Of a stretch of DNA of 64,000 nucleotides, positions 1 through 64,000 are shown one piece after another; within the stretch, counting starts at the first letter, position 1, and each line of letters opens with the position of its first letter. The notes beneath the pieces are model-generated. The model ran no database searches. It was given only the letters and a program-made list of their open reading frames with translations, and had not been told where the DNA came from. The stretch lies in the sequence record NC_055781.1. One strand, 5' to 3'. Origin of the DNA: Escherichia phage p000v. The translations under genes were made by a program, and so were the position numbers.

Positions 1-1044
1 ACGTTCGGAATATGTCGGAGATAACGGGTCTGAATCAATAGGGGCATTACTAGTTTTAATAAAACGAACTTTATCTCGAGCAGCAACATATACATAATCG
101 TCATTGCAAACGATAGCTTCTGCAATACGTGATACGTTAGCAGGTAATGATGCGTAGTTACCAAATATTTCTACATCAAATCCTAAATTTAGTTGGTCAC
201 CAATTTTAGCAAATGTTATATCTTGAGAACTAAATCTCACATCATCAGCAGACCAACGAACGTCAGATGATTTACGGCCGTAAAATAATTTATCATACCC
301 AAGAACATACGTGGTGTAATCTGTCTGGTAATACACTGTTCTTGATACAGGGTACCCTACACGGTCATTAAACAATTTAACCGATTTCCAGGTTTGTCCC
401 TTATCATTAGAGACTTTAACCACAGGCTGATACCGTTCAAACAAATAAAGAATTCCTTCAGATTCCATCAAATAAACACGGTTTATATCATGACACACCT
501 GTTGAATCGAACCTTGAATTTCATGATACTCATTTTCGCCAATAATGAAATTTTTAATAGATGAAATATCCGCATAAGCAGGGCTAAATTGGAACGATTC
601 ATTCATTAGAGCTGCCATTATAGTGTCGTTATTAAAATCGACATAAGCCATGTTGTTATTTGTAAATTTTTCTCTAATAAAAGTGTTAGCCAATTGCATT
701 TCAATCATATGTTGAAATGTATACGCGTTAGTCTGAAATGATTCAAATATTTCGGTATATACCCAATCGGATCTCTCGAAGCCTTCGGCGGCAGTTGATA
801 CACGAATAATATAAGAAGTTAATGGGTCTAAGCTACTTTCGAACCAGTTGCTATTAGGAGTATATCCTAAATTTATCCATCTGTAGCTGGCAGGGGGAAT
901 TATTTCCCCGTCTTCCGTTTTAGTCTCAGCGATTTCTACGAAATAGTAGAAATTAGCACCAACGTCATCCCAGCGTATTTGAACTTGGTTAGCGGACAAC
1001 TTGGATATTCTGAGACTTGTGACTGCTGGCGCTTTTACTGTCAT
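1..1044 (-). CDS. 7: baseplate wedge protein gp7, N-terminal portion (3' part of gene lies beyond window start)
   Basis: Reverse-strand ATG at 1044 overlaps gp6 stop (ATGA); translation begins MTVKAPAVTSLRIS, matching T4 gp7 N-terminus as recalled; frame open to position 1. Confidence 0.8.
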   Translation of the reverse strand, partial: MTVKAPAVTSLRISKLSANQVQIRWDDVGANFYYFVEIAETKTEDGEIIPPASYRWINLGYTPNSNWFESSLDPLTSYIIRVSTAAEGFERSDWVYTEIFESFQTNAYTFQHMIEMQLANTFIREKFTNNNMAYVDFNNDTIMAALMNESFQFSPAYADISSIKNFIIGENEYHEIQGSIQQVCHDINRVYLMESEGILYLFERYQPVVKVSNDKGQTWKSVKLFNDRVGYPVSRTVYYQTDYTTYVLGYDKLFYGRKSSDVRWSADDVRFSSQDITFAKIGDQLNLGFDVEIFGNYASLPANVSRIAEAIVCNDDYVYVAARDKVRFIKTSNAPIDSDPLSPTYSER

Positions 1045-3014
1045 TGTGAAATAGGCTCCAAATCTATAGTTAAGTACTGAGGACGTAAGTCATTTTCAAA
1101 TACGATTAAAGAACCATCCTTTGTAAAAATAATATCATCTGCAGGGTCGGAATAAAGTTCAATTGTTTGAACTTCAAAACGGTCTGAAGTGAGGTCAATT
1201 TTAGCAATGTTCCAATAAATCGAATCGGCAGGATAATTCACTTCACCAATTGAATAGTATTTGTTTCGTCCGTCAGTAACAGCAAGTTTATTAAAATCAT
1301 TACCTGTATAAGGTTGTATATTTTCGTTTTCAACAACATCGCCGTCTGCAAATGGGCCAATAATAACTTGACCTATGCCACGGTCATTACGGTCAGAAGA
1401 TACTATGCGAACACCGTATTTAATAGTTTCGTTTGCATTTTCTGGATTAGGTCTGTGCGAATCAAACGAGAATATATTAGATTCCATCGATCTATCTTTA
1501 ATCTGATTATTGTATTTAATACCGGCCTCAGGCGTTTTATAAAAGTTCTGTACTTCGCGAACCATTTGAATAGTAGCCGAAGAACCAATAATAGAAATAT
1601 CTGCATCATCGACATAAGTTAGCATTTTAGATTTTGCAAACGATGAGTTAAAAATTTCTACATCTTCAATATAATATCGGTCAATTTTATTAATAATCTG
1701 TCCTTCAAGGTATTGCTCTGATTCTTGAAGTTTATTCAACGCGTATGTAACTTTGATATTCATTTTGATAAACAAATAATCAGGCGAAATAACAACAGGT
1801 GTAATAGTCCCTAAGTTATAATCATTTAAATAGTTTTTGATGTCGTCGCGTTGAACAGAAGTCAAATACAATCCAGATTTAGGCTTAGCAGCAATATATG
1901 CGTACCCGGGTTTAGACGAATCTGTGAATGTTTGAACTGCTTGAATAATAGAACCAAACCGCTCAGAGACGAATGTGTCATAGTCGGAAGCGGTTACACA
2001 ACGTTGTTGAGTTTCACGTTTAATTGTGCCTAATTCTCGAATACGTTCAATATCTTCAGGGTCACCGCCACCATCAGCCCCGACAAAGTCTGGGTTATTG
2101 CTAGGGTTCTCGTTAATATCGATTACAGTGATATTAGCTAATGTATCAGCATAAGAAAATCCTACAGCACCGTTAGCATCTGCGCCATTAGTAGAAATAT
2201 ACTCAATTACGATTTTAGAACCCTGAACAGGCTTAAGGCCACCAATATAGTTGGATGTTAACGCGCCTTCTGATGTGTTAATAGAGATTTCGCCTTCACC
2301 AAAATAAAATTCGGTGTTCCCATCAACAGTTTCACGCATATAATAGATTGTTGACGTAGAACCAGCGTGAACCATCGACTTACGAGTCCAGTTAATCCAT
2401 TCTGCTCCGTCAACATACAACTTAACCAAATTACGGTCAATATTCTTATCACGAATAATGATAGGTTTTAATTTATCAAATGTTAATTCAGTGCGAACAA
2501 TACGACCCTGAGCTAATCGAAGACGTGGGAAATATTGATTATTTTTGTCTTTAACTACAATGACATCTTCAGTAGAAACAAAGTTATACGGGTTAACAGA
2601 AGTATCTTTAGCATATGCTAAGAAACGAGTGCCACGTGGAATGGTGATATAGTTTCTATTTAATGCATCTGTACATGTGAGCATAATTTCTGTTTGTGCC
2701 GCTGATTTAGATGAAGGCAGATATCCGTTATCTTGAGCCGCTTGTACAACAGAGCTACGCAAGTTTGCAGTGCGCATAAAACTTTCATACACTGCGCTAT
2801 TACTAAACTGTTGGATGTAAAGAGTGTTATATGCTAAAAGGTCGCACAATACGTTTAAGCGTGAACCTTCAAAATCATAATCAAGAAATTCATTCTGTCC
2901 ATGGAGCCATTCGATAATGTTTTGTTTGATTTCGGCAAATGTGCCCCCGATAAAAATCTCGGGAATAGCATTCGCTGTTCGGGTTAATTGATAATTTACA
3001 GGAGTGTTTGCCAT
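1041..3014 (-). CDS. 6: baseplate wedge protein gp6
   Basis: 657 aa; start set at MANTPVNYQLTRTANAIPE (ATG 3014, AGGA SD upstream) rather than longer track ORF; similarity to T4 gp6 along whole length. Confidence 0.92.
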   Translation of the reverse strand: MANTPVNYQLTRTANAIPEIFIGGTFAEIKQNIIEWLHGQNEFLDYDFEGSRLNVLCDLLAYNTLYIQQFSNSAVYESFMRTANLRSSVVQAAQDNGYLPSSKSAAQTEIMLTCTDALNRNYITIPRGTRFLAYAKDTSVNPYNFVSTEDVIVVKDKNNQYFPRLRLAQGRIVRTELTFDKLKPIIIRDKNIDRNLVKLYVDGAEWINWTRKSMVHAGSTSTIYYMRETVDGNTEFYFGEGEISINTSEGALTSNYIGGLKPVQGSKIVIEYISTNGADANGAVGFSYADTLANITVIDINENPSNNPDFVGADGGGDPEDIERIRELGTIKRETQQRCVTASDYDTFVSERFGSIIQAVQTFTDSSKPGYAYIAAKPKSGLYLTSVQRDDIKNYLNDYNLGTITPVVISPDYLFIKMNIKVTYALNKLQESEQYLEGQIINKIDRYYIEDVEIFNSSFAKSKMLTYVDDADISIIGSSATIQMVREVQNFYKTPEAGIKYNNQIKDRSMESNIFSFDSHRPNPENANETIKYGVRIVSSDRNDRGIGQVIIGPFADGDVVENENIQPYTGNDFNKLAVTDGRNKYYSIGEVNYPADSIYWNIAKIDLTSDRFEVQTIELYSDPADDIIFTKDGSLIVFENDLRPQYLTIDLEPISQ

Positions 3015-3022
3015 TTTAATTC

Positions 3023-3316
3023 CTATTTGATAAAGACTTTTGACGAGGCCTGAGAAACAGTATCCCCGCATGAAATTGGGTCAGCCATTTGAACGGCCTT
3101 TTTACCGGTGACGTATACTTTAGATGTACGAGGTTCAGTAACACCTCCATGAGTCTCGTATGGTTTTTTAATTTCTGTATGAGGTGTTATTTGGTCTCCT
3201 GCTACAAGAACAGGAATACCGCCGGTGAACACTTTAGATTGGGAAGCATTTATTACAGTAGGAGGCCATGCTTCATGACCTGTTGTAACGCACTTGTCGT
3301 AACTTAAGCCAGACAT
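3023..3316 (-). CDS. 5.4: PAAR-repeat spike-tip protein gp5.4
   Basis: 97 aa from [19 protein letters not shown]; matches T4 gp5.4 as recalled; track ORF N-terminal extension rejected. Confidence 0.85.
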
Positions 3317-3318
3317 TT

Positions 3319-3834
3319 TTATGGCCTCGCATAAACATAGTTTCGTAATTGTTGAGCCCATTTGCTCCAATTTCCTACTATAGTTTTTGTATAAACCTTA
3401 GTAAGAGTTTTTTGTACTGGAGCCGGTGGAGGTTCTGTACCAGAGTCACTTCTAGAGCCGCCTGATGAACTTTCTTCTTGGTAGTTATAAATCATTTCAA
3501 CCGTATAACTAAACACTTTACGAAGATTCTGAGGAGCTCTCCACAAATATAACTGTGTGGATTCATCTTTTGGTAAATCATCCCATGAAGATGCAGTTTT
3601 AAAATCATCATTTAATCGATATTTCAATGCATCCGAAGAAAAGCTAAACACACTTTCATATGTTCCATATAAATGATTACCATCAACAGTAATGCCTTGT
3701 GTCGGTTCATAATCTATTATATTTATTGACACTAAAGTTTCGGACGTTTCTAACTGTGGAGTAAAAAGGACGTCAATAGACGCCCCTTCCATGTCTTCTC
3801 CTAAGTCGGTATTTAAAGGAAGTATTTGTGCCAT
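3319..3834 (-). CDS. conserved protein between genes 5 and 5.4 (gp5.1-like)
   Basis: 171-aa ORF tightly packed between gp5 and gp5.4 on same strand; no motif recognised. Confidence 0.6.
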
Positions 3835-3837
3835 ATA

Positions 3838-5571
3838 TTACCCAATATCAATACGAGATCCGTCAACAGTGTATTGTCCTGAAGCTACTGAGCTCATTGT
3901 AGACATCGTTTCTGCCCAATCCCCGGCAACAGTCATATCAACATTACCATTAACAGTCCATTTAACGTTTCCGTTGACGGTGTAATCATGATTCCCTTCG
4001 ACCTGAGTTTTAGCATCACCTTTAACAAGAATATCTGCATTTCCGTCAACAACTATTTTGATATTACCCTTAACGTAAAGAGTTCCATCGCCTTCAACAG
4101 TTTTAGTTTGGTTACCACGAATAAAGATTGTGTCATTGCCGTCTATTTGATGGAGGCGATCTGCCATGTTATAATATATTTCATTAGCACCAACGTTAAC
4201 AAGCTTATCACCAGAAATCAAGAAGTTCCCATCGCCATTAGTGATGTCAAAAAGGTCTTCTACAGTTTTACGAGTACGACGCCCGGATGGAGAAACTTCC
4301 TCATATGACCCTGTTGGATGAACTAAGCGATAACGTTCATTACCTGGAGTGTCATCAAATTCTTGGATATGACCACTTTCTGTTTCCATAGCATGAACAT
4401 ATGGATACTCACCACGATAACTTGATTCCGGTTCTTTAAAAAGGATGCGTGAATCTAATGGAACAGGAGGACCGGCCGGGTCTTCTGAATCGGTATTTCT
4501 AGTAACTAAATCGGCACCAACTCCTGGTGAAGGTGGTGTTTTAACAGGAACACCGTACGATTCCATGTTACCAGTTAAAATAATTGTTGTTACGCGTGAA
4601 GCACGTCCTTTAGTCTGTTGGAACCATAATGAATCACGCCCGGATTTGTATGCAGTTTTCCAATCACCTGTGGCCATTGCTTTAAGCATAGTATTGAATT
4701 TTGCTACGCCACCAACGCCCATTTGGAAGCACATGTTTTCTAATGCCATTTGACGAGACCTGTTCATTTTAGCATAAACAGGACCTACTTTGGAATTAGA
4801 ACGAATGTCTTTCTGCATCTTAGCAAGGTCTTTCTCAAATAACGCTGTTGCTTCTTCTAATGTAATAGTTCCCGGATTTCCTGTTACTTCACGCCCTACT
4901 TGATCGGATAACAATTTATTAATTCGAGACATATCTCGGGTCTTTTCCATTACGATAAGGTGTCCAATACCTACTGTAGGATATCCGAGATGGTCCCAAT
5001 ACACTTTATCACGAAGTCCTTCGTCACGACGTAACATTTCCGTTATTGTAAAATTAGGGTCATCATCTTCTGGAATATTTGCTAAATCTGTATCGTCTGG
5101 GTTTATACCATAATCCAAGTTGTTATCTTGAATTACGTTAGAGTTTGAATAATAACCGGCTTCACCACCTTGGTTTAATACGTTAGTATCATTACCTAAA
5201 CGTCGTGGATATTGGCCTGTCGGGTCTGAAAAACCTTCAAGTCTATTAGGCTTTTCACGTACGATTCCGCCGTATGTACCAAGTACAATCCCGTTTGTTT
5301 TCCATTTGTCTAAGAAATGACCATATACTCGAGTTCCTTCAACAGGACCTGTAACAGAACCACCAATACCTGACATTGATGCGGACGTAATAGGTTGAAT
5401 AACAGTCATCCATGGAAGTTTTTCTGTAGGAATACCTTGCACATCACCTTGTGCTCTCTGTGCTGGATGAAGACCAACGACTCGAACTCGAACTCGCCCT
5501 TGTTTTAATGGGTCCATTCTGTCCTCGACAACACCCACGAACCAATTAAGGCTACTGCTAATCATTTCCAT
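3838..5571 (-). CDS. 5: baseplate hub / cell-puncturing protein gp5 with lysozyme domain
   Basis: 577 aa; T4-lysozyme-like segment (GIGHL...WFQQTKGRASRVTTIILTG) and C-terminal beta-helix repeats (VxGNxxxTV). Confidence 0.93.
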   Translation of the reverse strand: MEMISSSLNWFVGVVEDRMDPLKQGRVRVRVVGLHPAQRAQGDVQGIPTEKLPWMTVIQPITSASMSGIGGSVTGPVEGTRVYGHFLDKWKTNGIVLGTYGGIVREKPNRLEGFSDPTGQYPRRLGNDTNVLNQGGEAGYYSNSNVIQDNNLDYGINPDDTDLANIPEDDDPNFTITEMLRRDEGLRDKVYWDHLGYPTVGIGHLIVMEKTRDMSRINKLLSDQVGREVTGNPGTITLEEATALFEKDLAKMQKDIRSNSKVGPVYAKMNRSRQMALENMCFQMGVGGVAKFNTMLKAMATGDWKTAYKSGRDSLWFQQTKGRASRVTTIILTGNMESYGVPVKTPPSPGVGADLVTRNTDSEDPAGPPVPLDSRILFKEPESSYRGEYPYVHAMETESGHIQEFDDTPGNERYRLVHPTGSYEEVSPSGRRTRKTVEDLFDITNGDGNFLISGDKLVNVGANEIYYNMADRLHQIDGNDTIFIRGNQTKTVEGDGTLYVKGNIKIVVDGNADILVKGDAKTQVEGNHDYTVNGNVKWTVNGNVDMTVAGDWAETMSTMSSVASGQYTVDGSRIDIG

Positions 5572-6146
5572 TATGCAATCTCCATCTCACGAATCAAATC
5601 AGTAATAAACGAGTTTATATCTTCTTTTGCAACAATTTTTATTTTACGAAGTTTTTCATTATCTAATACTGCCGCTTCATAAGTATCTACTGCAGCTAAA
5701 GGTCCTTTATATTGCGGATACTTACGAGCTTCGTCACCTTTGTCATACCACACTAAAGGCTCATCCGGATATGAAACTAAATTGTAAAATTTCTCACGGT
5801 TCTCGTTAATATGGTAAAGAATTTGGTCTCCGCCAGCATTTGCATATTTCTGAATAGACGCTTGATACGCTGCTTCCTGAGATGTAATCCAACCATAATA
5901 TGGGTCATAGTTATCATTGCACATCAAAAGGACCCAGTATAATTGAGGGTTGCCATAAATTATGTTTGCTAGTTCTTCAGGACGCGGAGAGCCTTTAATA
6001 TAATAAGAACGTAATCTATAATTAGCAGCAACACGCTTAAAGTACTCTTTATAGTTACGAAATATGTCTGTCATAGGAATAGTAGGTGCATTCTTATCAA
6101 CTGTTTTAGCACTATATCCTATTGGGTCGAAGAATGTAAATAACAA
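5571..6146 (-). CDS. 53: baseplate wedge protein gp53
   Basis: 191 aa MLFTFFDPIGY...; first codon is TTG preceded by AGGAGA SD; 1-nt overlap with gp5 start. Confidence 0.85.
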   Translation of the reverse strand: MLFTFFDPIGYSAKTVDKNAPTIPMTDIFRNYKEYFKRVAANYRLRSYYIKGSPRPEELANIIYGNPQLYWVLLMCNDNYDPYYGWITSQEAAYQASIQKYANAGGDQILYHINENREKFYNLVSYPDEPLVWYDKGDEARKYPQYKGPLAAVDTYEAAVLDNEKLRKIKIVAKEDINSFITDLIREMEIA

Positions 6147-6173
6147 AATAGTCTCCTTCCAATATGAAATTGG

Positions 6174-6181
6174 TATAAATA
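6174..6181 (+). promoter_or_regulatory. T4-type late promoter TATAAATA, upstream of gene 4
   Basis: Exact TATAAATA about 27 nt upstream of gp4 ATG. Confidence 0.6.
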
Positions 6182-6188
6182 ATAATAC

Positions 6189-6196
6189 TATTTATA
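6189..6196 (-). promoter_or_regulatory. T4-type late promoter TATAAATA (reverse strand), upstream of gene 53
   Basis: Plus-strand TATTTATA is reverse complement of TATAAATA, about 43 nt upstream of gp53 start; divergent with the gene 4 promoter. Confidence 0.55.
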
Positions 6197-6207
6197 AGGA
6201 GGACAAC

Positions 6208-6657
6208 ATGGCCTACTCTGGTAAATGGGTCCCAAAAAATTTAAAAAAATACCGTGGAGACCATACCAAAATAACGTATCGTTCAAACTGGGAAAAATTC
6301 TTTTTCGAATGGTTAGATAAAAATCCAGAAATTATTGCATGGGGCAGCGAAACGGCAGTAATTCCATATTTCTGTAACGCAGAAGGTAAAAAACGTCGAT
6401 ACTTTATGGATATATGGATGAAAGATGCATCAGGTCAAGAGTTCTTTGTAGAAATAAAACCAAAGAAAGAAACTCAACCACCTATTAAGCCTGCAAATCT
6501 TACGACCGCAGCAAAGAAACGTTATATGAATGAAATCTACGTGTGGTCTGTGAACTGCGACAAATGGAAAGCTGCGTCAGCATTAGCGGCTAAAAGAAAT
6601 ATTAAATTCAGAATTCTCACAGAAGACGGTTTACGTCGTTTAGGATATAAGGGATGA
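6208..6657 (+). CDS. 4: head completion protein gp4
   Basis: 149 aa from MAYSGKWVPKNLKKYRGD with GGAGGA SD; matches T4 gp4 as recalled; track N-terminal extension rejected. Confidence 0.85.
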   Translation: MAYSGKWVPKNLKKYRGDHTKITYRSNWEKFFFEWLDKNPEIIAWGSETAVIPYFCNAEGKKRRYFMDIWMKDASGQEFFVEIKPKKETQPPIKPANLTTAAKKRYMNEIYVWSVNCDKWKAASALAAKRNIKFRILTEDGLRRLGYKG

Positions 6658-6658
6658 T

Positions 6659-7309
6659 ATGTATACTGTATATAAAATAACTAACATCGTAAATAATAAA
6701 ATTTATATAGGTGTTCATAAAACTAATAACCCGGATGATTCTTATAAAGGAACAGGTAAAATTATCTTAAAAGCCCATGCTAAATACGGATTAGATAATT
6801 TTGTAAAAGAAGTATTATATGTGTATGATACCGGTGACGAATTACTAAATGAAGAAATGGCTTTCCAAAAGGAAGCAGAATTAGTTGATCAATCTTTTGT
6901 GGATAGAGAAGATACATATAATATAGACCTAGGAGGAAAGGGAGGACGAGGCCGTTCTATTGATGTGCGAAAAAGAATAGGCGATTCATCCAGAGGTAGA
7001 AAATTAGGTCCTATTTCCGAAGAATCTAAAAAGAAAATGAGTTTAGCTAAGAAGGGTAAGAAATTATCCGAAGAGCATAAAGCTAAAATAGGTAAAGCAG
7101 GCCGAGGCAGGATAATGCCTAAAGAGATTAGAGACAAAATAAAAAATACTCTTACGGGACGAAATAGAACTCCTGAAGAAAAGGAAAACATGAGATTAGG
7201 ATACTTAAATACTCCTAATAAGATATGCCAATACTGCGGTATAGAATGTAAACCTGCGCCTTATAAACGTTGGCATGGTGATAATTGTAAAATGAGGAAA
7301 GTTGAATGA
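6659..7309 (+). CDS. GIY-YIG homing endonuclease (Seg-like)
   Basis: N-terminal [23 protein letters not shown] motif; basic C-terminal DNA-binding region; inserted between genes 4 and 2 with ATGA overlap onto gene 2. Confidence 0.85.
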
Positions 7310-8127
7310 GCATATTCCAAATTATATCTGAAGGCGTACAAGCCCCTAAGATTGCTCAGTCTATTAACGAAAGAAAATGGATTAAGGTGGGATTAGAGTA
7401 CAAGAAAGCTAAAGAGAAAGGAATCACTGCAAAAGCATTTGCAGAATCAAAAGGAATAAAATACTCGACGTTTAAGTCTGCAATGTCTAAATATGCATCG
7501 GCTATTAAAACTGAACAGAAAATTGAAACACTTGAATCTAAACCTAAAAATAAACTCAATAAGCAAGAACGTCAACTTCTGATGATAAACTCGTTTCGCA
7601 GTTCAATACGAGAAAAGATTAGAAATGAAGGCGCAGCAGTAAACAACAAATCATCTAAGTGGTTTGTTGAAACAATTAAGAAAAGTGTAAAAGGTCATAA
7701 AGTAGTCAAGCCTACGCCAGGCAAAATTTATACTTACGTGTATGATGCTAAACATAAAGATACTCTGCCATACTGGGACAGATATCCTTTGATTATTTAT
7801 TTAGGATTAGGTAAACATAATTTGTTGTATGGGTTAAACTTGCACTATATCCCACCTAAAGCACGACAACAGTTTCTTGAAGAATTGCTGAAGCAATATG
7901 CTAGCACAACTACTATTACTAATAACACAAAGTTGAAGATAGACTGGAGCAAGGTGAAAGGATTTCAAGGTGCTGACAAAATGATTAAAGCATACCTGCC
8001 AGGCCACATTAGAGGAACAATAACAGAAATCGCTCCTAAAGACTGGGCTAACATAATCATGTTACCTACTCAGCAGTTTATGTCAAAAGGAAAACGTTTC
8101 TCTGCGAATACTGTTTGGAAATCTTAA
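7306..8127 (+). CDS. 2: DNA end protector protein gp2
   Basis: 273 aa; size and position (between 4 and 3) as in T4; basic protein. Confidence 0.75.
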
Positions 8128-8229
8128 TTCTATTCTCTTCCGTTCTTCTGATATTCTGTTGAACCAGATTAATGGAAGAGACCTAAAACCATTATACTGC
8201 ATTTTTATTAAAGCGTTTTTGAGGTGCTT

Positions 8230-8814
8230 ATGACTCGTCCAACGAGACAGATTTTTAACCAAACAAATATAACAAACTTTGTTGTGGATATCCCGGATAG
8301 TACACGAACTTCAGGTTTTGTGCTCAATGCCCAAACGGCACCATTGCCAGGTGTGAGAATTCCTGTTGTTGAAACTGTGACAGGCACAATGGGGTTAGGA
8401 CGTGCAATGCGTGCAGGCACCACATTTGAATACGACCCTTTTGTTGTACGATTTATAGTTGATGAAGACATGACGTCCTGGATGAACATGTATAAATGGA
8501 TGCTCAGCACTAATAACTATATAACCGGACATAATACAGCCCACTCCGATGGTCCTGAGTTTGTTACTTTGCACATTTTAAATAACAATAAGACAGAAGT
8601 AGTTTTGACGGCAAATTTCTATAAACCATGGATTTCTGATTTGAGTGAAATTGAATTTAGTTACACTGAAGACTCTGACCCTGCCGTTACGTGCGTAGCA
8701 ACTATTCACTATGCGTATATGACGATAGAAAAGGATGGTGAAGTCATTGTATCTCAACAACCGCGTCAAGCGGTCGAATCTAAATCCATTTCTAGACACC
8801 CTTCCTTGCGTTAA
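8230..8814 (+). CDS. 3: tail completion and sheath stabilizer protein gp3
   Basis: ATG 8230 with GAGG SD; position between genes 2 and 1 as in T4. Confidence 0.7.
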   Translation: MTRPTRQIFNQTNITNFVVDIPDSTRTSGFVLNAQTAPLPGVRIPVVETVTGTMGLGRAMRAGTTFEYDPFVVRFIVDEDMTSWMNMYKWMLSTNNYITGHNTAHSDGPEFVTLHILNNNKTEVVLTANFYKPWISDLSEIEFSYTEDSDPAVTCVATIHYAYMTIEKDGEVIVSQQPRQAVESKSISRHPSLR

Positions 8815-8867
8815 TCGCTTCTAGCTCCGTATGTTATAATCACTTATAAATTATATGAGGAAAACCT

Positions 8868-9602
8868 ATGGAGCTAATCTTTTTAAGTGGCATCAAACGT
8901 AGTGGTAAAGACACTACTGCTGATTACATCAATTCAAACTTTAAATCCGTAAAATACCAATTAGCATATCCAATTAAAGACGCTCTAGCAATAGCCTGGG
9001 GACGTAGGCATGCTGAAAATCCTGATGTATTCACAGAGTTGAAATACGAATACTTTGAAGGCATTGGATACGACCGTGAAACACCATTAAATCTCAATAA
9101 GTTGGATGTTATTGAATTATTGGAAGAAGCGCTAATTTATTTGCAAAGTCAATATTTACCAATTAATAATGTTAAAGTATTATCATCGTTAGAAGGTGGA
9201 TATTCATATCTAGATATTAAACCATATGAAGCCCTGCGTGAAGCTATAAATAATATCAACGACACATGGTCAATCCGCCGTCTTATGCAAGCCCTCGGTA
9301 CGGATGTTGTCGTTAATTTATTTGACCGTATGTATTGGGTTAAGCTTTTTGCATTAAACTATATGGATTATATTGGAAGTGATTTCGATTACTATGTCGT
9401 AACCGATACACGCCAAGTCCATGAAATGGAAACCGCTAGAGCGATGGGTGCCACAGTTATTCATGTGGTTCGCTCTGGTACGGAATCCACCGATAAACAT
9501 ATTACAGAAGCTGGGTTGCCTATTGAAGAAGGTGATTTAGTTATTACAAACGACGGCTCTTTAGAAGAGCTTTATTCTAAAATTGAAACAATCTTAAGGT
9601 AA
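8868..9602 (+). CDS. 1: deoxynucleoside monophosphate kinase gp1
   Basis: 244 aa; MELIFLSGIKRSGKDTTADY P-loop and extended similarity to T4 gp1. Confidence 0.93.
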   Translation: MELIFLSGIKRSGKDTTADYINSNFKSVKYQLAYPIKDALAIAWGRRHAENPDVFTELKYEYFEGIGYDRETPLNLNKLDVIELLEEALIYLQSQYLPINNVKVLSSLEGGYSYLDIKPYEALREAINNINDTWSIRRLMQALGTDVVVNLFDRMYWVKLFALNYMDYIGSDFDYYVVTDTRQVHEMETARAMGATVIHVVRSGTESTDKHITEAGLPIEEGDLVITNDGSLEELYSKIETILR

Positions 9603-9606
9603 TAAA

Positions 9607-10292
<686 letters not shown>

Positions 10293-10304
10293 TTTCACAA
10301 AACA

Positions 10305-10340
10305 GTTTACATAAGGATGATGGTGTGTTACTATCATCCT
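10305..10340 (+). promoter_or_regulatory. early-type promoter (GTTTAC -35, TACTAT -10) with 8-bp inverted repeat AGGATGAT/ATCATCCT
   Basis: Sigma70-like spacing; inverted repeat brackets the -10; upstream of CTS protein gene. Confidence 0.6.
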
Positions 10341-10368
10341 ATCAAATAAACAACCTCAAGGAAATAAA

Positions 10369-10680
10369 ATGAAAACGTATCAAGAGTTTATCGCAGAAGC
10401 TACTAAAGCCGATAAAAATTTTATTATTAACACCACCGGTCCGTTAGATGATGAATACGCTAATGCTATTATTAAGTCAATTTCTAATCAAGGCGTTGAA
10501 GTAACAAATTTCGAATATAAGAAAAATGATACTTATATGGTAATTAGTATCAAAAAAGGTTCAAAGGCTAAAATTAAATCTGCATTTGGTGTTATGCGAG
10601 TCGACCAAATCGATAACCACGATTTTTCACAAACAGGGGTCAAACGCCAGAATACTATTTCATCTAAAGGCATAAAATAG
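10369..10680 (+). CDS. internal protein with capsid targeting sequence (IPI-locus protein)
   Basis: Starts MKTYQEFIAEA, the T4 internal-protein capsid-targeting leader; located next to 57B where T4 has ipI. Confidence 0.8.
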   Translation: MKTYQEFIAEATKADKNFIINTTGPLDDEYANAIIKSISNQGVEVTNFEYKKNDTYMVISIKKGSKAKIKSAFGVMRVDQIDNHDFSQTGVKRQNTISSKGIK

Positions 10681-10718
10681 TTTACATGCTGATAGGACTA
10701 TGTTATAGTAGTCCTATC
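10680..10718 (+). promoter_or_regulatory. early-type promoter with 10-bp inverted repeat GATAGGACTA/TAGTCCTATC around -10 (PeSL-like cassette)
   Basis: GTTTAC, 18-bp spacer, TATAGT; perfect inverted repeat flanks the -10. Confidence 0.6.
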
Positions 10719-10746
10719 AAAACAAATGAGTAAATGGAGAAATAAA

Positions 10747-10932
10747 ATGAAACGCGCTGAACTGATTCGTAATGTTGCTGTAGTAATTGCTTCAATGGCT
10801 TTTAGTTTTTCGATGTTTGTAGGATTCATTTGTGGACTACTGACAACAACTGAAAATTCTATCTCATTGGTAGTAGCATTTCTAATCGGCTTAATCGCTA
10901 TCGTTATGGATAAAATTGCAAAAGGTGAGTAA
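10747..10932 (+). CDS. small membrane protein
   Basis: Start set at second ATG (GGAGA SD); two hydrophobic helices. Confidence 0.55.
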   Translation: MKRAELIRNVAVVIASMAFSFSMFVGFICGLLTTTENSISLVVAFLIGLIAIVMDKIAKGE

Positions 10933-11295
10933 ATGAAATATCATGTATATGCGGATTTTGAAGCAAATCCTTCTAAAGACCCTGATTGTCGTTTGATACG
11001 CAGACCATTTGATTCGGCAGCTCAAGCCTGGGCCTGGATTAAATCTAAATCGCCTGGTTATATGTTCTTTGAAGTAGTCGATGACAATGGTACACTGCAT
11101 CCGGCCCCTACAGAAACTATTAATTTCCTTCTGTTTGCTGGTTATGAATATTATCCTTATGGCGGTATTGACGACTTATACGCTAAAGGAAAAACTGTTG
11201 AGGCTCTTCGCGAAATTTATAAAAACGCTGAAGAAAATTTTGACTGGTATCATATTGTTGATGCTCACACCTTTGAAGTGGTGGAACATTCATGA
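10933..11295 (+). CDS. hypothetical protein
   Basis: 120-aa ORF, tightly packed, no motif recognised. Confidence 0.55.
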   Translation: MKYHVYADFEANPSKDPDCRLIRRPFDSAAQAWAWIKSKSPGYMFFEVVDDNGTLHPAPTETINFLLFAGYEYYPYGGIDDLYAKGKTVEALREIYKNAEENFDWYHIVDAHTFEVVEHS

Positions 11296-11582
11296 TTCTT
11301 TATGCTAAAGTATCATCCGTCAAGAACGGTTATGAAAGCGACCAACGTGCAGCTAAAGCACTAGTTGATGACTACGGTATTCTGACCCTCTTTGAAGTTG
11401 AAAAGGTTTATATTGACCGTTCATCTTCACAGGTTAAATTACTCTGGGAAGACCGTAAATTTAATAGTGTGAACTTTGATTTCTTTATTGAAACAGAAAA
11501 AGGCCCTCTTGAATATGATATTTTCAAGAATCCTTTAAATCTTGAATGTATTGAGTATACTTACATTAATATGGTACGGTGA
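11292..11582 (+). CDS. hypothetical protein
   Basis: 96-aa ORF overlapping previous stop (ATGA). Confidence 0.55.
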   Translation: MILYAKVSSVKNGYESDQRAAKALVDDYGILTLFEVEKVYIDRSSSQVKLLWEDRKFNSVNFDFFIETEKGPLEYDIFKNPLNLECIEYTYINMVR

Positions 11583-11586
11583 GTAA

Positions 11587-12102
11587 ATGAATATTCGTTT
11601 AGGCAGTACAATTACTAAGGGCTACGTAATTGATGTCACTACCTATGAAAATGATGGTGACAACTATAAAACCAAAACATTGTTTGAAGTGGAAGAACAT
11701 GAGCTCCAACAGTTTAAATATCTCTTGAAGAAATTTAAGAGCCGTCATTCTAGCACCAAAGCCGAACGCTATTGCGGTAATACACCATTCAGTGATTGCT
11801 CGCTTATTATCTACGAATATCTGGTTGAAGGACTGTTCTCAGACCAACTCCAACCGGAATTTATTAAAAAGGTCTTTGGTATCGAAGTAGACCTTGGTGA
11901 TAAATCTGAAGAAGACGAAGCCCGCGTATTCGACCTGTTCTTTGTGAAAGGCGATGAGATATCTCAAGGACTTATTGATATTCTTGGCTATGCTTCTGAA
12001 TACTATGATTACGATTTCTTGCGTGTAGTTGAACGTGTCGAATTTGCTTATATTGAAAAAGAAATTGTTTTGCCAACAGTTAAAATGGTTGATTTGCTTT
12101 AA
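11587..12102 (+). CDS. hypothetical acidic protein
   Basis: 171-aa ORF with SD; no motif recognised. Confidence 0.55.
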   Translation: MNIRLGSTITKGYVIDVTTYENDGDNYKTKTLFEVEEHELQQFKYLLKKFKSRHSSTKAERYCGNTPFSDCSLIIYEYLVEGLFSDQLQPEFIKKVFGIEVDLGDKSEEDEARVFDLFFVKGDEISQGLIDILGYASEYYDYDFLRVVERVEFAYIEKEIVLPTVKMVDLL

Positions 12103-12181
12103 GAATTATGTGTTATTATTAATTCATACCCTCTATTACCAAAGGTGCTCTAAAGTGCCTTTCATAATAGAAAGTTATTAA

Positions 12182-12253
12182 GGCCCTGTAGCTCAATGGG
12201 AGAGCTGTCAGCTCATAACTGATAGGTAGCTGGATCGAAACCAGCCAGGGCCA
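12182..12253 (+). tRNA. tRNA with CAU anticodon (elongator Met or Ile2-type); CCA not encoded
   Basis: Hand-folded cloverleaf: acceptor GGCCCTG/CAGGGCC, D-stem GCTC/GAGC, anticodon stem GTCAG/CTGAT with loop CTCATAA, T-stem GCTGG/CCAGC; 1-72 pair is G-C so not an initiator. Confidence 0.8.
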
Positions 12254-12294
12254 TATTTTGGGAACATAAATACTCTTAGAAATAGGAGATATTT

Positions 12295-12963
12295 ATGTTC
12301 CATTACACTTATAAAATAACAAATAAAATTAATAATAAAATCTATATAGGCGCTCATTCTACCGAAAATTTAGATGATGGATATATGGGTTCTGGTAAAT
12401 TATTAAAAAGAGCCCAAGACAAGTATGGTATAGAAAATTTTAATAAAGAAATTTTAGAATTCTTTGACACTAAAGAGCAGATGTTTGAAGCCGAGAAAAA
12501 TATCGTAAACGAAGAATTTTTGAATCGTTCTGACGTATATAATTTAAAACTTGGTGGCGAAGGTGGTTGGGACCATTTAAATACTTACGAATTTAATTAT
12601 AAAAAGAAAGAAGCCTCTATTAAAGGAGCCAAAGCTTTTAAAGAGAGATTTGATTCTGATGAAGTGCTTCAAGAAAAATATCGTAAAATGGGTTCAGAGA
12701 AATTAAAGCATCTGTGGACTTTACCTGAATACAGAGAAAAATTCTCTAGCACTAAGTCGTTTTTAAATAAAAATCATACTTCCGAAACTATTGCTAAAAT
12801 GAAAGATACCCACGCCAGGAACAAACACCAACAAGGCGAGAAAAATTCCCAGTTTGGTACTATGTGGATTCATTCATTAGAAGAAAAGAAATCTAAGAAA
12901 ATTAAGAAAACCGATCCTATTCCGGAAGGTTGGATTAAAGGCTATAAACTAAAATTTAAGTGA
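12295..12963 (+). CDS. GIY-YIG homing endonuclease (SegB-like, tRNA region)
   Basis: YKITNKINNKIYIGAHS...GSGKL GIY-YIG motif; adjacent to tRNA as T4 segB. Confidence 0.85.
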   Translation: MFHYTYKITNKINNKIYIGAHSTENLDDGYMGSGKLLKRAQDKYGIENFNKEILEFFDTKEQMFEAEKNIVNEEFLNRSDVYNLKLGGEGGWDHLNTYEFNYKKKEASIKGAKAFKERFDSDEVLQEKYRKMGSEKLKHLWTLPEYREKFSSTKSFLNKNHTSETIAKMKDTHARNKHQQGEKNSQFGTMWIHSLEEKKSKKIKKTDPIPEGWIKGYKLKFK

Positions 12964-12970
12964 GGAAAAT

Positions 12971-13316
12971 ATGAAAGGTAATATTTATCTGGTAGTTCAT
13001 GATTTAACGTTTTATTTTAACGAACAGGATACAGTTATTTCGCGACCGGTTGATTAATTCATTATATCAACACGCTGATTACGTTTATTTCCAAAATGAA
13101 TTTGGCCATTGGAAGTTCCTTAAAAATCGTTCCGGGTTAACTAGTTTTGAATACTTTGACCGTAAAGACCTTTTAAACGAAATTCCATTGCAACATCGGT
13201 TCCAGAAACGCGAATCATTATATTATTGCCGTCATATACCAAACGCAGAATGTGCCAATGAAGCGATTAATCTATGGCGTAGACGTAGAGAACAAATTGA
13301 TGATATGCCAAAATAA
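12971..13316 (+). pseudogene. possible frameshifted gene (28-codon ORF with strong SD, then 88-codon frame lacking ATG)
   Basis: ATG 12971 with GAGGA SD opens a 28-codon frame ending 13057; an overlapping frame is open from 13008 to 13316 with no ATG; T-rich run at 13011-13020. Confidence 0.35.
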
Positions 13317-13617
13317 GAAGCCGGGTCGCTACCGGCAAGACGTCGGACTGATGTTCCCTGGGTAAGGACTGGTCTTAATAAATCTTTACGATTTGTTAAT
13401 ATCCCCTTACATCACAGCAGAAACGGCGCGCAGAATTATCGATTCGAGGAAATATCTTTGCCGTAAGCCGAGTAGCGTTTTTGACGGAACGTTCGGATAT
13501 GGTCGAGATATGGCCTTTTAAAAATATTGAGTAGCGTCAACTGCTTAATAACCGGGTTCGAATCCCGGCGTTTCGTACAAACACTTACCTAGTAGGTGGA
13601 AACCCCGACAAGGTATA
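13317..13617 (+). ncRNA. candidate stable small RNA(s) with tRNA-like 3' element (analogous to T4 RNA C/D region)
   Basis: 300-bp ORF-free stretch beside tRNA/seg locus; T-arm-like CCGGGTTCGAATCCCGG (13552-13568) plus acceptor-like pairing CGGAACG/CGTTTCG; ends at strong terminator. Confidence 0.3.
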
Positions 13618-13647
13618 AAGCCCCTTCCGAAAGGTTGGGGCTTTTTT
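13618..13647 (+). terminator. intrinsic terminator
   Basis: Stem AAGCCCC/GGGGCTT followed by TTTTTT. Confidence 0.8.
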
Positions 13648-13648
13648 G

Positions 13649-13656
13649 TATAAATA
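13649..13656 (+). promoter_or_regulatory. T4-type late promoter TATAAATA
   Basis: Exact TATAAATA 36 nt upstream of CTS protein gene at 13692. Confidence 0.6.
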
Positions 13657-13691
13657 TAGTAAACAATAAACCTACTTTCTAAGGACCATCG

Positions 13692-14318
13692 ATGTATACT
13701 TTTAATGAATTTTTAGCCGAAACGGAAGTAATCACCGAAGCCGGTGTACGTATGACAAAAGAGAAATGGCAAGCTGCTTACGATGCTATTTCTGGTACAA
13801 AAACTAGTACAGAGTTTTTCAAAAACGTTCAAGCCATGTACGGTATCGACACTTCCAGCCAAAAAGAATATTACAGAGCTTCTAAAGCATTCAAAGATAT
13901 TGTTAGTGGTGGTGTTTCTGCTAAATCTGGTTCGCCTAAAGTAAAACCTGCTCCTACCATTCCTAAACCTGCGACCCCTAAAGCAATAGCAAAACCTGAG
14001 CCTAAGCCTGAAGTAAAAGCAACTCCTAAAGCTCCTGCTCTTAAGTTTGATACTTCTAGCCTGGAAAAAAAATATAGACAACTATCTTCGCTTGTTCGTG
14101 ATATTGAATCCGATACATCTTCACTCGTTCGTGAATTCAATAGTCTTCGTAATGGCCAACATATCAACAACCTTGATACCCCAGACCTTTATCGTCTTTA
14201 TTTGACTATCGAAGGTTTGAAGTATACTCAACCACTTCATGATGAGATTAAAGAAAAACTTCGACAAGCAGGTCGTTTGGCTGCTGACGCTGCTCAGTAT
14301 GCAAAAACTCGTAAGTAA
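13692..14318 (+). CDS. capsid-targeted protein (CTS-like leader MYTFNEFLAE) with Pro/Lys-rich linker
   Basis: N-terminus resembles internal-protein leader; PKxKPAPTIPKPATPK repeat region; late promoter upstream. Confidence 0.7.
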   Translation: MYTFNEFLAETEVITEAGVRMTKEKWQAAYDAISGTKTSTEFFKNVQAMYGIDTSSQKEYYRASKAFKDIVSGGVSAKSGSPKVKPAPTIPKPATPKAIAKPEPKPEVKATPKAPALKFDTSSLEKKYRQLSSLVRDIESDTSSLVREFNSLRNGQHINNLDTPDLYRLYLTIEGLKYTQPLHDEIKEKLRQAGRLAADAAQYAKTRK

Positions 14319-14370
14319 AGAATGGGGACTTCGGTCCCCATTAGGGGGTCTATAACTTACTGAAAAAGTT

Positions 14371-14399
14371 GTTTACTTCTTCCCTAGATGTGTTACTAT
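14371..14399 (+). promoter_or_regulatory. early-type promoter (GTTTAC / TACTAT)
   Basis: 17-bp spacer; same cassette family as other early promoters in window. Confidence 0.55.
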
Positions 14400-14429
14400 A
14401 GAACCTATCAACAACATGAGGAAAATGTT

Positions 14430-14933
14430 ATGAGTCTTTACACTGAACTGAATAAAAAATCTGAAGAATCTGCTGAAACTATTTTTAAAAACGTGCAAAA
14501 GCGTATTTTAGAAAAGATGTATAACGCTGCATCTAAAGGTGAAAAATCTTGCCAGTTTCCGATGAGGTGTTCTTCTGATTTATGCGCAAATACTATTGAA
14601 TGGTTGGAAAGTGAAGGTCTTACAGTAGAGAAAAACCCGGCGACTTCTATTGACAGTGAATCATATATTAGTATTTCTTGGGATAAATCAAGGGTAGAAG
14701 AGAAAGATGGTGATTGGGTTGTAGATGTTAAAACTTCTGATGGTGGACGTTCTGTTGAAGTTTCAGCTGTAGTTAAAGGTACCCACGAACAAAGGACTTG
14801 GGGCTGGGGTGGTGAAGAAAAAGAAATTGTTCTTAGTGTGATTGCCAGGTCAACTAGTAATAAAATTGCACAAAGCATCATTGACGCTGCAATTGCTGAA
14901 GCAGAAAAAATTTGCAAAATTAAAAATAAATGA
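14430..14933 (+). CDS. hypothetical protein
   Basis: Start set at MSLYTELNKK (GAGGA SD, 7-nt spacing); 167 aa. Confidence 0.6.
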   Translation: MSLYTELNKKSEESAETIFKNVQKRILEKMYNAASKGEKSCQFPMRCSSDLCANTIEWLESEGLTVEKNPATSIDSESYISISWDKSRVEEKDGDWVVDVKTSDGGRSVEVSAVVKGTHEQRTWGWGGEEKEIVLSVIARSTSNKIAQSIIDAAIAEAEKICKIKNK

Positions 14934-14992
14934 TGTACAATCACCAAGGATGGTGATACTATAGACTTATCAACTACAGAGGAGTAAACAAA

Positions 14993-15157
14993 ATGACTAC
15001 TTTAATTATTTGGTTCGATGAAAATGAAGAAACATACTGTGTGAATATTGGTGAAAGCCCAATGCCTGAATTTGAATCCTCAGATAAAAACTCTGTTGTA
15101 TCTTGGGCTGAAGGTTATAAAGCAGCTAAAGGTGACGTTGAAATAATTTACATCTAA
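14993..15157 (+). CDS. small hypothetical protein (54 aa)
   Basis: Not in ORF track (<60 aa); GAGGAG SD 6 nt before ATG; preceded by promoter-like cassette. Confidence 0.45.
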   Translation: MTTLIIWFDENEETYCVNIGESPMPEFESSDKNSVVSWAEGYKAAKGDVEIIYI

Positions 15158-15203
15158 GTAAGTTTATGTTATAGTAGTTCTATCAAAACAAGAGGAAAAC
15201 AAA

Positions 15204-15431
15204 ATGGCTAAAGTTAGTATTGATGTCGTTGATTATGAATACACAGAAGAAGTTATTCGCAACCGTCACCCTGAAGTTCGTATCGATTCAGTACAAGATT
15301 CCAAGTTCTGGACAACTGAGCTTAATCTGAGTGGTCCTTATGAAGCTGTTAAGAAGTTCATGGTTGAAGAATACTGCGAAGGCATGCACCCCGAAGACGC
15401 CAAGTTTTATGTCAATTTGATTAAAAAATAA
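15204..15431 (+). CDS. hypothetical acidic protein
   Basis: 75-aa ORF with SD. Confidence 0.55.
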   Translation: MAKVSIDVVDYEYTEEVIRNRHPEVRIDSVQDSKFWTTELNLSGPYEAVKKFMVEEYCEGMHPEDAKFYVNLIKK

Positions 15432-15466
15432 TTTACAAACTCTTGAGAGCAGAGTATAATGCTCTC
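15432..15466 (+). promoter_or_regulatory. early-type promoter (TTTACA / TATAAT) with inverted repeat GAGAGCA/TGCTCTC; part of 45-bp exact repeat
   Basis: 17-bp spacer; inverted repeat flanks -10; sequence 15435-15479 recurs identically at 44500-44544. Confidence 0.6.
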
Positions 15467-15501
15467 GTTGGATAATAAACCACCAATTGAAAGGTAATAA
15501 T

Positions 15502-16095
15502 ATGAACACACTGAAGAAACTTGTTGAATTCATCCGCACTAAACTGGGTACTGCTATGGCTAAAAATCTGACTGTAGAAGAACAGTATAACGCAGCTGCA
15601 GATAAGTTGATTACCCAAATCAAAGAACTAAAAACGGCTTCTGTTAAATCTATTAACGAAGAAAAACGTATTCGCGAACTTGTTAATGAAAAGAACAAGC
15701 AAGCCGCTTCTAAGGAACGTGAAATTCGTAAGCTCCTGGCTGAAGGACAAGATGTTACCATGCATGCTAAGCTTGGTCTTCTGTATCGTCGAACTGCCGA
15801 ACAACTTAATACAAAAGCTGACGGTTATGCCGCTATGCGAATTGAAATTGCTCGTAAGGTGGTTGAACTTGATGATGCTCGTCAGAACCTGGCAATCAAA
15901 CTCGAATACATTCGTGAAACTCGAGCAGCCAATGCCCTTGGTATCTCTACGGCTGATGATGTGATTGAAATTGCTGCACTGACTAAGGTTGATATCGAAG
16001 ACACTCTGACTCGTGTCGAAACATTCAATGGCACTCCAGCCGGTGTCGAAACCACTTCTGCTGATGTACAAGAATATATTAACTCTTTGAAATAA
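15502..16095 (+). CDS. coiled-coil protein, possible PspA/IM30-like
   Basis: 197 aa, start MNTLKKL with AAAGG SD; long amphipathic heptad-rich helices; resemblance to PspA is architectural only. Confidence 0.55.
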
Positions 16096-16103
16096 AATAA
16101 TAC

Positions 16104-16125
16104 GGAGGACTCCGGTCCTCCTTTT
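16104..16125 (+). terminator. intrinsic terminator
   Basis: GGAGGAC-UCCG-GUCCUCC hairpin followed by TTTT. Confidence 0.75.
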
Positions 16126-16144
16126 GGATAATAAAGGAGTTAAC

Positions 16145-16747
16145 ATGCGAAACCAAAATAATGATATTGACTCAATGTTCGAAGAGTTCCGAGATAAGGT
16201 AAATCCACCTACGTCTTTAGTTGATTCATTACGATATGTTGCAACTGGGCGTAAATGGTACTGGTCGTCTTCTTATGAGACCACCGAGAAAACAGCTAGC
16301 CATAGCAGAAAATCTTTATTGGCCCCGGGTATTATGATTCATGATATCGGAGCTATTGCTAAACTAGTTGCAGACCATGATATTAGATTCACTGATTTCG
16401 TTGCTCCTACGTGGTCTGTTTGTTGTTTAAACACTGAATGGGAATATATCAGCGAACGCTCTGAAGATTATTATGGTTTTAGAGATAAGCTTCTGAGGTC
16501 TAATATGTTTTATATCGATACAGAAGTTCTAGTCGATAATAAAAAATATTACTTTACGTTAATCATCGATTCTGAAACTATGTATGAAGGCAAGCCTTTG
16601 CTTAAAAGAGTTGATGCTTTAAGTGCTATTGATGCGCTTTATGAAACTATGGTTGTTAGTCCTAATTTCACTAACAATTTAATCCTTGAGCAATTTATTA
16701 TGGAATGTAGAGAATATGTCAAAGCCAACCCTATACATGCCAAGTAA
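16145..16747 (+). CDS. hypothetical protein
   Basis: Start at ATG 16145 with AAGGAG SD; 200 aa. Confidence 0.6.
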   Translation: MRNQNNDIDSMFEEFRDKVNPPTSLVDSLRYVATGRKWYWSSSYETTEKTASHSRKSLLAPGIMIHDIGAIAKLVADHDIRFTDFVAPTWSVCCLNTEWEYISERSEDYYGFRDKLLRSNMFYIDTEVLVDNKKYYFTLIIDSETMYEGKPLLKRVDALSAIDALYETMVVSPNFTNNLILEQFIMECREYVKANPIHAK

Positions 16748-17108
16748 GCCCTGGGCGTATGAATACAAGCGTAAATTAATCCCAAATGAAGTACTATTTG
16801 GCCCTATTTTAGCTTTAGCATTTTTAATCTTTATGATTATAGGAGCTGTTTTAGATTCTAGTGAAGTTATATCGTCTGATGCAGCATTTTCATTAATGTT
16901 CGTCGCACCACTTATTATACCGTTTTTATTAATGCCTATTAACTGGATGGGATATTGGTACCAAGGACGTCATCACAGAGCCCGATTAAGAGAATGGAAA
17001 GTTCAGTGCGCAAAAGCCCAAGCTCAGTATGATGAAGCTGTTAAAAAGTATGAATATGAAGAAGCTATGGAATTCGTTAAGGAAATAAGATGCAAAAGCC
17101 TTAACTGA
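16716..17108 (+). CDS. small membrane protein with C-terminal EFVKEIRCK-type tail
   Basis: Two hydrophobic helices; overlaps previous gene end; start uncertain (16716 or 16737). Confidence 0.5.
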   Translation: MSKPTLYMPSKPWAYEYKRKLIPNEVLFGPILALAFLIFMIIGAVLDSSEVISSDAAFSLMFVAPLIIPFLLMPINWMGYWYQGRHHRARLREWKVQCAKAQAQYDEAVKKYEYEEAMEFVKEIRCKSLN

Positions 17109-17117
17109 ATTTATGCT

Positions 17118-17147
17118 GTTTACGCTTCTCAAATGATTAGTTATAAT
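17118..17147 (+). promoter_or_regulatory. early-type promoter (GTTTAC / TATAAT)
   Basis: 18-bp spacer; upstream of tandem paralog triplet. Confidence 0.55.
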
Positions 17148-17206
17148 GAACTCCTAGCTAAACGTGAAAATGAAACAATCGAAAACTTTATTAAGGAATG
17201 TAGAAA

Positions 17207-17512
17207 ATGAGTAAGATTATTGAAATTAAAGTACCAGAGTTTAATGATGCCAAATCCGCTTCAGATGCAATTTATAAACTTCTGAATCAAGCTGAACGTA
17301 TCGAAGAAGAAGCAACAAAGATCGCAGACCAATACGCTGTATCGTTTTCTGTAGGTGATTATGGTAGCGGTCGTACTTATTATCCTAAGGGTGAAATCGT
17401 ATCCCAGTGGATGAAAAATGAAATTGAAAATAATGGTGGCGACGTTAAGCGTGAAGGTAATGGTTACGTTATTACTGAAGGTGCTTGGGTTTCGTCTTCT
17501 GCGTTGTGCTAA
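17207..17512 (+). CDS. small protein, paralog 1 of tandem family with C-terminal GWVSSSxxC motif
   Basis: Ends GAWVSSSALC; first of three tandem ORFs with related tails. Confidence 0.65.
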   Translation: MSKIIEIKVPEFNDAKSASDAIYKLLNQAERIEEEATKIADQYAVSFSVGDYGSGRTYYPKGEIVSQWMKNEIENNGGDVKREGNGYVITEGAWVSSSALC

Positions 17513-17521
17513 GGAATCATT

Positions 17522-17794
17522 ATGTCTAAAGAACAAACCGAACTGGCTGAAGCCGTAGCAAAAATCTATGCAGCTATTGAGGCTGCCAAAGAAATTGCTA
17601 ATAAACAAAACACAACATTCGACTTGTATCCAGCTTATGGCATGGGTGGAACCTATCATTCACCAGGACATCTTAAAGCCGATCTTGAACGTTGTACAAA
17701 AAACGGCTATGCTGAATGGGCTGACGTTTACCAATACGACTACAACTTGAGCCTTGAAGATGGCGGTTGGGTTGCATCTTCTCACACTTGTTAA
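17522..17794 (+). CDS. small protein, paralog 2 (C-terminal GGWVASSHTC)
   Basis: 90 aa; shared C-terminal motif and SD context. Confidence 0.65.
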   Translation: MSKEQTELAEAVAKIYAAIEAAKEIANKQNTTFDLYPAYGMGGTYHSPGHLKADLERCTKNGYAEWADVYQYDYNLSLEDGGWVASSHTC

Positions 17795-17803
17795 GGAAAT
17801 CAT

Positions 17804-18001
17804 ATGTCTCGTGAATTAGATTGTGCTGTACGTACAGCAGTAGCTGCCCTAGAAAACCTGTTCCAGATTGCAACCGAAGAGCGTGAAGAAGTTACATTGT
17901 GGATTGAAGATAACGCAGGTCTGAATCTCCAGGACGCAATCTCGTTATCAAATAATAGTATTACTGTTCAAGGCTGGGTATCATCTAGTTATTCTTGCTA
18001 A
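17804..18001 (+). CDS. small protein, paralog 3 (C-terminal QGWVSSSYSC)
   Basis: 65 aa; shared C-terminal motif. Confidence 0.6.
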   Translation: MSRELDCAVRTAVAALENLFQIATEEREEVTLWIEDNAGLNLQDAISLSNNSITVQGWVSSSYSC

Positions 18002-18005
18002 AACA

Positions 18006-18043
18006 GTTTACAACAAGATAGGGCTATGTTATAGTAGTCCTAT
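18006..18043 (+). promoter_or_regulatory. early-type promoter with inverted repeat GATAGGGCTA/TAGTCCTATC (PeSL-like)
   Basis: GTTTAC, TATAGT; near-identical to cassettes at 10680 and 19298. Confidence 0.6.
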
Positions 18044-18063
18044 CAAATTAAATGGAGTCTACA

Positions 18064-18303
18064 ATGATTTATTATGAAAGTATCGGAACCGAAGTAGTTG
18101 CTAAAACTATTACTCGTGAAAAGTTTGCAAAGATATTCGATATGCGTTATAAAAAATCTGAACACAAAGGCATCCGATTCGAAGATGCGCACTGTACAAT
18201 TTGCCCTTATAATGAAGACATAAACGGTACAATCGTTCCATTGGTAGAGGCTTCACATGATGACCTCTGGGATGAATATAATATCGCATGTCGCGAAATT
18301 TAA
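18064..18303 (+). CDS. hypothetical protein
   Basis: Start set at MIYYESIG (GGAG SD 6 nt upstream); 79 aa. Confidence 0.55.
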   Translation: MIYYESIGTEVVAKTITREKFAKIFDMRYKKSEHKGIRFEDAHCTICPYNEDINGTIVPLVEASHDDLWDEYNIACREI

Positions 18304-18328
18304 GTAATCTAAATTCGAGGAAATTATT

Positions 18329-19285
18329 ATGATGTTAGTTATTGGTTCTCGTGCACTTCACTATCACGGCCTTATTGATTCTAGCGCTATCAAAAATAGT
18401 GATTGGGACTTTATTGCGGACCAAGGTTCTTGGAATGTATTCAAAAATCAAATGATGGGCGTATATGTTCACCAAGATAACCCTGATGTCCAAGTTTTCA
18501 AATGCTTCCATAATGGACGCGAAACTCATTTTGAAGCATACATTGTTCCGGCAATCACTAATGTCCGTGAATTAGTCGGTGAACTCACTCCTGAAGATTT
18601 CACGTCTTCTTATGACCTTTTAAAATACGCCAAGAAAAATTTGACTAAAGACCGTTTGAACGGGTTTTACTGGGCAACTCCTGAGATGTGTCTTGCAATT
18701 AAGATGTCTCATCGTTTCAAGAAAAATAATCCATTCTTTTTAAAGACTATGAACCATATTCAGTATCTTCGTGGTAAAGGTGTTACACTGAACGATGAAC
18801 TTACTGAAATTATGCTGAAACGCCAGAAAGAAACCTTGAATTATGCTCACCCGGTTCTTGACACTTCTAAAAGCGCATTCTTTAAAGATGACATCTACAC
18901 ATACGATCATGATACTATTCACGAAGCCATTGCACTAACAGACCGTCCAGCGTATACATTTTATATGAAAGATGGTTCTGAAGTCATGACCTCACGCGAG
19001 AAGTTCGAATCATTACCGGAAATGGTCAAATTGGCCGGCGTATACGAAGAATCATGTGTACTAGCATTAGAACGTTCTCAGATTCCTAATAACTTTGAAA
19101 TCCATCCACGTGATAGTTTTATGATAGCTCTTGAAAAGGTCTGTACTTCAATCACGTCAGGCTGGTTCCGTGAGTATGCCTGGGAGAACTATGGCAAAGT
19201 AGTAAGTATGTATCAAAGCTTAGGACATGACGATTATGTCAAACGTTTCAAACAAAATTTCCATATGGTAAAACCTTTCAAATAA
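18329..19285 (+). CDS. hypothetical protein (318 aa)
   Basis: Long ORF with GAGGA SD; no confident motif. Confidence 0.65.
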   Translation: MMLVIGSRALHYHGLIDSSAIKNSDWDFIADQGSWNVFKNQMMGVYVHQDNPDVQVFKCFHNGRETHFEAYIVPAITNVRELVGELTPEDFTSSYDLLKYAKKNLTKDRLNGFYWATPEMCLAIKMSHRFKKNNPFFLKTMNHIQYLRGKGVTLNDELTEIMLKRQKETLNYAHPVLDTSKSAFFKDDIYTYDHDTIHEAIALTDRPAYTFYMKDGSEVMTSREKFESLPEMVKLAGVYEESCVLALERSQIPNNFEIHPRDSFMIALEKVCTSITSGWFREYAWENYGKVVSMYQSLGHDDYVKRFKQNFHMVKPFK

Positions 19286-19297
19286 CTTCACAAAACT

Positions 19298-19334
19298 GTT
19301 TACAACAAGATAGGACTATGTTATAGTAGTCCTA
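19298..19334 (+). promoter_or_regulatory. early-type promoter with inverted repeat GATAGGACTA/TAGTCCTAT (PeSL-like)
   Basis: GTTTAC, TATAGT; same cassette family. Confidence 0.6.
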
Positions 19335-19355
19335 TTAAAACACGAGGAGAATATT

Positions 19356-19661
19356 ATGAAATTAGGCGAAACCAACCGAATTGGTCTTTTAACAATATTT
19401 GCATCACCTTTTTACGCAGCTCTTTCTGTTGCAGTATTACAAAAGGCTTACGATATGGATGGTGTTCCTGGTTGTATATTCTTATCACCATTTTTGTTAT
19501 TCGTTGGAGCACTGCTATTATACGCCACGACTAGTTTCGACCATAATGTCTGGGTTAATTATAAATGTAAATTGTCTGAAGAAGAACACGCAGAAGCTCG
19601 TAAAAAAGCTATTGAATCTACCAATCTAGAAAATTTCATTAAAGAATGTCGAGGAAAATAA
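19356..19661 (+). CDS. small membrane protein with C-terminal ENFIKECRGK tail
   Basis: Two hydrophobic helices; GAGGAG SD. Confidence 0.6.
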   Translation: MKLGETNRIGLLTIFASPFYAALSVAVLQKAYDMDGVPGCIFLSPFLLFVGALLLYATTSFDHNVWVNYKCKLSEEEHAEARKKAIESTNLENFIKECRGK

Positions 19662-19662
19662 T

Positions 19663-20349
19663 ATGAATAGTTCTAAAGTGTTTAATAGTCAAGCTCGTGC
19701 AGTAGGTGGTTTCGCTGGCCGTATCAGTAATGATAAAATTAAAAATGAGCCTATGTTCTTCAACTGCGACCTGAAGTTTGCTTTTGATAACGGCGGTCCT
19801 ATCACTCGTTCTTTCATCATGAATCTGCCTGATGACTGGAACACTAATGAAGTAGTATTCGATTCACGTGTTCATATGCTTATGCCTGGCTGGTATCCTG
19901 CTATTCCTGGATACCACCATGACGATGTTCCTCGCCCTGATATTCCAGTCGGCCAACACTTTATTACTGCAGGACAACCTGACTATGATAACCCTCGTTA
20001 CCATTCTGAACATATTCTTGGTCTTGTTAACGCTGACGTGTGTCCTACTCATTTTGCAACAGGAACTGCAGAGTTCAGTCAGATTCCTGATGGCGAACTT
20101 ATCTATCGCCAGTGGCACAAAGAAGTCCTCGAAAAAATCGAAAAAGGCGAACTAGAGAAATGGGAAGCTCCAGACCGTACTCTTCTTCAGTTTGATTGGC
20201 AAACATGGCACACTGGTTCTCGTGCAATTAGTAATGGATGGCGTTGGTTCGGGCGTGTATCTCGTAATACAGACCGAGTTAAAAAGATTACCAATGAAAT
20301 TCGTGTCAACGCTCAAGTTTATCTAGAATTCCCTATGGAAGGCTGGTAA
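19663..20349 (+). CDS. hypothetical protein (228 aa)
   Basis: ORF immediately following previous stop; Trp/His-rich; no motif recognised. Confidence 0.6.
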   Translation: MNSSKVFNSQARAVGGFAGRISNDKIKNEPMFFNCDLKFAFDNGGPITRSFIMNLPDDWNTNEVVFDSRVHMLMPGWYPAIPGYHHDDVPRPDIPVGQHFITAGQPDYDNPRYHSEHILGLVNADVCPTHFATGTAEFSQIPDGELIYRQWHKEVLEKIEKGELEKWEAPDRTLLQFDWQTWHTGSRAISNGWRWFGRVSRNTDRVKKITNEIRVNAQVYLEFPMEGW

Positions 20350-20840
20350 TGATTAACAAAACATATTGGTCTAATATTGACGACGGCAATGAAGGTATTT
20401 CGTACTATTCAGTGGATTGGACAGGATGTCCATCCTACTTAGTGAAACGTATTTGCCAAGAATTTAAAATCGACCAGCCAGCAGGTATTATCGTGAACAG
20501 ATACATTAATGGATATCAACCTATCGATGAAGTAATACGAACAACTCAAGCTGATCTTGAAAAGTTTTTCAATAAGTGCCAATGGATAACAGGATGGATT
20601 ATATTTGTACCGTCGGTATGGTTTTTTAGTACTAAGGTGAGTTCTTTCGGTTTTGTTGATATTATTGCTATCTTATTAGCATCTACTATCGTAAGTATAA
20701 TTGGTGGTATAATTGGTGGAGGTACTATAGGCATCATTATTAATCTTGTTAAAAGTAGTTTACAGGAACGTAAAGACAAGATAAAGGCCAAGAATAACGA
20801 AGTTGAACGTTTTATTACCGAATGCAGGAATTTGAGATGA
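20349..20840 (+). CDS. membrane protein with Gly/Ile-rich segment and C-terminal ERFITECRNLR tail
   Basis: Hydrophobic core IIGGIIGGGTIGIII; overlaps previous stop. Confidence 0.6.
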   Translation: MINKTYWSNIDDGNEGISYYSVDWTGCPSYLVKRICQEFKIDQPAGIIVNRYINGYQPIDEVIRTTQADLEKFFNKCQWITGWIIFVPSVWFFSTKVSSFGFVDIIAILLASTIVSIIGGIIGGGTIGIIINLVKSSLQERKDKIKAKNNEVERFITECRNLR

Positions 20841-21073
20841 GTATAGCAATTTACATTAAATCAGAATCATGCGATAGTTATCTGTACACGTATGATAAAG
20901 ATGTGTCAGAAGAAAAAATCAAAGACGATCTTAATATGGACCTTGATATGTTCTGTCCTATTGCAGATTACAAACTTGCGGTCTCTAATAGTGAAAGTCC
21001 ATCTAAAGAAACGCGTATTGAAGAATTTATGTCCGAATTAATGGCCAAATCATGGGACCGAGATGATGAGTAA
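20837..21073 (+). CDS. hypothetical acidic protein
   Basis: Start at ATG 20837 overlapping upstream stop (ATGA); 78 aa. Confidence 0.5.
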   Translation: MSIAIYIKSESCDSYLYTYDKDVSEEKIKDDLNMDLDMFCPIADYKLAVSNSESPSKETRIEEFMSELMAKSWDRDDE

Positions 21074-21521
21074 GAAAAATAAAGTGAAAGAACTATCAGC
21101 CGGTATTATCTTCATGACAAAAGATAAAGAATTATTCATGGGACGTGTAACTGGTTCTCGTCCTAAAGGTTCTTTAGCTCATCGGTGGGATATTCCTAAA
21201 GGACGTGTCGAGCCCGGTGAATCGCCTATTGAAGCTGCTATTCGTGAATGCGAAGAAGAAACTGGGTTTACACAATATGACCCTGCCTTCCTGAAAGACC
21301 TAGGTGAACATCATTACTCAGACAATAAGAATATTCATCTGTTCCTATATACCATCCCTGTAGAGCACGAGCAATTCAGAAACAGTGTTTGTAATTCCTA
21401 TCATACATTCCAAGACGGACGACAGATTCCTGAATTTGATGCATTCGCTTTAATTAAACCTTCTCAATGGGAATATGTGATGGGCAAATCATTATATAAG
21501 GTGCTCACTACCATCCTATAA
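21063..21521 (+). CDS. nudE: Nudix hydrolase NudE
   Basis: Nudix box GRVEPGESPIEAAIRECEEETG; located just upstream of e as T4 nudE (e.1). Confidence 0.88.
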   Translation: MMSKKNKVKELSAGIIFMTKDKELFMGRVTGSRPKGSLAHRWDIPKGRVEPGESPIEAAIRECEEETGFTQYDPAFLKDLGEHHYSDNKNIHLFLYTIPVEHEQFRNSVCNSYHTFQDGRQIPEFDAFALIKPSQWEYVMGKSLYKVLTTIL

Positions 21522-21529
21522 GTAATAAA

Positions 21530-21553
21530 TACCTCCTATAAACGTGGGAGGTA
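21530..21553 (+). promoter_or_regulatory. RBS-sequestering hairpin of lysozyme gene with late-promoter-like AATAAATA just upstream
   Basis: Stem TACCTCC/GGAGGTA pairs anti-SD with SD of gene e; AATAAATA at 21524-21531 would start late transcripts inside the hairpin. Confidence 0.5.
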
Positions 21554-21555
21554 TT

Positions 21556-22044
21556 ATGAATATATTTGAAATGCTTCGTAATGACGAAGGTCTTAGACTG
21601 ACTTTATACAAAGACACCGAAGGCTTTTGGACGATTGGCATAGGCCATTTGGTAACAAAGAACCCGTCTTTAGCCGTAGCTAAAGCTGAACTTGACAGAA
21701 TGATCGGTCGTAAATGCAACGGCACAATTACCCTTGATGAGGCTGAAAAGCTATTTAATGAAGACGTTGATAAAGCCGTTCGTGGAATCTTGGGTAATGC
21801 TAAACTTAAACCAGTGTATGATTCTTTAGACGCGGTTCGTCGATGTGCATTAGTCAATATGGTCTTCCAAATGGGTGTAGCAGGCGTCGCAGGTTTTACT
21901 AATTCTCTTCGTATGCTTCAACAGAAACGTTGGGATGAAGCGGCAGTAAATCTAGCCCAATCTAAATGGTATCGTCAGACACCTAATCGCGCGAAACGCG
22001 TAATCTCAACATTTAAAACAGGAACTTGGAAAGCGTATATATGA
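21556..22044 (+). CDS. e: endolysin (T4 lysozyme E)
   Basis: [32 protein letters not shown]...; near-colinear with T4 lysozyme; start ATG 21556 with GGGAGG SD. Confidence 0.95.
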
Positions 22045-22322
22045 AAACATATAGTGAATTTTTATCAGAATCTATTCTTAACGAAGCTACCGACACATTT
22101 GCAACTAAGCTAGGTGCAGCTTTGGTTGAAGCGGAAAGTCTATTAGCACGTATTTCTGAACTTGCCAGTAAGATAGATACTCGCAAATTTGAACGTACCA
22201 GTGATATCGTTAAGCTTGAAGCCTTGTTGCGTATGTGCGATAAACCGGAAGAAATCGCTAAGAACGGCTCGTTAATGAAACAACGTCTTGAAAAATATAT
22301 TTCAGGCGCTTCAGAAAAATAG
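22041..22322 (+). CDS. capsid-targeted internal protein (CTS leader [10 protein letters not shown])
   Basis: ATG overlaps e stop (ATGA); N-terminal leader matches internal-protein CTS. Confidence 0.7.
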
Positions 22323-22323
22323 T

Positions 22324-22377
22324 GTTTACTTCCTCCAAGGACTTTGATACTATACATTCATCAACTACTTGGAGGAA
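22324..22377 (+). promoter_or_regulatory. early-type promoter embedded in RBS-sequestering hairpin upstream of denV
   Basis: GTTTAC then 10-bp TTCCTCCAAG pairing with CTTGGAGGAA (the denV SD); TACTAT -10 lies in the loop. Confidence 0.6.
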
Positions 22378-22380
22378 ATT

Positions 22381-22794
22381 ATGACTCGTATCAATTTAAC
22401 ACTTGTTTCTGAACTGACCGACCAACATCTTATGGCTGAGTATCGTGAATTACCACGCGTATTTGGTGCAGTCCGTAAACATGTTCAAAATGGTAAACGT
22501 GTAAAGGATTTTAAAATCTCTCCAACATTTATCTTAGGCACAGGTCACGTAACATTCTTTTACGACAAACTTGAATTTTTACGTTTACGTCAAATCGAGC
22601 TAATCGTGGAATGTTTAAAACGCGGTTTCAAAATCAAGGACACGACAGTCCAGGATATTTCCGACATTCCTGTAGAATTTCGTAATAATTATGTCCCGTC
22701 CGAAGCGTCCATTGCGATAAGTCAAGCACGCTTAGATGAAAAAATTGCTCAACGTCCGACTTGGTACAAATACTATGGTAAATCAATTTACTAA
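22381..22794 (+). CDS. denV: endonuclease V (pyrimidine dimer DNA glycosylase)
   Basis: [34 protein letters not shown]...; near-colinear with T4 endonuclease V. Confidence 0.95.
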
Positions 22795-22806
22795 GGAAAA
22801 ACGAAA

Positions 22807-23061
22807 ATGTATCAAGAATTTACCGCTGAAGCAGATGCCAAAGGCCCAAAGTTTAAAGTTAAAGCTTTCATTGGTGATGCGGAAGACTTTGGCTCATTAA
22901 AATGTAATGGGTATTCTTTCTTAGGTGGCGATGGTAAAGAAATCAACACCTATGCAAAACGTAGTGAAATTGCTTATGTTGTAGCAAGTCCTAAAGTAGA
23001 TGTTGACGATATTGAATACGATTTTAACAACTTCGGAATTATTTCTGGCGGTAAAGCTTAA
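22807..23061 (+). CDS. capsid-targeted internal protein (CTS variant MYQEFTAEA)
   Basis: 84 aa; leader related to MKTYQEFIAE. Confidence 0.65.
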   Translation: MYQEFTAEADAKGPKFKVKAFIGDAEDFGSLKCNGYSFLGGDGKEINTYAKRSEIAYVVASPKVDVDDIEYDFNNFGIISGGKA

Positions 23062-23065
23062 AATT

Positions 23066-23095
23066 GTTTACGCTTAAGTATTAATATGGTATAAT
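23066..23095 (+). promoter_or_regulatory. early-type promoter (GTTTAC / TATAAT)
   Basis: 18-bp spacer; followed by CTATCAAAAC motif common to cassettes. Confidence 0.6.
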
Positions 23096-23125
23096 TACTC
23101 TATCAAAACAAACAAGGAAACAAAA

Positions 23126-23440
23126 ATGAAAACGTATAAAGAATTTATTGCAGAATCCGCCAACCAACGCGTTGAAGGTGGTTATATTTGGATTGAACAA
23201 GTTGAGCCACCGAGCCGCACTTCTACAGGTAAATGGAAAATTACCGTTGATGGTCCTGGTGGTAAACGTAGGACTCTTAAAGAAATTAACGGGTACTATG
23301 AAGAAGCTCTTTCGGATGCAGGAACTTACATGATGCAAATCATGATTAAAAACCCTGAAAACCGTTTTGCAGCTAAAGTCTTCCGCCGCATCGGTAATAA
23401 ACTTTATGATGCATACTCTAAAAACTTCCCTAAAGAATAA
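23126..23440 (+). CDS. internal protein (IPII-position, CTS leader MKTYKEFIAE)
   Basis: 104 aa basic protein with canonical CTS; position after denV as T4 ipII. Confidence 0.8.
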   Translation: MKTYKEFIAESANQRVEGGYIWIEQVEPPSRTSTGKWKITVDGPGGKRRTLKEINGYYEEALSDAGTYMMQIMIKNPENRFAAKVFRRIGNKLYDAYSKNFPKE

Positions 23441-23465
23441 CATAAATTAAAACAATAGGAACAAA

Positions 23466-24044
23466 ATGAAAACTTATAAAGAATTTATCGCCGAGGCCTT
23501 TGCAGGAAAAGCTCAAGGCATTAATAAGGACGAGTGGAATTATCGTGGCGGAAACGGCTTTGACCCTAAAACTGCTCCACTTGAACGATATCTAGCCACA
23601 AAAGCTTCTGATTTTAAAGCATTCGCTTGGGAAGGACTTCGCTGGCGTAACGATCTAAATATTGAAGTTGACGGACTCAAATTTGCTCATATTGAAGATG
23701 TTGTTGCTAGTAACTTAGATGCAGCTTTTGTTAAAGCCGACAGCGACCTTCGTCGCTGGAATTTAAAACTGTTCTCTAAACAAAAAGGCCCGAAGTTTGT
23801 GCCTAAAGCAGGTAAATGGGTTATTGATAATAAATTGGCTAAAGCTGTCAACTACGCTGGGCTTGAATTTGCCAAGCATAAATCATCATGGAAAGGTCTT
23901 GATGCAATGACTTTCCGTAAAGAATTTGCCGATGTTATGGCTAAAGGCGGCTTTAAGGCAGAAATAGATACCTCTAAAGGTACGTTTAAAGACGCTAATG
24001 TTCAGTACGCTTACGCCGTTGCTAATGCAGCCCGTGGTAATTAA
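23466..24044 (+). CDS. internal protein (IPIII-position, CTS leader MKTYKEFIAEA)
   Basis: 192 aa with canonical CTS; size and position as T4 ipIII. Confidence 0.8.
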   Translation: MKTYKEFIAEAFAGKAQGINKDEWNYRGGNGFDPKTAPLERYLATKASDFKAFAWEGLRWRNDLNIEVDGLKFAHIEDVVASNLDAAFVKADSDLRRWNLKLFSKQKGPKFVPKAGKWVIDNKLAKAVNYAGLEFAKHKSSWKGLDAMTFRKEFADVMAKGGFKAEIDTSKGTFKDANVQYAYAVANAARGN

Positions 24045-24046
24045 TA

Positions 24047-24068
24047 AGGCCTAAGTATAGGCCTATTT
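24047..24068 (+). terminator. terminator-like hairpin
   Basis: AGGCCT-aagtat-AGGCCT hairpin followed by ATTT. Confidence 0.45.
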
Positions 24069-24222
24069 ACATTTAAATAAAATGGGAACAACCTGGACCT
24101 CATGATTCTATGAGGGATTCCCGCCAACCTGTAATAAGGTCGAGCCCAAGTGCGGTAATGGGTAAATACAGAAATGGACAATTCATGCGCCACGGAATGG
24201 CCCAAACCTTAAGAGAAATAAT

Positions 24223-24762
24223 ATGAGAACATTTTTAACTGGACCTTATCTATCCCTGATGAATGCTTTTACACACCATTCTGATGCTAGAGTAGAAGAA
24301 ATTTGTAAGAACGGTTATATCCCACCGTTTGAAGACGTACTCAAGCAGTACTGTACACTTCGTTTAGACGGCGGCCGACAATCAGGTAAATCAATTGCTG
24401 TGACTAACTTTGCTGCTAATTGGCTGTATGATGGTGGAACAGTTATTGTTCTTTCTAATACTTCAGCTTATGCTAAAATTTCTGCTGGCAACATTGAAAA
24501 AGAATTTTCTCGTTATTCTAGCGACGATATTCGATTCCGTTTATTTACTGATTCTGTCCGTAGTTTTATTGGCAATGAAGGTTCTAAATTCCGTGGATTA
24601 ACGCTTTCTCGTATTCTGTACATAATTGACGAGCCTATTAAAGCTCCTGATATGGATAAGATTTACGACATACATATTAAAACAGTCCAACACTGTTGCA
24701 AAAGCAAATATTGCAACGGCGGTAATGCTCGTCCTCAATTTTTTGTGATTGGAATGCAATGA
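24223..24762 (+). CDS. P-loop NTPase-like protein
   Basis: Walker A-like GGRQSGKS and Walker B-like LYIIDE; 179 aa. Confidence 0.6.
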   Translation: MRTFLTGPYLSLMNAFTHHSDARVEEICKNGYIPPFEDVLKQYCTLRLDGGRQSGKSIAVTNFAANWLYDGGTVIVLSNTSAYAKISAGNIEKEFSRYSSDDIRFRLFTDSVRSFIGNEGSKFRGLTLSRILYIIDEPIKAPDMDKIYDIHIKTVQHCCKSKYCNGGNARPQFFVIGMQ

Positions 24763-25067
24763 TGACCACTATTGAAGTTTTTGAGTATTGTTATAACAGC
24801 TCAGTATGCAATAAAAGGGCTCTTGTAGAAAATTACGAGATTTACCATTTTAAACCTAAACGATATCGTTTGACTAAAGGTCCGTTCGCAGGGCAGCAGG
24901 TTCTTTGTACTGCTCCTAATGCACGACTGATGACTAGTATTCCGCATTTCAAAATGGAATTTATTGATGGACCATTTAAGGGATTAATCACTCAAAGTTT
25001 AATGGCGTTTAATTCTGACCCATTTTTGATTAAAGAAAAAACTTGGATAAATTTATTTTCTAATTGA
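24759..25067 (+). CDS. hypothetical protein
   Basis: 102-aa ORF overlapping upstream stop. Confidence 0.55.
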   Translation: MMTTIEVFEYCYNSSVCNKRALVENYEIYHFKPKRYRLTKGPFAGQQVLCTAPNARLMTSIPHFKMEFIDGPFKGLITQSLMAFNSDPFLIKEKTWINLFSN

Positions 25068-25073
25068 GGTTAT

Positions 25074-25436
25074 ATGAAAGCATATCAAATTCTTGAAGGT
25101 GTACATAAAGGCACTATTTATTTTGAAGACGGTACTCAAGCCCGGATTATTGTCTCTAAGACTTTTAAAGAAGACACTATTGTAGACCCTGAAATTTTCT
25201 ACGGTTTGAATGCCCGTGAAATTGAAATTGAACATCAACCTAAAGTTAAAATTGAAGGTGGTCAACATTTGAACGTTAACGTTCTGCGTCGTGAAACTCT
25301 GGAAGATGCAGTTAAGCATCCGGAAAAATATCCGCAGCTGACCATCCGTGTATCCGGTTATGCAGTTCGCTTTAACTCTCTGACTCCAGAACAGCAACGC
25401 GACGTTATCGCTCGTACCTTTACTGAGAGCCTATAA
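25074..25436 (+). CDS. grcA: autonomous glycyl radical cofactor (GrcA/YfiD-like)
   Basis: C-terminal 60 residues ([59 protein letters not shown]) match E. coli GrcA/PflB glycyl-radical tail as recalled. Confidence 0.9.
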
Positions 25437-25660
25437 TGGCTAAATTGATTATAGAAGGGTCTGAAGATGTTTTAAAATGTTTTGCCGCCTGGTTTAGTTG
25501 CTCAGGCGAGCAATCATTCATTGAAGCATTTAGAATGGGTGATATTACTGGAAGCTATCCGACAACTGATATCACTGTACGTGGATATGGTATTAATGAG
25601 CCTATCCAATTGGTCGAATATGACCTTGCCACTGATGAGGAAATTCCTTATGTCGATTGA
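25436..25660 (+). CDS. hypothetical protein
   Basis: 74-aa ORF, ATGA-coupled to grcA. Confidence 0.5.
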   Translation: MAKLIIEGSEDVLKCFAAWFSCSGEQSFIEAFRMGDITGSYPTTDITVRGYGINEPIQLVEYDLATDEEIPYVD

Positions 25661-25916
25661 AGACATCAAAGGCTACAAGCCGCATACCGATGATAAAATC
25701 GGTAAAGTGAACGCTATTAAAGATGCAGAAGTCCGTCTTGGATTGTTGTTTGATGCTCTGATTGAAGAAGCCTATATCTTGAAAGAAAATGAAACAGAGC
25801 AACAAACCAAAGAAGATATGGATGCAGTGCAGGCTCTTAAGTACGCTAAGCAACATTTAAAAGAAGCCAGCATGTGGGCCTGTCGTGCAGTATTTCGACC
25901 TGAGGAAAAATACTAA
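25650..25916 (+). CDS. hypothetical protein
   Basis: Start set at MSIEDIKGYK; overlaps previous gene end. Confidence 0.5.
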   Translation: MSIEDIKGYKPHTDDKIGKVNAIKDAEVRLGLLFDALIEEAYILKENETEQQTKEDMDAVQALKYAKQHLKEASMWACRAVFRPEEKY

Positions 25917-26131
25917 TGGCTTCTACTATTACTGGGTTATTGGACTTTCAAGAAAAGGTCAACAAAATTTGTAGTGAATACTTAAAGTATCTTGAAGAAG
26001 ACCTTGAAGATTGTAAGGAAGAAGGCGAAGAAGATTATGCTGACCAGCGTCGTCGCCAAATCGAAGAGATGAGGCATTTTGCCAATATGGTATCTAAAGA
26101 ATCTTGGGCTTTAACTCCATTTTATCAATAA
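25916..26131 (+). CDS. hypothetical acidic protein
   Basis: 71-aa ORF coupled to upstream gene. Confidence 0.5.
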   Translation: MASTITGLLDFQEKVNKICSEYLKYLEEDLEDCKEEGEEDYADQRRRQIEEMRHFANMVSKESWALTPFYQ

Positions 26132-26135
26132 AGTA

Positions 26136-26186
26136 GTTTACTTCTCCTCTAGTTGTGTTACTATAGACCTGTCAACTAGAGGAGAA
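26136..26186 (+). promoter_or_regulatory. early-type promoter embedded in 14-bp RBS-sequestering inverted repeat
   Basis: GTTTAC; TTCTCCTCTAGTTG pairs with CAACTAGAGGAGAA (SD of gene at 26193); TACTAT -10 in loop. Confidence 0.6.
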
Positions 26187-26192
26187 ATCAAA

Positions 26193-26651
26193 ATGACTAT
26201 CAATTCGGAAGTTTTTATCCGTCGCAATAAACTCCGTCGAATCTTTGAAACGGAGTTTCGTCAAATCAACGCCAGTATAAAAGATGCTGCAAAGTCTCTT
26301 GGACTACCAGGCTTTCATATAAAGTATTCTCAACATCTCTTAGATCGTGCCATCCAGAGAGAAATAGATGAGAATTACGTTTTTGAATTATTTCATAAAG
26401 TAAAAAATCATGTTAAAGAAGTTGCAGAATTTTTATCAATGCCGGCACGTCCAGATGTTGATGAAGATTTTGTCGAAGGTGTCGAATATCGCCCAGGCCG
26501 TTTAGAAATAACTGACGGAAATCTTTGGTTAGGACTTACAGTCTGTCGCGAAAATCCAGCATTCAAAATGAAGACTCTTCAATGCAGAATGGCTATTATT
26601 AACAGTAAACGACTACCAGGAAAAGCTTCTAAAGCAGTGATTAAAATCTAG
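26193..26651 (+). CDS. hypothetical protein
   Basis: 152-aa ORF with sequestered SD. Confidence 0.6.
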   Translation: MTINSEVFIRRNKLRRIFETEFRQINASIKDAAKSLGLPGFHIKYSQHLLDRAIQREIDENYVFELFHKVKNHVKEVAEFLSMPARPDVDEDFVEGVEYRPGRLEITDGNLWLGLTVCRENPAFKMKTLQCRMAIINSKRLPGKASKAVIKI

Positions 26652-26659
26652 AGGTAAAC

Positions 26660-27202
26660 ATGAGAAAAGCACTACTCGCTGGTCTATTTGCTCTTTCGTT
26701 ATCAGCACATAGCTCCGAGCATACTTTTAGTAATGTCCAACTCGATAACTTGAATTATGCTTATCAGTTTGGGGAACAGTTTTCTAAGGATGGAAAATTT
26801 AAAACGCATGAAAATATGCATAAGAAAGGACTTGGATACATAATGGCCGCAATACTATGGCAGGAATCATCTGCCGGTATTAATCTTAAAGATAAGAAAG
26901 GTCACCATGCGTATGGAATGTTCCAAAACTATCTACCAACAATGAGGGCAAGAATTAACCAGCTCGGTTATAATATGACTGATGCCCAAATTAAGAAAAT
27001 GCTATCTAAGCGGTCTAATTCAGCAAGATGGGCTTATATCGAATTTTCTTATTGGTTAAATATACATAACGGGGATATAAGAAAAGCTATATCCTCATAT
27101 AATGCGGGATGGAAGACAAGTGCTGGAAGTAAATATGCTTCTGAAGTCCTAGAAAAGGCTAATTACCTTAAATCAAATAAACTACTGGAAATAAAAGAAT
27201 GA
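26660..27202 (+). CDS. secreted lytic-transglycosylase-like (SLT domain) protein
   Basis: Signal peptide MRKALLAGLFALSLSAHS; SLT motifs QESS, YGMFQ, SSYNAG. Confidence 0.75.
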   Translation: MRKALLAGLFALSLSAHSSEHTFSNVQLDNLNYAYQFGEQFSKDGKFKTHENMHKKGLGYIMAAILWQESSAGINLKDKKGHHAYGMFQNYLPTMRARINQLGYNMTDAQIKKMLSKRSNSARWAYIEFSYWLNIHNGDIRKAISSYNAGWKTSAGSKYASEVLEKANYLKSNKLLEIKE

Positions 27203-27546
27203 CCAAAATGTTGGCTTTAATAGTTGGCTTGGTTTCATTTAACGCTCTTGCTAATACTACATATACTGATGTAACGGAGTATACAAACAGAACGGCGTCT
27301 GATTATTGTGGTAAAAGTCAAGAGTGTAAAGTAGATTTTTCACAAAAATTGTTATATGCATATAAAGACGGAGAAAAAGATGGGGCGTCTAGTAGGTTCA
27401 AGGCGTCTACCTTAATTAAAAGATACTATAAAAAATGGCAAATATTAGAATGCTCGGTGGCGGAACCTAAAGATAAGGCAGCATGCAATTCTATGGTGGA
27501 CCGTCTAGTTGACTCTTATACTAGAGGACTTGCAGCAAGTGATTAA
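27199..27546 (+). CDS. secreted small Cys-containing protein
   Basis: Signal peptide MTKMLALIVGLVSFNALA; four Cys; ATGA-coupled to SLT gene. Confidence 0.6.
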   Translation: MTKMLALIVGLVSFNALANTTYTDVTEYTNRTASDYCGKSQECKVDFSQKLLYAYKDGEKDGASSRFKASTLIKRYYKKWQILECSVAEPKDKAACNSMVDRLVDSYTRGLAASD

Positions 27547-28006
27547 AAACTATATCAAGGGCGATATTGTCGCCCTGTTTTCTGAAGGTAAAAATGTTGC
27601 TCATGGTTGTAACTGTTTCCATACAATGGGCGCAGGAGTAGCCGGGCAATTAGCGAAGGCCTTTCCAAAGATTTTAGAAGCCGATAAACTTCAAACCGAA
27701 TTCGGAGACGAGTCTAAACTTGGGTCTTATTCGGTTTATGAAAAATATTTTAAGACCCATAAAGCTTATTGCTTTAATCTTTATACACAGTTTGAGCCGG
27801 GACCTAATTTTGAGTACTCTGCTTTAATGAATTGTATAATAGAATTAAATGAATTCGGAAAAAATAAGATAACAAAGCCTGTAATTTATATGCCAAGAAT
27901 TGGTGTAGGTATAGGTGGTGGAAACTGGGATATCATTGAAGAAATTCTTGATACATATTCCACTAAACTAGAAATTGTGATTGTTGATTGGGAACCATTG
28001 CTATGA
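27539..28006 (+). CDS. macrodomain protein (TARG1/OARD1-DarG-like), non-ATG start
   Basis: GDIVALF...VAHGCNCFHTMGAGVAGQLAKAF and MPRIGVGIGGGNW motifs; no in-frame ATG before the GDI strand; GTG 27539 proposed (TTG 27509/27530 alternatives). Confidence 0.65.
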   Translation: MIKNYIKGDIVALFSEGKNVAHGCNCFHTMGAGVAGQLAKAFPKILEADKLQTEFGDESKLGSYSVYEKYFKTHKAYCFNLYTQFEPGPNFEYSALMNCIIELNEFGKNKITKPVIYMPRIGVGIGGGNWDIIEEILDTYSTKLEIVIVDWEPLL

Positions 28007-28215
28007 AAGTACATTACCCACATCCGTTTGATCCTAAAAATAAAGCAGTAATTATTCGTCAATGGGAACGCATTTGTCGTACTAAATGTCCAATTAATAG
28101 TCCACATGACGTAGATAAAGACTACATCGGAACATTCGTTGAATATACCTTTATTGATAAGAAAGGTCGTAAACAACATGTAGAAGAATATTGCTTAAAG
28201 GTGACATGGTTATGA
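28003..28215 (+). CDS. hypothetical protein
   Basis: Start at MKVHYPH, ATGA overlap with macrodomain stop. Confidence 0.5.
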   Translation: MKVHYPHPFDPKNKAVIIRQWERICRTKCPINSPHDVDKDYIGTFVEYTFIDKKGRKQHVEEYCLKVTWL

Positions 28216-28243
28216 GTCAAACAAAAATTCTTACAGGTGCTAA

Positions 28244-28426
28244 ATGAAATTGACTAAAGAAGAGAAAACTAAACTGTTCGAACTTATCCATGACCTATTG
28301 GATGAGCAAGCAGCCACCAATGCGTACGATGAATATGCTCCTTTAACAGATGAAGAATATCAAGCATTGTTGGAATCATTTGACAGGAAAGAACAAGAAC
28401 TCATTGACTACGTGAATTCACTATAA
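28244..28426 (+). CDS. hypothetical acidic protein
   Basis: 60-aa ORF. Confidence 0.45.
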   Translation: MKLTKEEKTKLFELIHDLLDEQAATNAYDEYAPLTDEEYQALLESFDRKEQELIDYVNSL

Positions 28427-28435
28427 GGGACTCTT

Positions 28436-29017
28436 ATGGCTAGTTTAATTTTTACCTATGCCGCTATGAACGCTGGTAAGTCTGCTTCATTACTTACTGC
28501 CGCACATAACTATAAAGAACGTGGCATGGGTGTATTAGTTCTTAAACCGGCTATTGATACTCGCGATTCAAAAGGTGAAATAGTCTCTCGTATCGGTATT
28601 CGTCAGGATGCCAATATAATTACAAAAGACATGGATATCTTTGAATTTTATAAATGGGCAGCAGCACAAAAGGATATTCATTGTGTATTTGTTGACGAAG
28701 CTCAGTTCTTAACTACTGAAAAGGTGTATCAACTTAGTCGTATTGTTGACGTATACAATGTGCCAGTAATGGCATATGGACTACGAACAGATTTTAAAGG
28801 TAATCTATTTGAAGGTTCTCAAGCATTAATGGCTATTGCCGATAAGCTTGTTGAACTTAAAGGTGTCTGTCATTGCGGTAAAAAAGCCACAATGGTAGCT
28901 AGAGTCACGGAAGACGGACTTCCAATTACAGATGGCAGTCAAATTGAAATTGGTGATACCGATAGATACGTGTCATTATGCCGGAAGCATTGGAATGATT
29001 TGACAGGGTTGTTATAA
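28436..29017 (+). CDS. tk: thymidine kinase
   Basis: MASLIFTYAAMNAGKSASLL P-loop; colinear with T4 Tk including CHCGKKA zinc motif. Confidence 0.95.
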   Translation: MASLIFTYAAMNAGKSASLLTAAHNYKERGMGVLVLKPAIDTRDSKGEIVSRIGIRQDANIITKDMDIFEFYKWAAAQKDIHCVFVDEAQFLTTEKVYQLSRIVDVYNVPVMAYGLRTDFKGNLFEGSQALMAIADKLVELKGVCHCGKKATMVARVTEDGLPITDGSQIEIGDTDRYVSLCRKHWNDLTGLL

Positions 29018-29044
29018 ATACTAATATCTAACCAAGAGGTATAT

Positions 29045-29257
29045 ATGCAGCAATTAAACGAAAGACAACTTCGTAATCTTACTGTAACCCAATTGGATGA
29101 AATCCGAAGAGAATTAGGACATTCTATTTCTCATTTAAACGAGGATATCCGTCAAACTGGTTCTAAAGCTGATTATACACGCAAGCGCAAGCTGGAAAAA
29201 TACCTCACAGATGTTAAGGCCGTCCAAAGGCGAAAAATAAATACTGGCCAAAATTAA
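29045..29257 (+). CDS. hypothetical basic protein
   Basis: 70-aa ORF with SD. Confidence 0.5.
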
Positions 29258-29269
29258 CAGGAGGCCTAT

Positions 29270-29572
29270 ATGGCCTTAAGAGCGATAGCTGTCATGGCGA
29301 TGCTGGGTTTTTTTGCAGCAACAACTCCTATCGTTGGTACTGCACGTATTGACCCATATTTTGATAACTTTATGGAATCAGGGATTAAAAACGTATATAC
29401 TTTGTTCGAAATTCAAAATGTTGAGAATTCTGAAAAATTCTATAAGTATATGGCAAAGCATTACAAAAATAGCCCCTGTGATGATGCATTTGAATGTCAT
29501 GAACAAGGCATAAAAACTGCCAGACAATTTGCTGAGTTCATGAAAATAAAATTAGAGCCTACATCTATCTAA
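29270..29572 (+). CDS. rI: lysis inhibition regulator RI (antiholin)
   Basis: MALRAIAVMAMLGFFAA signal-anchor then IDPYFDNFMESGIKNVYTLFE...; matches T4 RI as recalled. Confidence 0.85.
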   Translation: MALRAIAVMAMLGFFAATTPIVGTARIDPYFDNFMESGIKNVYTLFEIQNVENSEKFYKYMAKHYKNSPCDDAFECHEQGIKTARQFAEFMKIKLEPTSI

Positions 29573-29578
29573 TTTACT

Positions 29579-29607
29579 AGCCCCTTCCTTATGGTTGGGG
29601 CTTTTTT
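29579..29607 (+). terminator. intrinsic terminator
   Basis: AGCCCC/GGGGCT stem followed by TTTTTT; near-duplicate of terminator at 13618. Confidence 0.8.
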
Positions 29608-29617
29608 GTATCTATCA

Positions 29618-29669
29618 GTTTACTTCTCCGCAGGTTGTGTTATAGTAGTCTTTACTTACTAGAGGAGAA
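29618..29669 (+). promoter_or_regulatory. early-type promoter with anti-SD (TTCTCC) in spacer pairing to downstream SD
   Basis: GTTTAC, 17-bp spacer, TATAGT; TTCTCC 29625-29630 complementary to GGAGAA 29664-29669. Confidence 0.55.
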
Positions 29670-29673
29670 CGTT

Positions 29674-29853
29674 ATGTCACGTAAAGAAAAAATTTCTAAG
29701 TTAATGTTTTTGATTGAAGAGTACGCTAATGCCGTATCTGATTGGGAGAATGCCCACGGGTGCGAAGATGGCGATATTGATATCAATAAGGCAATGAAAA
29801 AGATGGCTGACGCCCACACCGAATTGCAAATGTATGTTAACGAGATTATGTGA
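29674..29853 (+). CDS. hypothetical protein
   Basis: Start at MSRKEK (AGAGGAG SD); 59 aa. Confidence 0.5.
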   Translation: MSRKEKISKLMFLIEEYANAVSDWENAHGCEDGDIDINKAMKKMADAHTELQMYVNEIM

Positions 29854-29860
29854 GGACATT

Positions 29861-30067
29861 ATGCTTTACGATTATACTGGAAAATCTGAAGACGGTGTAC
29901 TTGAACTTTTACCTGAAAGCGCTGAAGATGATGATACGGTGGTGATGTTTTGTAAAAATGGTCCTGGGGATAAGGGATGGATTTATCTTCGTCAAGAAAA
30001 TGATCTAATTGTTTTGGACCCAAAACAAGTTGAAGAACTTTATCAACATTTAAAACATAATCGGTAG
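29861..30067 (+). CDS. hypothetical acidic protein
   Basis: Start at MLYDYTGK; 68 aa. Confidence 0.5.
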   Translation: MLYDYTGKSEDGVLELLPESAEDDDTVVMFCKNGPGDKGWIYLRQENDLIVLDPKQVEELYQHLKHNR

Positions 30068-30105
30068 TTTACATCTTGGTAGGATTATGTTATAGTAGTC
30101 CTACC
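30067..30105 (+). promoter_or_regulatory. early-type promoter with inverted repeat GGTAGGATTA/TAGTCCTACC (PeSL-like)
   Basis: GTTTAC, TATAGT; same cassette family. Confidence 0.6.
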
Positions 30106-30124
30106 AAAACGAACGGAGAACAAA

Positions 30125-30235
30125 ATGAAACTTTTGCTTATCGCTTATGTTGTAGTACAATACAATTATCCGATGTTTACTTATAACATGGTAAACGGCA
30201 TAGTGAATCTTATTGAAACGAGTATGGTAAAATGA
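30125..30235 (+). CDS. small hydrophobic peptide (36 aa)
   Basis: Not in track; GGAGA SD; MKLLLIAYVVVQYNYPMF...; ATGA-coupled to next ORF. Confidence 0.4.
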   Translation: MKLLLIAYVVVQYNYPMFTYNMVNGIVNLIETSMVK

Positions 30236-30411
30236 CCCGTGAACAAGCTATTAAATTGATGGAACTTATCCGTAACTTACGTGAAGCCGATTCAGATTTG
30301 AATGATGTAGCTTATCATGCAGTAAATGATAACGAAGACTTTTATGAAAAACAGGTTGATGCTTGTCTGAATGATTTGGTGAATTTTGTTGAAACTTTAA
30401 TTGGTGAATAA
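30232..30411 (+). CDS. small acidic protein (59 aa)
   Basis: Not in track (<60 aa); open frame ending 2 nt before next gene. Confidence 0.4.
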   Translation: MTREQAIKLMELIRNLREADSDLNDVAYHAVNDNEDFYEKQVDACLNDLVNFVETLIGE

Positions 30412-30412
30412 T

Positions 30413-30943
30413 ATGAAAATTGTAATTGAAACAACCGAGTTGTTTGGTGATTTATGTATCGAAAAACGTGGTTATGTGTATGTTCTGACACAAGAAGATG
30501 ATTCTGTTACTATTCTTCCTATGGAACTGGACAAGATTTTGAAACTCAATCCGCCTGGCCATGCATCTGTAATTAACATCGATGAAGACCTTCAAGTTCG
30601 TTTTTATCACGGTCTTTATAGTGGGGTTAATATCGAAACAGAAGATGAATGCCTTTCTATTAATAATTGGAAAACATTCGTCACTAAGGTGAAAGAATTA
30701 ATGGAATCTGAAACAGCCAAAAAGGCCAAACTTCAATGGGCTAAATGCCGTAATGCTTTTATTACAAATCAGGACCGCCCTGACTATACAACAGTCCTAG
30801 GTGTTAATCCTTCTTATGAAGATGGCGATGTTGTAGTTATTCGTCAAATTGATGACCTTCGTCAGCATATCGTTACATTAGACAAAGATGAAGCAGTTGC
30901 TCTTAAAGCTTATCTCGATTCTATTATCCCAACTTTGAAATAA
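30413..30943 (+). CDS. hypothetical protein
   Basis: Start at MKIVIET; 176 aa. Confidence 0.6.
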   Translation: MKIVIETTELFGDLCIEKRGYVYVLTQEDDSVTILPMELDKILKLNPPGHASVINIDEDLQVRFYHGLYSGVNIETEDECLSINNWKTFVTKVKELMESETAKKAKLQWAKCRNAFITNQDRPDYTTVLGVNPSYEDGDVVVIRQIDDLRQHIVTLDKDEAVALKAYLDSIIPTLK

Positions 30944-30952
30944 GGAATTATT

Positions 30953-31426
30953 ATGATTATCAATGAAAACTCTTGGCACTTTAAAATTTATGCCGCGTTT
31001 AATAGTACATGGAATCGCCCGAAAACGTTGTGTGCTTATTTTTGGAAAACGTTAATCCCGGTATTGGCTGTTTCAATTATTGGATTTGCGATTTTAGCCG
31101 CAGTCACAATCATTGGCCAGGAAATTTTAACTAAATTCTTTGTTTTTAGCAGTCTATGGACATTAGTTCCAGCCTCAATTGGTGTAGGTGTTTTATTCAT
31201 TGCATTATGTGTTGGTATTTCTATAGTTTTAGTATTAGGCATACCGTGGCTAATCGACTTATACAGAGAGCGGAAGTATTATAAAGAAGTTGAGCTCATT
31301 GCACAAAACCAAGAACGAATTAAAAATGGACTTGAGCCTATTGAACGTAAGAAATCATTAATAGGTGAATACCTTAAAGCTCGTAAAGAAAAAGTCTGTC
31401 CTACTCTTGAATATAAGGCTAAATGA
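30953..31426 (+). CDS. membrane protein
   Basis: Multiple hydrophobic helices; 157 aa. Confidence 0.6.
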   Translation: MIINENSWHFKIYAAFNSTWNRPKTLCAYFWKTLIPVLAVSIIGFAILAAVTIIGQEILTKFFVFSSLWTLVPASIGVGVLFIALCVGISIVLVLGIPWLIDLYRERKYYKEVELIAQNQERIKNGLEPIERKKSLIGEYLKARKEKVCPTLEYKAK

Positions 31427-32412
31427 TGAAAACGATTGTTAAGGCTTACTTTGGTAGCCACCTTTATGGAACGTCTACTCCTGAATCTGACGTCGATTTT
31501 AAAGAAATTTATGTCCCTCATGCTCGTGATATCTTGACCGGTAACGTTAAAGAACACATGAGCAAGAACACGAATAACACATCTTCTAAGAACACAAAAG
31601 ACGACGTGGACCATGAGTTGTATAGTCTCAAATATTTCTTTAAACTAGCTGCGGATGGTGAAACCGTCGCATTAGACATGCTTCACACTCCACCAAGTCT
31701 AGTAGTTAAATCTGATTTGCCTGATGTATGGAAGTATATTCAAGATAACAGGTCTCGTTTCTATACCACTAACATGAAATCTTATTTAGGGTACGTCCGT
31801 AAGCAAGCTTCTAAATACGGTGTCAAGGGTTCTCGACTGGCTGTTCTTCGTCAAGCCCTTAAACGTTCTAATGAATGGGGACAATACTTTGATAACGGTG
31901 CAGTAATTCGTTTATCACATATGAAGAATGTTCTGCCTGTAGGTGAATTTGCTTCGTGGGTTGAAACCGAAAACGAGAAAACAGGTAAGCAAACATTCTA
32001 TAGTCTGTTAGACCGTAAATTCCAAGATACGTTAACTAACAAAGAGTTCAATGCCATCCTGGTTAAACTGGAAGAGAACTACGGTGAACGTGCTCGTAAG
32101 GCGGAAGCCAACGAAGGTATTGACTGGAAAGCATTGAGTCATGCATGTCGTGGTGGACTTCAATTATTAGAAATTTACAAAACAGGCGACCTGGTTTACC
32201 CACTTCAGGATGCTCCATTTATTCTCGATGTTAAGCTTGGTAAACATACGTTTAAAACTGTACAAGAATTCCTAGAAGATATCGTTGACCAAGTTGAACA
32301 TGCGTCAGAACAAGCTGCCAAGAACGGTATGCAACAAAAAGTAGATATGAGTTTCTGGGATGACTTCCTTGAACAAGTCTATCTCGAAAATCATAATTCT
32401 TACTATAAATAA
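31423..32412 (+). CDS. nucleotidyltransferase-fold protein (GS...DVD motif)
   Basis: N-terminal FGSHLYGTSTPESDVDF fits pol-beta-like NTase signature; 329 aa. Confidence 0.6.
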   Translation: MMKTIVKAYFGSHLYGTSTPESDVDFKEIYVPHARDILTGNVKEHMSKNTNNTSSKNTKDDVDHELYSLKYFFKLAADGETVALDMLHTPPSLVVKSDLPDVWKYIQDNRSRFYTTNMKSYLGYVRKQASKYGVKGSRLAVLRQALKRSNEWGQYFDNGAVIRLSHMKNVLPVGEFASWVETENEKTGKQTFYSLLDRKFQDTLTNKEFNAILVKLEENYGERARKAEANEGIDWKALSHACRGGLQLLEIYKTGDLVYPLQDAPFILDVKLGKHTFKTVQEFLEDIVDQVEHASEQAAKNGMQQKVDMSFWDDFLEQVYLENHNSYYK

Positions 32413-32443
32413 GTAGATAAATAACCCTTAACTTGAGGTAAAT

Positions 32444-32710
32444 ATGAAAAAATTAGTAATTGGTTTATTCGCAGTAATGATGACATTCTCTGTTGGTGCT
32501 ACCACGGGTGCAGGAGCTGGTGGTGGCCAGTCTTCTGCGCCTTCTAACGGTTCGGTAAATGCATCACATTCTCAGGGTATTGAGAACATTAAATCAAGCT
32601 ATATTAATAGCACGGCCGGACAAGCAACTGAAGCATGGTCAAAGGGTCGAGTAGTTACTCGCTCTGTATTCTGTGATATGCCTAATTATGTTGCTAAGTG
32701 TGATAAGTAA
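32444..32710 (+). CDS. secreted small protein
   Basis: Signal peptide MKKLVIGLFAVMMTFSVGA; Gly/Ser-rich; two Cys near C-terminus. Confidence 0.6.
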   Translation: MKKLVIGLFAVMMTFSVGATTGAGAGGGQSSAPSNGSVNASHSQGIENIKSSYINSTAGQATEAWSKGRVVTRSVFCDMPNYVAKCDK

Positions 32711-32761
32711 ATGTGGGGACCTTCGGGTCCCTTTAGGGGGTTAAAATATTTTTAAAAAGTA

Positions 32762-32790
32762 GTGTACATGCTTTTAGGATATGATACTAT
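32762..32790 (+). promoter_or_regulatory. early-type promoter (GTGTAC / TACTAT)
   Basis: 17-bp spacer; follows terminator-like hairpin. Confidence 0.5.
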
Positions 32791-32828
32791 AGACCTATCG
32801 AAACGAAATGAGTAAATTGGAGAATAAA

Positions 32829-33809
32829 ATGTTCAACGTTCAAATCAAAAAAGGTATCTATCGTAATAACGAAATCTCTGGTTCTTATGTTGCCACAAAG
32901 ACCTGGTTCCCGGCAAAGCTTAATCCTGAATGTTCCCACTTAGGTGACGGTAAAATTTTCGTTATGATTGATGGTTCTGAACGTGGAGTATGGGTCTTCA
33001 AATCAGACATCGTAATGGAAGGAGTTGAGACATCACCAGTTGCAGTTGTTGAAAGCACTGAAGATATGAAAACTCGTATCAACAAACGCTTTAAAGTAAT
33101 GAACATGATGACGAATGGCATTATTGATGGCAAAATTCGTTCACTCATTATTTCAGGTGCAGCTGGTATTGGTAAGACGTATTCTCTGGATAAAGCACTT
33201 AATAATGCTAATGATAATGGTTTCATCAAATACAAAAGCATTAATGGTAAAATCTCCGGTATTGGCCTTTACGAACAACTTTGGCTCAACCGTGATGCAG
33301 ACAGCGTTCTCTTAATCGATGACGTTGACGTATTCTCAGATATGGACATCCTGAACCTTCTTAAAGCCGCATTAGATACCGGCGATAAACGCAAAGTTTG
33401 CTGGAGCACTGCATCATCTTATCTTGATGATAAGGGTATCGATAAAGAATTTGAGTTTGAAGGTACTATCGTTTTCATTACAAACGTTGATATTGATAAA
33501 GAGTTAGAACGCGGTTCGAAACTTGCTCCGCACCTTCAAGCTCTAGTATCTCGTTCAGTGTATCTCGACCTTGGAGTACACTCTAATGAAGAGATTATGG
33601 TTCGAGTTGAAGATGTAATATTATCTACTGACATGATGCAGAAACGTGGCTTGACTGATGCTGAAACGTACAAAGCATTGTCCTGGATGAAGGCTAACGT
33701 ATCTCGTCTTCGCAATGTATCATTACGTACGGCTCTTTATGTAGCAGATTTTATTTCAACTGATAAAGATGGTTGGGAAGAAATCTCGGAAGTTACTTTA
33801 CTGAAATAA
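32829..33809 (+). CDS. AAA+ ATPase (initiator/DnaC-IstB-like motif pattern)
   Basis: Walker A GAAGIGKT, Walker B VLLIDDVD, sensor-1-like IVFITN; start at second ATG with GGAGA SD. Confidence 0.65.
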   Translation: MFNVQIKKGIYRNNEISGSYVATKTWFPAKLNPECSHLGDGKIFVMIDGSERGVWVFKSDIVMEGVETSPVAVVESTEDMKTRINKRFKVMNMMTNGIIDGKIRSLIISGAAGIGKTYSLDKALNNANDNGFIKYKSINGKISGIGLYEQLWLNRDADSVLLIDDVDVFSDMDILNLLKAALDTGDKRKVCWSTASSYLDDKGIDKEFEFEGTIVFITNVDIDKELERGSKLAPHLQALVSRSVYLDLGVHSNEEIMVRVEDVILSTDMMQKRGLTDAETYKALSWMKANVSRLRNVSLRTALYVADFISTDKDGWEEISEVTLLK

Positions 33810-33947
33810 GCTTATAGGAAGTTCTTAGGTAACAAAAGCCATAAAGATGAATAATCATATGGCTTACCTCAAAGAAGGACACCAGGAACCTACTGAGGGC
33901 ATAGAAATATTTAAAAATAATGATGTACAAATCAAAGAGGATATGTT

Positions 33948-34235
33948 ATGGATTTTATGCAAAAAATTAAAGCCGCAGTCGAACTCTATGCACATCGTAT
34001 GGTTAGTTCTACGATGCAATATAGCGAGGAAGTTCGCCAGGACTCTTCCTTGAAAGGAAAAACTAAAGCCTTAATTACCTTAGATCATTTGCAAAAGAAT
34101 GCCATAGAGATGCTCCAGTACGACAAGAGTGTATATAAGAAAGAACAGGAAGAGAAACTTAAATCTGAAAAATTACAAAAAATCCCGAAGTCTGTTTGGT
34201 TCAGTGGAAAAAATACCGAAAAAAGTTTCTTTTAG
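33948..34235 (+). CDS. hypothetical protein
   Basis: 95-aa ORF with AGAGGA SD. Confidence 0.5.
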   Translation: MDFMQKIKAAVELYAHRMVSSTMQYSEEVRQDSSLKGKTKALITLDHLQKNAIEMLQYDKSVYKKEQEEKLKSEKLQKIPKSVWFSGKNTEKSFF

Positions 34236-34237
34236 TT

Positions 34238-34272
34238 GTTTACAAGGTCTATGGTTATGTTATTATAGACCT
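34238..34272 (+). promoter_or_regulatory. early-type promoter with inverted repeat AGGTCTAT/ATAGACCT
   Basis: GTTTAC, 17-bp spacer, TATTAT. Confidence 0.55.
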
Positions 34273-34293
34273 ATCAACTACTGGAGGTAAAAC

Positions 34294-34821
34294 ATGAACG
34301 CTAAAGATATTTTCAACCTGGTAAATTATAACGACGGTAAATTTAAATCTGAAGCACAGAGCAAGTTCTTTAATGACGTTGCTTATGGTAACGAGATTAC
34401 CGTGGATGGAGGTCAGATTTTCAAATCTCGCTGGAATTGGATTGTTATCATCGATTCAGTTGGAATTGTGGAAGTCTACAAAAACACTAACAAAAAACGT
34501 ACATTATTCTGGTCTCGTGAAACTAACGAGCAGTACAAAAAGGATAAAGCATCTCGTTTATCCAAAGTAACCCAGGAAGATATCGAGTTCATTAAGAAAG
34601 ATATCGAGATGTATGAAAATTTAATCGCTGAAGACCAGGCAGTACTCGATAAGTTTGATGAAATTAAAGCTTCTCGTGAAATCCCTGACTTCATGAAAGA
34701 AACAGTAAACGAACGATACGCTCTCACTTCAGAACGTATTGCAAACTATACAAAACAGAAAGCAGAACGTATTAGTACTCTTCGGAAATTTGAAGAACGT
34801 TTAAAGACGGTTCACGCATAA
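34294..34821 (+). CDS. hypothetical protein
   Basis: 175-aa ORF with GGAGG SD. Confidence 0.6.
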   Translation: MNAKDIFNLVNYNDGKFKSEAQSKFFNDVAYGNEITVDGGQIFKSRWNWIVIIDSVGIVEVYKNTNKKRTLFWSRETNEQYKKDKASRLSKVTQEDIEFIKKDIEMYENLIAEDQAVLDKFDEIKASREIPDFMKETVNERYALTSERIANYTKQKAERISTLRKFEERLKTVHA

Positions 34822-34883
34822 ACGCTTTACCCAAGGACGGGTTATAATGGTTTTGAGTTCCAATTCAATCTGAGGAAATAGTT

Positions 34884-35879
34884 ATGAGCATTACATCTGA
34901 TGCGGTAAAACATGAAATTAACGGTTTATGTGCTTCACAGATTAAAGTGTGGTTTAAAGACCATAACGATCGCAGAGCACTTAATTATGAGCAAATTGCT
35001 ATCCAAGTTCATCAATTACTGACTAGTAAATTTGATTTTCATATGCCGTCTGAAATCTATACTAATCTGCCGCGAGCACTTATTAAAGCGTGTAAAGGTT
35101 ATGGAAAATCAATGGCTGACGGAATCTTCAGCGCGCTGAATAAACTTAACGTTCTGTCGATGATTAACTCTAACAATATCCTGCGTAATCTAGGACGTAC
35201 TGATTTGTTCGGTCGTGAACAGTGTAAAATGCCTTTGAAATGGATTGTTGCTCATCTTAACGAGAACCAAACACGTTTTATGGCCGTAACAGCACGTTTA
35301 CAAATGGGCCTAGATCGTCAGATGAACTTTAAAACTCATCCACGTTATTCAGGTTCAACAGACTTTTATAAATGTGAGCTTCAAAAGGTTGGTGGTAAAA
35401 CTGTCTTAGTAGTTCGTGTAACGTTTGAAGGACGACGTCAAGGATATTTTGACATAATCGGCTCTGGTCTTAAACATTGTGGATTTATCGACGAAGTTGA
35501 TATCAAGCGAGACGGCATTGGATACCGTATTGGGTATGTTTGTACTCTTAAAGAAGAGATTTCAGGACCAGCTCCAGGACTAAAAGACGTTAGATATAAA
35601 GACGAGCTCGTTGAAGAAATAAAAGAAGTTGAATATGATATCAACCAAGAAGATGCTCTTAAAGACCTTATTGATGAACTGAACCAAGATGTTATTCCTG
35701 TTCAGAAATTTGAATCAAAACATGCTGAGCAAATCAAATACTTTGAAGCTTTGATTAACGAACTTAATGTAACTATTCAACAGACTGACGATGAAATCTC
35801 ACGATTAGCAGGCTTAAACGGTAAAAATAAAACAGAACGAGCTAATCTTATTCAAGTAGTAAAACTTCTTAAGGAATGA
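34884..35879 (+). CDS. hypothetical protein with C-terminal coiled coil
   Basis: 331-aa ORF, GAGGA SD. Confidence 0.65.
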   Translation: MSITSDAVKHEINGLCASQIKVWFKDHNDRRALNYEQIAIQVHQLLTSKFDFHMPSEIYTNLPRALIKACKGYGKSMADGIFSALNKLNVLSMINSNNILRNLGRTDLFGREQCKMPLKWIVAHLNENQTRFMAVTARLQMGLDRQMNFKTHPRYSGSTDFYKCELQKVGGKTVLVVRVTFEGRRQGYFDIIGSGLKHCGFIDEVDIKRDGIGYRIGYVCTLKEEISGPAPGLKDVRYKDELVEEIKEVEYDINQEDALKDLIDELNQDVIPVQKFESKHAEQIKYFEALINELNVTIQQTDDEISRLAGLNGKNKTERANLIQVVKLLKE

Positions 35880-35908
35880 TGTACAACCAAGGATGGTTGG
35901 AGTATAAT
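35880..35908 (+). promoter_or_regulatory. promoter-like cassette (TGTACA / TATAAT) with CAACC-AAGGAT-GGTTG hairpin in spacer
   Basis: Related to cassette at 14934-14962 (TGATGTACAA...CCAAGGATGG). Confidence 0.45.
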
Positions 35909-35936
35909 GAATCTATCTTAACTAGAGGAAAATATT

Positions 35937-36887
35937 ATGACACGTTCACATTACATTGAATACTTTGCCGGTCTTATCGCTAACGTTCATGCTCAGCGCG
36001 CTTCTGGTGCACTAGGATTTGATGTTCCACACCGAGATGTAGTAAGTGGTATTCTTCGCGATTTTGGTACATACACAGGCCAAGAAAATCATATCTGTAA
36101 AGATACTCAGAATGCATATTCTCATTCATTAGGGACACTGCTTCAATGGTTCAAACGTTCTCGTTTATTATCTTCTACTGTAGCTCGCGATAACATTAAA
36201 AACTTTATGAAACCGAGCTTTATTAAATCTGTGACATCTAAAACCGATTTGGTTGAATTCACTATTGTTAATGATGTTAAAAAGACTCATTTAGCTGATT
36301 GGTTATCTACCATTCCTGAAACTAAATTTGCTGATAAATTTGCTTGTGAATTCAATAACCAAGTGAATATGCTTTTTAAACATTCTCGTAAATTATTCAC
36401 AGGCGGCGATGATCGTACAAATAAAGTTCATGTTAAAGATTGGGTTACTGCAGTATTCAAACCAACAGGTAATGGTAACGCATCATTGTCAATTGATATT
36501 CAGGTTCCTTATTACTACTCACGTAATCTCGGCACCATGAAAGCCGAAGAAATTAATAAGCGCAACAAAACCATTCGTTCGCTGTCTTATAAACTTCGCA
36601 TGATGTTAAGAATCATGGACGTGGTAGAAATGTATGATGAAACCGAAGATAATGGTTCAATGTTATACAGTTCTCGCATTCAAATTAAGTTGAAGAACCC
36701 TAACGAGTATAAGCCTAAGCCTATTAAAGAGCCTAAAGCAGAAAAAGTTGATAACTTAAGAGAAGAACGCGAATATCTCAAATCTCGTCTGAAAGAAGTC
36801 GAAGCCCAGATTAAAGAACAGACTAAATCGTTAAAAGCTCTGAATGCGAAAGCGGATGGTTTACGAAATGCCATTGAGGTGTTATAA
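35937..36887 (+). CDS. hypothetical protein with C-terminal coiled coil
   Basis: 316-aa ORF, GAGGA SD. Confidence 0.65.
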   Translation: MTRSHYIEYFAGLIANVHAQRASGALGFDVPHRDVVSGILRDFGTYTGQENHICKDTQNAYSHSLGTLLQWFKRSRLLSSTVARDNIKNFMKPSFIKSVTSKTDLVEFTIVNDVKKTHLADWLSTIPETKFADKFACEFNNQVNMLFKHSRKLFTGGDDRTNKVHVKDWVTAVFKPTGNGNASLSIDIQVPYYYSRNLGTMKAEEINKRNKTIRSLSYKLRMMLRIMDVVEMYDETEDNGSMLYSSRIQIKLKNPNEYKPKPIKEPKAEKVDNLREEREYLKSRLKEVEAQIKEQTKSLKALNAKADGLRNAIEVL

Positions 36888-37192
36888 TGAAACTACGTCT
36901 TTTAGAGGATATTGATATGAGCACTAATCATGGCTTGGTTAAGTTTATTGACGATAGTTCAAAGATTGAATTTGTTCAGCGAGATAAAATCCACGGTGAA
37001 GAAGAGTTCGTTCCTCCAGCATGGAACGAAATAATGAAAATGGTTGAACGACGTGAAAATGCCGCCAAATCGGCAGCAAAACATCCGTGTCCGGAATGTG
37101 GAACTATCCAAGTCCAACTGGTTAACTGGACCAGTGATAACTTGAAATTGAAATGCCGTAAATGCTTCCACAAATTTGAGAGAACATTATAA
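36887..37192 (+). CDS. zinc-ribbon protein
   Basis: CPEC...CRKC four-Cys motif; 101 aa. Confidence 0.6.
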   Translation: MKLRLLEDIDMSTNHGLVKFIDDSSKIEFVQRDKIHGEEEFVPPAWNEIMKMVERRENAAKSAAKHPCPECGTIQVQLVNWTSDNLKLKCRKCFHKFERTL

Positions 37193-37605
37193 TGAGATAT
37201 AGCCTTCGTTGTTTTATCGCAGCTTTAGTTTTTGCCATTATTCCATTCATTTGGAACAGCCAGAATACTTACATGGAAACTAAAGTAATTCCTGTGGAGG
37301 TAGTGGAATTAATCTCAGGCCAATCTACAGGAAAATATTCTAAATTAGAATTTATTGCAGTCTATAAAGATGAGCAAGGACGAGTTTTTGACAGGCGTGT
37401 ATCACCTTCGTTTTATACGCTTCTGAATAAAGGTGATACGATAGCTATAGAAATTCGTGAGATGGATATCAAACAAACTACTAAAGATAACTTGATTTGG
37501 TTCTTTGGTACAGTGTTGTTGGTTTCTATCTGTATCACAGGTTTTATTACATGTATTGTATTTGGCATTGCATATTTAATCGATGAAAGGAAAAATAATG
37601 TTTAA
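37192..37605 (+). CDS. membrane protein
   Basis: N- and C-terminal hydrophobic helices; 137 aa. Confidence 0.6.
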   Translation: MRYSLRCFIAALVFAIIPFIWNSQNTYMETKVIPVEVVELISGQSTGKYSKLEFIAVYKDEQGRVFDRRVSPSFYTLLNKGDTIAIEIREMDIKQTTKDNLIWFFGTVLLVSICITGFITCIVFGIAYLIDERKNNV

Positions 37606-37861
37606 AGTGTACGGGTATGACTCTACTATTCATAAATGCATTTATTGTGATAATGCGAAACGATTGCTGACTGTTAAGAAACAGCCGTTCGAATTCATTA
37701 ATGTTATGCCAGAAAAAGGTGTTTTTGATGATGAGAAAATTGCTGAGCTTCTGGTTAAGCTTGGACGTGAATCACAAGTCGGATTGACTATGCCTCAAGT
37801 GTTTGCTCCTGACGGAAGTCACATTGGTGGATTTGACCAACTACGAGAATATTTTAAATGA
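37598..37861 (+). CDS. nrdC: glutaredoxin NrdC
   Basis: MFKVYGYDSTIHKCIYCDNAKRLL...; colinear with T4 NrdC (87 aa). Confidence 0.93.
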   Translation: MFKVYGYDSTIHKCIYCDNAKRLLTVKKQPFEFINVMPEKGVFDDEKIAELLVKLGRESQVGLTMPQVFAPDGSHIGGFDQLREYFK

Positions 37862-38154
37862 GTATTGATTTAACTTTCCCTGGCCCTTATGACCAGGGTG
37901 AATTAGAAGCTTTATTATATCAAGAAATGTGCTCTCGTGCCAAGAACGATATTCAGTATGCTATCGATAATCCATGGGGCGAATTTCGAGTAATGATGGG
38001 TAATCGAATCATCGGTGTCCAATGGCGATTCGTTGGCCTTGAGCCTGAGGACTATGAAGAAAACGAGCACGGTGACTGGATTCCTGTTGGTGAATATCAC
38101 TGGGAATACGGTGGTCCTGATTTTGAAGTCTCTTGTTCATGGGTAGAACAATAA
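37858..38154 (+). CDS. hypothetical acidic protein
   Basis: 98-aa ORF coupled to nrdC. Confidence 0.55.
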   Translation: MSIDLTFPGPYDQGELEALLYQEMCSRAKNDIQYAIDNPWGEFRVMMGNRIIGVQWRFVGLEPEDYEENEHGDWIPVGEYHWEYGGPDFEVSCSWVEQ

Positions 38155-38172
38155 CCTGCGAGAAAATTTTAA

Positions 38173-38529
38173 ATGACATATTCATTAAATCTTAAAGATT
38201 TCCAGGATGTATACGAAGTTTGTGCCAACGAACTTGGTCCTGATGCTCCAACTATTATTGAAGTTTTAAATGTGCTCCCTTCATCATTAGCTTACGAAGC
38301 CAAATCATGGGGATGGAACGACACTGTCGTTCGTGATGACCTTTACGTCCTGATGAACGACATGATGGTTAAAAAGGCAGAACCGGTTGCACCAATGGTT
38401 ACCATTACCATTGAAGAATATAATCGCCTGCAAGCCATTGAAGAGCTTCTGTGGAACATTGAATGTGACCTGCCGTCAGGGCTAGAATCCTGGATTGATT
38501 ATGAAGAGCTCAATAAACTCCGGGGTTAA
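38173..38529 (+). CDS. hypothetical protein
   Basis: 118-aa ORF. Confidence 0.55.
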   Translation: MTYSLNLKDFQDVYEVCANELGPDAPTIIEVLNVLPSSLAYEAKSWGWNDTVVRDDLYVLMNDMMVKKAEPVAPMVTITIEEYNRLQAIEELLWNIECDLPSGLESWIDYEELNKLRG

Positions 38530-38657
38530 ACCGTGGTATTCTGCTCGATGGGAGACTGTCGAGCCAGACGTCGAAACAGTTTACAACGACGAAGAAACGT
38601 GTTATGATGAACCTACAGTAAACGATATGATTGATTTGGAAATGGGAAGAGATTATT

Positions 38658-38828
38658 ATGCAAGTTAAATTATTGTACCGTTTATTAAAAAGTGGCAAGC
38701 ATGATTGGTATTTGCTTATTAAAACCGATCCGAATTTTTTCTCTGGACAACCATTTACAGTTCGTCCTACTAAACGTCAGCTTCGCAAAGCTAAACGTTC
38801 TCATCGTAACTTTTATAGAGAATATTGA
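38658..38828 (+). CDS. small basic protein (56 aa)
   Basis: Start at internal ATG MQVKLLY with GGAAGAG upstream; Arg/Lys-rich. Confidence 0.4.
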   Translation: MQVKLLYRLLKSGKHDWYLLIKTDPNFFSGQPFTVRPTKRQLRKAKRSHRNFYREY

Positions 38829-38829
38829 T

Positions 38830-39243
38830 ATGAATATTTCTGAAACTCGCGGTAAATGGTTCAAGATTGTTAAAGAAGACGAAGAACTACAAGTCAAGTT
38901 TCCTGAATTAAAGAAAGGAACAATCATCAAGGTAATTGGTACTACTACCGAAGATGGTTATGGCGACCATGGCATTATCGAAGTGATGTTGAACACAGGT
39001 GAGAAACTTTGCATCTATGACCGTGATACTTCTCTTTGGTGCTTCTGGGAATCCCATTCAATAGATGAACTCGAAGAAATTGACCAAGTAGTTTGTGATG
39101 GTGGACTTGGTGAATTCGAAGGTGAACGTATTTCTTATGCTTTAGCTAAATTAGCTGGTCAAGAAAATAATGACGGTTATGAAGGTAATCTGATGCAAGC
39201 CGCAGCGGAATACATTGAATATTTAGAAAGACGTTTAAGTTAA
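38830..39243 (+). CDS. hypothetical acidic protein
   Basis: Start at MNISETRGKWF; 137 aa. Confidence 0.55.
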   Translation: MNISETRGKWFKIVKEDEELQVKFPELKKGTIIKVIGTTTEDGYGDHGIIEVMLNTGEKLCIYDRDTSLWCFWESHSIDELEEIDQVVCDGGLGEFEGERISYALAKLAGQENNDGYEGNLMQAAAEYIEYLERRLS

Positions 39244-39278
39244 TAAATACCCTTATCTATTTAAGGTAAGGGTTTATT

Positions 39279-39752
39279 ATGTTATTATCTGGCAAATTAT
39301 ACAAAGAAGAAAAACAAAAATTTTATGATGCACAGAACGGTAAGTGTCCTATTTGCCACCGTGAATTAGACCCTGATGTTCAAGGTAACCATCTTGACCA
39401 CGACCACGAGTTAAACGGGCCAAAAGCCGGTAGAGTTCGTGGATTACTCTGTAATCTGTGCAACGCAGCAGAAGGCCAAATGAAGCATAAGTTCAACCGT
39501 TCTGGTCTTAAAGGTCAAAACGTTGATTACCTCGAATGGCTTGAAGCTCTTCTTGCTTATTTGAAACAAGATTATTCTGATAATAATATCCATCCTAATT
39601 TTGTTCCAGACAAAACTAAAGAGTTCTCAAGACTAGGTAAAGAGGAAATGATGGCTGAGATGCTTCAAAGAGGATTTGAATATAATGAATCTGATACTAA
39701 AACACAATTAATAGCTTCATTCAAAAAGCAGCTTAGAAAGAGTTTAAAATGA
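39279..39752 (+). CDS. 49: recombination endonuclease VII (gp49)
   Basis: MLLSGKLYKEEKQKFYDAQNGKCPICHREL...; colinear with T4 endo VII. Confidence 0.95.
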   Translation: MLLSGKLYKEEKQKFYDAQNGKCPICHRELDPDVQGNHLDHDHELNGPKAGRVRGLLCNLCNAAEGQMKHKFNRSGLKGQNVDYLEWLEALLAYLKQDYSDNNIHPNFVPDKTKEFSRLGKEEMMAEMLQRGFEYNESDTKTQLIASFKKQLRKSLK

Positions 39753-41566
39753 AAATTGAAAAAGAAATTGAAGGATTAATTTATAAAACTAATAAAGATC
39801 TTTTGAACGAGAATGCTAATAAAGATTCTCGTGTTTTTCCAACTCAACGGGACCTTATGGCTGGTATTGTGTCTAAGCACATTGCCAAAAATATGGTCCC
39901 GTCTTTTATTATGAATGCGCATGAAAGTGGAATTATCCACATGCATGATATTGATTATTCTCCTGCTCTTCCGTTTACTAATTGTTGTTTAGTCGATTTA
40001 AAGGGGATGCTTGAGAACGGATTTAAATTAGGCAATGCTCAAATTGAAACGCCTAAATCGATTGGTGTTGCTACTGCAATTATGGCACAAATTACTGCAC
40101 AAGTTGCTTCACATCAGTATGGCGGAACTACATTTGCAAATGTCGATAAAGTTCTTTCTCCTTATGTTAAACGTACATACGCTAAACATGTTGAAGATGC
40201 AGAAAAATGGCAAATCGCTGATGCGTTGAATTATGCTCAATCTAAAACAGAAAAAGACGTATACGATGCATTCCAAGCTTATGAATATGAAGTAAATACT
40301 CTCTTTAGTTCAAACGGACAAACGCCTTTTGTAACAATTACATTTGGTACGGGAACCGATTGGACTGAACGAATGATTCAGAAGGCAATTCTGAAAAATC
40401 GGATTAAAGGTCTTGGTCGTGATGGGATAACTCCTATTTTTCCTAAACTTGTTATGTTTGTTGAAGAAGGTGTTAATCTTTATAAAGATGATCCAAACTA
40501 TGATATTAAACAACTTGCGTTAGAATGTGCAAGCAAAAGAATGTATCCTGACATTATTTCGGTTAAGAATAATAAAGCTATTACCGGTTCTTCAGTTCCT
40601 GTTTCTCCAATGGGTTGCCGTAGTTTCTTGAGCGTATGGAAAGATTCAACTGGAAATGAAATTCTTGACGGTCGTAATAATCTCGGTGTTGTAACACTGA
40701 ATCTTCCTCGCATCGCATTAGATTCTTATATTGGAACACAGTTCAATGAACAGAAATTTGTTGAATTATTCAATGAACGAATGGATTTATGTTTTGAAGC
40801 TTTGATGTGTAGAATTAGTTCCTTAAAAGGAGTTAAAGCGACTGTTGCTCCTATTCTTTACCAAGAAGGTGCATTCGGGGTTCGTCTTAAACCTGATGAC
40901 GATATAATTGAGTTATTTAAAAACGGTAGAAGTTCAGTGTCTTTAGGATACATCGGTATTCATGAATTGAATATTCTTGTTGGTCGTGATATTGGACAAG
41001 AAATTTTAACTAAAATGAATGCTCATCTTAAACAGTGGACTGAAAGAACTGGTTTTGCTTTTAGTTTGTATTCTACTCCTGCTGAAAACCTTTGTTATCG
41101 CTTCTGTAAACTCGATACAGAAAAATATGGAAGTGTAAAAGATGTTACCGATAAAGGCTGGTACACTAACAGTTTCCACGTTTCAGTAGAAGAAAATATT
41201 ACTCCGTTTGAAAAGATTTCTCGTGAAGCGCCATATCATTTCATTGCGACAGGTGGTCACATTTCTTATGTTGAACTTCCAGATATGAAAAACAATTTAA
41301 AGGGACTTGAGGCCGTCTGGGATTATGCTGCACAACATTTAGATTATTTTGGTGTTAATATGCCAGTGGATAAATGTTTTACATGTGGAAGTACCCATGA
41401 AATGACTCCTACTGAAAACGGATTTGTTTGTTCAGTTTGCGGAGAAACTGATCCTAAAAAGATGAACACCATAAGAAGAACATGCGGTTATTTGGGAAAT
41501 CCGAACGAACGCGGATTTAATCTCGGTAAAAATAAAGAAATCATGCATAGGGTTAAACACCAATGA
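39749..41566 (+). CDS. nrdD: anaerobic ribonucleoside-triphosphate reductase NrdD
   Basis: 605 aa; C-terminal glycyl radical motif RRTCGYLGN; uninterrupted ORF. Confidence 0.93.
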   Translation: MKIEKEIEGLIYKTNKDLLNENANKDSRVFPTQRDLMAGIVSKHIAKNMVPSFIMNAHESGIIHMHDIDYSPALPFTNCCLVDLKGMLENGFKLGNAQIETPKSIGVATAIMAQITAQVASHQYGGTTFANVDKVLSPYVKRTYAKHVEDAEKWQIADALNYAQSKTEKDVYDAFQAYEYEVNTLFSSNGQTPFVTITFGTGTDWTERMIQKAILKNRIKGLGRDGITPIFPKLVMFVEEGVNLYKDDPNYDIKQLALECASKRMYPDIISVKNNKAITGSSVPVSPMGCRSFLSVWKDSTGNEILDGRNNLGVVTLNLPRIALDSYIGTQFNEQKFVELFNERMDLCFEALMCRISSLKGVKATVAPILYQEGAFGVRLKPDDDIIELFKNGRSSVSLGYIGIHELNILVGRDIGQEILTKMNAHLKQWTERTGFAFSLYSTPAENLCYRFCKLDTEKYGSVKDVTDKGWYTNSFHVSVEENITPFEKISREAPYHFIATGGHISYVELPDMKNNLKGLEAVWDYAAQHLDYFGVNMPVDKCFTCGSTHEMTPTENGFVCSVCGETDPKKMNTIRRTCGYLGNPNERGFNLGKNKEIMHRVKHQ

Positions 41567-42033
41567 ATTATGATAGATTTTATCCTTGCGATTTTGTGAA
41601 TGGCCCGGGATGCAGGGTCGTTCTTTTCGTTACGGGTTGTTTGCATAAATGCGAAGGGTGTTATAATAAATCAACATGGAATGCTAGAAATGGTATTCCA
41701 TTCACTGGTGAAACACTAGAACAATTAATTGAATGTTTGAATAATGATTATATAGAAGGATTAACTATAACCGGAGGTGACCCTCTCTATCCTGATAACC
41801 GAGATGTTATTCATTGCATTGCTCAAACAGTAAAAAATCTTTATCCCAATAAAAGCATTTGGTTGTGGACAGGATATAAGTTTGAAGATATTAAACAACT
41901 AGAAATGCTTAAATATGTTGATGTTATTATTGATGGGAAGTATGAGAAAAATCTTCCGACTAAAAAGCTGTGGCGAGGATCAGATAATCAGCGACTTTGG
42001 TCAAATACCGATGGGGTGTGGAAACATGATTAA
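41563..42033 (+). CDS. nrdG: anaerobic ribonucleotide reductase activating protein NrdG
   Basis: Radical SAM CxxxCxxC (CLHKCEGCYN); follows nrdD with overlap. Confidence 0.9.
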   Translation: MNYDRFYPCDFVNGPGCRVVLFVTGCLHKCEGCYNKSTWNARNGIPFTGETLEQLIECLNNDYIEGLTITGGDPLYPDNRDVIHCIAQTVKNLYPNKSIWLWTGYKFEDIKQLEMLKYVDVIIDGKYEKNLPTKKLWRGSDNQRLWSNTDGVWKHD

Positions 42034-42143
42034 ATTGAATTACATTATGGATACTATAAATGATATGATTTTTCGTTTTGGTCCAGAATTTTATTCGCAA
42101 TATAGTTTAATGATTATCAATGCTTAGTTAATTAAGGGTAAAT

Positions 42144-42359
42144 ATGTACAAATTTCGTAAAGGTTTAGCTGATTTTCTTACAACTGTAACGTTCTTTTTG
42201 TTTATGGCAGTTGGAGCTATTTTTCTTATTCCTTTTACTGGTGTATTTTTCGTGATTAGTTTAATTTCTCCAGAAAAGGGTTTATCCTCCAGCGAATTCA
42301 ATGAACGTTTGGACAAAATTACTAATAAACTGAATTCTGTTCTTGATAAAAAGGCTTAA
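42144..42359 (+). CDS. small membrane protein
   Basis: 71 aa, two hydrophobic helices. Confidence 0.55.
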   Translation: MYKFRKGLADFLTTVTFFLFMAVGAIFLIPFTGVFFVISLISPEKGLSSSEFNERLDKITNKLNSVLDKKA

Positions 42360-42361
42360 TT

Positions 42362-42679
42362 ATGATTAGTTTTGAGCGGTATGTAGTAGAGAGTTGGAAT
42401 GGTTTTGATATGTTCGGTAATGACTATTATTTCTATGAATGTAGTCTGAACCCAAGCTTCTGGGCTGGACGTGAACAAGACCTCGAAGAAATCAACGCTC
42501 GTGCCGATTTGTTAGGTGAACTGCCTACGGTTTATTTTACCTTTGATGAATCCGGCTTCGTTATCCAGGTTTATTTTCCTGAAGAAAACTCTGGTGAGGA
42601 TTCTGTTAATCCTCCTTATTGGGCTTACCAAGGAATTATTTCTCGTGGAACAAAACTCGAACTTAAAGAACAAGATTGA
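42362..42679 (+). CDS. hypothetical protein
   Basis: 105-aa ORF. Confidence 0.55.
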   Translation: MISFERYVVESWNGFDMFGNDYYFYECSLNPSFWAGREQDLEEINARADLLGELPTVYFTFDESGFVIQVYFPEENSGEDSVNPPYWAYQGIISRGTKLELKEQD

Positions 42680-42968
42680 AATTTATGGCATCCCTGAAGA
42701 AGTTGGACGTTGTCCAGGATGTTATACTGTTACAAAACTTTTAAAGGAGCTCAATGCTCCTTATACATTTTATAAAGTCCTCACTAATAATGGTAAGATT
42801 GAATATGACCGTCCTTTAATCGTATCTCTTGCTAAACGTGCAGGATTCACTTCACTTAATATTCGTTATCCTGTCATATTTTTAAATGATAAGAAACAAA
42901 AGAATATTGCAGAGTTTAAAAAGTCCTTGATTTCATTAGGATATGACTCTGATATCATAGAAGATTGA
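42645..42968 (+). CDS. glutaredoxin-like protein (NrdH-position), probable GTG start
   Basis: KIEIYGIPEEVGRCPGCY thioredoxin-fold CxxC resembling NrdC N-terminus; no in-frame ATG near domain start; GTG 42645 with AAGGA upstream. Confidence 0.55.
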   Translation: MEQNSNLKNKIEIYGIPEEVGRCPGCYTVTKLLKELNAPYTFYKVLTNNGKIEYDRPLIVSLAKRAGFTSLNIRYPVIFLNDKKQKNIAEFKKSLISLGYDSDIIED

Positions 42969-43133
42969 CCAGGTGCCGCCTGGTCTTCTTTATCCCATTT
43001 CCAATATAATCTATTGGAATCTTCACTTCACTATCTCCTTGTGCCCCTCTCAAACCAAAAATATTTTCATAAAACAGTTTACATCCTCAATAGTTGTGTT
43101 AAGATTAAACCATCTACTATAGAGGAAAATAAA

Positions 43134-43316
43134 ATGACAATTGAAGATAAAGAAATTAAGGTTGACCAGTACTATTCTGTCAACGGTAATGCAGTACAGA
43201 TAACCAGAGTTTCAAGCCTGGATGTTTGGTACCGTTCAATCAAATATCCAGAAATTGGTGAAATGCTTTGTGACCGTGGTATCTTCTGTTCAATTGCAAA
43301 GGAAATTAAGCCATGA
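43134..43316 (+). CDS. hypothetical protein
   Basis: Start at MTIEDKEIK with GAGGA SD; 60 aa. Confidence 0.5.
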   Translation: MTIEDKEIKVDQYYSVNGNAVQITRVSSLDVWYRSIKYPEIGEMLCDRGIFCSIAKEIKP

Positions 43317-43561
43317 TTAGTTTAGACTCAAAGAAAGTTGTTCTAACCCTTAAAGTTAATGACGAGCGACTGGTATTCATTACCATTTCCGATTTACATG
43401 TTGAAATTGCTAATGGCGTCCGTACTTATCAAGCAAATAAAACTCATTGGGATTATATCCCGATGTTGACGCTTACTCAGCGTTTAGAATCAATCGGTCT
43501 TAAAGACCTTTCAGTAAGTGAAGTGAATTTTATCAAACGTGTCGTATCAATCAACCTCTGA
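43313..43561 (+). CDS. hypothetical protein
   Basis: 82-aa ORF, ATGA-coupled. Confidence 0.5.
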   Translation: MISLDSKKVVLTLKVNDERLVFITISDLHVEIANGVRTYQANKTHWDYIPMLTLTQRLESIGLKDLSVSEVNFIKRVVSINL

Positions 43562-43568
43562 GGTACTT

Positions 43569-43862
43569 ATGGGTAAAACATATCGTCGTAAAGATTTGAA
43601 AGTTCGCGATTATGACTATTTTGGTAAGCGTAAAGCTCCTGACGGTGTTAGCCACAAGGACATGGTTGAAAACATTTTCCGCTCAGATAAATGGAAACGT
43701 ATGAAAGGAGTTGATTCTGAAGTCAAGAATGAAATGAATCGACAACTCCGCAAAGAAGTTCGTAAGTTGAAAAAAGATGTTTACAGTAAAGAAGAGTATG
43801 ATTATAATACTTCTCATACTGAAGCCAAACGTAAAGCTAACGAATGTTATCGTTACAGTTGA
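43569..43862 (+). CDS. hypothetical basic protein
   Basis: Start at MGKTYRRKDL with GAGGT SD. Confidence 0.55.
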   Translation: MGKTYRRKDLKVRDYDYFGKRKAPDGVSHKDMVENIFRSDKWKRMKGVDSEVKNEMNRQLRKEVRKLKKDVYSKEEYDYNTSHTEAKRKANECYRYS

Positions 43863-43869
43863 GGAAATT

Positions 43870-44004
43870 ATGAATATCAAACGAATGCTTTTTAAGCAGG
43901 GATTATATACTTTAAATGTTAATCCAAAGGGTGATACAACTAAATGGTCTGTAAATGACTGGATTAAGTTCATCGATGAAAATGGGGCGTGGAACACAAA
44001 ATGA
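43870..44004 (+). CDS. small hypothetical protein (44 aa)
   Basis: Start MNIKRMLFK with GAGGA SD; upstream part of track ORF is in overlap with preceding gene. Confidence 0.4.
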   Translation: MNIKRMLFKQGLYTLNVNPKGDTTKWSVNDWIKFIDENGAWNTK

Positions 44005-44201
44005 ATCCTGAAAATATTGTGTCATGGCAACTTCGTGAAGAACGTGCCGAATTCTTTGCCAATATGAAACTCAACGGTGTTGAGGATGAAGACTTTTTAC
44101 GCTGGTTCTGGATTTACAAATACAAAGAATGCCAACATGCTGTGCTATTGACTTGCGCAATTATGTACGAAGGCTGGAAAGGCGCTAAAAAGTTCGGTTA
44201 A
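44001..44201 (+). CDS. hypothetical protein
   Basis: Start at MNPENIV, ATGA-coupled. Confidence 0.5.
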   Translation: MNPENIVSWQLREERAEFFANMKLNGVEDEDFLRWFWIYKYKECQHAVLLTCAIMYEGWKGAKKFG

Positions 44202-44203
44202 TA

Positions 44204-44239
44204 GTTTATGATGGTAGGAAGAAGTGTTATCTTCCTACC
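44204..44239 (+). promoter_or_regulatory. promoter-like cassette with 10-bp inverted repeat GGTAGGAAGA/TCTTCCTACC
   Basis: GTTTAT then perfect inverted repeat; upstream of gene at 44257. Confidence 0.45.
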
Positions 44240-44256
44240 AATTTGAGGAGAATATC

Positions 44257-44496
44257 ATGGAACAAGAATTAGACATTATTACATCGAAAAAACGTCTTGA
44301 AGTTGTAGTGAACGGCTCAACTATTAAGTTTGTATATGACACTTTAACTGATGCTATTACCGTTAGTTGTGGCGGAAAGGCTTTTAGTCTAGATTCTACT
44401 GAAAACAAATACCCGTTCTATAAAGGTATCTTTGATATGGGTGTTGATATCAGTGTTCGTCAAGCAAACTATTTACATTATCTTATCACGAAATAA
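44257..44496 (+). CDS. hypothetical protein
   Basis: Start at MEQELDII with GAGGAG SD. Confidence 0.55.
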   Translation: MEQELDIITSKKRLEVVVNGSTIKFVYDTLTDAITVSCGGKAFSLDSTENKYPFYKGIFDMGVDISVRQANYLHYLITK

Positions 44497-44499
44497 CGC

Positions 44500-44544
44500 A
44501 CAAACTCTTGAGAGCAGAGTATAATGCTCTCGTTGGATAATAAA
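44500..44544. repeat. 45-bp exact direct repeat of promoter cassette at 15435-15479
   Basis: ACAAACTCTTGAGAGCAGAGTATAATGCTCTCGTTGGATAATAAA present identically at both sites; contains TATAAT flanked by GAGAGCA/TGCTCTC. Confidence 0.85.
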
Positions 44545-44562
44545 ATAACAGAGGAAAATAAT

Positions 44563-44895
44563 ATGTCTACTAAAATCAAAAACGTAGTGAACTCTTTCGC
44601 TTTCGATAAAGTTGTTAGTCTTCTAGAAAAAGGTGGTATTGTTACTCCTCAAGTTCTTGACGCGTGGGAATTCCGTCTTTATGAAATCATGCAAAAACAC
44701 GACCAGAAAATTGGACGTAATTCTATTCGTGAAATTCTAGTACAATATATTCTTTCTGAATTTGACGTTGCCGCATTTGGTGTTGAATCTAAAGCTTATC
44801 AGAAACATGAAATCTCTGAAAAAACTATCCGTCGTATGAAAAATCAACGTAAGAAAAAATTCGCTGACTTGAAAATTGTTAAGGCGGTAAAATGA
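44563..44895 (+). CDS. hypothetical protein
   Basis: Start at MSTKIKNV with GAGGAAA SD; 110 aa. Confidence 0.6.
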   Translation: MSTKIKNVVNSFAFDKVVSLLEKGGIVTPQVLDAWEFRLYEIMQKHDQKIGRNSIREILVQYILSEFDVAAFGVESKAYQKHEISEKTIRRMKNQRKKKFADLKIVKAVK

Positions 44896-45119
44896 GCATA
44901 CTAACAGAAACTTTGATTAATGATCTGCGTCTAGCTGGTTACGAAGTTGGTACAAATAGTCTAGGTCTTCCTCAGATCGAAGGTCCTGGATTTATTCTAG
45001 AATACGAATTCAAACAATGGTGGTTATATGCTACGGTTGACGATGCGTTGAATATTGATTTCGTTGACCAATTTGATTCATTGGATGCTGCCTTATTTGC
45101 AGCAAAGGAACTAGAATGA
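44892..45119 (+). CDS. hypothetical acidic protein
   Basis: 75-aa ORF, ATGA-coupled. Confidence 0.55.
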   Translation: MSILTETLINDLRLAGYEVGTNSLGLPQIEGPGFILEYEFKQWWLYATVDDALNIDFVDQFDSLDAALFAAKELE

Positions 45120-45385
45120 AATTAACTCGAATCAGTATAACTGAAGAAAAGCTGGGCGAATTTTACGTCGACAACTTTATGAAAGTTACGTATTTTCCAT
45201 TTGTTAAAGGTGTCGGTTTTTGGGAAACTCATGTATCTCAATTAAACGAAGGCGACTATAACGAAACACATGAGAACTTTTTAGATTTTCTTTATGGAGC
45301 TGGATTAACCGAGCTTTATATTGATATACATGAGTTCAAACGTTTAATGGAAAAAGTATTCCAGGCGTATTGTTTGCTCCGATAG
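45116..45385 (+). CDS. hypothetical protein
   Basis: 89-aa ORF, ATGA-coupled. Confidence 0.55.
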   Translation: MKLTRISITEEKLGEFYVDNFMKVTYFPFVKGVGFWETHVSQLNEGDYNETHENFLDFLYGAGLTELYIDIHEFKRLMEKVFQAYCLLR

Positions 45386-45457
45386 TATCTCGTGCTTTAA
45401 GATAGGTCTCTAAATATTATGATATAATAGACCTATGAATTGAGCCAAGAGGTACTT

Positions 45458-46015
45458 ATGACTGAACAAAAACCTAAAAATAACTATGTGAATAATAAAG
45501 AGCTTCTCGCCGCTATAATCGAGTGGAAAAAGGAGCTCTTAAATAATAAAGACCCAAACAAAATTATTCGTCAGAATGATACCATCGGTTTAGCAATTAT
45601 GCTTATCGCCGAAGGCCTGTCCAAACGTTTCAACTTTTCAGGATATACCCAGTCTTGGAAGCAGGAGATGATTGCAGATGGGATTGAAGCCTCTATTAAG
45701 GGACTTCATAATTTCGACGAAACTAAGTACAATAACCCACATGCATACATAACTCGAGCTTGTTTTAATGCTTTTGTCCAACGTATCAAAAAAGAACGTA
45801 AGGAAGTTGCAAAGAAATATAGTTACTTCGTTCATAATGTCTACGACAGTCATGACGATGATATGGTAGCGTTGGTAGATGAAACGTTTATTCAAGACAT
45901 CTACGATAAAATGACGCATTATGAAGAATCCGCTTATAAAGCTCCTGGGGCTGAAAAGAAGGAAGTTGTTAGCGATTCGCCTAGTTTGGATTTTTTATAT
46001 GAGGATGACAATTGA
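45458..46015 (+). CDS. 55: late-transcription sigma factor gp55
   Basis: 185 aa from [26 protein letters not shown]...; near-colinear with T4 gp55; AGAGG SD. Confidence 0.95.
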
Positions 46016-46214
46016 CATCTCTAACTACTTAGAAGAACCTTTTGACGAAGCAATCCCTTATTTGGTAAAACTGTTGGGTCGTGAATTTAAAATTAATTTT
46101 GACATCGACCCTTTGAACCCACATGACGTGTCATTTTCAATAAATGGGACTCCAGTTGAGTACGAGTTCTGTATTGAAGAGGATGGACGTTTTTATTTTA
46201 ATTTAATGAGATAA
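46005..46214 (+). CDS. hypothetical protein overlapping end of gene 55
   Basis: 69-aa frame [15 protein letters not shown]...; start uncertain (45999 or 46005). Confidence 0.35.
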
Positions 46215-46215
46215 T

Positions 46216-46539
46216 ATGACTACCGAGATTATTGAAAATAAAGAAGCAGAAGATGCAGTAGCTAAAATGCTACAAGAAATCCAAAAGAAAAATGAAGCTG
46301 AAGCACGTAAAAAATCCGAAAAGATTCTTAAAAAGAATCGTTTTGAACTAAACCGTCTTTATGCACATGCTCAAGAAGCAGCAATTCAAAACAACTTCGA
46401 AGCTTACGAATATGCTATTAAGAAATCTCGGGATATTCTACGACAACCATATAATGACAAGTTAATTAAAATCCAGTGGATTACTACTCGTCAGGCTATT
46501 GAGGACATCATTAATGGCGCTAGTTCAAACAAAGTTTAA
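46216..46539 (+). CDS. hypothetical protein
   Basis: 107-aa ORF. Confidence 0.55.
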   Translation: MTTEIIENKEAEDAVAKMLQEIQKKNEAEARKKSEKILKKNRFELNRLYAHAQEAAIQNNFEAYEYAIKKSRDILRQPYNDKLIKIQWITTRQAIEDIINGASSNKV

Positions 46540-46720
46540 ACGTCTGAAGCTGAACGCAGGGTTCTCTCTTAAATTGGGAGGTCCTCTTTGTGTTAAAATT
46601 TCTGAAAAGGAATATCACGACGGTTCTATTACAGAAATTTGTCCGCCTATTGTAAAGGCAGACCCAAAACAACTCGTATGGGTCGATTCATTTCAAGTTA
46701 AGAAATGGTGGAAACGATGA
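46514..46720 (+). CDS. hypothetical protein
   Basis: Start at MALVQTKFK with GAGGA SD; overlaps previous gene end. Confidence 0.45.
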   Translation: MALVQTKFKRLKLNAGFSLKLGGPLCVKISEKEYHDGSITEICPPIVKADPKQLVWVDSFQVKKWWKR

Positions 46721-46759
46721 GAGAAATTGATTTAGGCATTTTCTGAGAGGTGCTTATGC

Positions 46760-46933
46760 ATGACGAACATCCCGACTTCTGAAAATTTCGATAAAATCCG
46801 TAAAGGCAAAGCAGAAAGAATGAGACGTTTTAAAGAGTCTTATGATAAAGCTAAAGCCGAAGGAACTATTACGTACAAGCCCATTCGATTTAAAAGTTCA
46901 AATGAGCCTTTGTACGGTGTACTATGTGGATAG
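46760..46933 (+). CDS. small basic protein (57 aa)
   Basis: Not in track; MTNIPTSENFDKIRKGKAERMRRF...; ends at terminator stem. Confidence 0.4.
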   Translation: MTNIPTSENFDKIRKGKAERMRRFKESYDKAKAEGTITYKPIRFKSSNEPLYGVLCG

Positions 46934-46956
46934 GAACTCTTCGGAGTTCCTTTTTT
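46933..46956 (+). terminator. intrinsic terminator
   Basis: GGAACUC-UUCG-GAGUUCC hairpin followed by TTTTTT. Confidence 0.8.
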
Positions 46957-46979
46957 GCTTTATAAACGGATGATAGAAT
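46956..46979 (+). promoter_or_regulatory. possible MotA-dependent middle promoter (TGCTTTA box, TAGAAT -10)
   Basis: MotA-box-like TGCTTTA 11 nt upstream of TAGAAT; upstream of gene 47. Confidence 0.4.
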
Positions 46980-47002
46980 GAATTAACTAATGAGGAAATA
47001 AT

Positions 47003-48022
47003 ATGAAAATTTTGCACTTAGGCGACTTCCATATCGGAGTCAAACAAGACGACCCATGGGTCCAAGATATTCAACGTGATGGTATTCGTCAAGCAATTGA
47101 ATACTCTAAGAAACACGGGATTAAAACTTGGATTCAGTACGGTGATTGGTTTGACGTCCGTAAAGCAATAACACATCGTACAATGGAATTCAATCGTGAA
47201 ATCGTTGATATGATTTCTAAAGCAGGCATTCACGTTCATGTCACGATAGGAAACCATGACATGGCGTTTAAGAATACAATAACACCTAACACTGTTTCTG
47301 AATTGTTAACTCAATTTGAAAACTTTACTATTTACGAACATCCAACTACTGTAGATTTTGACGGATGTCTGATTGATATCGTTCCGTGGATGTGTGAAGA
47401 AAATACAGGTGAAATCTTAGAGCACATCAAGACTTCTTCTGCTGCGTATTGCGTTGGTCACTGGGAACTGAACGGCTTTTATTTCTATAAAGGAATGAAG
47501 TCTCATGGGCTTGAACCTGATTTCTTAAAGACCTATAAACAAGTCTGGTCTGGCCACTTCCACACAATCTCTGAAGCTGCTAACGTCAAATATATTGGGA
47601 CACCATGGACCCTTACTGCAGGTGACGAGAACGACCCACGTGGATTCTGGGTATTTGACACTGATGTTGAACGTATGGAATTTATTCCTAATGAAACAAC
47701 ATGGCATCGACGAATCACTTATCCATTTAAAGGCAAAATCAATTATTCTGATTATACTAATCTAGCCGTACGTGTTATAGTATCAGAAATTGATTCAGAG
47801 TTGACTAAATTTGAATCTGAACTTGAAAAAGTAGTTCACTCTCTTCGTATGGTTTCTAAAGTTGATAACAGTGTTGAATCTGATGACGACCAGGAAATCG
47901 AGATTAAATCACTTCAAGATATCATTAAAGAATATATTGACGCGATTCCAGATATCTCAGACGAAGACAGAGAAGCGCTGGTCAAATATTCCAACGAACT
48001 TTATATTGAGGCAACACAATGA
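47003..48022 (+). CDS. 47: recombination endonuclease subunit gp47 (Mre11-like)
   Basis: MKILHLGDFHIGV...GNHD calcineurin-like phosphoesterase motifs; 339 aa as T4 gp47. Confidence 0.93.
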   Translation: MKILHLGDFHIGVKQDDPWVQDIQRDGIRQAIEYSKKHGIKTWIQYGDWFDVRKAITHRTMEFNREIVDMISKAGIHVHVTIGNHDMAFKNTITPNTVSELLTQFENFTIYEHPTTVDFDGCLIDIVPWMCEENTGEILEHIKTSSAAYCVGHWELNGFYFYKGMKSHGLEPDFLKTYKQVWSGHFHTISEAANVKYIGTPWTLTAGDENDPRGFWVFDTDVERMEFIPNETTWHRRITYPFKGKINYSDYTNLAVRVIVSEIDSELTKFESELEKVVHSLRMVSKVDNSVESDDDQEIEIKSLQDIIKEYIDAIPDISDEDREALVKYSNELYIEATQ

Positions 48023-48276
48023 CTTTAGATGAATTTAACAATGCTGGGCTAGGGCTTGAAGTTGAAATAGACGTTAAAGATGATGATGGATTCGAGAACA
48101 CTATCAAGTATTGGATTGAGCCATTACGTGTTGAAGGCAATGAAGTTAAAGCAGTTCATGTCTACACCGACTGGGCTATTGAATTTAGCTTTAATATAAT
48201 GGACAACGATACTCCTGGCTCTATTCTTAAAATGGCTGAAGCATGTATCAAGGATGCGTATAATGACGAAGACTGA
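48019..48276 (+). CDS. hypothetical acidic protein
   Basis: 85-aa ORF between 47 and 46. Confidence 0.55.
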   Translation: MTLDEFNNAGLGLEVEIDVKDDDGFENTIKYWIEPLRVEGNEVKAVHVYTDWAIEFSFNIMDNDTPGSILKMAEACIKDAYNDED

Positions 48277-48502
48277 CTATGAAATCCATCGTCACGAATT
48301 TAGTATTGGTGACGGTTATATTGGTATCGTTGAATGGACTGAGAATTACGAGGAATCAACTCCTCGTTTCTTTGGAACAATGTATGTTACCTGTGAGTAC
48401 GCACCAGGTGTTGTTATGTATGCAGAACTAGATGAATATTTTTCTGATAGGGATGACATGTTAAAATATGTAGAGGACTTCATTCGAAGAGAATACATAT
48501 GA
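48263..48502 (+). CDS. hypothetical protein
   Basis: Start at ATG 48263 with AAGGA SD. Confidence 0.5.
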   Translation: MTKTDYEIHRHEFSIGDGYIGIVEWTENYEESTPRFFGTMYVTCEYAPGVVMYAELDEYFSDRDDMLKYVEDFIRREYI

Positions 48503-50187
48503 AATCATTTAAATTAAATCGTGTTCGTTATCAAAACATCATGTCGGTAGGTGGGAATCCTATTGATATCCAATTAGATAAAGTCCAAAAGACATTAATC
48601 ACTGGTAAAAATGGTGGTGGTAAATCTACGATGTTAGAAGCCATTACTTTCGGACTTTTCGGTAAACCATTTCGTGATGTTAAGAAAGGACAAATCATTA
48701 ATAGCACGAACAAGAAAGAGCTCTTAGTTGAGCTTTGGATGGAATTCGATGATAAAAAATACTTCATTAAACGTGGCCAAAAGCCCAATATTTTCGAAAT
48801 CTCCGTTGACGGTGTTCGTCTTGATGAATCTGCCAGCAGTCGTGACTTCCAAGAAGAATTTGAACGTAGCATCGGAATGTCATACGCGTCTTTTAAACAG
48901 ATCGTTGTGCTTGGGACGGCAGGGTATACCCCTTTCATGGCTCTTAGCACCCCTGCTCGTAGAAAACTTGTCGAAGACCTTTTAGAAGTCGGCACACTCG
49001 CTGAAATGGATAAAATCAATAAGTCTCAAGTTCGAGAACTTAATTCCCAGGGGCAAGTTCTCGATGCCAAGAAAGATGGTATTATCCAACAAATTAAGAT
49101 TTATAACGAGAATATCGAACGCCAAAAGAAATTATCTGGCGATAATGTAGCACGTCTACAGAATATGTATGACGACCTAGCCAAAGAAGCTCGTTCATTA
49201 AAAGCAGAAATTGAAGAAGCTAATGAGCGTCTACTTAATATCGTTCTTGACGAAGACCCTACTGAGGCATTCAACAAGATCGGACAAGAAGCATTCTTGA
49301 TTAAATCTAAAATCGACTCATATAACAAAGTTATTAAGATGTATCATGACGGTGGCACATGTCCTACTTGTGCATCACAGTTGCACCAGGGTGATCCTAT
49401 TGTCTCTAAGATTACCGATAAGCTTCATGAATGTAATCACTCATTCGAGCAACTTACCTGTCACAGAGATAATCTGAGTGTCCTAGTGGACGAATATAGA
49501 GCTAATGTTAAGACTAAACAGGACCTTGCATCTGATATTCGTACCAAGAAACAAGCAATGATTGCCACTATTGATAAAGCTAAGAAAGTTAAAGCTGCAA
49601 TAGAACAAGCCTCGGCGGAATTTATCGACCATGCCGATGAGATAGCTTTGCTTCAAAAAGAACTTGATAAAATCATTAAAACAAAATCGGATAACGTTCT
49701 TGAAAAATACCATCGTGGTATTATAACAGATATGTTAAAAGATTCTGGTATTAAAGGTGCTATCATTAAAAAATATGTGCCTCTGTTCAACAAGCAGATT
49801 AACCATTACCTTAAAATCATGGAAGCTGATTATGTGTTTTCTATTGACGAAGAATTCAATGAATCTATAAAATCACGTGGTCGTGAAGATTTTAGTTATG
49901 CTTCATTTAGTCAAGGTGAAAAGGCACGTATCGATATCGCATTGTTGTTTACATGGCGAGATATTGCTGAAAAAGTTTCTGGTGTTAAAATCAACACGTT
50001 GATTCTTGATGAGGTTTTTGACGGCGCTGTAGATTCTGAAGCTGTTAAGGCTATAGATACCATTCTTGGAAGTTTACAAAATACTAACGTGTTCATTATC
50101 TCTCATCGAGACCATGACCCTCAACGTTATGGACAACATCTTCAGATGAGTAAAGTTGGACGATTTACTGTAATGACTGTTTCATAA
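48499..50187 (+). CDS. 46: recombination endonuclease subunit gp46 (Rad50/SbcC-like ATPase)
   Basis: Walker A GKNGGGKST, central coiled coil with CPTC zinc hook, C-terminal ABC signature region; 562 aa. Confidence 0.93.
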   Translation: MKSFKLNRVRYQNIMSVGGNPIDIQLDKVQKTLITGKNGGGKSTMLEAITFGLFGKPFRDVKKGQIINSTNKKELLVELWMEFDDKKYFIKRGQKPNIFEISVDGVRLDESASSRDFQEEFERSIGMSYASFKQIVVLGTAGYTPFMALSTPARRKLVEDLLEVGTLAEMDKINKSQVRELNSQGQVLDAKKDGIIQQIKIYNENIERQKKLSGDNVARLQNMYDDLAKEARSLKAEIEEANERLLNIVLDEDPTEAFNKIGQEAFLIKSKIDSYNKVIKMYHDGGTCPTCASQLHQGDPIVSKITDKLHECNHSFEQLTCHRDNLSVLVDEYRANVKTKQDLASDIRTKKQAMIATIDKAKKVKAAIEQASAEFIDHADEIALLQKELDKIIKTKSDNVLEKYHRGIITDMLKDSGIKGAIIKKYVPLFNKQINHYLKIMEADYVFSIDEEFNESIKSRGREDFSYASFSQGEKARIDIALLFTWRDIAEKVSGVKINTLILDEVFDGAVDSEAVKAIDTILGSLQNTNVFIISHRDHDPQRYGQHLQMSKVGRFTVMTVS

Positions 50188-50241
50188 ACGCTTTAACACG
50201 ATGTGGTTATAATGACCACATCAAATTAAATGGAGAACAAC

Positions 50242-50430
50242 ATGGAGTATTCAACCGGACAACATCTTCTTGTTGTCCCTGAAATTAAAAAATATGTTTT
50301 GACCAATACGTTTTCAGGTGAAGAACATATTGTTACTGAACAAATGCTCAAATCTGCTTTTAAAGATGAGTATAATAAAATAATGTCTAATCGCAATTCC
50401 GCATGGACAGTTACTGACTTCTACGAATAA
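50242..50430 (+). CDS. hypothetical protein
   Basis: Start at MEYSTGQ with GGAGA SD. Confidence 0.5.
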   Translation: MEYSTGQHLLVVPEIKKYVLTNTFSGEEHIVTEQMLKSAFKDEYNKIMSNRNSAWTVTDFYE

Positions 50431-50442
50431 GAGAGAAATAAT

Positions 50443-50859
50443 ATGTTTACTACTGCTAAAGGTTTCACTGCTGCTGATCTGAAAGTTACTTCTATCCGTA
50501 CTGACGCTAACCCGCATAACCATAATCGTGTTCGTAAAGCATGGGTCCTGCATTGTGATGACGCAAGTGCTAAAAAGCTTCAATCTTTGCCACAAGAAAC
50601 TCGTTTTATGATTTATGGTTTTATTGATAACGATGTATCTGATATGTGGATTCATCTGATGCGTAAGCACTATAAAGATTCTATTGAAGCAGGTGGAAAA
50701 ATCGTTCTTGATAAAGATGGTTCTGAGCGCCTGGAAGATTTCTACTGTGTTGATGCTGACGAACAACTAATTGCAGCTGGCGAAATTGTTGCTTCTAAAA
50801 TTCCAGAATATATTGAATCACTGCCTGAAGCTATTAAAAAGCAGATGGTTGCTGCATAA
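50443..50859 (+). CDS. rpbA: RNA polymerase-binding protein RpbA-like
   Basis: 138-aa ORF immediately upstream of gene 45, as rpbA in T4; assignment by position. Confidence 0.55.
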   Translation: MFTTAKGFTAADLKVTSIRTDANPHNHNRVRKAWVLHCDDASAKKLQSLPQETRFMIYGFIDNDVSDMWIHLMRKHYKDSIEAGGKIVLDKDGSERLEDFYCVDADEQLIAAGEIVASKIPEYIESLPEAIKKQMVAA

Positions 50860-50901
50860 TAAATTTGTTATAAACTTTGAATTGTCTTGAAAGGAAATAA
50901 A

Positions 50902-51588
50902 ATGAAACTGTCTAAAGATACTATCGCTATTCTGAAAAACTTTGCCTCTATTAACTCCGGTATTCTGCTGAGTCAAGGTAAATTTATTATGACCCGTGCA
51001 GTTAATGGCACCACTTATGCGGAAGCAAATATCTCTGATGAAATTGATTTTGACGTAGCACTTTATGATTTGAATAGCTTCTTAAGCATTTTGAGTCTAG
51101 TGTCTGATGATGCTGAAATTTCAATGCACACCGATGGCAATATTAAAATTGCAGATACACGTTCCACAGTTTATTGGCCTGCTGCCGACAAGAGCACCAT
51201 TGTTTTTCCTAATAAGCCAATTCAATTCCCGGTGGCTTCTGTGATTACTGAAATTAAAGCTGAAGACCTTCAACAATTGCTTCGAGTTTCACGTGGTCTT
51301 CAGATTGATACAATTGCTATTACAAATAAAGATGGTAAAATTGTTATCAACGGTTACAATAAAGTTGAAGATTCTGGCTTGACCCGTCCTAAGTATTCTT
51401 TGACTCTTACAGATTATGATGGTTCTAACAACTTTAACTTCGTAATCAATATGGCTAATATGAAAATCCAGCCAGGTAACTATAAAGTAATGTTGTGGGG
51501 AGCTGGTGATAAAGTTGCAGCCAAGTTTGAAAGCTCTCAAGTAAGTTATGTTATTGCAATGGAAGCCGATTCTACTCACGACTTCTAA
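50902..51588 (+). CDS. 45: sliding clamp gp45
   Basis: MKLSKDTIAILKNFASINSGILL...; near-colinear with T4 gp45. Confidence 0.95.
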   Translation: MKLSKDTIAILKNFASINSGILLSQGKFIMTRAVNGTTYAEANISDEIDFDVALYDLNSFLSILSLVSDDAEISMHTDGNIKIADTRSTVYWPAADKSTIVFPNKPIQFPVASVITEIKAEDLQQLLRVSRGLQIDTIAITNKDGKIVINGYNKVEDSGLTRPKYSLTLTDYDGSNNFNFVINMANMKIQPGNYKVMLWGAGDKVAAKFESSQVSYVIAMEADSTHDF

Positions 51589-51663
51589 GTCAAAGCTTTA
51601 CGTTTAATGTAGTACGATTATGGAGGAGAAATCCTCCAGTTTAATGATAATGAGGAAAATTAC

Positions 51664-52626
51664 ATGATTACTATCAATTCCAAAGAACACATTCTAGAAC
51701 AGAAATATCGTCCTTCTTCCATTGACGAATGTATTCTGCCTGCGTATGACCATGAAACATTCAAGTCTTTAGTATCTAAAGGAAAACTTCCTCATATTAT
51801 TTTGCACTCTCCTTCTCCTGGTACAGGTAAAACAACCGTAGCAAAAGCATTATGTAATGATATCAATGCCGAAATGATGTTCGTCAACGGTTCTGATTGT
51901 AAGATTGATTTTGTGCGTGGTCCGTTAACTGCATTCGCTCGTTCAGTCTCAATGGAAGGCAAGCCTAAAGTTATTGTTATTGATGAATTCGACCGTAGTG
52001 GCCTCGCCGAATCACAACGCCATCTTCGTACGTTTATGGAAGAATTCTCTAGTAACTGCTCTATTGTTATTACTGCTAACAACATCGATGGAATTATTGA
52101 ACCATTACGTAGCCGTTGTCGAGTTATCGAATTCGGTCGTCCAACCGAAGAAGATAAAATCTCGATGATGAAGAAAATGATTCATCGTATGGTTGAAATC
52201 TGTAAGAACGAAAATATCGAAATCGCTGATATGAAAGTTGTTGCAGCTCTTGTTAAAAAGAACTTCCCAGACTTTCGTCGTACAATTGGACAATTAGACC
52301 AGTACTCGTCTAAAGGTGTTCTTGATGCGGGTATTCTGTCTATCGTAACTAATGACCGTGGCACAGTCTCTGATGTTATCGAAGCAATGAAGAACAAAGA
52401 TATAAAACAGCTTCGTGCATTAGCTCCAAAATATGCTGCAGATTATTCATGGTTCATCGATAAATTAGTTTCAGAATGTTATGACCAAGTTGCACCTGGT
52501 AAAAGTATTATTTCGCTTTACGAAATTGCAGGCGAAAATAATAAGTTTCATGGATTAGCAAGTAATATTGAATTACATGTTATGTATATGCTTCTTCAAC
52601 TGACCTGCGAACTGACTTGGAAATAA
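51664..52626 (+). CDS. 44: clamp loader large subunit gp44
   Basis: AAA+ Walker [11 protein letters not shown]; colinear with T4 gp44. Confidence 0.95.
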
Positions 52627-52627
52627 T

Positions 52628-53191
52628 ATGAACTTATTCGATGATGACGTCCAGCTTAACGAGCACCAAATTGCATGGAAGTCTAATGACGCTGATGCGA
52701 TTCAAAAATGTGCTGATATGTTTAAAGAAAAACCTGAGAATGAATTCTTTAAAATCATTAATGCTATTAATGAAAAGAAATCTATGTCAATTGCTCAGGT
52801 CGACTACTCAAAATTTATGGTTGAGAACTCATTATCCCAGTTTCCAGAATGTATGCCAGCCGTTTACATGATGAACTTAGTCGGTTCTGAATTAAGTGAT
52901 GAAGCGCACTTCAACTATATGATGGCGGCAATTCCACGTGGTCGTCGATTCTCTAAATGGGCTAAACTAGTCGAAGACACTTCAGAGTTACTAGTTATCA
53001 AACTGTTGATGAAACATTACACAATCAACATGAATGATGCCACCGAGTATAAACGGCTCCTTGAAAAAAATAACAAGCTGCCAATAGTCCTTAAAGAACT
53101 GAAGGCCATGGTCACTGATGAATTTCTCAAAGAAGTTACTAAAAACGTAAAAGAACAAAAACAATTTAAAAAATTAGCATTGGAATGGTAA
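52628..53191 (+). CDS. 62: clamp loader small subunit gp62
   Basis: 187 aa directly after gene 44. Confidence 0.9.
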
Positions 53192-53193
53192 AA

Positions 53194-53562
53194 ATGATTG
53201 AAATTAAATTGAAGAACCCTGAAGATTTTCTGAAAGTCAAAGAGACTCTGACCCGTATGGGCATCGCTAATAACAAGGATAAAGTTCTTTATCAGTCCTG
53301 TCATATCCTCCAAAAGCAAGGTAAATACTACATCGTCCACTTTAAAGAAATGCTGCGTATGGACGGACGTCAGGTTGATATTGATGGTGAAGACTATCAG
53401 CGACGTGATTCGATTGCTCAGTTGCTTGAAGACTGGGGATTAATTGTTATTGAAGACTCTGCTCGTGAAGATCTATTTAGCCTGACTAATAACTTCCGAG
53501 TTATCTCTTTTAAACAGAAAGATGACTGGACTTTGAAAGCAAAATATACAATTGGTAATTAA
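53194..53562 (+). CDS. regA: translational repressor RegA
   Basis: MIEIKLKNPEDFLKVKETLTRMGIANNKDKVLYQSCHILQK...; colinear with T4 RegA. Confidence 0.93.
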   Translation: MIEIKLKNPEDFLKVKETLTRMGIANNKDKVLYQSCHILQKQGKYYIVHFKEMLRMDGRQVDIDGEDYQRRDSIAQLLEDWGLIVIEDSAREDLFSLTNNFRVISFKQKDDWTLKAKYTIGN

Positions 53563-53567
53563 AGCAA

Positions 53568-53588
53568 TGGGACTTCGGTCCCATTTGG
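53568..53588 (+). terminator. terminator-like hairpin (UUCG tetraloop)
   Basis: TGGGAC-TTCG-GTCCCA followed by TTTGG; weak U-tract. Confidence 0.5.
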
Positions 53589-53643
53589 AGTATAATAAGT
53601 TCATCAACAAACAAAAGACAATAACTCGTCTAAAGGAAATTAA

Positions 53644-56355
53644 ATGAAAGAATTTTACTTAACGGTTGAACAGATTGGTGATTCAATTTTTGAACGTTAC
53701 ATCGATTCTAATGGCCGTGAACGTACTCGTGAAGTAGAATATAAACCATCACTGTTTGCTCATTGTCCGGAAAGTCAGGCTACGAAATATTTTGATATCT
53801 ACGGTAAGCCGTGTACTCGTAAACTATTCGCTAACATGCGTGATGCGTCTCAATGGATTAAACGCATGGAAGATATCGGACTTGAAGCACTTGGCATGGA
53901 CGATTTCAAATTAGCGTATTTGTCTGACACTTATAACTATGAAATCAAATACGACCATACAAAAATTCGTGTGGCTAACTTCGACATCGAAGTAACATCT
54001 CCGGATGGGTTCCCTGAGCCGTCACAAGCAAAACATCCTATTGATGCTATCACCCATTATGACTCAATTGACGACAGGTTCTACGTATTTGATCTATTGA
54101 ATTCTCCATATGGTAATGTAGAAGAATGGTCTATTGAAATCGCTGCTAAGCTTCAAGAACAAGGTGGTGATGAAGTTCCATCTGAAATTATCGATAAAAT
54201 CATTTATATGCCGTTCGATAACGAAAAAGAATTGTTGATGGAATATCTCAACTTCTGGCAACAGAAAACTCCTGTCATTTTGACTGGATGGAACGTTGAG
54301 TCATTTGATATTCCATATGTGTATAACAGAATCAAGAATATTTTTGGCGAATCTACTGCGAAACGTTTATCACCACATCGTAAAACTCGTGTTAAAGTTA
54401 TCGAAAACATGTATGGTTCTCGTGAAATCATTACATTGTTCGGTATCTCTGTTCTTGATTACATTGACCTTTACAAAAAATTCTCTTTTACCAATCAACC
54501 GTCGTATTCTCTGGATTACATTTCAGAATTTGAATTGAACGTTGGTAAACTGAAATATGACGGCCCTATTTCTAAGCTTCGTGAAAGCAATCACCAACGA
54601 TATATTTCTTATAACATCATCGACGTGTATCGTGTATTGCAAATTGATGCTAAGCGCCAGTTCATCAACTTGAGTTTGGACATGGGTTATTATGCTAAGA
54701 TACAGATTCAATCTGTGTTCAGCCCAATTAAAACATGGGATGCTATTATTTTTAATAGCCTTAAAGAGCAGAACAAGGTGATTCCACAAGGTCGTTCTCA
54801 CCCGGTTCAACCTTATCCTGGCGCTTTTGTTAAGGAACCTATTCCAAATCGATACAAATATGTAATGAGTTTCGACCTTACATCTCTGTATCCAAGTATT
54901 ATTCGCCAAGTGAATATTAGCCCAGAAACAATAGCAGGAACGTTTAAAGTAGCTCCATTGCATGATTATATTAACGCAATCGCTGAACGTCCTTCAGATG
55001 TGTACAGCTGCTCTCCTAATGGCATGATGTATTATAAAGACCGTGATGGTGTAGTTCCAACTGAAATCACTAAGGTCTTTAATCAACGTAAAGAACATAA
55101 AGGTTACATGCTTGCAGCTCAACGTAATGGTGAAATAATTAAAGAGGCATTGCATAATCCTAATCTTTCTGTTGACGAACCATTAGATGTTGATTATCGT
55201 TTCGACTTCACTGATGAGATTAAAGAAAAGATTAAAAAGTTGTCTGCTAAATCTCTTAATGAAATGTTGTTCAGAGCTCAACGTACTGAAGTTGCAGGTA
55301 TGACTGCACAAATTAACCGTAAATTGCTTATCAACTCACTTTATGGTGCACTTGGAAACGTTTGGTTCCGTTATTACGATTTGCGTAATGCAACTGCAAT
55401 CACAACATTTGGTCAAATGGCTTTACAGTGGATTGAACGTAAAGTTAATGAATATCTGAATGAAGTTTGTGGTACAGAAGGTGAAGCTTTCGTTCTTTAT
55501 GGTGATACAGACTCTATTTACGTATCTGCAGATAAAATTATTGATAAGGTTGGTGAATCTAAATTCCGTGATACCAACCATTGGGTGGACTTTTTAGATA
55601 AGTTTGCACGTGAACGTATGGAACCGGCTATTGATAGAGGTTTCCGTGAAATGTGTGAATACATGAACAATAAACAACACTTAATGTTCATGGACCGAGA
55701 AGCTATCGCTGGTCCTCCGCTCGGTTCTAAAGGTATTGGTGGATTCTGGACTGGTAAGAAACGTTATGCATTAAACGTGTGGGATATGGAAGGTACTCGT
55801 TACGCTGAGCCTAAACTCAAAATCATGGGTCTAGAGACTCAGAAATCTTCGACCCCTAAAGCAGTACAGAAAGCTCTTAAAGAATGTATTCGTCGTATGC
55901 TTCAAGAAGGTGAAGAATCATTACAAGAATATTTTAAAGAGTTTGAAAAAGAATTCCGTCAATTGAATTATATTAGCATCGCGTCGGTATCTTCTGCGAA
56001 TAACATTGCTAAATATGACGTTGGTGGATTCCCTGGTCCTAAATGCCCGTTCCATATTCGTGGAATTCTGACATATAACAGAGCTATCAAAGGTAATATT
56101 GATGCTCCACAAGTTGTAGAAGGCGAAAAGGTATACGTTCTGCCTTTACGTGATGGAAACCCGTTCGGTGATAAATGTATCGCATGGCCTTCTGGTACTG
56201 AAATCACAGATTTAATTAAAGACGACGTACTTCATTGGATGGACTACACTGTTCTCCTTGAGAAGACATTTATTAAACCACTTGAAGGATTCACATCAGC
56301 AGCGAAACTCGATTACGAGAAGAAAGCATCTCTGTTCGATATGTTCGATTTTTGA
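53644..56355 (+). CDS. 43: DNA polymerase gp43
   Basis: 903 aa; B-family motifs (DIEV exo, SLYPS, KKRYA, YGDTDS); length as recalled for RB69-type polymerase. Confidence 0.97.
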   Translation: MKEFYLTVEQIGDSIFERYIDSNGRERTREVEYKPSLFAHCPESQATKYFDIYGKPCTRKLFANMRDASQWIKRMEDIGLEALGMDDFKLAYLSDTYNYEIKYDHTKIRVANFDIEVTSPDGFPEPSQAKHPIDAITHYDSIDDRFYVFDLLNSPYGNVEEWSIEIAAKLQEQGGDEVPSEIIDKIIYMPFDNEKELLMEYLNFWQQKTPVILTGWNVESFDIPYVYNRIKNIFGESTAKRLSPHRKTRVKVIENMYGSREIITLFGISVLDYIDLYKKFSFTNQPSYSLDYISEFELNVGKLKYDGPISKLRESNHQRYISYNIIDVYRVLQIDAKRQFINLSLDMGYYAKIQIQSVFSPIKTWDAIIFNSLKEQNKVIPQGRSHPVQPYPGAFVKEPIPNRYKYVMSFDLTSLYPSIIRQVNISPETIAGTFKVAPLHDYINAIAERPSDVYSCSPNGMMYYKDRDGVVPTEITKVFNQRKEHKGYMLAAQRNGEIIKEALHNPNLSVDEPLDVDYRFDFTDEIKEKIKKLSAKSLNEMLFRAQRTEVAGMTAQINRKLLINSLYGALGNVWFRYYDLRNATAITTFGQMALQWIERKVNEYLNEVCGTEGEAFVLYGDTDSIYVSADKIIDKVGESKFRDTNHWVDFLDKFARERMEPAIDRGFREMCEYMNNKQHLMFMDREAIAGPPLGSKGIGGFWTGKKRYALNVWDMEGTRYAEPKLKIMGLETQKSSTPKAVQKALKECIRRMLQEGEESLQEYFKEFEKEFRQLNYISIASVSSANNIAKYDVGGFPGPKCPFHIRGILTYNRAIKGNIDAPQVVEGEKVYVLPLRDGNPFGDKCIAWPSGTEITDLIKDDVLHWMDYTVLLEKTFIKPLEGFTSAAKLDYEKKASLFDMFDF

Positions 56356-56395
56356 TATAATGCCATGGACGGTAAACTAATTAAATGAGAGAAAT

Positions 56396-57031
56396 ATGAA
56401 AACTACACCAATCACTATCGCTATTGACGCAATCGTAAAACAAGCTTCATCTCTTGCCACTATGGCTAAAGTAATTAGTCAAAACTCTGCCCGATATAAT
56501 GCTATTCTTGAAACTCTTCGTCGCCCTGGACTGAGTAATTATGAAAGCCGAGTAATTATTACAGGTGTTGGTAAGAACGCTAATATCGCAACTAAAGCTT
56601 CCGAGACTTTTGCTTCACTAGGTATTCCTAGCATGTATTTGAACACCGGGCATTATTCTCATGGCGACGCAGGATTTATTGCACCTAATGATGTATTAGT
56701 TCACATCAGTCGTTCTGGTAAGACTGAAGAAATGATAGGTGTTGCTAAACATCTTCGTATGATTCGTCCTCAGGTTAAACAGATTCTGTTACATTGTAAC
56801 CCTGACATTCCGCAAGAATACGAAGCTCTTTTTGATTATACGTTCTGTACAGGCATCGCGGTAGAGGTTGATGAGAATTCTCTGGCTCCGACCATGTCCA
56901 CTACATTGTTGTTAGCGCTTATCGATACGTTTGCTATCAACCTTTCGTCTGAACGTGGATTTACCTCTAATGACTTCCTTAAGTTCCACCCTGGTGGTGC
57001 ACTAGGTGCCATGTTACGAGGCGAACAATGA
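56396..57031 (+). CDS. SIS-domain sugar-phosphate isomerase (KdsD/GutQ-like, no CBS domains)
   Basis: VIITGVGKNANIATKASETFASLGIPS, HGDAGF, ISRSGKTEE, HPGGALGAM motifs parallel arabinose-5-phosphate isomerase SIS domain. Confidence 0.8.
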   Translation: MKTTPITIAIDAIVKQASSLATMAKVISQNSARYNAILETLRRPGLSNYESRVIITGVGKNANIATKASETFASLGIPSMYLNTGHYSHGDAGFIAPNDVLVHISRSGKTEEMIGVAKHLRMIRPQVKQILLHCNPDIPQEYEALFDYTFCTGIAVEVDENSLAPTMSTTLLLALIDTFAINLSSERGFTSNDFLKFHPGGALGAMLRGEQ

Positions 57032-57171
57032 AAGCAATAACAATAGGACTTTTACTATTGATGCTTGTCATGACTATCTACTGGAGCTTAACGGCTCCAG
57101 TAATGATTCCGACTCTTATAATCGGATGGATTATGATTGGACTACAAGCAAAGTATGAATGCTTTAACTAG
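57028..57171 (+). CDS. small membrane peptide (47 aa)
   Basis: Not in track; ATGA-coupled to SIS gene; two hydrophobic segments; position recalls T4 imm. Confidence 0.4.
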   Translation: MKAITIGLLLLMLVMTIYWSLTAPVMIPTLIIGWIMIGLQAKYECFN

Positions 57172-57212
57172 AATAGTGTACAATACACCTACTTACCAAT
57201 GAGGACTTCAAC

Positions 57213-58898
57213 ATGAAAAAAGCTGTTATTCTTGGTGCTGGACTGGCAACTCGTTTGTATCCAATAACGCACCATATTCCTAAGGTGCTTGTTAACTATA
57301 AACAAGACACTATTCTGAGCAATTTGTATACAATTTATTCTGACCTTGGCGCAGATGAAATTATTGTAGTAGTTCATTCAAAATTTGCTGAAACTGTTCG
57401 AGCTTATTGCGAGCAAGAAGGGTTCAATGTGACTATTCGTACAGTTGATGAAGCGTATGGTTCTGCTTATGCTCTTGCTAAATTATACAAAGATTTAGAT
57501 GGCCATAACGTAATTGTTAACTGGTGTGATATTATTCCTGACTTTGGTTCATGGTCTTGGAATGTTAACGCAATCTATGTTAAGGGTGATGAATGTCGAT
57601 ATAATTTCGATGGTGAAAATATCACTAACGTAGGTTCAACAGGTGGTAATGTTGTAGGAATTTATCAGTTCAAAGACTGGGAATTCTACATGGGTTCTAC
57701 TGATGAGGAAATTCACGAATACTGCAAAGGTCGTGATTTCGTAGAATTCCTTTACGGCAGTGCATTCAATAAATCAGAGCTTATGAATCTAATTGATTTA
57801 GGTGATATGCCTAAACTTGAAAAGGCTCATGAAGTTCGTGAACTGAATCGTAGTTTTAATGCAGTTGAAATTGGCGAAGAAACTGTAACTAAATTCGCGT
57901 TAACCGAACAAGGTCGAGCTCTTCAAAAAGATGAGATTTCATGGTATTTGAAAGTGAAATCAGATTCAGTTCCTCAGTTAGTTTCGGTAAATGAAAATAA
58001 TTTTGAAATGGAACGTATTAAAGGTAAGCCGGCATTTGAATATATTAAATCCAAATCAAGTCTTGCTCGTCCACAAATTGTTGATGCAATTTTAGATGCA
58101 CTGAAATTCAGCACGGACACTTATTTTGTAAGTCCTGAAACTGTTCGCCGTGATTTCACTAAAGAGTTCTATACGAAAGTTATTGATCGTTGTGAAAGCA
58201 TTCAGCCATTGATTGATTCATTTGGTAAAATCACACGTGTGAACTACACTAAGATTGGACGTCTGAAGCCAATGTTGAAACAAGCTTTAGAACATCTTAT
58301 TCGTTATCATAACCGTTCTCAGGGACAGTACTCTGTTATTCATGGTGACCCGAACTTCAGTAATACTATGATTACCGATAACGGCGAAGTCAAGTTTATC
58401 GACCCTCGTGGATATTTTGGTGAAACCAAGATTTACGGGCCAAAATTGTATGATGAAGCTAAAGTGCTTTATGCTGTTTCAGGTTATGATGAATTCAATG
58501 CTAATCCGACCTGGGGTCAGTTTACTATTGATGAAACAACTTGTAATGTGACTATTAACATCAATCCATTAGTTTACAAATATGGAAAGATGAGTTCGTT
58601 TAACGAGTATCATCATTTGGCAGTAGCAATTATCTGGATTGCATTAGGTGGTTATTTCAAGAATAATCCACTTAAAGCGGTTGCCGCATATTATAAAGGT
58701 ATGGAACTTCTGACTAAGCAATTACGTAACATGGGCCGTGTACTTCAAGACGGCTCTATTAGTTATGACGTAGCAGAACCTGTAACGGCTACTCTGATTA
58801 CAAAAAATCCTGGTAAATGGGTACTAACTGATAAAGAAACTGGTGTTTCCTATCGTCCAATCGGCGGCGATATCACTCATCAATGGGAACGAATCTAA
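57213..58898 (+). CDS. bifunctional sugar-1-phosphate nucleotidyltransferase / APH-like sugar kinase
   Basis: N-terminal ILGAGLATRLYPIT (RmlA/GalU-type); C-terminal HGDPNFSNTMI...VKFIDPRG (aminoglycoside/choline-kinase fold); 561 aa. Confidence 0.8.
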   Translation: MKKAVILGAGLATRLYPITHHIPKVLVNYKQDTILSNLYTIYSDLGADEIIVVVHSKFAETVRAYCEQEGFNVTIRTVDEAYGSAYALAKLYKDLDGHNVIVNWCDIIPDFGSWSWNVNAIYVKGDECRYNFDGENITNVGSTGGNVVGIYQFKDWEFYMGSTDEEIHEYCKGRDFVEFLYGSAFNKSELMNLIDLGDMPKLEKAHEVRELNRSFNAVEIGEETVTKFALTEQGRALQKDEISWYLKVKSDSVPQLVSVNENNFEMERIKGKPAFEYIKSKSSLARPQIVDAILDALKFSTDTYFVSPETVRRDFTKEFYTKVIDRCESIQPLIDSFGKITRVNYTKIGRLKPMLKQALEHLIRYHNRSQGQYSVIHGDPNFSNTMITDNGEVKFIDPRGYFGETKIYGPKLYDEAKVLYAVSGYDEFNANPTWGQFTIDETTCNVTININPLVYKYGKMSSFNEYHHLAVAIIWIALGGYFKNNPLKAVAAYYKGMELLTKQLRNMGRVLQDGSISYDVAEPVTATLITKNPGKWVLTDKETGVSYRPIGGDITHQWERI

Positions 58899-59284
58899 TG
58901 CACCGTGTAGAAAACATGCTTAATCTTTGTTTTGATGTCGATGATTGTATAACAGAGTGGAATAACAATCGTGATTACGTGAACTTCAAACCAGACGTCG
59001 AAATGGTGTCTGCCATTAATGCCCTGTATGATGCAGGGCATACCATAACGCTTTACACTGCCCGTGGTATGAAGTCGGTAGGTCCTGGTCGTATAGCAAT
59101 TGACATTCTCCCAAGTCTGATTCAGAACTTGGAAAACATTGGTTTGAAGTACCATAATTTGCTAACACATAAACCAGTATATGATTGGATTATCGACGAC
59201 AAAGCTATGCGTCCTGACGAATTCAAAGCTCTTATGAATAAAGGCGAATTCGAAACATTTAAATCATATAAACCAAATCTATAA
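58898..59284 (+). CDS. HAD-superfamily phosphatase-like protein
   Basis: N-terminal FDVDDCIT (DxD motif I) and later K...DD; start taken at ATG overlapping upstream stop (TAATG). Confidence 0.55.
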   Translation: MHRVENMLNLCFDVDDCITEWNNNRDYVNFKPDVEMVSAINALYDAGHTITLYTARGMKSVGPGRIAIDILPSLIQNLENIGLKYHNLLTHKPVYDWIIDDKAMRPDEFKALMNKGEFETFKSYKPNL

Positions 59285-59341
59285 TAATTTAAGTAAGACC
59301 TGCAAAAACCATCGCATCAATTAACGCGAGATGCAAAAAAA

Positions 59342-60502
59342 ATGAATACTTTTAAAATCGGAACGAATTTTGATTTAGCTCTTCTTGATAAAATCGTAGA
59401 GCTCAATAAAACCTATCCTAATAGCTTGATAAACGAAGTATATGGCTCTACAAGAGAAATGGCTTTTGTAGCAGCCAGACCTGATTTTAGGCTTCCTGAC
59501 GTTGACAAAAAGATGTTAGAAGACTACGTTAAACGTTGTAACGAATTAGGTATTTGCTTTAACTATACACTCAACACGATAAATCCTGGTTCAAAAAGAG
59601 AACTAGTTGAGTGGAAGAAGAAAGCTATTCAGGATTATGTTCAGTATCTTTGGTCAATAGGCGTATGGCGTATTACTATCGCTAACCCTGTTGTTATGGA
59701 AATTGTTCGTGAAGTCAATAAAGATATTGAGATTGAAGTTTCAACAATTCTACATGTCGATGCGGTAACTCAAATCAAATACTTACATGACCAATATAAC
59801 ATCAAAAAGGTCTGTTGCGGAATTCATAAGAACCGTTCAGTTTCTTTCCTGAAGCGTGCAGCAGAGTTTTGCAATAAGAACAATATAATATTTGAAGTTC
59901 TTGTAAATGAGTTCTGTTCTAATGCTGGTAAAGGGTATACAACACATTGTAGTTATCGTGACTCTTGCTATATTTTCCATAGTACTGATGTTACCGCTGA
60001 TGATGCTAAATCCTTAAATGGATATCCTATGCAGCACTGTATTAAAGCTCGTGATACAGACCCATTTAACTGGTTGAGAACTCGTTTTGTTCGTCCTCAA
60101 GATTTGAAACTTTATAATGATATTGGTATCACTCAATTCAAAGTTTCAGGACGTACAGGTAGCACAGACTACATTTTGAAAGTTCTTGAAGCATACGCTT
60201 CTGAAAAGTTTGAAGGTAATTTGTTAGAACTGTGGAAGCCTTTAGAGACTATTTTCACTCTTGAAAATGAGACTGAGTTTTCACATACAGTAAATATTGA
60301 AACCTCTTTGTTAGATGGCTTTTTAGAAAAAAGGTGGTTCAGACATCCAGATTTTGATTGTGCTAATGAAATCTGTGGGTCAACGTGTACATATTGTGAA
60401 AGGTATTATAAACGTCAATTATCTAAAAACGGGTTAGCAGAAAACTCCATATCTATTATTGATATAACTAACTCTGATGACGCTTTGAGGTACCCGGAAT
60501 GA
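59342..60502 (+). CDS. Cys-rich protein, possible peptidase-U32-like Fe-S enzyme
   Basis: EVLVNEFCSNAGKGYTTHCSYRDSCYIF and C-terminal CANEICGSTCTYC clusters; resemblance to U32 signature is partial. Confidence 0.6.
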   Translation: MNTFKIGTNFDLALLDKIVELNKTYPNSLINEVYGSTREMAFVAARPDFRLPDVDKKMLEDYVKRCNELGICFNYTLNTINPGSKRELVEWKKKAIQDYVQYLWSIGVWRITIANPVVMEIVREVNKDIEIEVSTILHVDAVTQIKYLHDQYNIKKVCCGIHKNRSVSFLKRAAEFCNKNNIIFEVLVNEFCSNAGKGYTTHCSYRDSCYIFHSTDVTADDAKSLNGYPMQHCIKARDTDPFNWLRTRFVRPQDLKLYNDIGITQFKVSGRTGSTDYILKVLEAYASEKFEGNLLELWKPLETIFTLENETEFSHTVNIETSLLDGFLEKRWFRHPDFDCANEICGSTCTYCERYYKRQLSKNGLAENSISIIDITNSDDALRYPE

Positions 60503-60738
60503 TTTCTAGAAAAAGTTTTAATTATAAACTTAACGAAGAGATTTTGACTATGAAACTGAACACTAACGAACAAATTCTTAAAAAGGCCCTTATGGGCCTG
60601 TTTGAAACCAAAGCGGCTAAAGTGATTAAAGAACCTGTTCAATTGGAATACTACGCTGATGCATTTCTTCATAGTGTTCTTGGAAGTATCGATGCTGAAG
60701 CTTTACGTTATATCAACATTGTCAAGAAATTCAAATAA
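60499..60738 (+). CDS. hypothetical protein
   Basis: 79-aa ORF, ATGA-coupled. Confidence 0.5.
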   Translation: MISRKSFNYKLNEEILTMKLNTNEQILKKALMGLFETKAAKVIKEPVQLEYYADAFLHSVLGSIDAEALRYINIVKKFK

Positions 60739-60780
60739 GCTTTACGAATTGAGTATATAATAAATTGTATTGAGGTAAAC

Positions 60781-61497
60781 ATGGGAAAACATAACACAAT
60801 GAAATATATCAAAGCCGCAGATTTTCAAACCGCATTTAAAGCAGTCAATCGTGAAATTTTAGAAAACCCGGAATTCGTAACTGATTCTCGTATTGGACGT
60901 TGTAATGAAATTGGGTCTATGACAGTAGTTGTTGACACTCCATCATCATTCAAAATGACCGACCCACGTATTAACCGCATCTCTTATGAATATGCCGAAG
61001 ACTTCTGGAAGTTTATGATTTCTGGTGGTACCAACGCAGAAGAAGCGTTTAAGGCATATCCTAATGTCGCTAAATTTATTTCTAAACCAAAATCAGATGT
61101 TTTGCCGGCGAACTTCAACACTTTCTATGGTCCTCGCATTGCGGCCCAATTACCAACTCTTCTAAAAGAACTTAAAGAGAAGCCTAACTCCCGAAGAGTT
61201 GTGTTCCAAATTCTAGAAAGTTCTGATCAGGCTTTGCTTGATTCGGACGAAACACTTGAATATCCATGTACTGACTCAGTAACTTATTATATTCGTGATG
61301 GTAAGCTTTATACCCACTGTCATATGCGTTCTCAGAACTGTGCTGTTGTTATGCAGTTGGATTTTTATCTCCAAGGAAAATTACTTCATTATATCGCTAA
61401 CGAATGCGGTGTAGAAGTTGGTGATTATACTCATACCATGGTAAGTGCCCATGTGTTTGAACGTGATTTTGATTATGTTAAAGGATTCCTTGACTAA
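60781..61497 (+). CDS. 42: pyrimidine hydroxymethylase, dCMP hydroxymethylase gp42-like (thymidylate synthase fold)
   Basis: YPCTDSVTYYIRDGKL and HMRSQNCAVVMQLDFY align with T4 gp42 catalytic Cys region and Asp specificity residue as recalled. Confidence 0.75.
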   Translation: MGKHNTMKYIKAADFQTAFKAVNREILENPEFVTDSRIGRCNEIGSMTVVVDTPSSFKMTDPRINRISYEYAEDFWKFMISGGTNAEEAFKAYPNVAKFISKPKSDVLPANFNTFYGPRIAAQLPTLLKELKEKPNSRRVVFQILESSDQALLDSDETLEYPCTDSVTYYIRDGKLYTHCHMRSQNCAVVMQLDFYLQGKLLHYIANECGVEVGDYTHTMVSAHVFERDFDYVKGFLD

Positions 61498-62396
61498 TGG
61501 CTATTTTCCGCGTACCAATCTTGAGTATGCGGTCTTATGAAACTGGACAGTATGCTATCCTTAAGGATGGCAACTTCCAACTTCATTTGCACCGTGCTAA
61601 TCCGGGTGATGTGATTACATATCCACGTAATGCATCTGATATTAAAGAATGCGAACGTCTTTTCCCAGAATTTAAGTTTGTTCCATTATGGTATAAAGAT
61701 AACGCGTATAACACTCGTAAATATTTCTGGACTGAAAATGAATTTGTGGTTGATTCATTAATTGATTATTATGATTGTGATTTTCTAATCACAGATATCA
61801 CTGGTTATGGTGGCGCTTTTGATGTGGAATTCAATTTCAATATCACTGCAGACCCTAATAAACCACGTTTTTATATTGATGAATTCTTAAAAACCGACAT
61901 GTTGTCTGTTAATCGTTCACTTCAAACTACTGTGTTGAATGAACGTCAAAAAGAAGTGCTGGTTAACGCAGGTGCAGATGGTAATAAGATTATCGTAACG
62001 CAGAAAGTTATACGTCCTTCCATCATGCAGCGTCTTGTAGGTGATTTGGCTCCTATTCATCTAGATGGTATTTTTCATCCATTTCGAATTAGTGACCCAT
62101 GTTATCGTTTTGAACAAGTGGTTGAATGTGCAATTCAATTAGGTCAACCGCTTTATATAACCGATCCAAATAATAGCTTCGACAGAAATAAGTATCCTGA
62201 AGAAGCGCTGATTCGAATTTTTAAACCAACTAAAACTGAGTACTATCAAATTCTTAAAGGACGTCCGAAAATTCAATATTTCGAAAATCCTGAAGAAGTA
62301 TTCCATCCAGGTCTTGGTGAGTTCATCTACTTTAATGCTTTAATTTCTTCGCCGTATAATATACCTAAATACGAAGATGTCGTAATCGAGGAATAA
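61497..62396 (+). CDS. hypothetical protein in beta-glucosyltransferase position (candidate DNA glycosyltransferase)
   Basis: 299-aa ORF between gp42-like gene and uvsX; no motif recognised; function inferred from synteny only. Confidence 0.6.
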   Translation: MAIFRVPILSMRSYETGQYAILKDGNFQLHLHRANPGDVITYPRNASDIKECERLFPEFKFVPLWYKDNAYNTRKYFWTENEFVVDSLIDYYDCDFLITDITGYGGAFDVEFNFNITADPNKPRFYIDEFLKTDMLSVNRSLQTTVLNERQKEVLVNAGADGNKIIVTQKVIRPSIMQRLVGDLAPIHLDGIFHPFRISDPCYRFEQVVECAIQLGQPLYITDPNNSFDRNKYPEEALIRIFKPTKTEYYQILKGRPKIQYFENPEEVFHPGLGEFIYFNALISSPYNIPKYEDVVIEE

Positions 62397-62397
62397 A

Positions 62398-62946
62398 ATG
62401 GCTAAAATTATTTTAGTAGATGGCCCGGATAATGCCGGTAAAACAACTTTCATTAATGACATAATGGAAATTAGTGAAAGATATGTAAAGATTGATTTCC
62501 CTAAACGAACAGTTGATGGACGTTTCGATGTTAAGTCTCGAAATGAAGTTGGCTGTTTCGAAACGATGTTGAATTATTTAGACCCTACTAAGATTTATCT
62601 GTTAGACCGTGGATATATTAGTAACTGGGTTTATGGACGTATTCGACAAGATGCGGACTCGATTCTTGACGTTTATGAACAGGACTATGTTCGTCTTTGC
62701 CAAAACCATGATGTGTTCACAATTATTTTAACACGTAACGAAATGACTGAAAGTTTTGAAGACGACCTTATTACTTTGTCTTCATTCGGTTTTAATACAG
62801 TCATTTCACATTTTGAAGAGTTTGCAATTCATAACAAAATCCAAACATATCAATTACTTAATCATGATGGTGCTAACAAAGTTATAGGATTTAATGCAAG
62901 CGAACGTAATGGTTTGATTACAGAAATCATCAAATGGGCTCGTTAA
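62398..62946 (+). CDS. P-loop kinase-like protein
   Basis: Walker A GPDNAGKTT near N-terminus; 182 aa; dNK/thymidylate-kinase-like size. Confidence 0.65.
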   Translation: MAKIILVDGPDNAGKTTFINDIMEISERYVKIDFPKRTVDGRFDVKSRNEVGCFETMLNYLDPTKIYLLDRGYISNWVYGRIRQDADSILDVYEQDYVRLCQNHDVFTIILTRNEMTESFEDDLITLSSFGFNTVISHFEEFAIHNKIQTYQLLNHDGANKVIGFNASERNGLITEIIKWAR

Positions 62947-63045
62947 GAGCCTGTTTAAAGTTTTAAATGCTGTATAACCCTTAGTATATAATCGTTTTAT
63001 CTTTTAAACATGAGTAAAATATAATGATGCCTATGGAAAAATACA

Positions 63046-64000
63046 ATGTCTGATTTAAAATCTCGTCTGATTAAAGCTTCTACTTCTAAAATGACTGCAG
63101 ACTTGACTAAGTCTAAGCTGTTTAATAATCGTGATGAAGTCCCTACTCGTATTCCGATGTTGAATATTGCACTAGGTGGTGCTCTGAATGCAGGATTGCA
63201 ATCAGGCTTGACTATTTTTGCTGCACCTTCTAAACACTTTAAAACGCTGTTTGGACTAACTATGGTTGCAGCGTATATGAAGAAATATAAAGATGCAATC
63301 TGTTTGTTCTATGACTCAGAATTTGGTGCTTCAGAATCTTATTTTCGTTCAATGGGTGTTGATTTAGACCGTGTAGTTCATACACCAATTCAGTCCGTCG
63401 AACAACTTAAAGTTGATATGACTAATCAGCTTGACGCGATTGAACGCGGTGATAAAGTTATTATCTTTATCGATTCAATCGGTAATACTGCATCTAAGAA
63501 AGAAACCGAAGATGCATTGAATGAGAAAGTCGTAGGTGATATGTCTCGTGCTAAGGCACTTAAATCTCTGTTCCGTATTGTGACCCCGTATCTGACTATT
63601 AAAGATATTCCGTGTGTTGCAATCAACCATACAGCAATGGAAATCGGCGGACTATATCCTAAAGAGATTATGGGTGGTGGTACAGGTATTCTTTATTCTG
63701 CCAACACGGTATTTTTTATCTCTAAACGTCAGGTTAAAGAAGGTACAGAATTGACCGGTTATGACTTCACGTTGAAAGCAGAAAAATCTCGTACAGTTAA
63801 AGAGAAATCTACTTTCCCGATCACGGTTAATTTCGATGGTGGTATCGACCCATTCAGTGGCTTGCTAGAAATGGCAACTGAAATCGGTTTTGTGGTTAAG
63901 CCTAAAGCTGGTTGGTATGCTCGTGAATTCCTTGACGAAGAAACAGGTGAAATGATTCGTGAAGAAAAATCATGGCGTGCTAAAGCTACTGATTGTGTAG
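63046..64000 (+). CDS. uvsX: RecA-like recombinase UvsX, N-terminal portion (continues beyond window)
   Basis: MSDLKSRLIKASTSKMTADLTKSKLFNN...; colinear with T4 UvsX; Walker A GLTIFAAPSKHFKT. Confidence 0.93.
   Translation, partial: MSDLKSRLIKASTSKMTADLTKSKLFNNRDEVPTRIPMLNIALGGALNAGLQSGLTIFAAPSKHFKTLFGLTMVAAYMKKYKDAICLFYDSEFGASESYFRSMGVDLDRVVHTPIQSVEQLKVDMTNQLDAIERGDKVIIFIDSIGNTASKKETEDALNEKVVGDMSRAKALKSLFRIVTPYLTIKDIPCVAINHTAMEIGGLYPKEIMGGGTGILYSANTVFFISKRQVKEGTELTGYDFTLKAEKSRTVKEKSTFPITVNFDGGIDPFSGLLEMATEIGFVVKPKAGWYAREFLDEETGEMIREEKSWRAKATDCV

What the first reader, a model, noticed from the sequence alone, without database searches (positions are those of the whole stretch)
57213..58898. 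Single-polypeptide sugar-1-P nucleotidyltransferase plus anomeric kinase
The N-terminal 230 residues carry the GxGxRLxPxT signature of sugar-1-phosphate nucleotidyltransferases; the C-terminal half carries the HGDxxxxN and DPRG signatures of the aminoglycoside/choline-kinase fold. Fusion of kinase and pyrophosphorylase is the salvage logic used for sugars a host does not normally activate.
Basis: seen in the sequence. Interest (0 to 1): 0.7.

Follow-up and report, generated by a model that had tools for sequence, protein, structure and literature searches.

The report
Known phage arabinose-activating bifunctional enzyme

Summary
Window 57213-58898 (+) is one intact 561-codon gene. Its N-terminal domain is a sugar-1-phosphate nucleotidyltransferase and its C-terminal domain is an APH/choline-kinase-fold kinase. 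The window is a Mosigvirus (RB69-like T-even phage). The protein is 100% (aa 1-218) and 99.4% (aa 219-561) identical to RB69 ORF53_52c (gp52:53). Thomas et al. 2018 resequenced that gene, showed it is one 561-residue protein, and proposed it for UDP-arabinose synthesis. Lee et al. (NAR 2026) equate it with AfhE of phage HY126. They cite He et al. (Nat Chem Biol 2026) for AfhE being a D-arabinose-5-phosphate kinase plus UDP-D-arabinose pyrophosphorylase. The flanking genes fit this: an arabinose-5-P isomerase upstream, and a HAD phosphatase, the 5-hydroxy-dCMP synthase and an arabinosyltransferase downstream. The route is de novo: ribulose-5-P, then Ara-5-P, Ara-1,5-P2, Ara-1-P and UDP-Araf. 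This parallels ADP-heptose synthesis. Verdict: already known, low interest. The more interesting lead lies outside the finding. The neighbouring U32 "peptidase" is highly conserved, and in many relatives a chorismate mutase follows it directly. This suggests an O2-independent, prephenate-dependent hydroxylase.

The parts
57213..58898 (+). Whole gene: 561-aa bifunctional enzyme. It is the ortholog of RB69 ORF53_52c (gp52:53) and the counterpart of HY126 AfhE. The exact sequence is YP_010100133.1 of Escherichia phage p000v.
   Evidence: ORF. Identity to RB69 is 100% and 99.4% over the two frames.
57213..57836 (+). N-terminal sugar-1-phosphate nucleotidyltransferase domain (aa 1-208), the predicted UDP-arabinofuranose pyrophosphorylase.
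57234..57269 (+). Nucleotide-binding signature GAGLATRLYPIT (aa 8-19), followed by PKVL with K24.
   Evidence: Regex check. Aligned to the LicC motif AAGLGTRLRPLT.
57858..58733 (+). C-terminal kinase domain of the APH/choline-kinase/fructosamine-kinase fold (aa 216-507), the predicted Ara-5-P 1-kinase.
58341..58364 (+). Catalytic loop HGDPNFSN (aa 377-384), i.e. the Brenner motif HxDxxxxN.
58401..58412 (+). DPRG (aa 397-400). It holds the metal-binding Asp in the position equivalent to DFG, plus an invariant Arg.
   Evidence: Also conserved in the giant-virus fusion P0087.
58734..58895 (+). C-terminal tail of about 54 residues, mostly coil with short beta strands, lower pLDDT (81-89). It is absent from distant homologs and from the four-domain fusions. 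Role unknown.
   Evidence: for secondary structure and pLDDT. Query coverage is about 88-90% in distant homologs. P0087 ends at query residue 497.
56396..57031 (+). SIS-domain arabinose-5-phosphate isomerase (RB69 gp55), converting Ru5P to Ara5P. It feeds the target enzyme.
   Evidence: Pfam SIS. NCBIfam KpsF/GutQ 8.5e-32 and KdsD 3.4e-30. 96.2% identical to RB69. Literature.
58898..59284 (+). HAD-type phosphatase (RB69 gp51, counterpart of AfhF), converting Ara-1,5-P2 to Ara-1-P. The start shares one base with the target's stop (TAATG). An alternative ATG lies at 58883.
   Evidence: NCBIfam TIGR01689 capsule biosynthesis phosphatase 1.9e-13. Junction sequence. 98.4% identical to RB69. Literature.
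59342..60502 (+). Peptidase_U32-family protein (RB69 gp50). It is part of the cluster, but its role in the pathway is not established.
   Evidence: Pfam U32 7.3e-11. At least 80% identity in 220 phage records. See Noticed in passing.
60781..61497 (+). Thymidylate-synthase homolog, the 5-hydroxy-dCMP synthase (RB69 gp48). It makes the acceptor base.
   Evidence: Pfam Thymidylat_synt. 98.7% identical to RB69 gp48, whose activity was shown experimentally.
61497..62396 (+). Putative DNA arabinosyltransferase 1 (RB69 gp46:47). It is one 299-aa ORF here, and is the consumer of the NDP-arabinose.
   Evidence: ORF. It matches RB69 p047 and p046 in two frames. Literature.
62398..62946 (+). Thymidylate-kinase-like nucleotide kinase (RB69 gp45).
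   Evidence: 98.4% identical to RB69. Literature Table 1.

Best explanation
The gene encodes the Mosigvirus version of the bifunctional enzyme that makes the sugar donor for arabinosylating 5-hydroxycytosine in phage DNA. The phage isomerase (56396-57031) converts host ribulose-5-phosphate to D-arabinose-5-phosphate. The C-terminal kinase domain of this protein uses ATP to phosphorylate the anomeric C1 hydroxyl, giving arabinofuranose-1,5-bisphosphate. The HAD phosphatase encoded immediately downstream removes the 5-phosphate. The N-terminal nucleotidyltransferase domain then condenses arabinofuranose-1-phosphate with UTP to give UDP-D-arabinofuranose. The cluster's glycosyltransferase(s) transfer that sugar onto 5-hydroxycytosine in DNA. 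Shown here: the domain folds, the conserved catalytic residues, near-identity to RB69 ORF53_52c and the gene context. Taken from the literature: the RB69 DNA chemistry and the AfhE/AfhF activities in phage HY126, the latter second-hand through PMC13326640. Inferred: that this particular protein has the same substrates, order of steps and nucleotide specificity.
For: The gene is a single intact ORF with two confident domains. Catalytic-type residues of both domains are invariant across 51 homologs down to about 29% identity. The protein is 100% and 99.4% identical to the corrected RB69 ORF53_52c. RB69 DNA carries mono- and di-arabinosylated 5-hydroxycytosine, and RB69 gp52:53 is assigned as the AfhE counterpart. 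[quoted passage not shown] Thomas 2018 resequenced the gene and expressed it as one protein of about 64 kDa. The context is isomerase, this gene, HAD phosphatase, U32, 5hodCMP synthase, glycosyltransferase and kinase. This context recurs at the same locus in Kanagawavirus, Marfavirus, Tegunavirus, Winklervirus, Bragavirus, Dhakavirus and Thanatos. Rosetta-stone support comes from distant homologs that fuse HAD, SIS, nucleotidyltransferase and kinase in one chain. The 54%-identical homolog TH1_060 is essential for Shewanella phage Thanatos.
Against: No activity has been measured for this protein or for RB69 gp52:53. The biochemistry is for HY126 AfhE. I could read that only as cited by PMC13326640, and I could not obtain the HY126 sequence to measure its identity to this protein. 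Table 1 of the same paper still lists the alternative order, in which the phosphatase makes free arabinose and the kinase then makes Ara-1-P. The Thanatos homolog showed no pyrophosphorylase activity with xylose-1-P and any NTP. That is uninformative for arabinose, but it is not positive support either. UTP specificity is inferred only from the glycosyltransferase analogies and from AfhE.
Confidence: 0.85

Rival explanations
1. Phosphatase-first, salvage-like order. The HAD enzyme dephosphorylates Ara-5-P to free D-arabinose. The kinase domain is then a true free-sugar anomeric kinase making Ara-1-P, which the N-terminal domain activates.
For: Table 1 of PMC13326640 labels RB69 gp51 'dephosphorylates Araf5p to Ara' and the C-terminal domain 'Phosphorylates Ara to Araf1p'. 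The closest characterised kinases of this fold that act on sugars (glucosamine kinase 6hwl cited there; NahK and AmgK from my own knowledge) use free sugars.
Against: The text of the same paper adopts the bisphosphate route on the strength of the HY126 AfhE/AfhF assays. The HAD protein resembles bisphosphate phosphatases: the paper's AFDB Foldseek hit for the DLP3 homolog gp81 is GmhB-type heptose-1,7-bisphosphate 7-phosphatase, and the window protein hits the capsule phosphatase family TIGR01689. The gene order (kinase/NTase gene before the phosphatase gene, sharing one base at the junction) fits either order and does not decide.
Confidence: 0.1
2. It is a LicC/LicA-type fusion, i.e. a choline (or other amino-alcohol) kinase plus CTP:phospho-alcohol cytidylyltransferase. 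It would make a CDP-alcohol rather than an NDP-sugar.
Against: Identity to LicC is only about 20%. RmlA-type enzymes, MurU and HddC score almost the same. The gene is flanked by an arabinose-5-P isomerase, a sugar-phosphate phosphatase and a glycosyltransferase. The DNA of RB69 and other Mosigviruses carries arabose-derived groups, specifically arabinose, with no phosphocholine reported. Homologs are fused to SIS isomerase domains.
Confidence: 0.02
3. It is GlmU, as many GenBank records annotate it: a bifunctional GlcNAc-1-P uridylyltransferase plus acetyltransferase.
For: Depositors' annotations read 'bifunctional protein GlmU'. There are weak NCBIfam glmU hits over residues 3-104.
Against: The glmU models score 15-22 bits against cut-offs of 367-718, and they cover only the shared nucleotide-binding N-terminus. 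The C-terminal half is a kinase fold, not a left-handed beta-helix acetyltransferase.
Confidence: 0.01

Closest known systems
RB69 ORF53_52c, also called gp52:53 (Thomas et al. 2018, PMC6024577; Lee et al. 2026, PMC13326640)
   Same: It is the same gene in a sister phage: 561 aa, 100% identity over aa 1-218 and 99.4% over aa 219-561, at the same locus with the same neighbours.
   Different: The RB69 reference record carries one extra C that splits the gene into p053 and p052. The window has the intact frame. There is no functional difference.
AfhE of Escherichia phage HY126 (He et al., Nat Chem Biol 2026, as cited in PMC13326640)
   Same: It is reported to have the same two-domain architecture and to be the D-arabinose-5-P kinase plus UDP-D-arabinose pyrophosphorylase of the arabinofuranosyl-5-hydroxycytosine pathway. 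It works with the phosphatase AfhF.
   Different: I could obtain neither the sequence nor the paper, so the identity to this protein is unknown. It could be anywhere from about 42% to about 99%, depending on the genus of HY126. The activities are shown for AfhE, not for this protein.
Acinetobacter phage DLP3 gp82 and Shewanella phage Thanatos TH1_060
   Same: They are full-length homologs, at 57% and 54% identity, and sit in equivalent clusters. TH1_060 is essential for phage growth.
   Different: DLP3 DNA is tri-arabinosylated, and its cluster has no U32 gene. The Thanatos modification was described as a (deoxy)pentose, and TH1_060 showed no activity with xylose-1-P.
ADP-heptose pathway: GmhA (SIS isomerase), HldE (bifunctional kinase/adenylyltransferase) and GmhB (HAD phosphatase). 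From my own knowledge of the pathway.
   Same: The logic is identical: a ketose phosphate is isomerised by a SIS enzyme, an anomeric kinase makes a 1,n-bisphosphate, a HAD phosphatase removes the distal phosphate, and a nucleotidyltransferase activates the product. The kinase and transferase are fused in one chain. Databases even mislabel the phage genes 'phosphoheptose isomerase'.
   Different: The domains are not homologous. The HldE kinase has a ribokinase (PfkB) fold and its transferase has a cytidylyltransferase fold. Here the kinase has the APH/ChoK fold and the transferase is of the RmlA/LicC type. The substrate is a C5 sugar, not a C7 sugar.
AmgK-MurU (MurNAc/GlcNAc anomeric kinase plus MurNAc-1-P uridylyltransferase) and LicA-LicC (choline kinase plus cytidylyltransferase)
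   Same: They pair the same two folds: an APH-type kinase and a minimal nucleotidyltransferase. MurU and LicC are top structural hits for the N-terminal domain, and LicA hits the C-terminal domain.
   Different: They are usually separate proteins acting on a free sugar or alcohol (true salvage). Identity is only about 15-20%. No isomerase, phosphatase or bisphosphate step is involved.

Membership tests
AfhE / RB69 ORF53_52c family (bifunctional Ara-5-P 1-kinase / UDP-Araf pyrophosphorylase of phage arabinosyl-5hoC clusters) | Single polypeptide with an N-terminal nucleotidyltransferase and a C-terminal APH-fold kinase | tested here: met
   One 561-codon ORF. Two confident domains. 362 of 372 phage records have one full-length match.
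AfhE / RB69 ORF53_52c family (bifunctional Ara-5-P 1-kinase / UDP-Araf pyrophosphorylase of phage arabinosyl-5hoC clusters) | Sequence orthology to the described RB69 protein | tested here: met
   100% identity (aa 1-218) and 99.4% (aa 219-561). The only frame-breaking difference is one extra C in the RB69 reference record.
AfhE / RB69 ORF53_52c family (bifunctional Ara-5-P 1-kinase / UDP-Araf pyrophosphorylase of phage arabinosyl-5hoC clusters) | Clustered with an arabinose-5-P isomerase, a HAD phosphatase, the 5hodCMP synthase and a DNA glycosyltransferase | tested here: met
   The same synteny is seen in seven other genera.
AfhE / RB69 ORF53_52c family (bifunctional Ara-5-P 1-kinase / UDP-Araf pyrophosphorylase of phage arabinosyl-5hoC clusters) | Sequence homology to HY126 AfhE itself | not testable with these tools
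   The paper and the sequence are not held.
AfhE / RB69 ORF53_52c family (bifunctional Ara-5-P 1-kinase / UDP-Araf pyrophosphorylase of phage arabinosyl-5hoC clusters) | Ara-5-P kinase and UDP-Ara pyrophosphorylase activities | not testable with these tools
   This needs an enzyme assay. The activities are reported only for AfhE, second-hand.
Sugar-1-phosphate nucleotidyltransferases (Pfam NTP_transferase PF00483) | Profile match above the curated cut-off | tested here: met
   38.4 bits against 21.2, E 1.3e-9, although the match covers only residues 3-99.
Sugar-1-phosphate nucleotidyltransferases (Pfam NTP_transferase PF00483) | Glycine-rich G-x-G-(x)n-R-L-x-P-x-T loop plus a downstream Lys | tested here: met
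GAGLATRLYPIT at aa 8-19 and K24. G10, R14 and K24 are invariant.
Sugar-1-phosphate nucleotidyltransferases (Pfam NTP_transferase PF00483) | Rossmann-like nucleotidyltransferase fold | tested here: met
APH / choline-kinase / fructosamine-kinase superfamily (eukaryotic-like kinase fold) | Pfam family profile above the curated cut-off | tested here: not met
   For the window protein the best hits are Fructosamin_kin at 16.9 (cut-off 22.4) and EcKL at 16.2 (cut-off 22). The 42%-identical homolog P0056 does pass APH PF01636, at 25.6 against 23.2.
APH / choline-kinase / fructosamine-kinase superfamily (eukaryotic-like kinase fold) | Catalytic loop HxDxxxxN and a metal-binding Asp about 18 residues later | tested here: met
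   HGDPNFSN at aa 377-384 and D397 of DPRG. G378, D379, N384 and D397 are invariant, and H377 is at least 90% conserved.
APH / choline-kinase / fructosamine-kinase superfamily (eukaryotic-like kinase fold) | Bilobal kinase fold | tested here: met
GlmU (the database annotation) | NCBIfam glmU equivalog score, and a C-terminal left-handed beta-helix acetyltransferase | tested here: not met
   The score is 21.6 bits against a cut-off of 366.85. The C-terminal half is a kinase fold.
Free-sugar salvage pairs (AmgK/MurU, NahK, FKP-type) | The kinase acts on the unphosphorylated sugar taken up or recycled by the cell | not testable with these tools
   The context (an isomerase supplying Ara-5-P and a phosphatase downstream) and the cited AfhE data argue against it.

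The most novel reading that the evidence does not exclude
This concerns the same gene cluster but lies outside the finding's coordinates. The U32 'peptidase' two genes downstream (59342-60502, RB69 gp50) may be an O2-independent, prephenate-dependent hydroxylase. It would provide a second, anaerobic route to 5-hydroxycytosine, alongside the O2/flavin-dependent ThyA homolog. The activated arabinose made by the enzyme under review would then still have an acceptor when the phage infects in the anoxic gut. Supporting points: the U32 family includes RlhA (which makes 5-hydroxycytidine in rRNA), TrhP and UbiU/V. In at least 48 related phages an AroQ chorismate mutase, which makes prephenate, follows the U32 gene directly. 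The protein is far more conserved than its neighbours. It is absent from the Acinetobacter phages. I could not read He et al. 2026 or Mahler et al. 2025, so this idea may already be published. For the target gene itself, the only non-excluded novelty is that its phage-specific C-terminal tail docks the isomerase or phosphatase into a channelling complex, as the four-domain giant-virus fusions hint.
Probability: 0.4. Interest if true: 0.7.

Novelty: already known. Interest (0 to 1): 0.15.

Why it matters
The enzyme supplies the sugar donor for a DNA hypermodification (arabinosyl-5-hydroxycytosine) that shields T-even-like phages from restriction enzymes and affects CRISPR and other defences. 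This is relevant to phage therapy and phage engineering. That role was proposed in 2018 and was biochemically established for a counterpart enzyme in 2026. This window therefore adds only another near-identical copy. The practical value of this check is threefold. It shows that public annotation lags the literature ('hypothetical protein', 'GlmU', 'phosphoheptose isomerase'). It corrects the 'salvage' reading to a de novo route that parallels ADP-heptose synthesis. It also flags the neighbouring U32/chorismate-mutase module as a testable candidate for anaerobic cytosine hydroxylation.

Tried and rejected
The relaxed GxGxxxRLxPxT matches at aa 8-19.

(2) The GlmU annotation is rejected on scores and on the fold of the C-terminal half.

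(3) The LicC/LicA (phosphocholine) reading was considered because LicC is the top hit. It is rejected on gene context and on the known DNA chemistry.

(4) I tried to read He et al. 2026 and Mahler et al. 2025, but neither is held. No supplements are held for the NAR paper. I therefore could not compare directly with HY126 AfhE.

(5) There is no solved structure of a close relative. The best PDB sequence hit is LicC at 2.3e-5, on the N-terminal domain only.

(6) The afdb50 fold library was unavailable, so I made no search for full-length two-domain structural matches.

(7) A promoter/terminator scan of 56200-63200 found fewer promoter-like sites than the shuffles and nothing informative.

(8) On the side lead, Pfam finds nothing in the window's 79-aa ORF downstream of U32. 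That ORF is not the chorismate mutase; it belongs to a different small family.

(9) There is no chorismate-mutase homolog in the window. One weak tblastn hit at 27808-27975 (minus strand) is antisense to an unrelated ORF.

(10) The phage U32 protein shows no significant pairwise or profile similarity to E. coli UbiU, UbiV, RlhA or TrhP. It cannot be assigned to any characterised U32 subfamily.

(11) The link between U32 and facultatively anaerobic hosts is not strict. Dhakaviruses of E. coli have the AfhE cluster without U32.
Full report
**1. What is in the sequence**

Window 57213-58898 (+) is a single ORF of 561 codons (ATG to TAA). A GAGG ribosome-binding site lies about 8 nt upstream. An open frame this long is expected about 1e-13 times by chance in this window.

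The surrounding genes are the T4-type replication module: gp46, gp45, gp44, gp62, RegA and the gp43 DNA polymerase. Megablast identifies the region as a Mosigvirus, i.e. an RB69-like T-even phage. The best hits are 99.6-99.7% identical (phages FP43 and PECP20), and about 150 further phage records are 95-99% identical. The exact protein sequence is in public databases as YP_010100133.1, 'hypothetical protein KNU28_gp171 [Escherichia phage p000v]'.

**2. The two domains**

- **Pfam.** NTP_transferase matches residues 3-99 (E 1.3e-9, 38.4 bits against a cut-off of 21.2). Only sub-threshold kinase-family hits cover residues 354-409: Fructosamin_kin, EcKL and Seadorna_VP7.
- **Motifs.** The stated GxGxRLxPxT is not. 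The real signature is GAGLATRLYPIT, i.e. GxGxxxRLxPxT.
- **Conservation.** In 51 homologs down to about 29% identity, G10, R14, K24, D106, D195 and D198 are invariant in the N-terminal domain. K227, E241, G378, D379, N384, D397, P398, R399 and G400 are invariant in the C-terminal domain.
- **Structure.** An AlphaFold2 model built on that alignment is confident: mean pLDDT 94.2, pTM 0.90.
- **Homolog check.** A 42%-identical homolog, P0056, passes Pfam's APH cut-off.

The last 54 or so residues form a lower-confidence tail that distant homologs lack.

**3. It is a known gene**

The protein is 100% identical (aa 1-218) and 99.4% identical (aa 219-561) to the two reading frames of RB69 ORF053c and ORF052c. 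The only frame-breaking difference between the window and the RB69 reference is one extra C in RB69, at the position of window 57866 (codon 218, in the inter-domain linker).

Thomas et al. 2018 (PMC6024577) resequenced exactly this region. They found the C to be an error in the GenBank entry and renamed the gene ORF53_52c, a 561-residue protein. They saw a single induced band consistent with its predicted 63.9 kDa. Together with the isomerase ORF055c, they proposed it as a candidate for UDP-arabinose synthesis.

Lee et al. 2026 (PMC13326640) made three relevant points:
- RB69 DNA carries mono- and di-arabinosylated 5-hydroxycytosine, not 5-hydroxymethylcytosine.
- The ThyA homolog gp48 is an O2-using, flavin-associated 5-hydroxy-dCMP synthase.
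- gp52:53 is assigned as the counterpart of AfhE of phage HY126.

Citing He et al. [quoted passage not shown] It acts with the Mg-dependent phosphatase AfhF, the counterpart of gp51. Their structural hits (4y7t and 1jyk for the N-terminal domain, 3ham for the C-terminal domain) match mine. The 54%-identical homolog TH1_060 is essential in Shewanella phage Thanatos. I could not obtain He et al. 2026 or Mahler et al. 2025, so the AfhE biochemistry is second-hand.

**4. Context and mechanism**

| Position | Gene | Evidence |
|---|---|---|
| 56396-57031 (upstream) | SIS-domain KpsF/GutQ/KdsD-type arabinose-5-P isomerase | NCBIfam 8.5e-32 |
| 58898-59284 (downstream; TAATG, sharing one base with the target's stop) | 128-aa HAD phosphatase | TIGR01689, 1.9e-13 |
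| 59342-60502 | U32-family protein | |
| 60499-60738 | 79-aa ORF | |
| 60781-61497 | 5hodCMP synthase | |
| 61497-62396 | 299-aa glycosyltransferase (one ORF here, split in the RB69 record) | |
| 62398-62946 | Nucleotide kinase | |

The best-supported mechanism has five steps:
1. Ribulose-5-P is isomerised to Ara-5-P.
2. The C-terminal domain of this protein phosphorylates C1, giving Ara-1,5-P2.
3. The HAD phosphatase removes the 5-phosphate, giving Ara-1-P.
4. The N-terminal domain adds UMP from UTP, giving UDP-Araf.
5. The sugar is transferred to 5-hydroxycytosine in DNA.

This is de novo synthesis with the same logic as ADP-heptose synthesis (GmhA, HldE and GmhB), using non-homologous kinase and transferase folds. 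The phosphatase-first order, with free arabinose as the intermediate, is still listed in Table 1 of Lee et al.. I keep it as a minor rival.

Independent Rosetta-stone support comes from distant homologs of 890-955 aa. They fuse HAD, SIS, nucleotidyltransferase and kinase in one chain. P0087 aligns with this protein at 35% identity over residues 5-497 and keeps both kinase motifs.

**5. Distribution**

tblastn finds the gene in 372 phage records. In 362 of them it is one full-length match. They include Mosigvirus and other Escherichia and Shigella phages, and phages of Acinetobacter (57 records), Klebsiella, Vibrio, Serratia, Yersinia, Proteus and Shewanella. Public names are mostly 'hypothetical protein', 'NTP transferase domain-containing protein' or the incorrect 'bifunctional protein GlmU'. 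GlmU is excluded by score and by fold.

**6. Verdict on the finding**

The finding is real, correctly read at the domain level, and already known. It was a candidate from 2018, and a counterpart enzyme was biochemically defined in 2026. Interest is low.

**7. Side lead (outside the finding)**

The U32 'peptidase' at 59342-60502 (RB69 gp50) is listed by Lee et al. only as 'sugar or heterocycle reductase'. Their text does not mention U32, RlhA or prephenate.

Background on U32 proteins:
- RlhA is needed for 5-hydroxycytidine 2501 in 23S rRNA and depends on prephenate and Fe-S clusters (PMC5727448).
- TrhP is linked, like RlhA, to O2-independent hydroxylation of RNA (PMC10990095).
- UbiU and UbiV carry out O2-independent hydroxylation with prephenate as the O-donor (PMC10990095).

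- The phage U32 protein passes Pfam's cut-off (42.2 against 22.4).
- It is at least 80% identical in all 220 phage records that have it, while AfhE in the same genomes falls to 43-54%.
- All 13 of its cysteines are invariant across eight genera, including a C-terminal CX4CX3CX2C cluster.
- It is absent from all Acinetobacter phages that carry the AfhE cluster.
- In Kanagawavirus, Marfavirus, Tegunavirus, Winklervirus, Bragavirus, Thanatos and others, a small gene follows U32, directly or after one or two small ORFs. In most of these genomes its start overlaps the preceding stop codon.
- That gene is an AroQ chorismate mutase. All 7 members tested match Pfam CM_2 (best E 5.4e-12), and the profile hits PDB 1ybz at 6e-16.
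- tblastn finds this chorismate mutase in at least 48 phage records, always between U32 and the ThyA homolog.

A phage-encoded prephenate-making enzyme next to a U32 protein, inside a 5-hydroxycytosine cluster, suggests a specific hypothesis. The U32 protein may give an O2-independent route to 5hoC, complementing the O2-dependent gp48.

Caveats:
- The window's phage has no chorismate mutase and would have to use host prephenate.
- E. coli Dhakaviruses have the AfhE cluster without U32.
- The phage protein is not demonstrably close to any characterised U32 subfamily.
- The two papers I could not read may already address this.

Noticed in passing
window 59342-60502 (+); related loci L005:5983-7158, L006:2501-3637, L007:2501-3661, L009:2495-3661, L010:2492-3661, L011:2501-3670: The U32-family 'peptidase' (RB69 gp50) in the arabinosyl-5hoC cluster is at least 80% identical in all 220 phage records that carry it, far more conserved than its neighbours. 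All 13 of its Cys are invariant, including a C-terminal CX4CX3CX2C cluster. It is absent from Acinetobacter, Vibrio and Dhakavirus phages that have the AfhE gene. The U32 family includes the prephenate-dependent, O2-independent hydroxylases RlhA (5-hydroxycytidine), TrhP and UbiU/V. It is therefore a candidate anaerobic cytosine-5 hydroxylase. The readable literature calls it only 'sugar or heterocycle reductase'.
   Followed up: partly
L005:7155-7394, L006:3634-3891, L007:3658-3903, L008:4030-4404, L009:3878-4171, L010:3658-4002, L011:3888-4145 (no counterpart in the window): In many relatives an AroQ chorismate mutase of about 80 aa lies just downstream of the U32 gene. In four of the seven its start overlaps the U32 stop; in the others it follows one or two small ORFs. 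All 7 match Pfam CM_2, and the profile hits PDB 1ybz at E 6e-16. It occurs in at least 48 phage records, always between U32 and the ThyA homolog. It makes prephenate, the O-donor of U32 hydroxylases. Mosigviruses, including this window, lack it.
   Followed up: yes
window 60499-60738 (+): A 79-aa ORF (RB69 gp49) starts inside the U32 stop codon region. It has no Pfam hit and is not the chorismate mutase. It belongs to a separate small family also found in Yersinia phage TG1 (L009:3697-3894) and Serratia phage 92A1 (L011:3667-3891), where it sits alongside the chorismate mutase. Function unknown.
   Followed up: partly
P0087 on L002:8001-10781 (NCBI GCA_013558355.1, 103-kb contig); also P0088, P0089, P0091, P0093, P0095, P0097, P0103, P0105-P0107, P0118, P0120: Distant homologs of 890-955 aa fuse HAD, SIS, nucleotidyltransferase and APH-fold kinase in one chain. 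That puts the whole ribulose-5-P to NDP-arabinose pathway into one protein. P0087 lies beside a MutS+HNH gene, RNA polymerase Rpb2 and RNA_pol_N in a compact arrangement typical of giant viruses. P0091 comes from a Ceratiomyxa fruticulosa (slime mould) transcriptome. This suggests giant viruses or their hosts make NDP-arabinose. The target of that sugar is unknown.
   Followed up: partly
window 57866 (codon 218 of the target) and window 61497-62396; L001 (RB69 NC_004928) 6095-7781 and 2598-3498: The RB69 reference genome splits both the target gene (p053/p052) and the glycosyltransferase (p047/p046). The window has both as single ORFs. In my alignment the extra base in the target gene maps to RB69 coordinate 29126. 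Thomas et al. 2018 quote C-29116, a 10-nt discrepancy that I did not resolve.
   Followed up: partly
window 57028-57171 (+): A 47-aa strongly hydrophobic ORF (MKAITIGLLLLMLVMTIYWSLTAPVMIPTLIIGWIMIGLQAKYECFN) has a start that overlaps the isomerase stop codon (ATGA). It is conserved in RB69 (p054, annotated shorter), and a transmembrane ORF holds the same position in Klebsiella phage KLB31. It looks like a small membrane protein embedded in a cytoplasmic sugar-nucleotide operon. Role unknown.
   Followed up: no
window 56396-62946 and the matching GenBank/RefSeq records: Public annotation of this cluster is widely wrong or empty. The target is labelled 'bifunctional protein GlmU' or 'hypothetical'. 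The HAD phosphatase is labelled 'phosphoheptose isomerase' or 'polynucleotide kinase'. The glycosyltransferase is labelled 'RNA polymerase binding protein'. The 5hodCMP synthase is labelled 'dCMP hydroxymethylase' or 'thymidylate synthase'.
   Followed up: no
window 58734-58895 (aa 508-561 of the target): The T4-like phage versions of the enzyme carry a C-terminal tail of about 54 residues (conserved TKxPxKWxLxDxET...W) with lower model confidence. It is missing from distant two-domain homologs and from the four-domain fusions. It might be a docking or oligomerisation element.
   Followed up: no

Follow-up and report, generated by a model that had tools for sequence, protein, structure and literature searches.

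The 386-residue protein encoded inside the DNA-modification cassette of Escherichia phage p000v is a bona fide member of the U32 family, as its sequence and its fold both show, and we propose that it acts as an O2-independent, prephenate-dependent C5 hydroxylase of dCMP. This function is inferred, with no biochemistry available for this protein, and we favour it by a modest margin only; prephenate use, O2 independence, the substrate (dCMP rather than DNA in particular) and the identity of the metal centres are the inferred parts. In the proposed mechanism, the enzyme, a TIM barrel of the U32 family for which two iron-sulfur (metal) centres are predicted, would hydroxylate cytosine at C5 with no need of O2, dCMP being the likeliest stage, and would take the oxygen atom from the host metabolite prephenate, by analogy with what has been proposed for RlhA (5-hydroxycytidine in 23S rRNA), TrhP (5-hydroxyuridine in tRNA) and UbiU/UbiV. 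The protein would be the anaerobic twin of the adjacent O2- and flavin-dependent ThyA-like 5-hydroxy-dCMP (5hodCMP) synthase. The 5-hydroxy-dCMP made by either enzyme would then pass through kinases, the polymerase and arabinosyltransferases, and all cytosine would be replaced by arabinosyl-5-hydroxycytosine in aerobic and anoxic hosts alike.

The published arabinosyl-5-hydroxycytosine pathway depends on O2, but the hosts of these phages are gut enterobacteria, and the phages themselves encode an anaerobic ribonucleotide reductase (NrdD/NrdG, present here in the same window, that is, the whole 64-kb stretch of DNA analysed). An anoxic route to the modified base is not addressed in the literature that we searched, though the hydroxylase of the pathway needs O2, and full-text searches that paired U32 with these phages, the modified base or its arabinosylation returned only a Pfam listing from 2006. 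If true, our proposal would explain complete cytosine replacement across oxygen regimes.

Family membership, fold and cysteine clusters

The open reading frame is a real gene under purifying selection, with a dN/dS of at most 0.06 against six orthologues (dN 0.12-0.18, dS saturated) and an opposite strand full of stop codons; no tandem repeats were found in the gene region. Its product contains a single Pfam domain, PF01136 (Peptidase_U32), which matches residues 94-286 with 42.2 bits for a gathering cut-off of 22.4 (E = 7.3e-11). A sequence search of the PDB gave no match at E up to 1. The structure model, a check suggested by the first-pass annotation, has the U32 TIM-barrel fold, with the U32 structure 5D88 as its closest match. 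Within the U32 family, the phage protein belongs to a separate subfamily and is not an orthologue of RlhA or TrhP, because it lacks both the DUF3656 of the former and the C-terminal domain of the latter and because hhalign alignments cover the U32 core alone. It does not meet the NCBIfam UbiU equivalog either (NF047963; 18.5 bits for a cut-off of 440).

The first-pass annotation had suggested, from sequence alone, that two cysteine clusters form a metal or Fe-S centre and that the first partially resembles the U32 signature, and both claims held. The first cluster lies in EFCSNAGKGYTTHCSYRDSCYIF, which carries C192, C203 and C209, and the second in CANEICGSTCTYC, which carries C340, C345, C349 and C352. 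Conservation was assessed in about 240 relatives in total. In the 121 closer ones (46-88% identity), these seven cysteines and C233 are each 100% conserved. Among 119 distant cluster representatives (27-50% identity), C192, C203 and C233 remain conserved at 99-100% and the C-terminal quartet at 93-95%, while position 209 is occupied by Cys in 61% and by His in 38%, an alternation that is typical of a metal ligand. With residues that are invariant apart from one position that alternates between Cys and His, both clusters show the pattern of metal or Fe-S ligands, although the nature of the metal centres is inferred. C192, C203, C209 and C233 are four conserved candidate ligands for a [4Fe-4S] site, for which we have neither metal data nor Cys-Cys distances. 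C158 (59%) and C177 (15%) are not core residues. Besides the cysteines, E185 and E190 are conserved at 72-76% in distant relatives and 90-100% in close ones, and a KxxGR motif (K267, R271) is 100% conserved.

As for the signature, the Pfam match is true but the strict pattern is broken. The motif region reads E185-VLVNEF-C192-SNAGKGYTTH-C203-SYRDS-C209-YIFH, and an insertion of ~11 residues with several substitutions prevents it from meeting the strict PROSITE-type U32 signature, E-x-F-x2-G-[SA]-[LIVM]-C-x4-G-x-C-x-[LIVM]-S. The Glu and the two Cys of the motif that are essential in RlhA (E161, C169, C176) and TrhP (E162, C170, C177) (PMC5727448, PMC6599085) nevertheless have equivalents in E185 or E190, C192 or C203, and C209. 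The alignments disagree on the first motif Cys and leave its register ambiguous (C192 by MAFFT, C203 by hhalign); C233 is matched to the third cluster Cys in UbiU, RlhA and TrhP alike.

The family name raises the alternative of a collagenase-type peptidase. Many GenBank records carry a "peptidase" or "collagenase" annotation, and two U32 proteins have been reported to be collagenolytic (cited in PMC5727448). Against this, no catalytic mechanism or defined residues are known for U32 proteolysis (PMC5727448), the conserved residues are cysteines of the metal-binding type together with many Arg and Lys, and the gene context is one of nucleotide and DNA modification throughout. We regard a peptidase as practically ruled out.

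The modification cassette and its published pathway

The U32 gene sits between the sugar-activation genes (56396-59284) and the ThyA homologue (Table 1). That location had been noted in the first-pass annotation, and the role in the modification chemistry that it derived from it is supported by the gene context. Its reading of the downstream neighbour as a hydroxymethylase failed, as the substitutions listed in Table 1 are those of 5-hydroxy-dCMP synthase (PMC13326640). The prototype of this enzyme, RB69 gp48, belongs to the ThyA superfamily and needs O2 and flavin, as documented by 18O2 labelling, and RB69-type DNA contains arabinosyl-5-hydroxycytosine and not hmC (PMC13326640). The bifunctional gene of the AfhE/RB69 gp52:53 type is a single intact ORF in this window.

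Table 1. Coordinates of the U32 gene, its predicted metal sites and the neighbouring genes
Feature	Coordinates	Strand	Remarks
SIS-domain arabinose-5-phosphate isomerase (RB69 gp55 type)	56396..57031	+	Pfam SIS; PMC13326640
Bifunctional sugar-1-phosphate nucleotidyltransferase and sugar kinase (AfhE/RB69 gp52:53 type)	57213..58898	+	Pfam NTP_transferase and kinase-like matches; PMC13326640
HAD-type sugar phosphatase (AfhF/RB69 gp51 type)	58883..59284	+	TIGR01689, E = 1.9e-13; PMC13326640
U32-family protein gene	59342..60502	+	ATG to TGA, 386 aa; RB69 ORF050c/gp50 homologue, in a Mosigvirus
Predicted metal site 1, U32 motif region	59915..60040	+	C192, C203, C209, C233; E185/E190 just upstream
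Predicted metal site 2, C-terminal	60359..60397	+	C340-x4-C345-x3-C349-x2-C352
Small ORF, 79 aa	60499..60738	+	phrog_8601; start overlaps U32 stop (ATGA)
ThyA homologue, 5-hydroxy-dCMP synthase (RB69 gp48 type)	60781..61497	+	Pfam Thymidylat_synt; L143E, D169N, N177D signature
Putative first arabinosyltransferase, 299 aa (RB69 gp46:47 type)	61497..62396	+	phrog_3891; PMC13326640 Table 1
Thymidylate-kinase-like nucleotide kinase, 182 aa (RB69 gp45 type)	62398..62946	+	PMC13326640 Table 1

The U32 gene is dispensable for modification as such, because it is missing from the Dhakavirus examined (VR5) and from Acinetobacter phages and because RB69 gp48 by itself yields 5hodC in E. coli (PMC13326640). 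This bears on a first rival, in which the protein would be a sugar-branch enzyme (a reductase, an epimerase or another step toward the activated arabinose donor). In its favour, the U32 gene directly follows the isomerase, nucleotidyltransferase-kinase and phosphatase genes; it is entered as "Sugar or heterocycle reductase", without further discussion, in PMC13326640; one GenBank record calls it a "putative enzyme involved in UDP-arabinose biosynthesis"; and aldolases and sugar-phosphate enzymes are among the TIM-barrel matches ranked below 5D88. However, the proposed route from ribulose-5-phosphate to UDP-arabinofuranose is already complete without it (PMC13326640), Acinetobacter phages arabinosylate without it, the Dhakavirus cassette also does without it, and in some phage loci without sugar genes it lies beside dCMP deaminase and thymidylate kinase genes. 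A sugar-branch role would also leave unexplained the linkage to chorismate mutase and DAHP synthase described below, and we consider it very improbable.

The 79-residue ORF that follows the U32 gene has a conserved part beginning at the ATG at 60550, from which it would encode 62 residues. Pectobacterium phage PM2 and Yersinia phage phiR1-RT have two small ORFs, the first of which is homologous to it (E about 1e-11). The possibility that it is a degenerate chorismate mutase was rejected: it has no CM_2 match even at E = 10, and its PM2/phiR1-RT homologue is a separate ORF preceding the real chorismate mutase. A tblastn search of the 64-kb window with seven phage chorismate mutases yielded nothing convincing (the best match, at 27808-27975, had E = 0.002). 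A UbiT-like gene is likewise missing here. The link of U32 to chorismate mutase rests on relatives and not on this window.

Chorismate mutase linkage and cassettes without a ThyA-type hydroxylase

Chorismate mutase is the enzyme that makes prephenate. Its gene is found directly 3' of the U32 gene in seven other T4-like lineages examined; it is Pfam-verified (33-46 bits, cut-off 27) in Winklervirus, Kanagawavirus, Mosugukvirus, Gualtarvirus, Tegunavirus and Shewanella phage Thanatos-2, and in Marfavirus F48 the adjacency is established by coordinates only. In Thanatos-2, the U32 and chorismate mutase genes have been relocated together to a different position. By tblastn, the phage chorismate mutase occurs in 51 phage records, beside the ThyA homologue in every listed one, and these proteins retain the AroQ residues R11, R28, K39, S84 and Q88. 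More generally, U32 has a gene for chorismate mutase, DAHP synthase or the two fused as its neighbour in 14 of the 16 T4-like loci and in 16 of the 48 divergent loci; in the latter, U32 is 44-56% identical and the adjoining gene encodes either enzyme alone, the DAHP synthases having a KPRT motif, or a fusion. As Kdo8P synthases, the 248-residue PF00793 neighbours would have favoured a sugar role; this identification was rejected, and we read them as type I-beta DAHP synthases because they have the KPRT motif and the metal-binding Cys and because homologues are fused to chorismate mutase. The linkage of U32 to chorismate mutase and DAHP synthase in relatives is shown; the use of prephenate is inferred from this indirect evidence.

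U32 was found in 220 phage records, and every listed host belongs to the Enterobacterales or Shewanella. The 5hodCMP synthase occurs also in 57 Acinetobacter and 20 Rhizobium phages, in which U32 was not seen; neither host name is among the ten commonest organism names of the 220 records. In T4-like phages, the U32 gene is never found without the synthase, and among cultured phages it has been found in no genera other than those reported or inferred to make 5-hydroxycytosine DNA.

The situation differs in the 48 divergent loci, none of which contains a ThyA homologue of the 5hoC type within 10 kb either side, the limit of our search. One ThyA-family protein, in locus L038, was considered as a 5hoC synthase and rejected, as it has the canonical W80, L143, D169 and N177. 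About 25 of these 48 loci contain homologues of the putative first glycosyltransferase, the arabinose-5-phosphate isomerase and/or the nucleotidyltransferase-kinase, and in other loci U32 is surrounded by genes for dCMP deaminase, thymidylate-kinase-like proteins, dUTPase/MazG and DNA polymerase. In distant uncultured phages, U32 accompanies glycosyltransferase, isomerase and sugar-kinase genes, and homologues of the 299-residue arabinosyltransferase adjoin it. Most of 12 genome matches fall in lineages of gut anaerobes (Oscillospiraceae, Romboutsia, Tannerella, Phocaeicola, Gastranaerophilaceae, Erysipelotrichales, Angelakisella). The occurrence of U32 in glycosylation cassettes without a ThyA homologue within 10 kb is shown; that it can stand in for the ThyA-type hydroxylase is inferred from gene content.

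These loci also bear on a second rival, in which U32 would not itself be a hydroxylase but would assist the ThyA-like 5hodCMP synthase in its redox chemistry, for instance as a supplier of reduced flavin. RB69 gp48 holds FMN loosely, like two-component flavin monooxygenases (PMC13326640), two metal centres of a redox type are predicted in the U32 protein, its second Foldseek match is methylenetetrahydrofolate reductase, a flavin TIM barrel, and in T4-like phages it is always accompanied by the synthase. However, the 48 divergent loci have no ThyA homologue of the 5hoC type within 10 kb of U32, the synthase functions without U32 in E. coli and in Acinetobacter phages, Pfam reveals no flavin or NAD(P)H domain in the U32 protein, and the chorismate mutase linkage would again be unexplained. 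We consider this rival very improbable too.

A closer competitor keeps the prephenate-dependent hydroxylase but gives it another target or stage than dCMP, namely cytosine in DNA, dUMP or another nucleotide. In megaphage-like loci the U32 gene comes after that of dCMP deaminase, the source of dUMP; the substrates of RlhA and TrhP are polymers; and the stage of the first glycosylation is noted as unresolved (PMC13326640). On the other side, dUTPase/MazG-like and thymidylate-kinase-like genes accompany U32 in divergent loci, the protein has no nucleic-acid-binding domain recognisable by Pfam, and cytosine derivatives are the only modifications reported in RB69 DNA (PMC13326640). From the T4 pathway, it is known that phages that replace all of their cytosine keep dCTP out and must have the modified dNTP available before they replicate. 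We judge another target unlikely, and hydroxylation of dCMP remains our preferred reading.

A bolder reading extends this proposal to the whole phage-borne U32 subfamily, which would constitute an O2-independent route to 5-hydroxypyrimidine DNA hypermodification. It would serve as a backup of the ThyA-type synthase in T4-like phages of facultative anaerobes and would be the sole base hydroxylase in many uncultured phages of anaerobes, which would carry chorismate mutase and DAHP synthase as auxiliary suppliers of prephenate. With dCMP as a small soluble substrate, it would also be unique so far among U32 hydroxylases, and the unproven chemistry of the family might be reconstituted in vitro through it. 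Taken jointly, these parts leave us slightly more doubtful than convinced. If true, this reading would explain the small chorismate mutase and DAHP synthase genes of phages, many uncultured phages of anaerobes would have hydroxylated and glycosylated pyrimidine DNA without a ThyA-type enzyme, and a small enzyme with a soluble nucleotide substrate would offer a workable model of the U32 family. For phage therapy, phages grown aerobically in the laboratory could differ from those in the anoxic gut in DNA modification and in the resistance to restriction and CRISPR that comes with it, and modification could also differ between phages with and without the U32 gene.

Comparison with characterised U32 enzymes and related systems

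The first-pass annotation had stated that the characterised U32 members are anaerobic hydroxylases, which the literature confirms: RlhA, TrhP and UbiU/V perform O2-independent hydroxylation, with prephenate as the proposed source of oxygen (PMC5727448, PMC6599085, PMC10990095). Direct hydroxylase activity in vitro had been shown for no U32 enzyme as of 2024 (PMC10990095), and the substrates of the known U32 hydroxylases are RNA or quinone precursors, not free nucleotides. With the family HMM, the four U32 proteins of E. coli gave local matches only. The best hhalign match to the phage protein is RlhA (YdcP), with 84% probability (E = 7.8e-6) over a region spanning the essential motif, whereas TrhP (21%) and UbiU (6%) gave weak N-terminal matches.

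RlhA is required for 5-hydroxycytidine at C2501 of E. coli 23S rRNA, and C5 hydroxylation of cytosine is also the outcome proposed for the phage enzyme. Since the modification cassette needs this same reaction, the role of U32 in modification is strengthened. The alignment places E161, C169 and C176 of RlhA on site 1 of the phage protein, with the Glu and two Cys retained, and RlhA depends on prephenate and Fe-S biogenesis and needs its C-terminal cysteines too (PMC5727448). The similarity is nonetheless remote: RlhA has 653 residues, possesses DUF3656 and binds pre-50S particles, whereas the phage protein has 386 residues, no RNA-binding domain, the insertion in the motif and a compact C-terminal Cys4 cluster.

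This kinship suggests a last rival, in which the phage protein would hydroxylate host or phage tRNA or rRNA (ho5C, ho5U) and tune translation during infection. Its nearest characterised relatives act on RNA, RlhA being the best profile match, and T4-like phages encode tRNAs. However, the protein lacks the extra domains of both RlhA and TrhP, the gene lies in DNA-modification cassettes of very distant phages, by a putative base-proximal glycosyltransferase and nucleotide kinases, and the only cultured phages in which it was found are of genera with reported or inferred 5-hydroxycytosine DNA. We hold an RNA substrate to be very unlikely and retain a hydroxylase of dCMP as the better reading.

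Other comparisons are more partial. UbiU and UbiV are U32 Fe-S proteins like the phage protein, and 18O labelling has shown prephenate as their oxygen donor (PMC10990095), but their system, which also includes UbiT, works on a lipid, with UbiU and UbiV paired as a heterodimer and joined by an SCP2-like partner. Mk0906 (PDB 5D88), the only solved U32 structure that we found, is 11-14% identical to the phage protein and, as a core of 247 residues, has no C-terminal Cys4 module; it is a protein of unknown function. RB69 gp48 and DLP3 gp80 have the same proposed product, 5hodCMP, and belong to the same cassette, their counterpart being the adjacent gene here; their fold is unrelated to U32, they depend on flavin and O2 (PMC13326640), and this enzyme occurs in phages of aerobes, unlike U32.

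Finally, the organisation of the phage locus resembles the logic of TrhP and TrhO, a prephenate-dependent U32 protein and an O2-dependent enzyme that make the same ho5U34 in tRNA, with or without oxygen (PMC6599085). Here too, a U32 gene lies beside the gene of an O2-dependent enzyme, the 5hodCMP synthase. The O2-dependent partner is in this case a flavin-using ThyA homologue and not a rhodanese, and the proposed target is a DNA precursor and not tRNA. By analogy, the phage U32 protein and the ThyA-like synthase may be redundant in the same way.

The U32 gene and the product of its cassette

On balance, we favour the view that the U32 protein is an O2-independent, prephenate-dependent cytosine C5 hydroxylase for DNA hypermodification; activity, O2 independence, prephenate use and substrate are all inferred, without biochemistry. 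Such a role was not found in the open-access literature searched and is proposed here as new. What was already known is the gene itself, annotated 'peptidase', the sole label of its PHROG family. The U32 match of RB69ORF050c was on record in 2006, and RB69 gp50, to which this gene is homologous, appears in PMC13326640 as one table entry, 'Sugar or heterocycle reductase', without discussion; that paper names the RlhA and TrhP pathways and draws no link to gp50. No function assigned to RB69 gp50 homologues was found in the open-access literature searched.

The window comes from a Mosigvirus, one of the T4-type coliphages resembling RB69, and the U32 ORF is surrounded by a T4-type replication region with clamp loader, RegA and gp43 polymerase. 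The reading frame and both Cys-rich peptides claimed by a first-pass annotation were confirmed in the window sequence. At the DNA level, the ORF is matched at 100% identity by Escherichia phages p000y and PECP20 and at 95-99% by 141 further records, and purifying selection on its product is strong (dN 0.12-0.18 with saturated dS, hence dN/dS ≤0.06). The cassette order is SIS isomerase, nucleotidyltransferase-kinase, HAD phosphatase, U32 ORF, small ORF, ThyA homologue, 299-aa protein and 182-aa kinase. In the RB69 reference, the nucleotidyltransferase-kinase and first arabinosyltransferase genes are each in two pieces, which was blamed on sequencing errors (PMC13326640); both are intact here, in support of that explanation. 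A Seg-type homing endonuclease gene lies between the HAD phosphatase and U32 genes in three relatives (see table) and not in the window.

The small ORF is found in just some of the U32-bearing genera, has no cysteine and belongs to no family besides phrog_8601. Since its similarity to the 57-aa ORF of PM2 and the 65-aa ORF of phiR1-RT starts at an internal ATG (60550) preceded by GAAGAG, the true product is possibly of 62 aa. Its identification as a chorismate mutase was rejected: it is a different small gene, located ahead of the chorismate mutase gene in PM2 and phiR1-RT.

RB69 DNA contains mono- and di-arabinosylated 5-hydroxycytosine (Lee et al., NAR 2026, PMC13326640), and RB69 gp48, a ThyA homologue, synthesises 5-hydroxy-dCMP, retains loosely bound flavin (FMN) through purification and takes up oxygen from 18O2 (PMC13326640). 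The ThyA homologue of the window displays L143E, D169N and N177D (E. coli ThyA numbering), which are diagnostic of flavin- and O2-dependent 5-hydroxy-dCMP synthases (PMC13326640). Therefore, p000v DNA should bear arabinosyl-5-hydroxycytosine and not hmC derivatives, and the first-pass assignment of this neighbour as a hydroxymethylase failed. The window also encodes NrdD and NrdG, and the phage is thus equipped for replication without O2. As inferred from gene content, this equipment is at odds with the O2 dependence of its sole known cytosine hydroxylase.

Features of the window and of related loci (L-numbers are handles for individual relatives' loci or contigs)
Feature	Sequence	Coordinates	Strand	Remarks
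NrdD, anaerobic ribonucleotide reductase	window	39749-41566	+	605 aa, glycyl-radical domain
NrdG, radical-SAM activase of NrdD	window	41563-42033	+	156 aa
Nucleotidyltransferase-kinase	window	57213-58898	+	561 aa, single intact ORF
U32 ORF	window	59342-60502	+	386 aa, both Cys-rich peptides found
Small ORF	window	60499-60738	+	79 aa; start overlaps U32 stop codon (ATGA); phrog_8601
ThyA homologue	window	60781-61497	+	
Putative first arabinosyltransferase	window	61497-62396	+	299 aa, single intact ORF
Seg-type homing endonuclease	L010	5352-5990		Serratia phage LC53
Seg-type homing endonuclease	L017	1852-2490		Edwardsiella phage PEi20
Seg-type homing endonuclease	L018	1852-2490		Yersinia phage phiR1-RT
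Reordered cassette with U32 and chorismate mutase genes	L019	3824-7391		Shewanella phage Thanatos-2
Type I-beta DAHP synthase	L048	8411-9433		
Type I-beta DAHP synthase	L051	7302-8357		
Type I-beta DAHP synthase	L061	11079-12197		
Type I-beta DAHP synthase	L075	8931-9959		
Type I-beta DAHP synthase	L006	11145-11891		
Type I-beta DAHP synthase	L036	9384-10130		
Island with U32	L002	7135-17428		86-kb ENA contig
Radical-SAM/SPASM enzyme	L001	1314-2249		
Radical-SAM/SPASM enzyme	L002	14160-15185		

Family, fold and predicted metal sites

The U32 protein scores 42.2 bits against Pfam Peptidase_U32 (gathering score 22.4), and its AlphaFold2 model, for which 108 homologues were used, has a mean pLDDT of 93.7. 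Eight cysteines (C192, C203, C209, C233, C340, C345, C349 and C352) are invariant in 121 relatives. The library-wide homologue search yielded 1187 clusters at E ≤1e-3; in a distant set of 119 full-length representatives (27-50% identity), C192, C203 and C233 are conserved at 99-100% and the four C-terminal cysteines at 93-95%, while position 209 is Cys in 61% and His in 38%. Based on this conservation and on the Cys/His alternation, we read two metal sites, C192/C203/C209/C233 and C340-x4-C345-x3-C349-x2-C352, both of which are predicted from conservation without metal data. The earlier suggestion of a metal or Fe-S centre in the Cys clusters is therefore supported, as a prediction of two sites.

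Among the E. coli U32 hydroxylases, RlhA is the best profile match (84% probability, E = 7.8e-6, 203 columns; hhalign). C209 falls on RlhA C176 with both hhalign and MAFFT, whereas the partner of RlhA C169 is C203 (hhalign) or C192 (MAFFT) and RlhA E161 is paired with E190 or E185; these three motif residues are essential in RlhA and TrhP (PMC5727448; PMC6599085). The third cluster Cys of UbiU, RlhA and TrhP aligns with C233. However, the U32 protein is orthologous to none of these enzymes, since it lacks both DUF3656 and the TrhP-type C-terminal domain, reaches only 18.5 bits with the NCBIfam UbiU model (cut-off 440), and has its classical U32 signature interrupted by an insertion of ~11 residues.

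Prephenate-related genes and divergent loci

Characterised U32 enzymes require prephenate (PMC10990095, PMC5727448, PMC6599085), which was shown to be the oxygen donor for UbiU/V (PMC10990095). In other T4-like lineages, a gene for chorismate mutase, which forms prephenate, directly follows the U32 gene and often overlaps its stop codon. These enzymes were verified with Pfam CM_2 (33-46 bits, cut-off 27) in Serratia phage LC53, Enterobacter phage Entb_45, Edwardsiella phage PEi20, Pectobacterium phage PM2, a Providencia phage, Yersinia phage phiR1-RT and Shewanella phage Thanatos-2, and the phage enzymes keep the AroQ catalytic residues R11, R28, K39, S84 and Q88. By tblastn, this type of chorismate mutase is present in 51 of 50,697 phage records; every listed match adjoins a ThyA homologue, and many of the records are confirmed U32 carriers. 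The Thanatos-2 cassette is ordered differently: U32 and chorismate mutase, which moved as a pair, come after the kinase instead of ahead of the ThyA homologue. No SIS isomerase is annotated near the Thanatos-2 cassette. Other prephenate users (e.g. a CmoA-like enzyme) were not found in T4-like cassettes.

This association derives from relatives and not from the window itself. Neither the CM_2 profile nor tblastn revealed a chorismate mutase in the Mosigvirus window, and p000v would therefore depend on host PheA and TyrA for prephenate. A weak tblastn match at 27808-27975 (minus strand) to a 114-aa protein of LC53 (E = 0.002, 30% identity over 56 aa) covers the N-terminal, non-chorismate-mutase part of that protein and is probably due to chance.

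The divergent set comprises 48 loci with a U32 protein 40-56% identical (30 from IMG/VR, 6 metagenomic contigs and 12 GTDB genome contigs). Sixteen encode a chorismate mutase on its own, a DAHP synthase or the two fused together, nearly always adjoining the U32 gene; these activities are the prephenate-forming and entry steps of aromatic biosynthesis. The DAHP synthases are of type I-beta, as indicated by their KPRT and metal-Cys motifs, on which an assignment as Kdo8P synthases was rejected. All six listed in the table adjoin the U32 gene and several have a C-terminal chorismate mutase domain; their contigs are from uncultured phages or are MAG contigs probably of phage origin. Judging from sequence and position, they look like phage auxiliary genes, and to our knowledge phage DAHP synthases beside U32 have not been described before.

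A 5hoC-type ThyA homologue is next to the U32 gene in 16 of 16 T4-like loci from IMG/VR but in none of the 48 divergent loci within 10 kb either side (broad ThyA HMM, filters off). The lone ThyA of one locus (L038) was rejected as this type, being a canonical thymidylate synthase. About 25 of the 48 encode homologues of the 299-aa putative first glycosyltransferase (GT), arabinose-5-phosphate isomerase and/or nucleotidyltransferase-kinase (NT-kinase), the typical divergent order being GT, isomerase, NT-kinase, U32. In further loci, U32 lies amid dCMP deaminase, thymidylate-kinase-like, dUTPase/MazG-like, UDG and polymerase genes, and in one (L020) it adjoins a TAGT-like glycosyltransferase and a UDP-galactopyranose mutase. 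The T4 pathway excludes the normal dNTP, modifies the dNMP, phosphorylates it and then glycosylates DNA. By analogy, the divergent loci would follow the same logic with U32 as the sole candidate for the base-modifying step, ThyA absence being limited to 10 kb. Cassette context and relatives' loci thus support the first-pass proposal of a role in modification chemistry.

Taken jointly, the chorismate mutase/DAHP synthase linkage and the ThyA-less cassettes are not explained by any rival reading. An enzyme of the sugar pathway is unlikely, as is a prephenate-dependent hydroxylase acting on another target or at another stage. A redox partner serving gp48 or a hydroxylase of RNA is slightly less likely still, and a peptidase is very unlikely. 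The cytosine C5 hydroxylase remains our preferred reading.

An island of an 86-kb ENA contig (L002), apparently in a bacterial genome and also present in L003 and in a GTDB Bacillota MAG (L072), encodes a GP88-like protein, methyltransferases, U32, a 5'-nucleotidase (NT5C), a PnuC-like transporter, a deoxynucleoside kinase, an AlaX-like protein, a radical-SAM/SPASM enzyme, a nucleoside 2-deoxyribosyltransferase-like protein and a second, distant U32-like protein (22% identity). Its gene content may indicate a pathway that works on nucleosides and whose product is unknown. A radical-SAM/SPASM enzyme is encoded a few genes from U32 both there and in an unrelated locus (L001) and, from these two loci only, might be another pathway partner.

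Distribution and proposed mechanism

U32 is present in 220 cultured-phage records, all at ≥80% identity and with Enterobacterales or Shewanella as listed hosts. For the 5hodCMP synthase the count is 372 records, of which 57 belong to Acinetobacter phages and 20 to Rhizobium phages; neither group is represented among the listed U32 carriers. This host comparison rests on the ten commonest organism names and 60 rows and is not exhaustive. In about 40 records of Escherichia phages, U32 is missing although the synthase is present, and one such phage examined, Dhakavirus VR5, is devoid of U32 and chorismate mutase genes. Klebsiella phage Potts1 has U32 without chorismate mutase. The pattern of U32, synthase and host is thus no perfect rule. 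Most of the 12 genome-contig lineages are anaerobic (Erysipelotrichales, Oscillospiraceae, Romboutsia, Gastranaerophilaceae, Tannerella, Phocaeicola faecalis and Angelakisella), the remaining contigs being environmental MAGs.

In the proposed mechanism, the U32 TIM barrel would bind dCMP and prephenate, and its many invariant Arg/Lys residues fit with anionic ligands; the choice of nucleotide over DNA as substrate is only inferred. The Fe-S centre(s) would perform a two-electron oxidation of the pyrimidine and, by analogy, prephenate decarboxylation would put hydroxide on C5, resulting in 5hodCMP, phenylpyruvate and CO2. Such a scheme has been proposed for UbiU/V (PMC10990095). The 5hodCMP may then enter the known route through kinases, polymerase and arabinosyltransferases with UDP-arabinofuranose (PMC13326640). 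If this is true, the protein represents a new form of U32 hydroxylases, and its pairing with an O2-dependent synthase mirrors both the TrhP/TrhO and the UbiUV/UbiIHF pairs.
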